Below are positions 1-37,486 of a stretch of 37,486 nt of DNA, piece by piece. Where the stretch lies: the NCBI GenBank assembly GCA_963981005.1, contig CAXCCM010000003.1:1-37486 (forward strand). Reading direction: 5' to 3'. The position numbers and the translations under genes are program-made. The first letter of the stretch is position 1. Every line of letters begins with the position of its first letter. The stretch is from an uncultured bacterium (GTDB lineage: Bacteria > Cloacimonadota > Cloacimonadia > Cloacimonadales > TCS61). The notes below the pieces were generated by a model. It had not been told where the DNA came from. It worked only from the letters and a program-made list of their open reading frames with translations, and did not search any database.

Positions 1-1
1 A

Positions 2-841
2 TTTCTAGCAGAAGATGGCGTGCGACATGTGCATCACAGTAAGCTAGAATTGGCTGTAATAGGTCACTTACACATAATGCTTACCCTAATTGGAATTGCC
101 ACAACACTGCTTATAGGACGCTGGTTTAATTGGAAAGGAATTACTCATAAAATTGGAATTCCATCAATAATCTGGGGAACGATAATTATTACAATTGGTG
201 TATGGGCGGTAGTACCATATCAGTTATATGCACACACAATAATCTATGTGGGTGCTGTATTCTCTATGTTTGGAGCGCTGATGTTGGTTATATTCGGCTG
301 GGGTAAGCTTATAAAAGAAGGAACAAAGGATATAACAAGACCTAATTTCTTCCAAAAAATAAAAGCACTACTTTCTGATTCGTTGAAATTTGGAACACTC
401 TGGCAGATGGTTTTCATGAATTTTTGTGTGAGTGGAATTGGAATCTTTATGGCAGTTAAACTCGAAGAGATCTTCAGAGAAATTCCTTTCAGAGAAGAAC
501 GAATTACTCTTACCGGACATTGGCATATTTTATCCGTTCTCACTGCAACTATCATTTTAATGTATATCGTTTCCAAAATTTTTCCATTGAAGAAGAAGAT
601 CGGGAATTTATACGGGTGGGTAATTATACTTGCTTCCGATCTGGCTTTTGCCATGATCACGATATTCAGTATTAAACGATTGTGGGTTATAGAAGAAGCA
701 CAGCAAACTTTGGTGAATCAACTTCACATATTCAGTGAAATTGGACTTGGTTTACTATTAACATCATTGGGCATTTATATGGTTGTTAGATTAGTTGACT
801 TCCTGAAAAATGGAAAAGCAAATGCTGAGATTGGGGAGTAG
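2..841 (+). CDS. 5'-truncated His-rich polytopic membrane protein, divergent heme-copper oxidase/NOR subunit I-like (C-terminal ~7 helices)
   Basis: The frame is open from base 2 (FLAEDGVRHVHHSKLELAVIGHLH...), so the gene likely starts upstream of the window. About 7 hydrophobic segments, with IGHLH and TGHWH four helices apart, resembling the cbb3 helix X IGHVH motif. Upstream of ctaB. The CDS is secure; the family call is inference. Confidence 0.55.
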   Translation, partial: FLAEDGVRHVHHSKLELAVIGHLHIMLTLIGIATTLLIGRWFNWKGITHKIGIPSIIWGTIIITIGVWAVVPYQLYAHTIIYVGAVFSMFGALMLVIFGWGKLIKEGTKDITRPNFFQKIKALLSDSLKFGTLWQMVFMNFCVSGIGIFMAVKLEEIFREIPFREERITLTGHWHILSVLTATIILMYIVSKIFPLKKKIGNLYGWVIILASDLAFAMITIFSIKRLWVIEEAQQTLVNQLHIFSEIGLGLLLTSLGIYMVVRLVDFLKNGKANAEIGE

Positions 842-1783
842 ATGATGAAAATAATAATAAATATCTCTATAATAATTACGGGTCTATTTCTAATGATAAG
901 TTGTAGTGAAATCCCAGAAGATATACATCCTGATACAGTTTCCATGAATTTAACCGTTAATGAAAATGATTGGGTTCTTGTAGAAAAAGGAGAATTCATT
1001 TCCGGCTTGAATGAGAATGAAAATGAAGTTCCTTACGATTATGAAATTATGGTTACTGAAGTTACTTATTCACAATATGCTGAATATCTTAATTCTGCTA
1101 TAAAAGAAAACCTAATCGAAATTGAAGATGGTTTTATAAAAGGTTCTTATAAAGGTGATGCATTCCATAAAATGCGTCATGAATTTGAGATCCTTGAAGG
1201 AAATTACATCTATTATAATTTGAATGGTATTAAATGCCGCATGAAATACGATGATGGGATTTTCTCGGTTAGAGAAGGGTACGGGAAATTTCCAGTGGCT
1301 TATGTTAGCTGGTTTGGTGCAAATGCGTATTCTTTATATTACCGATATAATTTGGCATCTTTAGAAGAATGGGAAAAAGCTGCACGTGGTGGTGATAACA
1401 GAACTTTCCCTTGGGGTTTCGAAGAGCCAACACCAGATATTGCCAACTATCATCACAGCAAAGATCCTTTCGATCATGAGAATGCTGCAACACCTGTTGG
1501 ATTTTACAATGGTGAAAAACACGGAGATTTTCAAACAAGAAATAACAAAAGCGTTTATGGCAGCTATGATATGGCAGGAAATGTAGCTGAATGGATTGGG
1601 ACAGTTCAACATGGAAGTCATCTGAGATTAATATATGGTGGAAGCTTCATGGAGTATGGTTACAATCTACGTTCATTTACAGAAAATTCTTCAGTTCCGG
1701 AATACTGCAGTTTCCAAGTTGGATTCCGCTGTACGCGAAAAGTAGATGAAGAGAGTGTTGAGAGTGATCAAATTTTACATTAA
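842..1783 (+). CDS. FGE-sulfatase (SUMF1/NirV/EgtB-like) domain lipoprotein
   Basis: Lipobox LMISC. Family motifs EVTYSQY, PVAYVSW, EWEKAARG, FPWG, DMAGNVAEW, GGSF and GFRC. No FGE catalytic Cys pair after GGSF. Confidence 0.85.
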   Translation: MMKIIINISIIITGLFLMISCSEIPEDIHPDTVSMNLTVNENDWVLVEKGEFISGLNENENEVPYDYEIMVTEVTYSQYAEYLNSAIKENLIEIEDGFIKGSYKGDAFHKMRHEFEILEGNYIYYNLNGIKCRMKYDDGIFSVREGYGKFPVAYVSWFGANAYSLYYRYNLASLEEWEKAARGGDNRTFPWGFEEPTPDIANYHHSKDPFDHENAATPVGFYNGEKHGDFQTRNNKSVYGSYDMAGNVAEWIGTVQHGSHLRLIYGGSFMEYGYNLRSFTENSSVPEYCSFQVGFRCTRKVDEESVESDQILH

Positions 1784-2600
1784 GCTTCTTAAAACTCCTC
1801 AAACAGGGCTTTTACTGTTTACTTCGATTGCTGGTTATTTGGCATCATCGGGACAATTGTCTGTTGAATTAGTTATTCTGGCAATGGTTGGAATGGTGTT
1901 AGCAATAGGTGGTGCAACTGCACTGAATATGTCTTTTGATGAAGATATTGATGCAAAGATGAACCGCACTAAGAATCGTCCGATTCCCAAAGGGATTCTT
2001 ACATCTAAAAAAGCGCTTATTTTTGGATGGTTATTGATAATTATTGGCATGATTATTTCCTATTGGATTCAGCCATTATACAGCCTAATTGTTGCTTTTG
2101 GGGTTTTCTTTAACTACATAATTTATACTTTATGGCTCAAAAGAAGATCTGCTTTATCAATAATTTTTGGTGGTTTAGCTGGAGGAATGCCGATTTTGGC
2201 AGGAAGAGTTTTGGCAACGGGAAGCATTGACCTAATTGGAATTTTAATGTCACTCGGGATATTGTTTTGGATTCCAACCCACATACTTTCATTGGCAATG
2301 AATCACTCAGAGGATTATAAAATTGCAGGAGTTCCAACTATTCCTAATAAATTTGGATTTACCAGAACCAGATACTTTATAACAACTGCAAACATCATTG
2401 CTGTTCTTATTTTTTTATATATTTGTGTGATGCTGGAAATCTCGAAAACAGGAATTGTGATACTGCTTTTTGGAAGTGTTGTTTTAATTGCAACTTCGCT
2501 GATAATTATTTTCAAACCTTCCGAAAGAGCAAATTTTTATTTATTCAAGTTCGCATCATTGTATATGGTTATTGCAATGATAATTATGATGATGAAATAA
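1746..2600 (+). CDS. ctaB: protoheme IX farnesyltransferase (heme O synthase)
   Basis: UbiA-family motif NMSFDEDIDAKMNRTKNRPIP, plus YTLWLKRR, GGLAGGMP and WIPTH...DYKIAGVP. Multi-TM. Confidence 0.93.
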   Translation: MKRVLRVIKFYIKLLKTPQTGLLLFTSIAGYLASSGQLSVELVILAMVGMVLAIGGATALNMSFDEDIDAKMNRTKNRPIPKGILTSKKALIFGWLLIIIGMIISYWIQPLYSLIVAFGVFFNYIIYTLWLKRRSALSIIFGGLAGGMPILAGRVLATGSIDLIGILMSLGILFWIPTHILSLAMNHSEDYKIAGVPTIPNKFGFTRTRYFITTANIIAVLIFLYICVMLEISKTGIVILLFGSVVLIATSLIIIFKPSERANFYLFKFASLYMVIAMIIMMMK

Positions 2601-2621
2601 TGAAGGCAGAAGCCTAATTAT

Positions 2622-2710
2622 AAAACAAAGAGATCGTTTGCAAGAGCAAGCCGATTCTTAAAAAAAACTGAATCGTTTGCAAGCAAGCCGATTCTTAAAA
2701 GGAGAGAAAA
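2622..2710 (+). repeat. tandem duplicated hairpin element (2 copies) ending in the RBS of the next gene
   Basis: ATCGTTTGCAAGAGCAAGCCGATTCTTAAAA (2633-2663) and AATCGTTTGCAAGCAAGCCGATTCTTAAAA (2671-2700), followed by GGAGAGAAAA ATG. Each copy is self-complementary (ATCG/CGAT, TTGC/GCAA). Confidence 0.85.
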
Positions 2711-3346
2711 ATGTATGAAACAATTAAGGCCATGACCATGTTGGATCGTGGAATTTTGTTGGCAACAGGAATCGTAGCAATTTACATGTTATTCGTACTT
2801 TTCAAAAAGCAAAAGGCAAAGGCAGAAACAGAAAATATTTTCTTCATAATGTCATTTGCTGTTCTATTAGTTGCAGGTTTAATTCTTATTTTTACAAATT
2901 GGGATTCACTACTTTCACCATTTGTGGCAATAGTAGCTGGATTGATCCCATTCGGATTAGCTTTAGGGCTTATCAAGAAGTTTTATCCAGCAAAGTTTAA
3001 ACTTTATCTTATTGTTTTAACTATCGGACTCATCTGGATAGCAGTTGCTAAGATCGGACAGGTAATGTGTAAAGGAAGTATCGCACTTCCATTTTTCCAT
3101 GCAATTGCCGGTCTAACAATTTTCTTCGTACCTATTATGGCTGTTAAAGCTGGTAAAGTTAAACCTGGATTTATCAATGTTACAATTGGTGGAACACTCA
3201 TCGGACTAGGTGGAATCGCACTTGCCTTCATAAAAAATGGCGGACAATTGTTATTCTTCTCACCACTGGTTGTTCTTACAATTCTAGCTCCACTTCTTTT
3301 CCTTACAGCTCTATTCTTTGCACTCGGGCTTACGAAGGGAGAATAG
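2711..3346 (+). CDS. uncharacterised ~7-TM membrane protein
   Basis: GGAG RBS and a highly hydrophobic 211-aa ORF. Single His in FFHAIAGL; Gly-rich GGTLIGLGG. Confidence 0.8.
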   Translation: MYETIKAMTMLDRGILLATGIVAIYMLFVLFKKQKAKAETENIFFIMSFAVLLVAGLILIFTNWDSLLSPFVAIVAGLIPFGLALGLIKKFYPAKFKLYLIVLTIGLIWIAVAKIGQVMCKGSIALPFFHAIAGLTIFFVPIMAVKAGKVKPGFINVTIGGTLIGLGGIALAFIKNGGQLLFFSPLVVLTILAPLLFLTALFFALGLTKGE

Positions 3347-3369
3347 ATTTATAACAAAATCGTAGATTA

Positions 3370-3840
3370 ATGAAAAAACTTATTTATATATATAGCATTG
3401 GAGGAGTTATTGCAATTTTCTCCAGTGCTATTTATCGTTTGTACCCACACGTTAAAGAAAGTATGTCCTTAGAGTTTTCTGCTTTAAATTGGACTGTATT
3501 GGCAGCCTACTTAATAGTAATGATCGTTGGGAAAGGATATTTCGCACTTCATAGAGGATTTGTGCCGAGAGTAATAGTTCGTTCTGAACAAATAATCAGT
3601 AATGGGAATTTGATAGATAAATTATTAGCTCCTCTTTATTGCATGGGCTTTTTTAAGGCTCCAAAAAAAAGAATGATAATTTCTTATTTGATGATATTAT
3701 TCATTATTTCATTTTTGGTTAGTGCTTCAAAAATTGTACAACCTTGGCGAGGAATAATTGATCTGGGCGTGATAGTAGGATTATCTTTAGGAATTATATC
3801 TCTATTATTGTTAGGCTCTAAAAAATTAATTTCCAAATAG
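3370..3840 (+). CDS. uncharacterised membrane protein
   Basis: 156 aa with ~4 hydrophobic segments. Motifs LAPLYCMGFF and QPWRGIIDLG look like a conserved hypothetical family. Confidence 0.75.
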   Translation: MKKLIYIYSIGGVIAIFSSAIYRLYPHVKESMSLEFSALNWTVLAAYLIVMIVGKGYFALHRGFVPRVIVRSEQIISNGNLIDKLLAPLYCMGFFKAPKKRMIISYLMILFIISFLVSASKIVQPWRGIIDLGVIVGLSLGIISLLLLGSKKLISK

Positions 3841-3875
3841 AAAAAGAGCCAAGTTATAATTTACAAACTTGGCTC
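3841..3875 (-). terminator. intrinsic terminator between convergent genes
   Basis: GAGCCAAGTT (3846-3855) / AACTTGGCTC (3866-3875) perfect 10-bp inverted repeat. A5 at 3841-3845 gives a U-tract on the - strand. Confidence 0.75.
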
Positions 3876-3899
3876 AAAGTATCTTAAATTACTTCAATT

Positions 3900-4766
3900 C
3901 TAAAATGCGTAAACTATTCCACCTATATGATAGAAATTTTCCATTTCAGCACTTTTCATATATTTAGTTCGATATGAAATTCCCCAACTTCTATTGAAAT
4001 AAATATTCAACATTCCTGAAGCAATATCATAAGTATCGCTTTCTTGAAGATCAACTTTACAATGATATTTCAATTTCAGATCTATAAAATGATAGAATGT
4101 AGCTTTGAAATTTAATCCTGCTAATGCATAGAAAGTATCATCATCAACGTTATCTTTAATGGAGATCTCAGGAATATATGGACCCATTGGAGGTATGACA
4201 AAATCAATATCTCCTTTAATAACATCCGCTTCTGCTCCTACCCAAGGCATGAATGAGTATTTGATTTTATCACTGCCAAGATAGAAATATTTTCCTCCAC
4301 GAATAAATGGAGCAATAATATTTTGTGATAAACCAAAATCATTTATTGCTGAAGTTTGTGGAGCTGGAGGTGGCGCACCAGTATCAAATGAAAGAGAATC
4401 AGCATCTGTACTCATTTTCAAATATTCAATTCCTGCACCAATAACATATTTACTGTTTTCTTTAACACCTAAGTAATAATCAAAAATGAAATGAGTTCCC
4501 CATAAACTGCTGTAATTCAGATCCTCAGAATTGTATACAAATGCGTTCCATTGATACTTGTCAGTGTCTATGCATTGAAAATAGAGTCCTTTAAATAGTG
4601 AATCATCATTGAATTCTAGATCAAATGATTGATCACCATGTTCCATTGTTCTGCTCATGTCATTATTAATAGTTCCCAAATATGGAGTTACAATTCGAAT
4701 TTTCTCTGCATAAATTGAGCCAACAAATAATAATGAAATTATAAATAATACCAATACTTTTTTCAC
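3900..4766 (-). CDS. putative outer-membrane beta-barrel protein
   Basis: GTG start with GGAG RBS, Sec signal peptide (MKKVLVLFIISLLFVGSIYA), aromatic alternating beta-strand pattern, C-terminal GIVYAF. Confidence 0.7.
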   Translation of the reverse strand: MKKVLVLFIISLLFVGSIYAEKIRIVTPYLGTINNDMSRTMEHGDQSFDLEFNDDSLFKGLYFQCIDTDKYQWNAFVYNSEDLNYSSLWGTHFIFDYYLGVKENSKYVIGAGIEYLKMSTDADSLSFDTGAPPPAPQTSAINDFGLSQNIIAPFIRGGKYFYLGSDKIKYSFMPWVGAEADVIKGDIDFVIPPMGPYIPEISIKDNVDDDTFYALAGLNFKATFYHFIDLKLKYHCKVDLQESDTYDIASGMLNIYFNRSWGISYRTKYMKSAEMENFYHIGGIVYAF

Positions 4767-4839
4767 GTTTTCTACTCTCCTAATTTATATTAACGTATTA
4801 AAATGAAATTTTTTTGAATCTAAAATTCACGTCAATAAA

Positions 4840-5349
4840 TTAAGTGAAAATTATTGAAGCTCCTGCAGATTTTTCATAAAATTGACCTACAGTTAGTACT
4901 TCTTCAACTTGGTCAACCAGATCATCTTTGGTTAGTTTGAACATATCCATTGCCAATTTACAGGCATAGATCTTTCCTCCAGCATCAGAAATCATTTCTA
5001 GAAATTCATCTACAGGTGGTATATCCAGATCTTCCATCTCTTTTTTCATCATCATTGTAGCCATGGGAGAAACACCGGGGATAGCACCCATCCAGGTTGG
5101 AAATGGAGCAGTTATTGGGAATTTCATCATTGGCATAGCTAAGTTTAATGAAGGATTTCCAACTGTAGCAACTTTTAATTTTTTAACCATTTTTTTCATT
5201 ATTGCATTGAGTCCGAAGAAAGTGAAAAATATAGAAGCTTCAATCCCTTCCATTCTGGCACCATTTGCCATTATTAATGCTGGATAAACTTCATCTAATC
5301 CACCTTTTGCACATATTATCGATACTTTTTTGATCTTTCCATTTTCCAT
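4840..5349 (-). CDS. DsrE/DsrF/DrsH-like (DsrE2-type) sulfur-relay protein
   Basis: YPALIMANGA, IFFTFFGL, IYACKLAMDM (conserved Cys). Adjacent to the tusE-like and sqr genes. Confidence 0.88.
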   Translation of the reverse strand: MENGKIKKVSIICAKGGLDEVYPALIMANGARMEGIEASIFFTFFGLNAIMKKMVKKLKVATVGNPSLNLAMPMMKFPITAPFPTWMGAIPGVSPMATMMMKKEMEDLDIPPVDEFLEMISDAGGKIYACKLAMDMFKLTKDDLVDQVEEVLTVGQFYEKSAGASIIFT

Positions 5350-5363
5350 AATATTCTCCTTAT

Positions 5364-5681
5364 TTAGATGCAGCTTTCAGGTTTTTTCAATCCAGCAATT
5401 CTGGATGATTTTTTAAGTGGTCCACCCGGGAAAAGTGTGTATAATTCTTTTGTATCAACAACACCAGATTTCTTCATTTTTCTAATTGAAGGTAAAGCTC
5501 CATTCTCTTTGTAATAATCCTGAAGGTGCTTGATGACTTCCCAATGTCGATCACTCATCTCTTCGATACCTTCTTCAGCTGCAATAACTTCTGCAATCGC
5601 TTCATTCCACTGACCAAAATCAGTAAGGAATCCTTCTTCATTAACATCTACCATGCTTCCTGCAATTTCTTTTGTTGCCAT
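5364..5681 (-). CDS. tusE: TusE/DsrC/DsvC family sulfur carrier (single C-terminal Cys)
   Basis: EEGFL...W, HWEVI, LFPGGP and C-terminal RIAGLKKPESCI. Only the penultimate Cys is present. Confidence 0.88.
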   Translation of the reverse strand: MATKEIAGSMVDVNEEGFLTDFGQWNEAIAEVIAAEEGIEEMSDRHWEVIKHLQDYYKENGALPSIRKMKKSGVVDTKELYTLFPGGPLKKSSRIAGLKKPESCI

Positions 5682-5731
5682 GATTCTCTCCTCTTAAGAG
5701 TCGGTTTGCTTTTGCAAACCGTCTTTATTTT
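5682..5731 (-). repeat. third (inverted) copy of the hairpin+RBS element
   Basis: The - strand reads AAAGACGGTTTGCAAAAGCAAACCGACTCTTAAGAGGAGAGAATC ATG. Perfect stem CGGTTTGC/GCAAACCG (5702-5721). Aligns with 2622-2710. Confidence 0.75.
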
Positions 5732-5732
5732 T

Positions 5733-6965
5733 TTATATTTTCTTTCCTAATTTACTCATTTGTGTTGTAATTCCCGGCATCGGCAATCCCTTAAGAAGCA
5801 TATTCCAATAAATGTATTTGAACGCAAGCTTCCCTATATGATTAATTCTAGTTTCCTTCAACAATGAAAAAGGCCCTACTAAAGGAAGAGGGAATGTTCC
5901 CTCAACTGGCTCTACATCATAATTGAAATCTATTAAGAAAGCTTTACCAAAACCTGATTCAATAAAGCAATTCGCATGTCCGTCGAATTCTTGAACTAGT
6001 TCTTTCTCATTTATAAATTTCATTATGTTCTTAGTTAAAACTTCTGCTTGGAAATGAGCTACTGATCCAGCCTTTGAACTTGGTAGGTCAGTCGCATCTC
6101 CAATTACAAAGATGTTCTCTTTCTTCTTGGATTGTAAAGTATGTTTGTGTGTAGGAACAAAATTGAGATCATCACCAAGTCCAGATCGTTCAATAACATC
6201 ATCTCCCATATTTGTTGGGATGGTTACCAACAGATCATAATTTACTTTTTTCTCATCATAAGATTGAATGAAATTCTCTTGTTCATTCACAAGTTCAACA
6301 TCAAAATCTGAGACCATATTTATTTTCTTATCATCTAAGAGATAACCAAGCACATTAGAGCAGTTCTGCTTTGTAAAAGCTCCTGATAATGGTGTTATGT
6401 AAGTCATTTCAACTTTTTCGCGAATCCCTTTCTTATGAAAGAACGCATCAGCCAACATGATGAATTCCAGCGGGGCAACCGGACATTTAATCGGCATTTC
6501 TGTTAGATGAACAATAAATTTTCCGCCTTCCCATGTTTTGAGTTTATCACGTAAAGCAGTTGCACCTTCAATTGTATAAAAATCAAAAACATTTTTATGC
6601 CAACCTTCATCAGCTAAACCATCAACTTCATCAGGAACGATTTTTGATCCTGTAGCAATGATCAAAATATCATATGATAGATTTGTTCCATCTTTTAGAA
6701 CTACATTATTCTTATCGTGTTCTATAACTTCAATTGCTTTTTCAATGTACTCTACACTTTTTGGAATAAATTGTTTTTTAGTTTTAATCACATCTTTTTC
6801 TGTGTAAGTATCAAATGGAATAAAAAGAAAACCAGGTTGATAATAATGTGTTTTGTGCTGATCAACTACAGTAATCTTCCACTCATTTTTATTCAACTTT
6901 CTATTCAGATGATTTACCATCATAGTACCGGCAGTTCCAGCACCTAAAATTAATAATTTTTTCAT
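5733..6965 (-). CDS. sqr: sulfide:quinone oxidoreductase (type III-like FAD-dependent oxidoreductase)
   Basis: GAGTAG Rossmann motif, HYYQPGFLF, IKCPVAPLE, IGDATDLP, SKAGSVAH and FDGHANCFIE (both redox Cys). Confidence 0.88.
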   Translation of the reverse strand: MKKLLILGAGTAGTMMVNHLNRKLNKNEWKITVVDQHKTHYYQPGFLFIPFDTYTEKDVIKTKKQFIPKSVEYIEKAIEVIEHDKNNVVLKDGTNLSYDILIIATGSKIVPDEVDGLADEGWHKNVFDFYTIEGATALRDKLKTWEGGKFIVHLTEMPIKCPVAPLEFIMLADAFFHKKGIREKVEMTYITPLSGAFTKQNCSNVLGYLLDDKKINMVSDFDVELVNEQENFIQSYDEKKVNYDLLVTIPTNMGDDVIERSGLGDDLNFVPTHKHTLQSKKKENIFVIGDATDLPSSKAGSVAHFQAEVLTKNIMKFINEKELVQEFDGHANCFIESGFGKAFLIDFNYDVEPVEGTFPLPLVGPFSLLKETRINHIGKLAFKYIYWNMLLKGLPMPGITTQMSKLGKKI

Positions 6966-6989
6966 TAACTCTCCATAGATTATATTTTA

Positions 6990-7610
6990 TTATTTTGTTT
7001 TAATAGCTTCGCAAATTAATTGAATCGTGTAGTTATAAAGCTCAACGGGGTTCGTGTTCTCTGTCTCTTGAAGAAAGTAGGGAATTAGACCGGAAAGTTC
7101 TCCCCATAGGATATAAGACAGTTTATCTGAATCAGCATCCGATCTGATGCTTTTATCTTTTTTGCCGTCTTTTATGATTTGTTTGATCATCTCTCTGATC
7201 TGCAAATTTTCTTCATCTATAAATTCTAATACAGGACTCTCAAATTTGCATCCAGCTCTATGCTGTTTATAATTTGAAAATGCAAAAATATAATTGGGAT
7301 ATTTATCGTGGAACTCAAGAAAGGTTGATGAAAGTACTTCGATCTTGTTTAAATTAAGTGTTTTCTTGGAAGTTACTTTCTCGAATTCAGAAGTAATTAC
7401 CTTAAGTCCTTTTAAAACAATAGATAAACATAACTCATTCTTACTTTGAAAATATGTATAAAGTGCACCCTTACTGAATTCGGCTTCTACTGCAATATCA
7501 TCCATTGTTGCATTTTCAAATCCTTTTGACATAAACACTTTTTCTGCTGCAGAAATTATTATATTCTGCCTGAATAAGCGTTCCCTCTCTTTTCTCTCAT
7601 TACTTCCCAA
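6990..7610 (-). CDS. TetR/AcrR family transcriptional regulator
   Basis: AAEKVFMSKGFENATMDDIAVEAEFSKGALYTYFQSK helix-turn-helix. TTG start with GGAG RBS. Confidence 0.93.
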   Translation of the reverse strand: MGSNERKERERLFRQNIIISAAEKVFMSKGFENATMDDIAVEAEFSKGALYTYFQSKNELCLSIVLKGLKVITSEFEKVTSKKTLNLNKIEVLSSTFLEFHDKYPNYIFAFSNYKQHRAGCKFESPVLEFIDEENLQIREMIKQIIKDGKKDKSIRSDADSDKLSYILWGELSGLIPYFLQETENTNPVELYNYTIQLICEAIKTK

Positions 7611-7635
7611 TGCTGACTCCTATTTCTTTTATTGA

Positions 7636-7665
7636 ATTAAAGTCAGAAAAATGACTATCAGTCAA
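7636..7665 (-). promoter_or_regulatory. putative TetR operator overlapping the promoter
   Basis: Palindrome TGACT-ATC-AGTCA (7652-7664) and an extra AGTCA half-site at 7641. On the - strand, TTGACT (7665-7660) is followed 18 nt later by TTTAAT (7641-7636). Confidence 0.5.
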
Positions 7666-7698
7666 AAAGGTCAAGAAAATAATTTGATTTTGAAACAG

Positions 7699-7728
7699 AA
7701 AAAGAGCAAGTGAAGTCACTTGCTCTTT
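7699..7728 (-). terminator. intrinsic terminator of the nrf/ccs operon
   Basis: Perfect 13-bp inverted repeat AAAGAGCAAGTGA-AG-TCACTTGCTCTTT with an A-tract on the left, just downstream of ccsA. Confidence 0.85.
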
Positions 7729-7751
7729 ATAACTGTATTTTTAAGTAATTT

Positions 7752-8549
7752 TTAATAACTATGCATGCTCTGTTTGGCAGAAGGCATATAATCTACACCA
7801 TGCCACCCGATAAGTAACATGAAGAAACAAATCACCAAAAACCACAAAGCTATATATTGTTTTTTGGGATGTCTGTAGCGGAAATGAATATAGGTTAAAT
7901 AACAGAGCCAGCTAACCAGTGCCCATGTCTCTTTCGGGTCCCAAGCCCAATATCCACCCCAAGCCTCTTTCGCCCAAAAAGCACCGAAAGAAATTCCAAA
8001 AGTTGCCATAGCAAATCCAATATATATCAATACGTCAGCCCTAATCAGAAGCGGTTTCAGTGTTGCAGTATCCTTCTTGTAATATAAGTATAAACCTTTT
8101 GCTGCGTACAGAACAGTTGATGCCAAAAGTGCATAAGCAACCATATAAATGATTACATGCGGAACGAACCAGTAACTTTGAAGTGCCGGCATCAAAGTCA
8201 TATCGAAATAATCGGGATGGATCAAGTTTGTGATAAGAAATACTGATGCCATTATTTGCCCATAAATTGCGAACCAATAAGTTTTTAATTTAGTATGAAT
8301 GATAAGAGTGAGTAGAGGGACAATGGTAGCATACCAAAGTCTGGTTTCACCTTTTGTTCGCAAGGGTGGACGTTCCAACAAAAGCCATAATTGTGCAATG
8401 TAAAAGCATAAAATAAGAACCGCTGAAAATGATATTATAACAGCAATATTTTTTAAATATTCTTTTTTACTGGGAATGTAATACAGTGCAGCTGCAACGA
8501 GCCAAAGGGAGATAACAGCTTTTACGATGACATCAAAACTGATATGCAT
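7752..8549 (-). CDS. ccsA: cytochrome c biogenesis (system II) heme lyase subunit CcsA
   Basis: WWD motif WGGYWAWDPKETW, PALQSYWFVPH and C-terminal SMHSY. Confidence 0.92.
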   Translation of the reverse strand: MHISFDVIVKAVISLWLVAAALYYIPSKKEYLKNIAVIISFSAVLILCFYIAQLWLLLERPPLRTKGETRLWYATIVPLLTLIIHTKLKTYWFAIYGQIMASVFLITNLIHPDYFDMTLMPALQSYWFVPHVIIYMVAYALLASTVLYAAKGLYLYYKKDTATLKPLLIRADVLIYIGFAMATFGISFGAFWAKEAWGGYWAWDPKETWALVSWLCYLTYIHFRYRHPKKQYIALWFLVICFFMLLIGWHGVDYMPSAKQSMHSY

Positions 8550-9904
8550 TATTTACTCTCCTTTGGGAATTTTCGGATAGACCACATTAAATAAATAACA
8601 CCAATAAGCAACATGCCGAACCCAACATAAACGAACTTTAACCACGGATCTCGAACAGCTTGTAGAGTGCTTATTCTGAAAGGATCAGTGCTATCTGGAT
8701 TCAACAAAATATAGCGACAATCTGTTTGATACAAATACCAACTTTTGTATTTAAACGGTTTATTAACTTCAATAATTTTTTCAGTTTTCTCACCATCAGG
8801 AGTTAACATTGTCACATAAGAAGCAAATCTCTTTTTACCTGGTTGCCCGATAGTTAAAGAATTATCCCCGATATCAATATATCTTGATGGAAAGAAATAC
8901 TTTAATCTCATGAGCATACGAGCCATCTCAGGAGAATGATCTCTCATGTTACCACATGTTACCCAACTCTCTTTTTCTTCGTTTGTATGTATGTTTTTGG
9001 CTTTCAAATATGCAGCTGACATAAATGCGGGATGATCACAATCCATATCATAAGGAACAAAATCATCTTTGCGGGGAGTTGCAGATTCAAGATATTTTTC
9101 TACAGTAATTTCCCAATCTTCAAAATGGAATGTTCTACCTTCCTCTATAAATCCAGCTTCTTTTTTCAATTCGGTTTTTATAGGGAATCCTAATGAATCA
9201 TAAAACATGATCTCACTTGGATAATTATCGATCTCAAAACGCTTCATCCTTAAAGAAAAGGGAAGATTTACAGTTCGCTTTATGGATTGCTGTCCAGGAA
9301 ATTCTGGTGTATCCATTGCACGAAGTTTATCGAAATAGAATCCTTGATGGGTTGGTGAATCTATAAACAGATCAACGTTATATGTTTCTAAATGACCAAC
9401 AGATAATGAACCGAAGAACAGAATAATAAAGAAGCCAAAATGACTGAGTAAAAAGCCGATATAACGAACCCTAAAATTCATCAGTTTCTTAAAAACAGTA
9501 AAGAAAAGAGATGTACAAACAAATAACAAACTGAATATGTAAGGCCAGCTTGAGATCATGTGAGAAAAGCCAATTTTCTTTAGTAGCAGAATATTTTCAG
9601 CTCCACCCTGCGGGATGAATCCTGCAATAGCAATAAGTATAATGTAAACAACTACCGAAGAAACAGCCATTGTAATACTTGAGAACCAATTTACTAACTT
9701 CTTTAATGGTTTAATGAAATAAACGATAGTCAGAAATGTTAAATAGATTCCAATTAAGAAGATGTTTATTGGAGCGATCGGTTTAGGGAAGCCAGTTCCA
9801 TTAGTAGCAATTTCTAAAGCAAATCCAACAAGAACAAAGCCTACAATTATTATGAAAGTTGGCGCATACCCAAATGGCATGCGCCATAAATTATTTTTTT
9901 GCAT
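8549..9904 (-). CDS. ccsB: cytochrome c biogenesis protein CcsB/ResB
   Basis: N-terminal TMs with GFLLSHFG, a large periplasmic domain, IEVNKPF...YQ and RDPW followed by a TM. Coupled to ccsA. Confidence 0.85.
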   Translation of the reverse strand: MQKNNLWRMPFGYAPTFIIIVGFVLVGFALEIATNGTGFPKPIAPINIFLIGIYLTFLTIVYFIKPLKKLVNWFSSITMAVSSVVVYIILIAIAGFIPQGGAENILLLKKIGFSHMISSWPYIFSLLFVCTSLFFTVFKKLMNFRVRYIGFLLSHFGFFIILFFGSLSVGHLETYNVDLFIDSPTHQGFYFDKLRAMDTPEFPGQQSIKRTVNLPFSLRMKRFEIDNYPSEIMFYDSLGFPIKTELKKEAGFIEEGRTFHFEDWEITVEKYLESATPRKDDFVPYDMDCDHPAFMSAAYLKAKNIHTNEEKESWVTCGNMRDHSPEMARMLMRLKYFFPSRYIDIGDNSLTIGQPGKKRFASYVTMLTPDGEKTEKIIEVNKPFKYKSWYLYQTDCRYILLNPDSTDPFRISTLQAVRDPWLKFVYVGFGMLLIGVIYLMWSIRKFPKESK

Positions 9905-9926
9905 ATAGTTTATCTAATTTATTCCT

Positions 9927-11438
9927 TTATTTGTCCCAGGATTCATGTCTTTTCTTAGCTTCTTCATCCCATTTTGGAGCCATAGTTTTTAGGAAGTTCT
10001 CTTTTTCTTGTTTCAATTTTTCAGCGTTAAGCCCAATAACTTTTTGTACTTTTGCCTTTGTAGAAAGATCAGGAAGTTCAACTTCACCCAAGAATCCATG
10101 TTTAGCTAAAACTTTACTGAGTTCTAATCTGGCCTTTCCGGCTTTATCTATACAGTCAGCTAACAAGTTTGAAACTTGAAGTGGTGCATGGAAAGAAGCT
10201 CCATGACTAGCTACAGAAAAATCCCATCTCCACTGAGATTCACGAATAAGTGTTCTGATGTCTTCTAATTCAGCATCAGTTGCACCTTCTTCCATAGCAG
10301 CTTTTGTTTCAAAGTGAGCTCTTACTAATAGCTCCTCAGCTTTTACTGTAAGTTTTTTTATGGAAGCCTGTCTATCTTTAACAGCTTTTCTTAATTCTTC
10401 TTCTGGTTGTCTGTGGCAAACCTGACAAGTTTTGTCTATATAATCTAATGGACTTGTAACATGATGACTGGAATACTTCATGCCACCACGGCTTTCATAA
10501 GGCATATGACAATCTGCACAAGAAACACCTTGCATTCCATGAGGACCAAGCTGCCATAGCTCCCAGCCAGGGTGTTGTGCTTTATACATCCTTGTTTTAC
10601 TAACTGCATGGATCCAGTCCTTATGTCCTGTTCCATCAGCTCCTCTTTTATTAAGATGCTGTTCCAGGGCATCTGCTGTAATACCTTCTGACCAAGGGAA
10701 TACAAGATAAGGAGCACCTTTCTTTTGTCCATCTAGATGTTTATCAAAATAGTATTCTACATGACACTGAGCACATACAAGAGAACGCATTTCTTGATGA
10801 GTTGCTTCGGTGATATCCTTTCCCGTTAGGGCTTTATATCCTTCTTTAAGAGCTGGGCGAGTTATTGTTAAAGCCATTGTTTCAGGGTCATGACAATCTC
10901 CGCAACCGATAGGATTGATTATCTGTGAACCAAGGTTATCCCATTTTCCACCATCACCACGATAAAACTCAGCAACACCATCTTTACCGTCAACCGCAAG
11001 TTCTTCCATCATTCTTGGAACGTCAGGACTTTTACAAGTCCAGCAGGTAGCAGGCATAGGGCTTCCCTTTTCTTCAGTAGGAGCACCTGTCCGTAAAGTA
11101 TTTCTTGTATCTTCTATTGCATGAATATGACCTCTTGGTTTGTTGTAATCTTTTGCAAAACCGTATCCGGCAAAAAGAACAGAAACATAAGGATTCTCTT
11201 CTAGAATATCTTCTATCTCTCCACCTTCCATTTTTAAGTAAGTTTCATGCTGCTCGGGATATGATTCTCCCCAAACCTCATTTCTTGTTTCCCACTCACC
11301 TAAATCTACAATTGCTTTCTTCATGATCACAGCTTCTGTACGTCTTTCCATTATAGAATTAGCTAGTAACCCCATGAAGAATACGATCACTAAAGTGAAA
11401 ATAAATAAAATCCAGCTTCCGGATTTTCCTTTAAACAT
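9927..11438 (-). CDS. nrfA: pentaheme cytochrome c nitrite reductase (ammonia-forming)
   Basis: CWTCK active-site heme plus CGDCH, CAQCH, CADCH and CQVCH. Also GYGFAKDYNKPRGH, KAQHP and ASHGASFH. Confidence 0.97.
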   Translation of the reverse strand: MFKGKSGSWILFIFTLVIVFFMGLLANSIMERRTEAVIMKKAIVDLGEWETRNEVWGESYPEQHETYLKMEGGEIEDILEENPYVSVLFAGYGFAKDYNKPRGHIHAIEDTRNTLRTGAPTEEKGSPMPATCWTCKSPDVPRMMEELAVDGKDGVAEFYRGDGGKWDNLGSQIINPIGCGDCHDPETMALTITRPALKEGYKALTGKDITEATHQEMRSLVCAQCHVEYYFDKHLDGQKKGAPYLVFPWSEGITADALEQHLNKRGADGTGHKDWIHAVSKTRMYKAQHPGWELWQLGPHGMQGVSCADCHMPYESRGGMKYSSHHVTSPLDYIDKTCQVCHRQPEEELRKAVKDRQASIKKLTVKAEELLVRAHFETKAAMEEGATDAELEDIRTLIRESQWRWDFSVASHGASFHAPLQVSNLLADCIDKAGKARLELSKVLAKHGFLGEVELPDLSTKAKVQKVIGLNAEKLKQEKENFLKTMAPKWDEEAKKRHESWDK

Positions 11439-11459
11439 AGCTTCCTCCCGCTTTGTTGA

Positions 11460-11996
11460 CTATTTCTTTTCTATTATTTTTTTTAACCACGTTGGTGTTG
11501 CGCTATCAATATAAGGCACTTCAGCATTGGGAACAGAAGCCAGGCTTCGTTCTCTTCCGTGAGGAGTAAATCGGTGGCAATCCCAACACTTCTTATTATC
11601 TACGCCCTGTAACATATTAGCATTTTGAGCTACAACATCACTATGGCAATGTATACAGTTTTCTTGAACAACAACTTCACCTGCTTTCTTTATCATAATT
11701 GCTTCAGGTTCTGTTCGTGTAAGGAAAATTGCGGAATGACGCATTCCATCCATAGCCTTGAAGTAGAGTTTATGTGCAAAATTATCATGCGGCAAATGAC
11801 AATCAATACAATTTGCAACTTTTTGATGTGAACTACGAGACCAACTTGCATATTGTGTATCCATCACATGACAATTCATGCATGTTTCAGGTTCATTAGA
11901 TGCGTAGGATGCAAAATTGAAAACATATAAAATGAAAAATCCAAACCCGAAAATTATTCCGGCAAGAATTGGTAAAATTATCTTTTTTCTATCCAT
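11460..11996 (-). CDS. nrfH: tetraheme quinol dehydrogenase NrfH
   Basis: N-terminal TM, CMNCHVM, CIDCH, CIHCH and CWDCH. Immediately upstream of nrfA. Confidence 0.95.
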   Translation of the reverse strand: MDRKKIILPILAGIIFGFGFFILYVFNFASYASNEPETCMNCHVMDTQYASWSRSSHQKVANCIDCHLPHDNFAHKLYFKAMDGMRHSAIFLTRTEPEAIMIKKAGEVVVQENCIHCHSDVVAQNANMLQGVDNKKCWDCHRFTPHGRERSLASVPNAEVPYIDSATPTWLKKIIEKK

Positions 11997-12231
11997 ATTG
12001 TTCCCTCATTTAATTGAGACACCTATCTCATTAACCAGAAGCAGGTGTCAAGAAATTGATAATTTTTATTTAATATAGTGAACTTTACACACCTGAAATT
12101 TTTCTCTTTACAGTTTAGATTCAATAAAAACATTTGAGCAAAAAATAGGCTCTCATCATAATTTGAGAGTATGAATATATTTAGGAGTTTGGGTATGGAA
12201 ATATCTAATAGAAAAACGGAGATTTCTGAGT

Positions 12232-13566
12232 ATGAAAGTTAAAAAGTTGCATCAAGGTTATGATATAAAATTAGTTGGTGAAACCGTAAGAACTATCGAG
12301 GCTACTCCATTCCCCAAAAAAGTTGCTGTCAAACCAACTGATTTTGAAGGATTGAAGCCAAAATTACTTATTAAGACTGGTGATGAAGTAAAAGTTGGAA
12401 CACCATTAGTATTTCATAAAACTAACGAGCAAATAAAAATTATATCTCACGTAAGTGGAAAGATCTCAGAAATAATTCGTGGAGAAAGAAGAGTTATTGA
12501 AGCTATTGTTATTGAACCTGATGAAAAGCAGGTTCATGATGATTTGAAGATTGACTCAAATAATCTTACAAAAGAATCAATAATTGAAGCGCTTCTCAAT
12601 TCAGGATTATTTTTAAACTTTATTCAACGACCTTTCAATAAAATTGCAAATCCATCAGATATTCCGCGTGATATTTTTATTTCAGCAATGGACACAGCAC
12701 CTTTAGCTGCAGAAGCGGCCTTAATATTACAAGGAAATGAGAATTCCTTTCAAAAAGGTTTAGATATTCTTTCACAATTAACTTCAGGAAAAGTAAGATT
12801 ATCTTTCAAACCTGAAGATAATGTTTTTGTAGATTTTAAGAACTGCGAATTACACAATTTCAGTGGCAAGCATCCTGCAGGTAATGTTGGAGTTCATATA
12901 CATCACATTTCACCAATTAAAAATGCACATGATAATGTTTGGAGCTGTTCTGTTCAGGCAGTTATTCAAATTGGTAAATTATTTGAAACCGGTAAAATTA
13001 AACCGGAAATTATTGTAAAAGTAGCTGGAAGTGCAGTTGAAAAGAGATATTACTATAAAACAGTAATTGGTGCAGAAGTTTCTTCTTTCCTAGGAAAAGT
13101 AGATGAGGATTCCAGAATAATTTCGGGAGATGTGCTCACGGGAAAGAAAATCGAACTAGAAGGGTTTGTTGGCTTCAAAGATAACCTGATCACAGTGATC
13201 CCGGAAGCAACAGAACCTGAATTTTTGGGATGGCTAAGCCCAGGATTTTCCAAACGAAGCTGGTGGAAGACTTTTGTAGCGGCTATTATTACACCAAAGA
13301 AAAAATACAAAGCAGATACAAATATTGGTGGTGGTAACCGCTCACTAGTTATCAACAGCATTTACGAAGAAGTTGTTCCAATGGATATTTTGCCGAGTTA
13401 CCTTATTAAAAGCATTTTAGCAGAAGATATTGAGGAAATGGAAGCATTGGGGATTTATGAAGTTGCTGAAGAAGATTTTGCATTATGTGAATACATTTGT
13501 CCTTCCAAAACGGAATTTCAACAGATCATTCGAAAAGGTTTAGATCTAATAGAAAAAGAAGGTTAA
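12232..13566 (+). CDS. nqrA: Na(+)-translocating NADH:quinone reductase subunit A
   Basis: QRPF, DTAPLA, GKHPAGNVGVHIH and EEDFALCEYICPSK. Confidence 0.95.
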   Translation: MKVKKLHQGYDIKLVGETVRTIEATPFPKKVAVKPTDFEGLKPKLLIKTGDEVKVGTPLVFHKTNEQIKIISHVSGKISEIIRGERRVIEAIVIEPDEKQVHDDLKIDSNNLTKESIIEALLNSGLFLNFIQRPFNKIANPSDIPRDIFISAMDTAPLAAEAALILQGNENSFQKGLDILSQLTSGKVRLSFKPEDNVFVDFKNCELHNFSGKHPAGNVGVHIHHISPIKNAHDNVWSCSVQAVIQIGKLFETGKIKPEIIVKVAGSAVEKRYYYKTVIGAEVSSFLGKVDEDSRIISGDVLTGKKIELEGFVGFKDNLITVIPEATEPEFLGWLSPGFSKRSWWKTFVAAIITPKKKYKADTNIGGGNRSLVINSIYEEVVPMDILPSYLIKSILAEDIEEMEALGIYEVAEEDFALCEYICPSKTEFQQIIRKGLDLIEKEG

Positions 13567-13572
13567 TAATAT

Positions 13573-14754
13573 ATGAAATTTTTGTATGATTTTATTCAAA
13601 AATTCGGTCCGCTTTTCAAAAAAGGCGGGAAGTTAGAGAAATTATATCCGATCTACGAAATGGGTGAAGGATTTATGTTCGTGCTTCCATACAGAACGAA
13701 AACCGGTGCTCATATTCGAGATGCGATAGATATGAAAAGATTTATGATAACAGTTTATGCAGCATTGATCCCAGCATTTATTTTTGGGATTTTCAATGCC
13801 GGTTATCAGCATTTTTTGTCAGTTGGAATTATTGCTTCTGTTTGGGATATGATACTGAAAGGTGCAATAATTGTTATTCCGATTTACTTAATAGTTCTTG
13901 TAACAGGAGGGGTTTGGGAAGTGCTTTTTGCTGTAATTCGAAAGCATGAAATTAATGAAGGGTTTTTGATAACCAGTTTCCTTATTCCTCTAATTGTTCC
14001 TCCAACAATTCCCTGGTGGCAATTGGTAACAGCAACAACTTTTGGAATTGTAATTGGAAAAGAGATCTTTGGTGGCGTTGGAATGAATATTTTCAATCCT
14101 GCACTTGTTGCCAGAGCGTTCCTGTTTTTTGCCTTTCCAAAGGCAATGTCAGGAAATTCTGTTTGGACAGTATTTGGTGAGAAAGTGGTCGATACTTACA
14201 CTTCAGCTACACCACTTGCAGTTATCTCTGATACTGTTTCCGGTTCTGGAGGAGTTATTGAGGTATTAGCAGATAAAGGTTATACATTATGGAATATGTT
14301 TCTGGGGATTATCCCAGGAAGTATTGGTGAAACTTCCACATTGATGATTCTATTAGGACTATTTATTTTACTTCTAACAAAAACAGCGAGTTGGAGAATT
14401 GTGCTTTCCATCTTTGTTGGAGGATTTGCCATGAGTACACTTCTAAATCAGTTTGCTCCAGATCCAACACATATTTTTGCTCTTCCTGCACATTATCATT
14501 TTGTGATGGGTGGATTTGCTTTTGGTGCAGTATTTATGGCAACCGATCCTGTATCATCTTGCGGAACTAACAAAGGTAAATATGTTTTTGGATTTCTCAT
14601 TGGAGTTCTGGCAATCTTGGTAAGAACCTTAAATCCAGCCTATCCTGAGGGAATGATGCTAGCAATTTTGTTAATGAATACATTTGCACCGTTGATTGAT
14701 CATTTCGTTGTGCAGGCAAATAAAAAGAGGAGGTTGAAATATGCGTCGCAGTAA
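13573..14754 (+). CDS. nqrB: Na(+)-NQR subunit B
   Basis: HIRDAIDMKRFM, KEIFGGVGMNIFNPAL, SATPL FMN site, FMATDPVS and YPEGMMLAIL. Confidence 0.96.
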   Translation: MKFLYDFIQKFGPLFKKGGKLEKLYPIYEMGEGFMFVLPYRTKTGAHIRDAIDMKRFMITVYAALIPAFIFGIFNAGYQHFLSVGIIASVWDMILKGAIIVIPIYLIVLVTGGVWEVLFAVIRKHEINEGFLITSFLIPLIVPPTIPWWQLVTATTFGIVIGKEIFGGVGMNIFNPALVARAFLFFAFPKAMSGNSVWTVFGEKVVDTYTSATPLAVISDTVSGSGGVIEVLADKGYTLWNMFLGIIPGSIGETSTLMILLGLFILLLTKTASWRIVLSIFVGGFAMSTLLNQFAPDPTHIFALPAHYHFVMGGFAFGAVFMATDPVSSCGTNKGKYVFGFLIGVLAILVRTLNPAYPEGMMLAILLMNTFAPLIDHFVVQANKKRRLKYASQ

Positions 14755-15502
14755 CCTCTATACTTTCTTCTTCATCACAGTTGTAACTATAATTTGCGCA
14801 GGACTTCTATCGACTGCTGCTTATTTACTTAAAGAAAAACAGCAGGTAAACGTAGAAGTTGATATGAAGAAAAATATCTTAAAAGCAGTAAAATTAATTG
14901 GAAATGAAAAGATCTCACAGCAGGAAGTTCTTGATTCATATAATAACAATATAGAGAGTTATGTTGTTGATAATTTGGGTGAAATAATTGAATTATCAGA
15001 TGGAATTTCAGTTGAGGATATCGATCCTGAAAAAGAAGATACAAAACCATTAAATGAAAGGATGTATCCGATATATGTAAAAAGGGAAGGATCAAAAATC
15101 TCTGCTTACTGCATTCCGATAATTGGAAAAGGATTGTGGAGCACAATGTATGGTTATTTAGCTTTAGAACCAAATTTAAACACAATTATGGGAATTACTT
15201 TTTATAAACAGGGAGAAACTCCGGGACTCGGTTCGGAAGTTGAATCCGAAGGTTTCCAAAATAAATTTGTAGGAAAAGAGGTCTGGAAGAGTGATAATCT
15301 TGTTTCAATAAAAATCTTAAAATTGGAACCCGCATCAGATTCACCAAACATAAAACATGAAATTGCCGGGATTTCCGGAGCTACAAAAACTTGTGAAGGC
15401 GTGATGGACCTTCTACTGAAAGACCTTTTGAAGTACGAAAAATATTTTAGAAAAATTCGAAATGAAAATGTAATTGAGGAGGTTGTGACTGATGTCAAAT
15501 AA
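14741..15502 (+). CDS. nqrC: Na(+)-NQR subunit C
   Basis: N-terminal TM, GKGLWS, ETPGLG and ISGATKT FMN site. Confidence 0.95.
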   Translation: MRRSNLYTFFFITVVTIICAGLLSTAAYLLKEKQQVNVEVDMKKNILKAVKLIGNEKISQQEVLDSYNNNIESYVVDNLGEIIELSDGISVEDIDPEKEDTKPLNERMYPIYVKREGSKISAYCIPIIGKGLWSTMYGYLALEPNLNTIMGITFYKQGETPGLGSEVESEGFQNKFVGKEVWKSDNLVSIKILKLEPASDSPNIKHEIAGISGATKTCEGVMDLLLKDLLKYEKYFRKIRNENVIEEVVTDVK

Positions 15503-16106
15503 GAAAACTTTTTTCGAACCGATCGTTCACAATAATCCTGTTACTATTCAAATCTTAGGAATATGTTCTGCATTAGCGGTTACGACCCAATTAAAACCAT
15601 CTTTAGTTATGGGTATTGCAGTAACAATTATTATTGCACTTTCAAATCTGGTTGTTTCTCTGATTCGTTCGTTTATTCCAAAAAATATTAGAATCATTGT
15701 GGAGATGACAGTAATAGCTACGATGGTAATTTTGGTTGATCAAATCTTACGAGCATATCTTTTTGATGTTTCCAAACAGCTCTCAGTTTTTGTGGGACTG
15801 ATAATTACCAACTGTATTGTTCTTGGACGTTTAGAAGGTTTTGCTCTCACAAATAAACCAGTTCCTTCGATATTAGATGGTTTTGGAAATGGAATTGGAT
15901 ATTCATTGATATTGGTGGCAGTTGGTGCAACCAGAGAGATTTTCGGTGCGGGAACACTGCTTGGATTCCAAGTAATTCCACAATCCCTATATGATGTTGG
16001 ATATGTAAATAATGGATTGATGGTTTTGGCTCCGGGAGCTTTTTTCTTACTGGGTTTAATTGTTTGGCTTCAGCGAGCAGTTACCGGACATTATGAGGAA
16101 GAATAA
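15492..16106 (+). CDS. nqrD: Na(+)-NQR subunit D
   Basis: NNPVTIQILGICSALAVT and SVFVGLIITNCIVLGR. Confidence 0.96.
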   Translation: MSNKKTFFEPIVHNNPVTIQILGICSALAVTTQLKPSLVMGIAVTIIIALSNLVVSLIRSFIPKNIRIIVEMTVIATMVILVDQILRAYLFDVSKQLSVFVGLIITNCIVLGRLEGFALTNKPVPSILDGFGNGIGYSLILVAVGATREIFGAGTLLGFQVIPQSLYDVGYVNNGLMVLAPGAFFLLGLIVWLQRAVTGHYEEE

Positions 16107-16158
16107 TGAATTTTGATTCACCTGAAGAAATGATGTTAATTAAAAGGGAAAATAAATT

Positions 16159-16773
16159 ATGATGGAAATGTTTAGTTTAGGTATTAAATCGGTTTTTGTA
16201 GAGAATATTCTACTGGCTTATTTTTTGGGAATGTGCTCATATCTGGCGGTTTCCAAGAAAGTAAATACGGCAATCGGTTTGGGATTTGCAGTGATCTTTG
16301 TAATGGCGATCACAACACCTGTGAACTGGATCGTTCACGAATATCTGCTCAAAGCCGGAGCACTCTCATGGTTAAGTCCGAAGTTCAATACCGTTGACTT
16401 GAGTTTTTTGAATTACATAGCTTTTATTGCAACGATAGCAGCGATGGTTCAGATTGCCGAAATGGCAATTGAGAAGATCTCCATGAAACTGTATGTGGCT
16501 TTAGGAATATTCTTGCCGCTAATTACAGTGAATTGTGCAATTCTTGGTGTATCTTTATTTATGATAGAACGGAAATATACTTTGGGACAATCTACAGTTT
16601 TTGGAATTTCATCGGGAGTTGGTTGGATGCTAGCAATTATCTCAATGGCTGCTATCCGAGAGAAACTAAAGTACTCAAACATTCCAAAACCATTACGCGG
16701 ACTTGGAATTACGATGCTACTAACCGGCCTTATCGCAATGGCATTTATGACCTTCTCGGGCATAGATATTTAG
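16159..16773 (+). CDS. nqrE: Na(+)-NQR subunit E
   Basis: [13 protein letters not shown] and [16 protein letters not shown]. Confidence 0.96.
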
Positions 16774-16783
16774 GTTTGATGAT

Positions 16784-16915
16784 ATGTTTGCAATAATTGC
16801 TGGGATGGTTGTATTTGCACTTTTCATAGGAATCATGGGATTTGCTTTTATCATGAAGAAAAATATAAAAAGAAAAGTTACTTGTAACGGTGGTTGTTCC
16901 GTTTGCAAGCATTAA
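16784..16915 (+). CDS. 43-aa single-TM Cys-rich protein (NqrM-like / FeoB-associated Cys-rich-like); not in the ORF track
   Basis: Manual translation MFAIIAGMVVFALFIGIMGFAFIMKKNIKRKVTCNGGCSVCKH*. Fills the nqrE-nqrF gap on the coding strand. Confidence 0.75.
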   Translation: MFAIIAGMVVFALFIGIMGFAFIMKKNIKRKVTCNGGCSVCKH

Positions 16916-16929
16916 TAATCGGAGAATAA

Positions 16930-18168
16930 ATGTTAATAATAATCAGCGGAATTGCAATGATTGTTGCGATTATTATCGCTCTAACTATTACTATAGTTAT
17001 TTCTGAAAAATTTCTAGTTAAACATGGGAATGTAAAACTAGTTATAAATGATGACAAAGAAAATGCTTTGAATGTTGAAACTGGTGGAACTCTATTAAGC
17101 ACGCTTACTGAAAATGAAATTCTCATTCCTTCTGCATGTGGTGGTGGTGGAACCTGCGGTTATTGCACATGTCAGGTAACTTCCGGTGGGGGAGATCTGC
17201 TTCCTACAGAAGAAGGTTTTATAAATAGGAAGAAGGCTAAAGATCATTGGCGTCTTGCCTGTCAGGTGAAAGTTCGGGAAGATATGGAAATTAAAGTTCC
17301 CGATGAAGTATTCTCTACCAAAAAATGGGAATGCGAAGTTGTCTCTAATGATAATGTTGCTACTTTCATAAAAGAATTCATTGTCAAGCTTCCAGATGGT
17401 GAAGAATTAGATTTCAAACCAGGTGGTTATATCCAGATTGAAATTCCAAAATATCATTTGAATTCTGGTAAAGATTATGATGTTGAAGATATTTATCGTG
17501 ATGACTGGGATAAAATTAAAGCTTTTGATTTAATTACAAAAAATAGTGAAAAAGTTATTCGTGCTTACTCAATGGCAAATTATCCTGCTGAGGGTGATAT
17601 TGTAATGCTGAATGTTCGTATAGCAACTCCACCCTGGGATCGTAAAAAGGACAGGTTTAAAAAAGTGCCTTCTGGAATTTCATCATCATTTATTTTTAGT
17701 AAGAAAGCTGGAGACAAGGTTACAGTTTCTGGTCCTTATGGTGAATTCTTCATTAATGAATCTGAAAGTGAAATGATGTATATTGGTGGCGGAGCTGGAA
17801 TGGCTCCTATGCGTTCACATATCATGCATTTATTCCATACACTTAAAACAAAACGTAAAGTTACTTTCTGGTATGGAGCACGCAGCTGTAGAGAGATATT
17901 CTACGAAGAAGATTTTCGTGCGATCGAAAAAGAATTTCCAAATTTCACTTTTAATATTGCACTCTCCGAAGCACTTCCGGGAGATAAATGGGGTGGAATG
18001 ACAGGATTCATTCATCAAGCTGTATTTGATCATTATCTGAAAGATCATGAAGAACCAGAAGAAATTGAGTATTACCTTTGTGGTCCTGGAGTTATGATGA
18101 CAGCAATAGATAAAATGCTTACAAATCTTGGAGTAGAAAAAGAGATGATCCGTTATGATGAATTTTGA
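16930..18168 (+). CDS. nqrF: Na(+)-NQR subunit F
   Basis: SACGGGGTCGYC...RLACQ 2Fe-2S motif, RAYSMAN, GGGAGMAP and YYLCGP. Confidence 0.97.
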   Translation: MLIIISGIAMIVAIIIALTITIVISEKFLVKHGNVKLVINDDKENALNVETGGTLLSTLTENEILIPSACGGGGTCGYCTCQVTSGGGDLLPTEEGFINRKKAKDHWRLACQVKVREDMEIKVPDEVFSTKKWECEVVSNDNVATFIKEFIVKLPDGEELDFKPGGYIQIEIPKYHLNSGKDYDVEDIYRDDWDKIKAFDLITKNSEKVIRAYSMANYPAEGDIVMLNVRIATPPWDRKKDRFKKVPSGISSSFIFSKKAGDKVTVSGPYGEFFINESESEMMYIGGGAGMAPMRSHIMHLFHTLKTKRKVTFWYGARSCREIFYEEDFRAIEKEFPNFTFNIALSEALPGDKWGGMTGFIHQAVFDHYLKDHEEPEEIEYYLCGPGVMMTAIDKMLTNLGVEKEMIRYDEF

Positions 18169-18182
18169 TATAAGAGGAAGAA

Positions 18183-19097
18183 TTGAATAATATAAAATTA
18201 TGGGCAAAAGCAGTTAGAGCACCTTTTTTTACAGCTTCTGTGATTTCGGTGATCTTAGGTGGAATTATAGCATGGAATATTACAGAGCAATTTCATCTCC
18301 TGAATTTTGTGCTGACAACAATTGGCGTTATCTTAATTCATGCAGGAACAAACTTAGTTAATGATTATTTTGATCACAAATCAAACTTAGATGAAACAAA
18401 TGTAAATCACACGCCTTTTAGTGGTGGATCTCGCGTTATTCAAGATAATGAGATCTTGCCAAAAACTATGTTAATAGTAGGTTTAGGAACTTTTATTTTT
18501 GCAGCGATCATTGGCTTTTATTTGAATGCTGTAACAAGTGGGAACGTGATCTTATATATTGGAATTGCAGGTTTTTTTATTGGATATTTCTATACTGCAA
18601 AACCTTTGAAACTTGGATATACTGCACTTGGTGAGTTAATTACTTTTATTGCTTGCGGGCCACTTGTAGTTTATGGATCTTATTATGTAATTGCACAAGC
18701 ACATACAATTCAACCGTTGTTTGCTTCAGTCCCTGTTGGACTTTTAGTCGGACTCATATTATATATCAATGAATTTCAAGATCATGAAGCAGACAAAAAA
18801 ATAGGCAAGAGGACAATAGTTGTTGTATTAGGTAAAACAAAAGCAATAAAACTTTATTATGTCTTTCTTGTCTTTAATTATGTATGGGTTATTGTTGGAA
18901 TAATATTAGGCTTACTGCCAGTATACACAGCCGTGATCTTGCTAACTTTGCCATTATGTATTAAAGCAATTAATGTAGCTCGTGTTAATTATGATAAGAT
19001 CAAAGAACTTCAACCTGCAAATGCATCAACAATTGGCTTGCATCTAGTTTTTGGGATTCTTCTAAGCTTGGGTTTTGTATTGGATAAACTAATATGA
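18183..19097 (+). CDS. menA: 1,4-dihydroxy-2-naphthoate polyprenyltransferase
   Basis: RAPFFTAS, NLVNDYFD, SGGSR, YTAKP..LGY..LGE and NEFQDHEADKKIGKRT. Confidence 0.85.
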   Translation: MNNIKLWAKAVRAPFFTASVISVILGGIIAWNITEQFHLLNFVLTTIGVILIHAGTNLVNDYFDHKSNLDETNVNHTPFSGGSRVIQDNEILPKTMLIVGLGTFIFAAIIGFYLNAVTSGNVILYIGIAGFFIGYFYTAKPLKLGYTALGELITFIACGPLVVYGSYYVIAQAHTIQPLFASVPVGLLVGLILYINEFQDHEADKKIGKRTIVVVLGKTKAIKLYYVFLVFNYVWVIVGIILGLLPVYTAVILLTLPLCIKAINVARVNYDKIKELQPANASTIGLHLVFGILLSLGFVLDKLI

Positions 19098-19960
19098 GAA
19101 GTGATGCAAATGTTTGGTTAGAAAACATTTTTACATTCCTACAAAAAGAACTTTCTTCATTGGAAATAGAACTCAAGAAAAGACTGCTTTCTGTAACTGA
19201 TAATAAAATTGATCTTCATAATGTATTCAATTATTTTTTTGATATACGTGGTAAAAGATTACGTCCAATTTTGGTTCTACTTACTACCGGTCTTGTTAGG
19301 TCAGAAACTTCCAATAATACAACAAATGATAATGAAATTAAACTTGCTGCAGCACTTGAACTAATTCACAATTCTTCCCTGATCCACGATGACATTGTTG
19401 ATGAATCTTCTCACCGTAGAGGTCAGGTAACTATGAATCACAAATTCAATAATAGAATTGCGGTTCTGGCAGGCGACCTTATTTATTCACACGCTTTTTT
19501 AATTATGAATGAACTTAAAATTCCACTACTTTCTGGTATCTTATCTGAGTGTGTAGAAAAGATGTGCCAAAGCGAGATCAAAGAGATAATATCACCCTTT
19601 GCGAATTATAATGAGTACATAGCATATCTTGATGCAAAAACAGCAGAACTAATGAGTGCGTGCTGCAAAAGTGGTGCTATAATTGCCAATGCAGATGAAG
19701 ATGTGATATCAACATTAGGTGAGTTTGGAACTAATTTTGGAATTGCATATCAATTAACTGATGACTTTATGGATGATGAGCAACCTGAAAATTTTGATGT
19801 AAACATACTTTTGCAAGCAAAGATCTACTGCGAAAAAGCCAAAAAGAATTTAGAGAATTTTAAGAATAACGAATATAAAAAACATCTATTATATTTAATT
19901 AAATACATTTTAGACAAACCAAACCAAAAACTACAAAAACTTCAAGATAGTTGCATTTAA
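19094..19960 (+). CDS. polyprenyl diphosphate synthase
   Basis: GKRLRP, ELIHNSSLIHDDIVD..RRG, AVLAGD, KTA and YQLTDDFMD. Confidence 0.9.
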   Translation: MRSDANVWLENIFTFLQKELSSLEIELKKRLLSVTDNKIDLHNVFNYFFDIRGKRLRPILVLLTTGLVRSETSNNTTNDNEIKLAAALELIHNSSLIHDDIVDESSHRRGQVTMNHKFNNRIAVLAGDLIYSHAFLIMNELKIPLLSGILSECVEKMCQSEIKEIISPFANYNEYIAYLDAKTAELMSACCKSGAIIANADEDVISTLGEFGTNFGIAYQLTDDFMDDEQPENFDVNILLQAKIYCEKAKKNLENFKNNEYKKHLLYLIKYILDKPNQKLQKLQDSCI

Positions 19961-20007
19961 ATAAAAAAGAATTTTATTCTTGACTAGAAAATGTCATAAT
20001 TCCAAAT

Positions 20008-20037
20008 TTGTAATCGTTACAATTAAGGAATTGTAAC
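20008..20037 (+). promoter_or_regulatory. putative PerR/Fur-type operator
   Basis: TTGTAAT-C-GTTACAA (20008-20022) overlaps the perfect inverted repeat GTTACAATT-AAGG-AATTGTAAC (20016-20037), just before the RBS of the Fur-family gene. Confidence 0.6.
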
Positions 20038-20049
20038 AAAGGAGTAAAA

Positions 20050-20463
20050 ATGAATAGCATTATCGATATTTTGAAAGAGAATGATATTGCGCCATCAATG
20101 CAGCGGATTAAGATATTAGAATATCTCAAAAGCTATAAAACACATCCCACAGCAGATATGATATATCAAGCACTAGCTGATGAAATGCCAACTTTATCTA
20201 AAACTACCGTTTACAATACATTAAAAACTTTTGCTGAAAAAGGAATTCTGGTTGCACTTTCTCTATTTGAAAATGAAGTCCGTTATGAATATAATACTGA
20301 ACCGCATATTCACTTCAAATGTACTAAATGTAATAATATTTATGATTTAGATAAAGCTTATGACAGGTATGATGAAAATATGATCGATGGGCATAAAGTT
20401 AATGAACACCATGTAAATCTAAGAGGTGTTTGTAAAGAATGTTTAGATGAGACCAAAGGCTAG
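20050..20463 (+). CDS. perR: Fur-family regulator, probably peroxide sensor PerR
   Basis: QRIKIL, HPTADMIY, SKTTVYNTL, HIHFKCTKC and GVCKEC. Heads an oxidative-stress cluster. Confidence 0.8.
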   Translation: MNSIIDILKENDIAPSMQRIKILEYLKSYKTHPTADMIYQALADEMPTLSKTTVYNTLKTFAEKGILVALSLFENEVRYEYNTEPHIHFKCTKCNNIYDLDKAYDRYDENMIDGHKVNEHHVNLRGVCKECLDETKG

Positions 20464-20467
20464 AATT

Positions 20468-21262
20468 ATGCCCGAATTACCTGAAGTGCAAACAATTATA
20501 AACGGACTAAACAAAAAAGTTCTTGAAAAGGAAATTCAAGAGATTGTTGAGTTGCGTTCGGGTACAGTATTATGGCAATTCCCTGTTACAAGTTTGGGAA
20601 AAGTTGAATCTATCTCTAGAAGAGGTAAATATATAATATTACAAACTACCTTACACTTTAAACTTATAATTCATCTTAGAATGACAGGAAAAATAATATT
20701 TGAGAATGATTTGGGTAAGACTTCTTCATACTCAAGAGCAGAGATTATATTTTCAGATAGAACCAAACTGATATTTGATGATGTTCGCACATTTGGAAAG
20801 ATTGAAATTATGAAGAAAGATGATGATGTACCAGCATTGCAAAACTTAGGTGTCGAACCCTTATCAGATGAATTTAACGCAGAACATTTATTAAATAAAC
20901 TAAGTAATAGAAAAGCTCCTATTAAGAATGTTCTACTTGATCAATCGGTTATAGCTGGACTTGGGAATATATATGTTGCAGAGATCCTATTCAGAGCAAA
21001 GATCCATCCTGTTATTTCTGCTAACAAAATTAAAATGGTGAGTTTAAAAAAGATCGTGTTAGAAACCAAGAGTGTTTTAAAAGATGCACTAAAGCACAAT
21101 GGAACAACAATATCAGATTATAGAAGTGTAGAAGATAAAACCGGAGAATATCAAAACTTCTTGAAAGTATATGGGAAAAAAACATGCGAATGTGGTAAAG
21201 AAATTAGCAAAATACAACAGGCTGGCAGAAGTACATACTTTTGTAATAATTGCCAAATTTAG
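20468..21262 (+). CDS. mutM: formamidopyrimidine-DNA glycosylase
   Basis: The true start is MPELPEV (ATG at 20468). RRGKY, HLRMTG, GLGNIY and a C-terminal Zn finger. Confidence 0.95.
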   Translation: MPELPEVQTIINGLNKKVLEKEIQEIVELRSGTVLWQFPVTSLGKVESISRRGKYIILQTTLHFKLIIHLRMTGKIIFENDLGKTSSYSRAEIIFSDRTKLIFDDVRTFGKIEIMKKDDDVPALQNLGVEPLSDEFNAEHLLNKLSNRKAPIKNVLLDQSVIAGLGNIYVAEILFRAKIHPVISANKIKMVSLKKIVLETKSVLKDALKHNGTTISDYRSVEDKTGEYQNFLKVYGKKTCECGKEISKIQQAGRSTYFCNNCQI

Positions 21263-21270
21263 GAGATTAA

Positions 21271-21969
21271 ATGGAAAATAGTAAATCAATAATAGATCTA
21301 AAAAAAGAGCAGCAAGCTACTTTAGAAAGACCAAGATATAAATATTCATTAGCTGCTAAAATATTCTTTAACTTGATGGATGTTGTAACAGGAAAAAAAA
21401 TAACTCTATCTAAAGTTAAACTAATCGAAACTTTAGCGAGCATTCCGTATAGATCTTGGGAGATTAGGCAATATTCTAGATTGACACGGTTTTATAATAA
21501 AAATGAACTTGTAAATAGAGCTGTTAAAATTATGGAGTGGGGAAGAGAAGCACAGGATAATGAATATTGGCATTTATTAATCGTTAACGAAAAAATGAAA
21601 GAAGATAATCTTAATAATGCTTGGTATTTAAAACAACCGATTCCTTTTCTAATGGTTTGTTCATATATCTTTTTTTCAAGAACTCTAGCATTCTTCAATA
21701 TTTCAAGAGCATTTTTATTTAATGCAGAATTTGAAGATCACGCTGAGCACGTATATGCAAAATTTGTTGAAGATCATCCTGAATGGGATAAGCAAGATGT
21801 AAAAACTACAAACTTGAAAGAATACGGTGAATACAAAACTTGGGGAGATTTTTTCAGACGTATTGGCTTAGATGAAAGAGATCATATGAATTTCAGCTTC
21901 TATTTCTACGGAAAGTCAGAAAACGTTGTTAAATATAATGGGATGCCGGAATTTCCTAAAATTAGTTAA
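21271..21969 (+). CDS. alternative oxidase/PTOX-like diiron carboxylate protein
   Basis: IETLASIPY, QDNEYWHL, EFEDHAEHVY and LDERDH give the E...ExxH...E...ExxH diiron pattern, with a central hydrophobic segment. Confidence 0.7.
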   Translation: MENSKSIIDLKKEQQATLERPRYKYSLAAKIFFNLMDVVTGKKITLSKVKLIETLASIPYRSWEIRQYSRLTRFYNKNELVNRAVKIMEWGREAQDNEYWHLLIVNEKMKEDNLNNAWYLKQPIPFLMVCSYIFFSRTLAFFNISRAFLFNAEFEDHAEHVYAKFVEDHPEWDKQDVKTTNLKEYGEYKTWGDFFRRIGLDERDHMNFSFYFYGKSENVVKYNGMPEFPKIS

Positions 21970-22029
21970 TATAAAAATAAAATAAAGCAGATTTGGTGAT
22001 AGCATAAGATACTGAATCGGGGAAGAAGA

Positions 22030-23193
22030 ATGAAAGCAGTTGAAATCAAAAAAGGAATTTACTGGGTTGGAGGAATTGATTGGGATCTAAGAAATTTTCA
22101 TGGATATCTAACTCAACGAGGATCAACTTATAACTCCTATTTGATTATTGATGAAAAGGTTACACTAATTGATAATGTGAAATATCATTTAGCAGATGAA
22201 CTGATTAAAAGAATTTCACAGATTATTGACCCATCAAAAATTGATTACATTGTTCAGAATCATATTGAGATGGACCATACAGGTTCACTTCCAATTATTA
22301 TGGAAAAATGCAGCAATGCAAAGGTTGTGGCTTCTCCAAAAGGGATAGAGGGAATTCAGATGCACTTTCATAAATCATGGGATTATATGGAGGTAAGATC
22401 TGGAGATATTCTTAATTTAGGAGAACGAAAACTACATTTTGTACAAACTCCAATGGTTCACTGGCCAGATAACATGGTTACTTATTGCCCCGAGGAAAAG
22501 CTATTATTTTCTAACGATGCTTTTGGGCAACACCTTGCTTCGTCAGAACGTTTTGATGACGAATTTCCATTTCATATTATGATGCATGAAGCTGCTAAAT
22601 ATTATGCAAATATTGTTCTTCCTTACGGTCGTCAGGTACAGAAAGCTCTGGAGATTGTTGGAGGTTTAGATATAGATACGATCTGCCCAAGTCATGGTCT
22701 TATCATTCGTAAATATATCCCCGAAATCTTAGAGAAATACAAAGAATGGTCAGCAAATAAAATTGATAAGAAAGCGCTTATAATTTATGATACAATGTGG
22801 AAATCTACAGAGAAAATAGCTCACTCTATACAAGCATCTTTCGAAGCAAAAAATTATCAAACTCGATTGATCAACCTGCAGTACACACATATTTCTGATA
22901 TTATGACCGAGATCTTAACTGCAAAATATATTTGCATTGGTTCTCCAACTTTGAATAATAATATTTTACCTACAGTTGCCTCTTTCTTAACATATTTGAA
23001 GGGGCTTGCACCTAAAGGAAGAGTTGGATTGGCCTTTGGTTCCTACGGCTGGGGCGGACAAAGTGTGGGTACAATAGAAAAAGAACTTGAATCTTGTGGA
23101 TTTGAAATGCTGGATCAGATTAAATTACAATATGTTCCAGATCAAGAAACATTAAACGAAAAAGAAAAACAATTAATAGATCAAATAAAATAG
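22030..23193 (+). CDS. fprA: flavodiiron protein (A-type flavoprotein, O2/NO reductase)
   Basis: YNSYLI, NHIEMDH, HWPD, SNDAFGQH, PSHG and a flavodoxin domain (YDTMWKSTE, FGSYGWGG). Confidence 0.93.
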   Translation: MKAVEIKKGIYWVGGIDWDLRNFHGYLTQRGSTYNSYLIIDEKVTLIDNVKYHLADELIKRISQIIDPSKIDYIVQNHIEMDHTGSLPIIMEKCSNAKVVASPKGIEGIQMHFHKSWDYMEVRSGDILNLGERKLHFVQTPMVHWPDNMVTYCPEEKLLFSNDAFGQHLASSERFDDEFPFHIMMHEAAKYYANIVLPYGRQVQKALEIVGGLDIDTICPSHGLIIRKYIPEILEKYKEWSANKIDKKALIIYDTMWKSTEKIAHSIQASFEAKNYQTRLINLQYTHISDIMTEILTAKYICIGSPTLNNNILPTVASFLTYLKGLAPKGRVGLAFGSYGWGGQSVGTIEKELESCGFEMLDQIKLQYVPDQETLNEKEKQLIDQIK

Positions 23194-23202
23194 GAGTAAA
23201 AA

Positions 23203-23691
23203 ATGACTTTAGCAAAAACTTTCGATATCGATATTAATAGAAAATCATTACTTATGTTGCTTGTTCTTGGAATATTACCAAACCTAATTGGAGCAATTAA
23301 TCTCCCTACAATTTGGGGATTTAAGATTCATCTCTTCCAAATAGTGATCTTTGTTTCAGCTGCAGTTTATGGTCCGGTTGGTGGCATGATTTCCGGTGGA
23401 TTGGGTAGCACTTATACAGCAATGATGTTAGGAAATCCTTACATTATTATTGGTAATATAATTCTTGGAACATTTACAGGAATTCTGTTTAGAAAGGGAT
23501 TTAATATTACTCTAGCTGTAATTGTTGCATATTTAATTCAATTACCATTTTTGTGGATCACCAATGTTTATCTTGTTAAAATGCCGAGTGCATTAGTTAC
23601 AAAAATTGTTATTGCATTGTTAGTAAGTAATATCTTCTGGGCTGTTATTGCAAAATTCTCATACCCAAAGATCAAAGAGTGGGTAGAATGA
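23203..23691 (+). CDS. ECF transporter S-component-like membrane protein
   Basis: 162 aa, ~5-6 TM, with the AAVYGPVGGMISGGLG signature. Confidence 0.65.
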   Translation: MTLAKTFDIDINRKSLLMLLVLGILPNLIGAINLPTIWGFKIHLFQIVIFVSAAVYGPVGGMISGGLGSTYTAMMLGNPYIIIGNIILGTFTGILFRKGFNITLAVIVAYLIQLPFLWITNVYLVKMPSALVTKIVIALLVSNIFWAVIAKFSYPKIKEWVE

Positions 23692-24095
23692 ATTCTGTAA
23701 TTTGGGATAAATATATTCATCTTTTAAACGAGATCCAGTTTGAGGATTTTGATTTTATAGTTGCTATTGGTAACGGTGGAATCATTCCTGCTGCTTTTAT
23801 ACAAAAGAAGTTGAATATTCCAATGAAGATCATTAAAATAAACTATCGAGATCCAAGCCACAAGCCAAAATACGATGACGCAGTTTTATTGGAAGAGAAA
23901 GATTTTCCAATAAAAAATAAAAAGATCCTTTTAGTGGATGATGTTTCTAGAACTGGAAAGACTTTAAAAAAGGCAAAAGAATATCTAAATGGAAATACAA
24001 TAAAAACATTTACGATCAATGGTGAGGGTGATTATAGCTTTTATAATCAGGAAGAATGTTTGCTAATGCCATGGACAAGTATTTCACATAATTAA
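23688..24095 (+). CDS. type I phosphoribosyltransferase
   Basis: AIGNGGIIPA and PRPP loop ILLVDDVSRTGKTL. Likely start is the ATG in the ATGA overlap at 23688. Confidence 0.88.
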   Translation: MNSVIWDKYIHLLNEIQFEDFDFIVAIGNGGIIPAAFIQKKLNIPMKIIKINYRDPSHKPKYDDAVLLEEKDFPIKNKKILLVDDVSRTGKTLKKAKEYLNGNTIKTFTINGEGDYSFYNQEECLLMPWTSISHN

Positions 24096-24104
24096 GGAGA
24101 AAAC

Positions 24105-24611
24105 ATGATTTCACAAAAATTACAAGATGCAATAAATGACCAGATAAATAAGGAAATGTACTCAGAATATTATTATCTTTCAATGGCTTCATATTTCAAT
24201 TCAATTGGATTAAATGGATTCGAGAATTTCTTTCTTGTTCAGGTAGAAGAGGAACGTTTTCACTCAATGAAAATGTATAGCTTCCTAAATGAGAAAGGTG
24301 GAAGAGTTATACTAAAAGCTATAGATGAGCCTGTAACAGAATATAAATCTGCACTAGAAGTTTTTAAGTTAGCTTATGAGCATGAAAAATTTGTTTCAAA
24401 ATGTATCAATGATCTTATGGATGTTGCAATTGAAGTAAAAGATCATGCTGCAAAAAGTTTCTTGAACTGGTTTGTAGATGAACAGGTTGAAGAAGAAGCA
24501 ACAATGGATTCAATTTTAAATAAATTGAAGTTGATAAATGGTGATGGAATGGGATTGTTGATGCTTGATAAAGAATTAAGTATTCGCACTTTTACTCCAC
24601 CCGTAAAATAA
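24105..24611 (+). CDS. ftnA: non-heme ferritin
   Basis: QINKEMYS, EERFH, EHEKFVS and WFVDEQVEEE. Confidence 0.94.
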   Translation: MISQKLQDAINDQINKEMYSEYYYLSMASYFNSIGLNGFENFFLVQVEEERFHSMKMYSFLNEKGGRVILKAIDEPVTEYKSALEVFKLAYEHEKFVSKCINDLMDVAIEVKDHAAKSFLNWFVDEQVEEEATMDSILNKLKLINGDGMGLLMLDKELSIRTFTPPVK

Positions 24612-24628
24612 TTATCTTGGAGGGAATT

Positions 24629-25009
24629 ATGACACAATTAAGAGAATTGTATTACTGCGAAAAATGTGGTAATGTTGTAGAAATTGTAAATGAGGGAGCT
24701 CCAGCATTAGTTTGCTGTGGAATCCCAATGGTTAAATTGGAAGCACAAACAGAAGATGCTTCCACAGAAAAACATGTTCCTTATTTGGAAGAAAAAGATG
24801 GTGGAGTTTTGGTTAAAGTTGGCCAGAATATTGCACATCCAATGTTGGAAAATCATTACATCAAGTTTATTGAAGTTCAAACTGGATGCAGAATATTTCG
24901 CAAGGAACTAAAACCTGATGATGCACCGGAAGCGTTCTTCCCTATTAAGAAAGAAGATGTTATCGAAGTTCGTGAATGGTGTAACTTACACGGATTGTGG
25001 AAAAGTTAA
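24629..25009 (+). CDS. dfx: desulfoferrodoxin (2Fe superoxide reductase)
   Basis: CEKCGN...CCG desulforedoxin domain, EKHVP, HPM...HYI and CNLHGLW. ATG at 24629 follows GGAGGG. Confidence 0.93.
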   Translation: MTQLRELYYCEKCGNVVEIVNEGAPALVCCGIPMVKLEAQTEDASTEKHVPYLEEKDGGVLVKVGQNIAHPMLENHYIKFIEVQTGCRIFRKELKPDDAPEAFFPIKKEDVIEVREWCNLHGLWKS

Positions 25010-25036
25010 GAATAGCATAAAATGGGGGAATTAAAA

Positions 25037-25570
25037 ATGGATTTAAAAGGAACTAAAACAGAGAAAAATCTTTGGGATGCTTTTGCTGGTGAATCACAAG
25101 CCCGAAATAAATATACATATTTTGCAAAAGTAGCTAAAAAAGAAGGCTATGAACAGATTGCTAAATTGTTTTTAGAGACTGCAGATAATGAGATGGAGCA
25201 TGCCAAGCTTCACTTCAAGGCTCTTGGTGAGATTGGAGACACAATTAAAAATTTAAAAGCTGCTGCCGGTGGGGAAAATTATGAGTGGACAGAGATGTAT
25301 CCAAACATGGCAAAAGATGCTAGAGAAGAAGGATTCAATGAAATCGCTAAAATGTTCGAAGGAATTGCTAATATAGAAAAGGAACATGAAGAGCGCTACA
25401 AAAAACTATTAGCCAATATTGAAGATGGATCGGTCTTTATAAAAGATGGAAAAGTATATTGGAAGTGTTTAAAGTGTGGTCATATTCATGAAGGAATTGA
25501 AGCACCAAAAGTGTGTCCTGTATGCAAGCATCCACAGGCATATTTTGAAGTGCATAAGAAAAATTACTAG
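25037..25570 (+). CDS. rbr: rubrerythrin
   Basis: [22 protein letters not shown] and C-terminal CLKC...CPVC. Likely start MDLKGT. Confidence 0.95.
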
Positions 25571-25598
25571 AAAACCAAAGAAAATAGGAGAAGAAAAA

Positions 25599-26144
25599 AT
25601 GAAAAAGAAATGGATTTGTACAGTATGTGGTTATGTTCACGAAGGTGAAAATCCACCTGAAAAATGTCCAACATGTGGAGCTCCAGCAGAAAAATTTAAT
25701 TTGCAGGAAGGAGAATTGGTTTGGGCAGATGAACACGTGATTGGTGTTGCTAAAGATTTAGATGAGAGAGTTGTGGAAGGTTTAAAACTTAATTTTGCAG
25801 GTGAATGTACAGAAGTTGGAATGTATCTGGCGATGAGCCGTCAGGCAGATCGTGAAGGATATCCAGAAGTAGCTGAAGCTTATAAAAGAATAGCTTGGGA
25901 AGAAGCTGAACATGCTTCTAAATTTGCTGAACTTTTAGGTGAAGTGGTTACAGCAGATACAAAGAAAAACCTTGAAATGAGAGTTGAAGCTGAATATGGT
26001 GCAACACAGGGTAAGAAAGACCTAGCTACACTTGCTAAGCAGCTTGGTTATGATGCAGTTCATGATACTGTTCATGAAATGTGTAAAGATGAGGCACGTC
26101 ACGGCAAAGCCTTTTTAGGTTTATTGAATAGATACTTTAAGTAA
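25599..26144 (+). CDS. reverse rubrerythrin (NADH peroxidase)
   Basis: N-terminal CTVC...CPTC followed by a diiron domain ([28 protein letters not shown]). Start MKKKW after AGGAG. Confidence 0.93.
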
Positions 26145-26165
26145 TATTTAATCAAGGAGAATAAA

Positions 26166-26306
26166 ATGCAAAAATATGTATGCGACGTATGTGGTTGGGT
26201 TTATGATCCAGCAGAAAATGATAATGTGAAGTTCGAGGATCTGCCTGAAGATTGGGTATGTCCCGAATGTGGTGTTGGAACTGACATGTTTAGTCCAGTT
26301 GACTAA
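26166..26306 (+). CDS. rub: rubredoxin (46 aa); not in the ORF track
   Basis: [46 protein letters not shown] with an AAGGAG RBS. Confidence 0.95.
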
Positions 26307-26312
26307 ACTAAA

Positions 26313-26350
26313 AAGCAGGGCAGATTATTATTATCTGTCCTGCTTATTTC
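26313..26350 (+). terminator. hairpin/terminator after rubredoxin
   Basis: AAGCAGGGCAGAT / ATCTGTCCTGCTT 13-bp stem (one G-U), followed by ATTTCTT. Confidence 0.7.
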
Positions 26351-26403
26351 TTAGCATTAAACTAATAAAAAATATTATATAAAAAATAAATTCAGGAGAT
26401 ATC

Positions 26404-26856
26404 ATGACTAAAGAAAAATTTGATGAAGTGATTGATTATGCAATTAGTGGTGAAAAAGAAGCAGTAAAGTTTTACCAAGAATTACAACAGAGAACAAAAT
26501 TTCAAGCACAGAAAGTAATGCTTAAAGAATTTGAGAATATGGAAAAAGGCCATGTGGTGATCTTAGAGAACATCAGAAAAAAAGGAATTAAGAATATTAG
26601 AGTAAAAGAAGTTGCAAATCTAAACATAAGTGAATATATTGTAGATGTAAAGCCTTATGATGATATGACATATCAAGATATTTTAATTATTGCAATGAAA
26701 AAAGAAGAACAGGCACAAAAACTATATGCAAATATGGCAGGTTCTTTACCTGGAACAGAACTTGAGACACTTTTTCTTAAATTAGCATCAGAAGAAGCGG
26801 ATCATAAATTACAATTTGAAACTCTTTATGACGAACATGTATTAAAGGAAAACTAA
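26404..26856 (+). CDS. ferritin-like/rubrerythrin-family diiron protein (no rubredoxin domain)
   Basis: AISGE..A..FY, EKGH, AMKKEE and EEADH. Confidence 0.85.
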   Translation: MTKEKFDEVIDYAISGEKEAVKFYQELQQRTKFQAQKVMLKEFENMEKGHVVILENIRKKGIKNIRVKEVANLNISEYIVDVKPYDDMTYQDILIIAMKKEEQAQKLYANMAGSLPGTELETLFLKLASEEADHKLQFETLYDEHVLKEN

Positions 26857-26877
26857 TATAATATTTGTGGAGGAATT

Positions 26878-27867
26878 ATGGTAGATTTAAAAACCATATA
26901 TATGGGACTCGAACTAAAAAATCCCATTATTGTTGGTTCATGTGGATTAACTGGCAAACTAGATTCGATAAAACAGTTGGCTGAAGCTGGTGCTTCTGCA
27001 GTTGTTTTAAAATCATTATTCGAAGAGCAGATAATGATGGAAGTGAACAAAAATATGGATGGTTATAATCCAGTTCACGGTCATACCGAAATGTACGATT
27101 ATCAAAAATACTTTGAAAAACAACATCTGTTAGAAAATTATCTGCAATTAATCAAAGATGCAAAACAAGCTATAGATATTCCAATTATTGCCAGTATAAA
27201 CTGTATGAGTTCTGCAGATTGGACAGGATTTGCAAAAGACATTGAACATGCTGGTGCCGATGCCCTTGAACTTAATATCTTCTTACTTCCTTCCAATCCT
27301 AAAATGGAAGGTAAAGATAATGAGAATGTATATTTTGATATCATTAAGAAAGTTACTGCTGAAGTTTCTATGCCTATCTCAATAAAAATAAGCCATTATT
27401 TCGATAATCTGGCAAATACATTACAAAGATTTTCTAAAACGAACATTGAAGGAATGGTGTTATTTAATAGATTCTATAACACAGATATTGATATAGAAAA
27501 AGAAGAGCTAATTGCTGGTAATATTTTCAGTACAGCAGATGACATGTCTAACTCTTTACGTTGGATCGGGATTATGAGTGATCTGGTGGATTGTGACTTA
27601 TGTGCAACAACTGGAATTCACAATGGAACAGATGTGATCAAGTTTCTTCTTGCAGGAGCTTCAAGTGTGCAGATGGTTTCATCAATTTACAATAATTCAC
27701 CAAAAATAATAGAAAAATCTTTAGATGAAATCAGCGACTGGATGCAGAAGCACAATTACGAATCAATTGAAAAATTCAAAGGGAAATTGAGTAAAACCTC
27801 AGATATGAATAATGCATTTTATGAACGAGTTCAATTTATGAAGTATTCTAGTACAAAAAAGAAGTAA
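26878..27867 (+). CDS. dihydroorotate dehydrogenase-like FMN protein
   Basis: LKNPIIVGS, VLKSLFEEQI, IASINC, ALELN, LFNRFY and FYERVQFM. Confidence 0.85.
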   Translation: MVDLKTIYMGLELKNPIIVGSCGLTGKLDSIKQLAEAGASAVVLKSLFEEQIMMEVNKNMDGYNPVHGHTEMYDYQKYFEKQHLLENYLQLIKDAKQAIDIPIIASINCMSSADWTGFAKDIEHAGADALELNIFLLPSNPKMEGKDNENVYFDIIKKVTAEVSMPISIKISHYFDNLANTLQRFSKTNIEGMVLFNRFYNTDIDIEKEELIAGNIFSTADDMSNSLRWIGIMSDLVDCDLCATTGIHNGTDVIKFLLAGASSVQMVSSIYNNSPKIIEKSLDEISDWMQKHNYESIEKFKGKLSKTSDMNNAFYERVQFMKYSSTKKK

Positions 27868-27939
27868 AAAACTAAAGAAAATTTTAGAAAAAATATAATC
27901 TAGAGTTTTCTTGATTTAAAGATAAAGCAGGAGAATTCT

Positions 27940-28137
27940 ATGTTATCTGATAATCCCAAACTTTTAGGTAAACCGAAAGATTTTCTGGTTACAGTTCGCA
28001 GAATTTTGATAACCTCTGGAGCAGGATTCTTAATTCCAATAACTGGTGATATTATGAGAATGCCGGGGCTTCCAAAAACACCCTCTGCATTGCAAATATA
28101 TATTGATGAGAATGGTGAGATTAGTGGACTTTTTTAG
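27940..28137 (+). pseudogene. fhs: C-terminal 65-aa fragment of formate--tetrahydrofolate ligase
   Basis: LSDNPKLLG.P..F..TVR....SGAGFL...TGDIMRMPGLP...IDENGEISGLF is the Fhs C-terminus. The preceding ~490 aa are absent. Confidence 0.85.
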
Positions 28138-28234
28138 CGGTAACCTTTTGGTGGATTAGATTGTTAGATAACAAATACAATAAGCTAAAAAATTTGTTAT
28201 AGATCCTTTCAACGTTAAATATGAAGGAGTTAAT

Positions 28235-28708
28235 ATGAGTTTTTATGAGAAAAATGACATTGTAGAAATGGCTGTGAAAATGGAACAGAATGGTTATACA
28301 TTCTACGATAATGCCTTGCAAAGAAATGATTTGGATGATGAAACAAGATCTATTTTAACAATATTGAGAGATGATGAGAAGGAACATGAAAATATTTTCA
28401 AGGCACTCAGAAACAAGATAGATCAAACAGAGTTAGAACAAAATTCCAACTGGGAAGAAGCTCAATTTTATATGGAATCAATAGTAAAAACACATGTATT
28501 TTATGAACCGAGTAACGCAATTCAAATGGCTAAGAATGCAGAGAATACAGCTGATTTAATAACATATGCAATACAATTTGAAAAAGATACTATTATCTTT
28601 TTTTTCTCACTTAAAAAGTATGTGAAGAACCATAAAACAGAAAAAATATTGGATACAATTATTAATGAAGAGTTCAAACATATTAGAAAGCTTCAAGATC
28701 TCATTTAG
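28235..28708 (+). CDS. ferritin-like/rubrerythrin-family diiron protein
   Basis: AVKMEQNGYTFY, DEKEH, AIQFEKDTIIFF and EEFKH. Confidence 0.85.
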   Translation: MSFYEKNDIVEMAVKMEQNGYTFYDNALQRNDLDDETRSILTILRDDEKEHENIFKALRNKIDQTELEQNSNWEEAQFYMESIVKTHVFYEPSNAIQMAKNAENTADLITYAIQFEKDTIIFFFSLKKYVKNHKTEKILDTIINEEFKHIRKLQDLI

Positions 28709-28804
28709 TTTTCGTCTTAAACAATTTTATCTTCAGATTTAAATTGAGGATAAGCAAATAAATTTTTTAGCCTACAAATTTTCAGAGAATAAGGAGTTGT
28801 AATA

Positions 28805-29317
28805 ATGAACTTAGATGCATTGTTTAACATCAGTTATGGTTTGTTTGTGGTTAGTTCAAAATTAGATGAGAAGTTTAACGCTCAACTTGCAAATACTGTG
28901 TTTCAGATAACTTCCAACCCATCTACTATTGCTATTAGTATTTCCAAAAATAACTACACTCACGAATTTATTGAAATCAGTAACGTTTTTACGGTATCAA
29001 TTATTTCTGATAAATGGACGTTAATGGAGATCGGAAAATTTGGATTTAGAAGTGGAAGAGAAATTAATAAATTTGCAGAATGTAATTACAAAATTGGAAA
29101 GAATGGAGCTCCAATAATCTTAAATAAAACTGTTGGGTATCTTGAATGTAAAATAATTAATAGTTTAGATGCCGGAACTCACACCGTTTTTTTGGGAGAA
29201 GTTACCGATGCTGATACTATTTCGGATCTAAATCCAATGACTTATGATTATTATCATAAAGTTATAAAAGGTAAGGTTCCACCTAATGCTCCAACATATC
29301 GAGCAACCATAAACTAA
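28805..29317 (+). CDS. flavin reductase-like protein (N-terminal domain type of high-molecular-weight rubredoxin)
   Basis: ISYGLFVVSS, FGFRSGREINKF, GTHTVFLGEV and PMTYDYYH..IKG..P.NAPTY. Confidence 0.85.
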   Translation: MNLDALFNISYGLFVVSSKLDEKFNAQLANTVFQITSNPSTIAISISKNNYTHEFIEISNVFTVSIISDKWTLMEIGKFGFRSGREINKFAECNYKIGKNGAPIILNKTVGYLECKIINSLDAGTHTVFLGEVTDADTISDLNPMTYDYYHKVIKGKVPPNAPTYRATIN

Positions 29318-29485
29318 AAATGCTTAAATATTTATATCTAGCTTATAGTATAATGCAAGCAATGATAACAACTTATGCACAATATTATTTATTGACAGAA
29401 TTATTTTAGATTTAAGATTCTTTTGTAATATAAATGTTTAGTAATAATATAGTAAATCGTTATTCTTAAAATTTAGGATTATTAA

Positions 29486-29977
29486 ATGGATAAACAGATT
29501 ATTTTTGCAATGACTGGTGAAATTAAAACAGGTGATAAAAATTCAATTCTAAAATCTGGCCCAATTGGCTCTTGCATAGTAATAACAGCCTACAATCATC
29601 ATAACCAAATTGCTGTAATGTCACATATTATGCTCCCAGGGGTTGCTCCTGCAAAAGAGAATACAAAAAAAACAAGATATGCTGTAAATGCAATTACTGA
29701 ACTTATAACATTATATAAATTAGACAGATCAAGTGAAGAGATAATTGCAGTTTGTATTGCGGGTGGAGCAAACGTATTACAAAAAACTGATGATTGTATA
29801 GGACAAAATGTCATTGATTCTATAGAGGAAATTTTAAAAAACAAAGAGATAAAAGTGGTAGCAAGGTCTTTGGGTGGAACACAAAGAAGAAGTGTTTCAT
29901 TTGATGTAGAAACCGGAAATGTGCATTGTTCAATTGGTGATGGAGCAGATGAGTTCTTTTGGAATTTCAGTGGGTGA
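29486..29977 (+). CDS. cheD: chemoreceptor glutamine deamidase CheD
   Basis: TGEIK, IGSCI, HIMLP, TRYA, IAGGANV, IGQNV and LGGTQRRSV. Confidence 0.85.
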   Translation: MDKQIIFAMTGEIKTGDKNSILKSGPIGSCIVITAYNHHNQIAVMSHIMLPGVAPAKENTKKTRYAVNAITELITLYKLDRSSEEIIAVCIAGGANVLQKTDDCIGQNVIDSIEEILKNKEIKVVARSLGGTQRRSVSFDVETGNVHCSIGDGADEFFWNFSG

Positions 29978-30005
29978 GCTGTTTCAGGTAAGATAGGGGT
30001 AGAAG

Positions 30006-30280
30006 ATGAAAAATATTGTTAATACCAAAGAACAATTTCTAAATGAAATAAGCATTTTACAAACCGAAATTACAGAATTGAAAAAGTGAATATACTCATG
30101 GATTCTGCGATTCCAATAGGCTTAATAATTAATGAGCTATATTCAACAATTTTCAAGCATGCTTTTCCTAATAAAAACTAGGTAAAATATCAGTCAAAGG
30201 GTGAGGTCAATATAGATTCTGCCAATGGGTTAATGTGGCATATAAAACTCAAGGATGATCAATATAAAGAGAGAGTATAA
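30006..30280 (+). pseudogene. internally deleted, stop-disrupted sensor histidine kinase (HisKA_2/HWE-like) remnant
   Basis: 30006-30089 MKNIVNTKEQFLNEISILQTEITELKK* (N-terminal coiled coil). 30098-30181 MDSAIPIGLIINELYSTIFKHAFPNKN* (HATPase N-box). 30182-30280 ends ...YKERV*. Confidence 0.7.
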
Positions 30281-30308
30281 TAAATTTAAGTATTGAAATG
30301 GAGATAAT

Positions 30309-30686
30309 ATGGAAGAAAAAGTTAAAGTATTAATAGTTGAAGATGAGGTGCTGATAGCACAATGGCTAACAGCAGAGATGCAAGACCTAGGATATAATGT
30401 TCTTGATTTTGTAACTTCCGGTGAAGAGGCTATAGTAATTGCTAAGAATCAAAAACCGGATGTATTGCTTCTGGATATTAATTTATCTGGTTATATTGAT
30501 GGAATTGATGCTGCCGAGAAAATAGCAGAAACTCTGGATATTCCAATAATATTTATGACTGGATATAATGAGGCTAAAATTTTTGAGCGAGCTCAAATGA
30601 TGAAGCCGGTTGCATATCTGGAAAAACCGATTGATATGCATAATATAAAGCCTGTTATAGAATCAATTATAAAGAAGAAAAAGTAA
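30309..30686 (+). CDS. stand-alone response regulator receiver protein
   Basis: VLIVEDE, LLDINL (phospho-Asp), FMTG and LEKP. Confidence 0.93.
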   Translation: MEEKVKVLIVEDEVLIAQWLTAEMQDLGYNVLDFVTSGEEAIVIAKNQKPDVLLLDINLSGYIDGIDAAEKIAETLDIPIIFMTGYNEAKIFERAQMMKPVAYLEKPIDMHNIKPVIESIIKKKK

Positions 30687-30693
30687 GGAAATT

Positions 30694-30996
30694 ATGGATT
30701 TTGAGAAATTAAAACAGGATAAATTTTCCTTCGTATATATAACAACTAAAAGTTGTAATGTTTGTAAGGTGTTTCAACCAAAACTTAGGGAACTTGCAAA
30801 GAAATATAAGGAATCGAAATTTCACCATATAGAATTAGATGATAAAGGTGAAGCAGCCGGTTTTTTTATGGCCTTCTCTGTTCCTACTTTTCTTGTATAT
30901 TCAGAGGGACAAGAGCTTATACGTACTGCGCGTCACCTTAATATTGAAGAAATAGAAACAAAATTAAATAGATATCATCAAATGATATTTTCATAA
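30694..30996 (+). CDS. thioredoxin family protein
   Basis: CNVC and SVPTFLVY. Confidence 0.85.
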   Translation: MDFEKLKQDKFSFVYITTKSCNVCKVFQPKLRELAKKYKESKFHHIELDDKGEAAGFFMAFSVPTFLVYSEGQELIRTARHLNIEEIETKLNRYHQMIFS

Positions 30997-31012
30997 AAGG
31001 ATATAAAAAAAA

Positions 31013-31990
31013 ATGAAACAATTTGTACTATTATTATTTGTAACAATTATTGCACTCATGCCAGTTTTTAGCCAAGAATACATGATCATCGACACAAAAA
31101 CCAATGAAGAAATAATACTTAGAGAAATGGCAGAGCGGCTTGGAAATTATGATGCGATCTTTTTTGGAGAGTTTCACGAGAATAAAATTTTGCATTCATT
31201 AGAAATTGAATTATTAAAGATGTTTCACAATAATAACAAAAATCTTATAATCTCTATGGAAATGTTTGAGCGAGATGTACAGCCTATATTAGATAATTAT
31301 TTAAGTGGAGAAATTACAGAAGAAGATTTTCTGGCAAATTCACGTCCATGGCCAAATTACGAAGCAGATTATAAACCGATAATTGAATTTGCCAAAGATA
31401 ATAAGCTTGTAGTTGTTGCTGCAAATATTCCACGCAGATATGCCAATATGATAAGTAGAAATGGATTGAATGCACTTGATTCATTATCTGTAGAAGAGAA
31501 AAAATTTATTACAAAAGAACATATAGTTTTTGCAGACGAATATAAAACCCGCTTTATAAAAACCATGAAGAGTAATATGGAACACAGTAGTAAAATGCCA
31601 AAAAAAATGAAGATGAACTTTGAGCTGATTTATGCTGCTCAATGCATAAAAGATGATACAATGGCAGAATCGATATTAAATTATCATCGGATTCCTCCAC
31701 GAAGAAAGGTTATACATTTTAACGGTGATTTTCATAGTGGGAAACATCTGGGAACAGCTCAGAAAATTCAAGTATTAGAACCAATGCTAAAAGTAGCAGT
31801 TATTTCTCCATTGGGCTGTGAAGGAGAATTTGTTTGGGAAGATGAAGATTTATTAGAGGGTGAGTTTCTTATTCTGTTTAAAGAAATACCTAAAGAAGAA
31901 GAATCTGAAGATGAGGTGGCTGAAGAAGTCAAAGAAGTTCAAGAAGAAAAAAATATTGAGAAAGAAACATTAGAGGAAAATAACCTTTAA
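31013..31990 (+). CDS. ChaN family (heme-binding/iron-regulated) exported protein
   Basis: Signal peptide, FFGEFH, SMEMFERDVQ, WPNY..DY.P, AANIPRR, AQCIKDDTMA and NGDFHS. Acidic tail. Confidence 0.85.
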   Translation: MKQFVLLLFVTIIALMPVFSQEYMIIDTKTNEEIILREMAERLGNYDAIFFGEFHENKILHSLEIELLKMFHNNNKNLIISMEMFERDVQPILDNYLSGEITEEDFLANSRPWPNYEADYKPIIEFAKDNKLVVVAANIPRRYANMISRNGLNALDSLSVEEKKFITKEHIVFADEYKTRFIKTMKSNMEHSSKMPKKMKMNFELIYAAQCIKDDTMAESILNYHRIPPRRKVIHFNGDFHSGKHLGTAQKIQVLEPMLKVAVISPLGCEGEFVWEDEDLLEGEFLILFKEIPKEEESEDEVAEEVKEVQEEKNIEKETLEENNL

Positions 31991-32002
31991 AACTTTAAAC
32001 AC

Positions 32003-32132
32003 TGAAAGAGCCTCTTTCAAGAATTCTCACAATTGTCAGTTTTAAGGTTCTTAAATTTATTGGTAACCTTAAAAGTAATAAGTAGGAAGAAGTTGTGAGA
32101 GAAACCTTTTCAAGGTTTATAAATAAGTAGGA
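32003..32132. other. intergenic cluster of nested inverted repeats
   Basis: TGAAAGAG-C-CTCTTTCA (32003-32019). TCTCACAA/TTGTGAGA (32025-32032/32093-32100) encloses TTTTAAGGTT/AACCTTAAAA (32040-32049/32065-32074). AAACCTT-TTC-AAGGTTT (32102-32118). Confidence 0.55.
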
Positions 32133-32138
32133 GAAAAA

Positions 32139-34304
32139 ATGAAAAACTATTTTGTTTTGTTATTTTTATTAATGCTAATATCTTCGGGATGTTCTTATTT
32201 TAAACCGGCAGGTTTAACTGAATTTGATTTTAACAAAGATAAAGAAACCGAAAATAGTAACTTCAATAATATGCATAAAATGTTTATGGAATTAGATTCT
32301 TCAGAAACAGAAGATTACTATTTTGTTGTTATTGGTGATTCTAGAAACATGGTTCGTTCGGATGACTTAAGCGGTTTTAATTTTGTGGCAAAGCAGATAA
32401 TTTATGCAAAAGATAATGACGGATATATTTATGATAAAATAAAATTTATAATGCACATGGGAGACATAGTTTATGACGGTGTAGCAAAGTATCAATGGGA
32501 TAACATAAAGAAAGCTTTTTCTAATAAAGATTACTATGAAAACAACTACCCTTATATTAAATTATTAGCACGTCAAAAACCAGTTTTCCCAGTTTTGGGA
32601 AATCATGAGATCATGAAGTTCAAGTTTAAGCCAGAGACTAAATATAAAAATTTAGCCAGTGTGAATAAGGGTTTGCAGAATTTTAACGATTTCTTTAATT
32701 GGGAAGAATTCATGGCAGATTCCAATATTCTCTACTCAATCCCATCGGAACTTCCAATAGATACATTTACCAAATTATGCAATAAAATTGGGGCTAATGA
32801 AAGCGATGTGATGAATAAGCACTATGTTCTTCTTGAAGATAATTTGTATCATTTAAAAATTTATCAGGATTTTATTGAAGAATTAAAGAACACAAAACCT
32901 CAAATTGCAATAATAGGAAATTATTTAGATGAGAATAAAAAGTTAGAAGTGATAAGTGATCTCTATCCTATCTATAACAAATTAGATTACAATGTACTTC
33001 CTGCAATCAGTTCAGATAACATGATATGTTATGCTTTCGAAATCCAAGATCAGATATATTTTATTATGGATTCAATGTCACGTGGTTGGCATTACAATAC
33101 TTTTACACAATTAAAAGAGGGATTATTTCCAAAAAAACAAGATCAGCATGATTTGAATCTATTCTCTAAGAGTGATCTGAATGGGCAATATGAATTTTAT
33201 AAAGCACTAAAAGAATATGCAGATAAACATGAAAAAATAATAGTTCCCTTTATGCATCATTCAGCTATAAACAGTGTTAATGATATTGATGGAAGTGGAA
33301 TTCAATACAATCTTAAACTTATGCTCGGGGTAGATTATGATGATAAAATCAAGAATTCAACAGAATTTTACAAATCTATAAGTGATAATACATTCTTTGA
33401 TGAATTATTATTTCCAGACGTTCAGGGTGAAGAATTTAATTATTTCACATCGTGTGTTCATTATTATCAGGGGATAGAATTTAATACTTATAATAATGAT
33501 ATCCTTCAAAATAAGATCAATTGGTATATAACCGGCGGAGGCGGTGGTGAGCTAGAAACCAGCCACGATGATAATGTTATGTATAAAACAGTAGATCTGC
33601 TTAATAGAAGGTTATTAGATACTTACAGTGTCAGAAATAATGAAGGTGATAGAACATTGGTAAACCCTGCTATTGAAGTTGAAAAAAGTGAGGTTGAATA
33701 TAGTTATAATTACTTACTGGTTCATGTGGAAAATGGTGTAATATCGGAAGTAATCCCTAAATTTATTGAAACTGAAAAAGTAAAATTGAAGAAACCACTC
33801 ATAAAATTAAGTGCAACTTTATCTAATCCTGTTTATTATGAACCAATAAGTGTTGGACAATTAATCTTTGTAAGCCCGTGGAGCTGGGGACTGGAGAAAA
33901 TAGCGGTTGGATTATCACCATTTACTTGGGATCCAAGTTTCGGTGTTGGCTATTTAAATTATGATTACAATAACAAAGAAAAAAGTGAAATGGCTTCAAT
34001 CGAAGTGGGAAGCCCCTTAAGATTCAAGGCTAGATTTTCAAATTCGAGAGAGTTTATTTTTAATTTTTTTGATTTCACAATGTTCAATGGTGGCTCAACA
34101 AAAGCCAGAACATTAATCTCTGCTGGAATGGAAGGTCCATTATTATATAATTTCTTCTATGATGCTAAAGAACCATGGCCATCAATTTATAAAAGAATAA
34201 ATTTTGCTTACAATTATTATTTTTATGATGTTGATCCAGATGTGGAGATTGATTTTGCAAAAGATATAAAAATGTCTTGGATAGTGAAATTCTCATTATT
34301 TTAA
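32139..34304 (+). CDS. metallophosphoesterase (calcineurin-like) lipoprotein with C-terminal beta-rich domain
   Basis: Lipobox ISSGC, IGDSR, HMGDIVYDG, VLGNHE, MHHS and ITGGGG. C-terminus WIVKFSLF. Confidence 0.75.
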   Translation: MKNYFVLLFLLMLISSGCSYFKPAGLTEFDFNKDKETENSNFNNMHKMFMELDSSETEDYYFVVIGDSRNMVRSDDLSGFNFVAKQIIYAKDNDGYIYDKIKFIMHMGDIVYDGVAKYQWDNIKKAFSNKDYYENNYPYIKLLARQKPVFPVLGNHEIMKFKFKPETKYKNLASVNKGLQNFNDFFNWEEFMADSNILYSIPSELPIDTFTKLCNKIGANESDVMNKHYVLLEDNLYHLKIYQDFIEELKNTKPQIAIIGNYLDENKKLEVISDLYPIYNKLDYNVLPAISSDNMICYAFEIQDQIYFIMDSMSRGWHYNTFTQLKEGLFPKKQDQHDLNLFSKSDLNGQYEFYKALKEYADKHEKIIVPFMHHSAINSVNDIDGSGIQYNLKLMLGVDYDDKIKNSTEFYKSISDNTFFDELLFPDVQGEEFNYFTSCVHYYQGIEFNTYNNDILQNKINWYITGGGGGELETSHDDNVMYKTVDLLNRRLLDTYSVRNNEGDRTLVNPAIEVEKSEVEYSYNYLLVHVENGVISEVIPKFIETEKVKLKKPLIKLSATLSNPVYYEPISVGQLIFVSPWSWGLEKIAVGLSPFTWDPSFGVGYLNYDYNNKEKSEMASIEVGSPLRFKARFSNSREFIFNFFDFTMFNGGSTKARTLISAGMEGPLLYNFFYDAKEPWPSIYKRINFAYNYYFYDVDPDVEIDFAKDIKMSWIVKFSLF

Positions 34305-34345
34305 AATAGAAAAATATTTTTTGATAGCCCCGTCAAAAAGACGGG

Positions 34346-34450
34346 GTAAAAGATAACGCTTTGGATTATGATACACTGAAACCTACTTTGTGGACTTTTT
34401 CTCCAATGAGTTATTGGACGATTGGAGAAAATTTTGGACAATCTTTTTAA
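34346..34450 (+). pseudogene. possible 3' remnant of a flavoredoxin/flavin reductase gene
   Basis: VKDNALDYDTLKPTLWTFSPMSYWTIGENFGQSF* resembles the D..PD..K..P......YW..G..G.AF C-terminus of flavoredoxins. No start codon. Confidence 0.4.
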
Positions 34451-34525
34451 TAAAGATAACGTAAAATTGGTTCCCAAAAAGGAAAACGACAAGAAGTAAC
34501 AGACATCAAAACAACGGAGGAAAGA

Positions 34526-35728
34526 ATGCTGTATAGAAAAGATCCAAAATCTGGAAATGATGTTTCAATTCTAGGTTATGGTGCAATGCGACTACCTTCT
34601 AAAAGAAACAAAATTGATTATGATGAAGCAAAGAAGCAAATGCTTTATTGCATCGAGAATGGAGTAAATTATATTGATACTGCCTGGCCGTATCATAATG
34701 GAGAGAGTGAATTATTCATAGGTAAAGTGCTGGCAGAAACCGGTTTGCGGAATAAGGTGAAGATTGCAGATAAACTTCCTCACTGGGTTATCAATAATTC
34801 TGACGATATGGATACAATTCTAAAGAAACAACTTGAAAAACTAAAGACAGATTACATCGATTATTATCTTGTTCATGCACTTGATGGTAATAGCTGGGAT
34901 AAGATGAAATCTATGCAGATCGAATCTTTTCTGAAGAAGATCAAAGATGAGGGTTTGGTTAAGAATATTGGTTTTTCTTTTCATGGTCCTAAAGAAGATT
35001 TTATAAGAATTGTAGATGAATATAATTGGGATTTTTGTCAGATTCAATACAACATTCTCGATGAACAGAACCAAGCAGGAACAGAAGGTTTGAAATATGC
35101 TTCCAAAAATGGATTAGGTGTCATTGTTATGGAGCCGCTTCGAGGTGGAAATTTAGCCAAAGAAATGCCGACAGAAGCAGCAAAACTTTATGCTTCAGCT
35201 TCGCAAGAAAGAACTAATGTAGAATGGGCTCTGCGCTGGGTTTGGAATCATCCGGAAGTTATTTGTGTGCTTTCCGGCATGAATGAAATGGATCATATCA
35301 AAGAAAATATCAGAATTGCAGAGGAAGCACTTCCTAATTCACTTACAGAGCATGAACTGGATATCATAAAAAATGTTGGCAGTTCGTACAGAAAGGCAAT
35401 GAAAGTAAATTGCACAGGTTGCCAATATTGTATGCCATGTCCTTTTGGAGTAAATATTCCCGGATGTTTTGAGCATTATAATTCATATCATATGTTCGGA
35501 AAAAAAATTATGACAAAAGGATTTTATCATGTTCAAATGGCTGGAATAACCGGAGGAGATAAGTATTTGGCGAGTCTATGCACAAAATGCGGAAAGTGTG
35601 TTCCTCAATGTCCTCAAAAAATTGATATTCCCAAAGAAATGATAAATGTAAAAAAATCTTTAGAAGGTTTCTTCATTAACCTATTGATGCAATTCGTTGG
35701 AAAGATGATGAAAAAGCAAAACAAATAG
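34526..35728 (+). CDS. aldo/keto reductase with C-terminal 4Fe-4S dicluster
   Basis: LGYGAMRLP, IDTAWPYH, IGFSFH, VMEPLRGG, CTGCQYCMPC and CTKCGKCVPQCPQ. Confidence 0.92.
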   Translation: MLYRKDPKSGNDVSILGYGAMRLPSKRNKIDYDEAKKQMLYCIENGVNYIDTAWPYHNGESELFIGKVLAETGLRNKVKIADKLPHWVINNSDDMDTILKKQLEKLKTDYIDYYLVHALDGNSWDKMKSMQIESFLKKIKDEGLVKNIGFSFHGPKEDFIRIVDEYNWDFCQIQYNILDEQNQAGTEGLKYASKNGLGVIVMEPLRGGNLAKEMPTEAAKLYASASQERTNVEWALRWVWNHPEVICVLSGMNEMDHIKENIRIAEEALPNSLTEHELDIIKNVGSSYRKAMKVNCTGCQYCMPCPFGVNIPGCFEHYNSYHMFGKKIMTKGFYHVQMAGITGGDKYLASLCTKCGKCVPQCPQKIDIPKEMINVKKSLEGFFINLLMQFVGKMMKKQNK

Positions 35729-35749
35729 ATAGACCATATAGGAGAAAAG

Positions 35750-36325
35750 ATGAGAGTATTAGCAATAATTGGCAGTGCCAGAAAAGAAGGAAACACAACT
35801 GCTCTTACAAAAATCGTGTTCGAGGAATTAGAAAAAGAAGGAGTAGAGACCGAACTTATCGAGCTGGCAGGAACAAACTTGAAGGGTTGCATGGCTTGCT
35901 ACAAATGTTTCCAAAACAAAGATAAAAGCTGCATTATTAAAACTGATGAAATGAACGAACTCATAACCAAAATGGTTGAAGCAGATGCCGTGATCCTTGG
36001 TTCTCCTACGTATTTTGCAAATGTGAGTTCAAATATAAAAGCTCTGATAGATCGTGCCGGATTGGTTGGGATCGCAAATGATCATTTATTCAAAAGAAAG
36101 ATCGGTGCAGCTGTTGTAGCGGTTCGTCGTGCCGGAAGTGTGAATGTTTTTGATGCGATCAATAAATTTTTCTTCATAAACCAGATGATCGTTCCTGGTT
36201 CTGTATATTGGAACTTGGGAATCGGATTACAGCCGGGAGATGTAAACAACGATGAAGAAGGCGTAAGAACAATGAAGATCCTCGGTGAAAATATGGCTTG
36301 GTTGCTGAAGAAAATAAATAATTAA
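35750..36325 (+). CDS. iron-sulfur flavoprotein (flavodoxin family)
   Basis: GSARKEGNT, CMACYKC...C, GSPTYF and RRAG. Confidence 0.9.
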   Translation: MRVLAIIGSARKEGNTTALTKIVFEELEKEGVETELIELAGTNLKGCMACYKCFQNKDKSCIIKTDEMNELITKMVEADAVILGSPTYFANVSSNIKALIDRAGLVGIANDHLFKRKIGAAVVAVRRAGSVNVFDAINKFFFINQMIVPGSVYWNLGIGLQPGDVNNDEEGVRTMKILGENMAWLLKKINN

Positions 36326-36327
36326 AT

Positions 36328-36788
36328 GACGATACGAAAACTAAAGAAAACTTAGCGAATATAATGAAGGAATCGGGAGAAGCAAGACAGAGATTTTTTG
36401 AGACTGGAGAAGTAACTTACATGACTCAAATGTCTAAGCCTGATGAAAATTCCAACCAGTTACGAAAAGAAGCTTATGATTAATATTGAACTCCTCGCGG
36501 ACAATGTGAAAATTGGGGAGAAACAAAATGGTTGTCTTCAACCGAGATACTCGCAGAAGCTTTGATATTAAGCATCAAATCAATTTGCTTGCCCCAACTC
36601 CGTATCTGGCAATTGCAGGTTCAAAAGCCCTTACGCTTGGTTTGAGTAAAACTGCTTTTGAACGAGCAAATGAACCAAAAGAACTTTACATAATAGAAGA
36701 TGCTACTCATATGGCTTTATATGATATTGATGAATTTGTGGATCAAGCAGTAGAAAAATTGAGTCTATTTTACAAAAATATAAAGTAG
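36328..36788 (+). pseudogene. alpha/beta hydrolase (YcjY-like) pseudogene, 5'-truncated
   Basis: ...EARQRFFETGEVTY...EAYD*Y*TPRGQ (TAA 36481, TGA 36487), then a frameshift into LAPTPYLAIAGSKA...EPKELYIIEDATHMALYD. Confidence 0.8.
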
Positions 36789-36802
36789 TAAAGGATAATG
36801 AA

Positions 36803-37435
36803 ATGGTAATAAATATTGATATAACTTCTGATGTGATGTGCCCTTGGTGCATTATCGGTTTTAAAAGATTGCAGAAGGCTATGAAAAAATTCAAGGATGC
36901 TGTAGAATTTAAGATACACTGGCAACCCTTTGAATTGAACCCGAGAATGCAGGATGAAGGTGAAAACTTGTATGACTGGATGAGCCAAAAGAAGGGAATG
37001 ACTTTGGATGAGATAATCTCAAGCCGGAAACTGCTGGCAGATATTGGTAAAGAGAACAGATTCATATTCAATTATTCTGAGAAATCCCGAATATATAATA
37101 CAAATGCAGCGCATCGTCTTTTGCATTGGGCTGGTAAATTCGGAGAAAAACAAACTGATTTAAAATTGGCATTATTTAAAGCACACTTTACAGATAATCT
37201 TGATGTTAGCAATCATGATGTACTTCTGAAAATCATTAAGAATATCGGCTTGAATGTAGACAATGCTAAATCAGTTTTAAATGATGAAAATAGCATTAAA
37301 GAAATAAGAAAGATCGAAAGAGAAATAAAGAGAGAGGGTATTACATCTGTTCCATCCTATCTATTTAGCAAGAGCATCAAAGTTGATGGATCTGATGGAG
37401 ATTTTGAGGAAGTGATCAAGAATATTATTTCTTAA
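36803..37435 (+). CDS. DsbA family oxidoreductase (FrnE-like)
   Basis: SDVMCPWCIIG, WQPFELNP, NTNAAHRL and GITSVP. Confidence 0.92.
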   Translation: MVINIDITSDVMCPWCIIGFKRLQKAMKKFKDAVEFKIHWQPFELNPRMQDEGENLYDWMSQKKGMTLDEIISSRKLLADIGKENRFIFNYSEKSRIYNTNAAHRLLHWAGKFGEKQTDLKLALFKAHFTDNLDVSNHDVLLKIIKNIGLNVDNAKSVLNDENSIKEIRKIEREIKREGITSVPSYLFSKSIKVDGSDGDFEEVIKNIIS

Positions 37436-37486
37436 CATGCTTCAATTATGAATCTGTAACTGCCTGAAATTCTTTATCAGTAAAAA

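What the first reader, a model, noticed from the sequence alone, without database searches (positions are those of the whole stretch)
2..3840. Candidate novel heme-O respiratory module: divergent HCO-like protein + non-catalytic FGE lipoprotein + CtaB + two unknown membrane proteins
Seen: a tightly packed + strand operon in which heme O synthase has none of the usual partners in view (no CuA subunit II, CtaA, cyoABCD or ccoOP). Its neighbours are a His-rich polytopic protein, an FGE-fold lipoprotein and two unknown membrane proteins. Established: heme O/A is known mainly as a cofactor of heme-copper oxidase superfamily enzymes. Inference: the first gene is the heme O client and the operon encodes an uncharacterised quinol-oxidising O2 or NO reductase, or another heme-O protein, with its own assembly factors. 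Only the 3' part of the operon is visible.
Basis: partly seen in the sequence, partly recalled or inferred. Interest (0 to 1): 0.85.

Follow-up and report, generated by a model that had tools for sequence, protein, structure and literature searches.

The report
Undescribed heme-O membrane complex in anaerobes
A marine anaerobe that lacks every known heme-O-using oxidase carries a conserved operon pairing its own heme O synthase with an unclassified histidine-rich 12-helix membrane protein and a periplasmic cap protein, which probably form a new respiratory or detoxifying enzyme.

Summary
The five + strand genes exist as described. Orthologous loci (92% identical) show that gene A is a 482-aa, 12-helix protein and the first gene of the operon; no oxidase subunits lie upstream. 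A, the FGE-fold lipoprotein B, the heme O synthase-like C and the 211-aa membrane protein D travel together across at least ten phyla (B 73 of 73 loci, C 64 of 72, D 42 of 50). A and B are fused in 10 of 80 loci. Gene E is lineage-specific.

In the window's kin, CtaB occurs in exactly the 4 of 41 genomes that carry A. Those four show no COX1, cytochrome bd or CtaA.

A matches no Pfam, NCBIfam or PDB sequence. It is an internal triplication of a 4-helix unit (E 6e-10). Seven conserved histidines sit at the periplasmic face. The unit weakly resembles helices IX-XII of heme-copper oxidase subunit I, with GHxH aligned on the heme-ligand HxH (probability up to 79%, controls below 3%).

Neighbours in other phyla (CRP/FNR, Rrf2, a flavodiiron protein, a divergent COX1) point to O2 or NO.

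Best reading: a new quinol-linked heme-O reductase complex.

The parts
2..841 (+). Gene A, C-terminal 279 aa of a 482-aa protein with 12 hydrophobic helices, built as three tandem 4-helix repeats. The window holds the end of helix 5's loop through helix 12, including the GHLH, AH and GHWH motifs.
   Evidence: One search gives the ORF. Searches give the full-length orthologue P0001 at 92% identity. One search shows 12 hydrophobic segments with 31 K+R in the inside loops against 12 in the outside loops. Searches give the invariant histidines. One search shows the internal triplication. Searches find no family or PDB match.
842..1783 (+). Gene B, a periplasmic FGE-fold lipoprotein without the FGE cysteine pair. 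It is an obligate partner of A.
   Evidence: PF03781 E 3.4e-24. All NCBIfam FGE-type equivalogs score far below their cut-offs. B is present next to A in 73 of 73 loci and fused to A in 10 of 80. The fused forms keep the signal peptide as a 13th helix.
1746..2600 (+). Gene C, a heme O synthase-like prenyltransferase of a divergent subfamily that is linked to A.
   Evidence: TIGR01473 222.9 bits against a cut-off of 210.3; PF01040 E 6.7e-54. It is found in the same 4 of 41 kin genomes as A. It lies within 6 kb on the same strand in 64 of 72 loci. It is separated from canonical CtaB by a branch with SH-aLRT 100.
2630..2700 (.). C-D intergenic spacer holding two tandem copies of a roughly 30-nt motif. 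Each copy contains a 6-bp inverted repeat. Its role is unknown.
   Evidence: Sequence read. Similar stretches lie on two other contigs of the genome. No Rfam family matches in 1..8000.
2711..3346 (+). Gene D, a 211-aa polytopic membrane protein with one invariant histidine (H130), an invariant P80 and a glycine-rich motif. It is a conserved fourth member of the module.
   Evidence: No family match. Present in 42 of 50 loci with enough flank: upstream of A in 22, downstream in 20, and two or more copies in 24.
3370..3840 (+). Gene E, a 156-aa membrane protein. It is a lineage-specific add-on in Cloacimonadota.
   Evidence: No family match. ORFs of matching size (156 and 152 aa) follow D in G011 and G021; they were not compared with E here. 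Found in 1 of 80 loci from other genomes.

Best explanation
The operon encodes a previously undescribed inner-membrane complex. Its core, A, is a 12-helix protein made of three tandem 4-helix repeats. A places seven conserved histidines (H71, H127, H225, H227, H281, H376, H378) and conserved Arg and Glu residues at the periplasmic membrane boundary. B is a redox-inert FGE-fold lipoprotein that caps that face. C is a dedicated, deeply divergent heme O synthase that supplies farnesylated heme to A. D is a small polytopic subunit or assembly factor. Inferred mechanism: menaquinol reduces bis-His low-spin heme(s) in A; electrons pass to a five-coordinate farnesylated heme, possibly next to a His-bound metal; O2 or NO is reduced there. 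The role is detoxification or micro-oxic/nitrosative respiration in an otherwise anaerobic chain. Shown: the genes, their co-inheritance, the A-B fusion, the lack of any known heme O client, the triplication and the histidine pattern. Inferred: heme binding by A, quinol as the donor, and O2 or NO as the substrate.
For: Module and co-inheritance. A relatives occur in 584 species genomes. Across 80 loci from at least ten phyla, B is present in 73 of 73, C in 64 of 72, D in 42 of 50, and all four genes in 41 of 50. FGE is the only fusion partner found for A.

Client logic. CtaB and A occur in the same 4 of 41 kin genomes. COX1 was found in 0 of 4, cytochrome bd in 0 of 4 and CtaA in 0 of 5. In 4 of 5 genomes from other phyla the only CtaB lies in the A operon. 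A-linked CtaBs (65 rows) split from 26 canonical CtaBs with SH-aLRT 100.

Architecture. A has 12 hydrophobic segments with an N-in/C-in charge bias. The invariant histidines all lie at the outer ends of even-numbered helices. Internal repeats: R2-R3 E 5.9e-10, R1-R3 1.7e-5, R1-R2 3.1e-4, against reversed controls of 0.018-0.16.

HCO likeness. Whole protein against 31 COX1 sequences: P 4.9e-4, controls 0.07-0.47. Repeats against HCO helices IX-XII: 3.1e-4 and 1.3e-3, with GHxH aligned on the HxH heme ligands. Pooled repeats: 3.5e-5 and 1.7e-5, probability 72-79%, reversed controls 0.03-0.08. In the ESM Atlas the third neighbouring cluster is auto-named 'Cytochrome oxidase subunit I profile domain-containing protein' (scores 0.91 and 0.90).

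Context. CRP/FNR regulators lie in 25 of 80 loci and Rrf2 regulators in 8. A divergent A sits just downstream of a flavodiiron protein and a hemerythrin-PAS protein. In another genome A-B-C lies just downstream of a divergent COX1 and two CRP/FNR genes. In the window the operon sits beside nrfHA, nqr, a MenA-like gene and a flavodiiron protein gene.
Against: No sequence method places A in the HCO superfamily. Pfam gave no match at E up to 10, though the tool notes that HMMER's filters drop most matches above about 0.1. A profile search against PDB sequences returned 0 hits. A phmmer search of 1.84 billion representatives returned 242 hits, and no link to HCO showed up: the listed full-length hits align as one family with A, and the library itself carries no names.

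The hhalign signal did not grow with a more diverse HCO set: P 5.5e-4 to 7.6e-3, and nothing against four NOR-type sequences. Two different alignment registers appear. The HH pair of HCO helix VII is absent. No cupredoxin or cytochrome c subunit is present.

C scores only just above its cut-off and sits on a very long branch, so its product may not be classical heme O. A divergent A homologue has no B, C or D nearby. Three of 5 carriers from other phyla do have a COX1. The four key genomes are 84-92% complete. No fold and no activity was tested.
Confidence: 0.45

Rival explanations
1. A is not the end user of the heme. It is a heme-O-processing or heme-handling protein, functionally like heme A synthase CtaA: each 4-helix repeat holds a heme between histidines on its 2nd and 4th helices. 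The operon would then make or deliver a modified farnesylated heme for a client encoded elsewhere.
For: The 4-helix repeats carry histidines on helices 2 and 4 in repeats 1 and 2 (H71/H127 and H227/H281). This resembles the two-bundle, four-histidine layout of CtaA, which is recalled and not from a call. ctaA-ctaB adjacency is common in canonical operons; fused CtaA-CtaB frames appear.
Against: hhalign of A or its repeats against 11 CtaA sequences gives P 0.03-0.5, within the range of the reversed controls. PF02628 gives no match. No candidate client exists in the four kin genomes. The tight, sometimes covalent, pairing with a periplasmic domain is not expected of a biosynthetic enzyme.
Confidence: 0.15
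2. C is a paralogue that prenylates something other than heme B. A-B would then be a histidine-rich metal (Cu, Fe or Zn) transporter or a periplasm-facing oxidoreductase that does not use heme O.
For: A-linked CtaBs score 206-228 bits around the 210.3 cut-off, while canonical CtaBs score 274-351 bits. A branch of about 5.5 changes per site separates the two groups. The FGE fold is known for Cu(I) or Fe chemistry in true FGE and EgtB (recalled; abstracts seen in the listing).
Against: The three best NCBIfam matches of C are all heme o synthase models (E 7e-66, 6e-56, 1e-38). The next family stands at 1.8e-23. Paired HxH motifs inside helices are typical heme ligands in HCO. B lacks the metal-binding cysteine pair and has only one conserved cysteine.
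Confidence: 0.15
3. Ordinary case: C serves a canonical oxidase that is simply missing from the incomplete assemblies, and A, B and D are unrelated neighbours.
For: The genomes are draft MAGs at 84-92% completeness. Three of 5 carriers in other phyla do encode COX1.
Against: COX1, CydA and CtaA were all missed in four independent assemblies. CtaB tracks A exactly, 4 of 41 in both searches. A-B-C synteny holds across phyla. Genomes with both systems carry a second, canonical CtaB.
Confidence: 0.05

Closest known systems
Heme-copper oxidoreductase catalytic subunit I (COX1/CyoB/CcoN/NorB, PF00115)
   Same: Both have twelve helices with N and C termini inside. Histidine ligands sit at the outer third of helices 2, 6 and 10. 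Both have an HxH motif, preceded by a small residue, on a helix that aligns with HCO helix X. Both show internal 4-helix repeats: my HCO alignment also gives units I-IV against IX-XII at E 1.2e-6. The pseudo-threefold arrangement of HCO subunit I is recalled. Both are associated with a heme O synthase gene.
   Different: A gives no significant profile match. It has no HH pair on helix 7. It has HxH twice, plus single histidines at helices 4 and 8. Its triplication is still visible in the sequence. Its partner is an FGE-fold lipoprotein rather than a cupredoxin or cytochrome c subunit.
cyoABCDE-type operons (cytochrome bo3 quinol oxidase encoded together with its heme O synthase CyoE)
   Same: The heme O synthase is encoded in the same operon as its presumed client. 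No heme A synthase is present. The likely donor is a quinol; nqr and a MenA-like gene lie in the window.
   Different: There are no CyoA, CyoB, CyoC or CyoD homologues. The synthase belongs to a separate deep branch.
Heme A synthase CtaA/Cox15 (PF02628)
   Same: Both have tandem 4-helix units with histidines on the 2nd and 4th helices near the outer face. The CtaA layout is recalled. Both are genetically linked to CtaB.
   Different: A has three units, not two. There is no profile similarity and no Pfam match.
Non-catalytic FGE-fold proteins (GldK/PorK, PvdO and similar; PF03781)
   Same: B has the FGE fold consensus without the FGE cysteine pair and is a lipoprotein. Its weak best NCBIfam hit is GldK (E 1.9e-8; 34 bits against a cut-off of 350).
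   Different: B is tied to, and sometimes fused with, a polytopic histidine-rich protein. It has a family-specific conserved His-Glu pair (H112, E113).
NnrS (PF05940), a putative heme-copper membrane protein of NO-stress regulons
   Same: Both are 12-helix proteins of similar size; the view that NnrS is linked to NO or O2 stress is recalled, not from a call.
   Different: There is no Pfam match. hhalign against two NnrS sequences gives P 0.3-0.6.

Membership tests
Heme-copper oxidoreductase subunit I (PF00115) | Significant match to the COX1 profile or to solved HCO chains | tested here: not met
   No PF00115 hit for P0001 at E up to 10, nor for any of the 35 family members at E up to 1. The profile search against PDB sequences returned 0 hits. 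hhalign gives at best 79% probability, for one 4-helix unit only.
Heme-copper oxidoreductase subunit I (PF00115) | Six histidine ligands: helix II H, helix VI H, helix VII HH, helix X HxH | tested here: inconclusive
   A has H on helix 2, HxH on helices 6 and 10, and H at the start of helices 4 and 8, with no HH pair. The HxH motifs align with the helix X HxH. The HCO ligand list itself is recalled; the motifs in real HCO sequences were seen.
Heme-copper oxidoreductase subunit I (PF00115) | HCO fold (12-helix core in three four-helix arcs around two hemes and CuB or FeB) | not testable with these tools
The ESM Atlas holds no model of these proteins.
Heme-copper oxidoreductase subunit I (PF00115) | Partner subunit II (cupredoxin or cytochrome c type) in the operon | tested here: not met
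   The operon partners are an FGE-fold protein, CtaB and membrane proteins without any family.
Heme O synthase CtaB/CyoE (TIGR01473) | Score at or above the curated equivalog cut-off | tested here: met
   222.9 bits against 210.3 for the window's C. Orthologues in kin score 216-221 bits. Two A-linked copies in other phyla fall just below the cut-off, at 205.9 and 207.5 bits.
Heme O synthase CtaB/CyoE (TIGR01473) | Groups with canonical, oxidase-linked CtaB in a tree | tested here: not met
   65 A-linked rows and 26 canonical Chloroflexota rows sit on opposite sides of a branch with SH-aLRT 100 and lengths 3.13 + 2.38. This is a quick tree. Three canonical rows and the outgroup dropped out, and L126 was left out.
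Heme O synthase CtaB/CyoE (TIGR01473) | Farnesylation of heme B | not testable with these tools
   This needs HPLC/MS of hemes from an expressing host.
Formylglycine-generating enzyme (PF03781, catalytic FGE) | FGE-sulfatase domain | tested here: met
   E 3.4e-24 covering 253 of 255 profile positions.
Formylglycine-generating enzyme (PF03781, catalytic FGE) | Copper-binding cysteine pair after the GGS motif | tested here: not met
   The stretch after GGS in B holds no cysteine, and the only conserved cysteine is in the terminal GFRC. The position of the catalytic pair is recalled.
Heme A synthase CtaA/Cox15 (PF02628) | Profile similarity | tested here: not met
   No Pfam hit. hhalign gives P 0.03-0.5 against reversed controls of 0.13-0.72.
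NnrS (PF05940) | Profile similarity | tested here: not met
   No Pfam hit. hhalign gives P 0.31-0.64, using only two NnrS sequences.

The most novel reading that the evidence does not exclude
Family A is a surviving near-symmetric relative of the ancestor of heme-copper oxidase subunit I: a 4-helix heme-binding unit triplicated into a 12-helix ring that already used farnesylated heme. It now works in strict anaerobes as an O2- or NO-reducing quinol oxidase with a periplasmic FGE-fold cap in place of subunit II. That would date heme O and the HCO architecture before the split into oxygen and NO reductases, and would give a tractable model of how the superfamily arose.
Probability: 0.15. Interest if true: 0.95.

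Novelty: categorically new. Interest (0 to 1): 0.8.

Why it matters
Heme O and heme A are treated as hallmarks of heme-copper oxidases and hence of aerobic or micro-aerobic life. Here a dedicated heme O synthase travels with an unclassified, highly conserved membrane protein. That protein is 55-65% identical between phyla, with more than 3100 clusters in the protein database and at least 584 species genomes. Its carriers are lineages generally regarded as anaerobic (recalled, not tested here): Cloacimonadota, Anaerolineales, Aminicenantes, Desulfobulbales, Marinimicrobia, Ignavibacteria, KSB1 and Spirochaetota.

If the protein is the heme O client, genome-based predictions of oxygen or NO metabolism are missing an enzyme class, and ctaB can no longer be read as a proxy for an HCO. 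The clearly visible 3 x 4-helix triplication, together with a weak likeness to HCO helices IX-XII, also makes the origin of the HCO fold testable by structure.

Tried and rejected

Sequence routes that gave nothing:
- phmmer and hmmsearch against PDB sequences.
- Pfam on 35 family members.
- A profile search with 15 divergent members: 20 hits, all unnamed or 'hypothetical', none carrying PF00115.
- A search for longer forms: only 2 hits, both A-FGE fusions.
- Rfam on window 1..8000: 0 matches.

CtaA-like and NnrS-like homology were considered and not supported. Enlarging the HCO profile with 10 divergent HCOs did not strengthen the signal. Global hhalign of A against HCO gave only 4.9% probability.

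Literature. Seven full-text searches found no paper describing this gene set. I saw passages of PMC5317091 and PMC11214002; neither mentions an FGE partner or this family. Supplements were closed, and those of PMC11214002 may list further HCO-like families. Subscription journals are not covered, so 'not in print' holds only for these searches.

RNA evidence. Short contigs from three metatranscriptome runs match parts of A, B/C and D without mismatch. The tool warns that DNA can be present in such libraries, so this is only a hint of transcription. Stretches without cover mean nothing.

Full report
**What is in the window.** The window is the first 37.5 kb of contig C3 of a 291-contig MAG that is 85% complete. 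A near-identical kin contig is labelled as an uncultured Cloacimonadota bacterium. Seawater metagenomes hold the same DNA. Five + strand ORFs fill 2..3840:
- A, 2..841, open at the 5' end.
- B, 842..1783.
- C, 1746..2600.
- D, 2711..3346.
- E, 3370..3840.

The next gene is convergent. B is an FGE-sulfatase domain protein (PF03781, E 3.4e-24) with a lipoprotein-type leader. C reaches the curated heme o synthase equivalog (TIGR01473, 222.9 bits against 210.3). A, D and E match nothing in Pfam or NCBIfam.

**The missing 5' part.** Three kin genomes carry A at 91-92% identity as a 477-482 aa frame. The gene upstream differs between them: a 1403-aa C25 peptidase with a T9SS tail in G002, and an AcrB-type pump in G021. 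In G002 and G011 the upstream gene ends in a strong hairpin with a T run. An AT-rich spacer follows, with a conserved TTGAC-containing stretch and a ribosome-binding site before the ATG of A. A is therefore the first gene of the operon, and no oxidase subunit lies upstream.

**Is CtaB really orphaned?** Among 41 genomes of the window's order, A was found in 4. TIGR01473 above its cut-off was found in the same 4. In those four genomes (84-92% complete):
- COX1 PF00115 was found in 0 of 4.
- Cytochrome bd subunit I was found in 0 of 4.
- CtaA was found in 0 of 5, the fifth being a Geobacteraceae carrier.

The controls for each family responded in 6-9 of 14 reference genomes. In five carriers from other phyla COX1 is present in 3 and not found in 2. 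In 4 of the 5 the only CtaB lies inside the A operon; the fifth has a second copy (coordinates compared).

**Co-occurrence.** Eighty loci were kept. They come from Cloacimonadota, Bacteroidia, Spirochaetota, Desulfobulbales, Desulfuromonadales/Geobacteraceae, Marinimicrobia, Aminicenantes, Clostridia, many Anaerolineales/Chloroflexota, Ignavibacteria, KSB1, Caldithrix, Dehalococcoidales and Symbiobacteriaceae. Counting only loci with enough flank:
- B is present in 73 of 73. It is fused to A in 10 of 80 and separate in 63.
- C lies within 6 kb on the same strand in 64 of 72.
- D is present in 42 of 50. It lies upstream of A in 22 and downstream in 20, and 24 loci hold two or more D-like ORFs.
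- All four genes are present in 41 of 50.
- E was found only in the Cloacimonadota locus.

In the fused proteins the leader of B survives as a 13th helix, still followed by a lipobox-like Cys. This places A's C terminus inside and the FGE domain outside. The only fusion partner found for A, in both the near-length and the longer-length searches, is the FGE domain.

**The A family.**
- Size. More than 3109 clusters at 90% identity match P0001, at 55-65% identity between phyla. An exhaustive phmmer run over 1.84 billion representatives gives only 242 hits; the full-length ones align as one family with A, and no link to HCO showed up. A divergent wing at 22-40% identity reaches archaea, including a Caldarchaeum record.
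- Topology. Hydropathy gives 12 segments, with 31 Lys+Arg in the loops predicted inside against 12 outside.
- Conserved residues. Across 66 sequences H225, H227, H281, H376 and H378 are invariant. H71 and H127 are present in 63 of 66. R65, E207, R211, R362, E369 and R370 are nearly invariant. All lie at the periplasmic ends of helices 2, 4, 6, 8 and 10 or in the loops just before them.

**Internal triplication.** Profile-profile alignment of residues 1-160, 165-312 and 325-475 gave:
- R2-R3: E 5.9e-10, probability 96.6%.
- R1-R3: E 1.7e-5, probability 78.8%.
- R1-R2: E 3.1e-4, probability 39.6%.
- Reversed controls: 0.018-0.16.

The alignments equate H71, H227 and H378. They also equate H225 with H376, and H127 with H281. 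A is therefore three copies of a 4-helix unit with histidines on its 2nd and 4th helices.

**Is it HCO-like?** By membership rules it is not, since there is no COX1 profile match. I then built an alignment of 31 COX1 proteins from Chloroflexota genomes, leaving out the unpublished G083.
- Whole-length local hhalign gave P 4.9e-4 and probability 32%. Nulls were 0.21-0.38 for reversed profiles and 0.07-0.47 against the C, D and B families.
- Unit by unit, only HCO helices IX-XII respond: R2 3.1e-4, R3 1.3e-3, R1 0.061. The six comparisons with the other two units gave 0.13-0.48.
- In both responding cases GH-x-H lies exactly on the helix X H-x-H.
- Pooling A's repeats raises this to 3.5e-5 (72%) and 1.7e-5 (79%), with reversed controls of 0.03-0.08.
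- Adding ten divergent HCOs keeps the same target region but does not improve the score (5.5e-4 to 2.2e-3). Four NOR-type sequences alone give nothing.
- The HCO alignment itself shows units I-IV against IX-XII at E 1.2e-6. This fits the pseudo-threefold arrangement of subunit I, which I recall from the first crystal structures and did not verify here.
- The ESM Atlas lists as third neighbour a cluster auto-named 'Cytochrome oxidase subunit I profile domain-containing protein' (scores 0.91 and 0.90). Such scores arise by chance in up to 1 in 10 cases.
- CtaA (P 0.03-0.5) and NnrS (P 0.3-0.6) give no signal.

My reading is that a distant relation of the repeat unit to the HCO IX-XII unit is plausible, at roughly 40%. 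It is not established, and the fold is untested.

**The synthase.** In a sample of 61 Chloroflexota genomes most CtaB matches score 274-351 bits, and eight score 211-240. Of those eight:
- Five lie next to A.
- One genome has a divergent A on another contig.
- In two genomes A was not found with this query.

A quick maximum-likelihood tree of 91 rows puts 65 A-linked rows and 26 canonical rows on opposite sides of a branch with SH-aLRT 100 and lengths 3.13 + 2.38. Three canonical rows and the outgroup fell out at the HMM-trimming step. C is therefore a distinct, old lineage that moves with A. Its three best family matches are all heme o synthase models, but its exact product is not shown.

**B and D.** B keeps the FGE-fold consensus, including the WEKAARGG, YDMxGNV, GGS and GFRC blocks. 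It has no cysteine where the copper-binding pair sits in true FGE (position recalled), and it has a family-specific conserved His-Glu pair. D has invariant H130, P80 and a glycine-rich motif. Its role is inferred only from synteny.

**Functional context.**
- Across the 80 loci the recurring non-core neighbours are CRP/FNR regulators (25 loci), TetR (10), Rrf2 (8), a NapH-like polyferredoxin (8) and several unknown small membrane proteins (28, 22, 14 and 13 loci).
- Five Aminicenantes loci carry a DUF2249/DUF1858 protein.
- A 40%-identical A homologue sits directly downstream of a flavodiiron protein and a DUF438-hemerythrin-PAS protein, without B, C or D nearby.
- In another Chloroflexota genome two CRP/FNR genes, a divergent COX1 (208 bits), a D fragment, A, B and C lie in one row.
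- In the window itself the operon adjoins DsrE2, DsrC/TusE, a type III SQR, TetR, nrfH-nrfA-resB-ccsB, nqrA-F, a MenA-like gene, a polyprenyl diphosphate synthase, Fpg and a flavodiiron protein.

This is the neighbourhood of a quinone-linked anaerobic chain that has to cope with O2 and with NO from nitrite reduction.

**Expression hint.** Three metatranscriptome runs from three studies hold short contigs identical to parts of A, B/C and D. The tool cautions that DNA may be present in such libraries.

**Verdict.**
- The module is real, old, mobile and undescribed in the searched literature.
- The best-supported mechanism is a quinol-linked, heme-O-bearing reductase of O2 or NO. It would be built on a triplicated 4-helix histidine-rich core, with an FGE-fold periplasmic cap.
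- My confidence by step: the conserved four-gene complex about 0.95; A as the heme O client about 0.6; distant HCO kinship about 0.4; O2 or NO reduction about 0.35.
- Rivals are a heme-processing role, a non-heme substrate for C, and, unlikely, a missed canonical oxidase.

Noticed in passing
window 2630-2700: Two tandem copies of a roughly 30-nt motif lie in the C-D spacer. Each copy holds a 6-bp inverted repeat. Similar stretches (76-82% identity) lie on two other contigs of the same genome (G000:C2:36394-36494 and C5:11269-11323).
   Followed up: partly
L091-L123 (Chloroflexota COX1 loci): Within heme-copper oxidase subunit I itself, helices I-IV and IX-XII align at hhalign E 1.2e-6 (probability 91%). 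The helix II heme histidine falls on the first histidine of the helix X HxH. This is an internal repeat signal in the sequence.
   Followed up: partly
L165, L166, L167, L169: These Chloroflexota ORFs of 490-540 aa hit PF00115 only weakly (48-88 bits) and contain no HH or HxH motif. They are HCO-like proteins that appear to lack the metal ligands.
   Followed up: no
window 4840-11996 (- strand): This stretch holds DsrE2, DsrC/TusE, a type III sulfide:quinone reductase, TetR and an nrfH-nrfA-resB-ccsB nitrite-ammonification cluster. The SQR is a complete 410-aa frame that matches the 'selenoprotein subtype' model at 643 bits.
   Followed up: partly
window 12232-23193 (+ strand): This stretch holds Na+-NQR nqrA-F, a MenA-like prenyltransferase, a polyprenyl diphosphate synthase, Fpg and a flavodiiron protein. 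Together with the minus-strand genes it forms a quinone-linked respiratory and stress island.
   Followed up: partly
L157:6360-10350 (- strand): A divergent A homologue (40% identity, 446 aa) lies directly downstream of a flavodiiron protein and a DUF438-hemerythrin-PAS protein. No FGE, CtaB or D gene lies within 7 kb.
   Followed up: partly
L156:312-8831 (+ strand): One row of genes on this strand reads: CRP/FNR, an unknown 265-aa protein, CRP/FNR, an unknown 169-aa protein, a divergent COX1 (208 bits), a D-like fragment, A, B and CtaB.
   Followed up: partly
window 3900-4766 (- strand): A 288-aa secreted protein with no family match is convergent with the operon. A similar-sized ORF occupies the same position in the G011 and G021 loci.
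   Followed up: no
L008:8330-12541: In kin genome G002 the gene upstream of A is a 1403-aa C25 (gingipain-type) peptidase with a T9SS C-terminal sorting domain.
   Followed up: no
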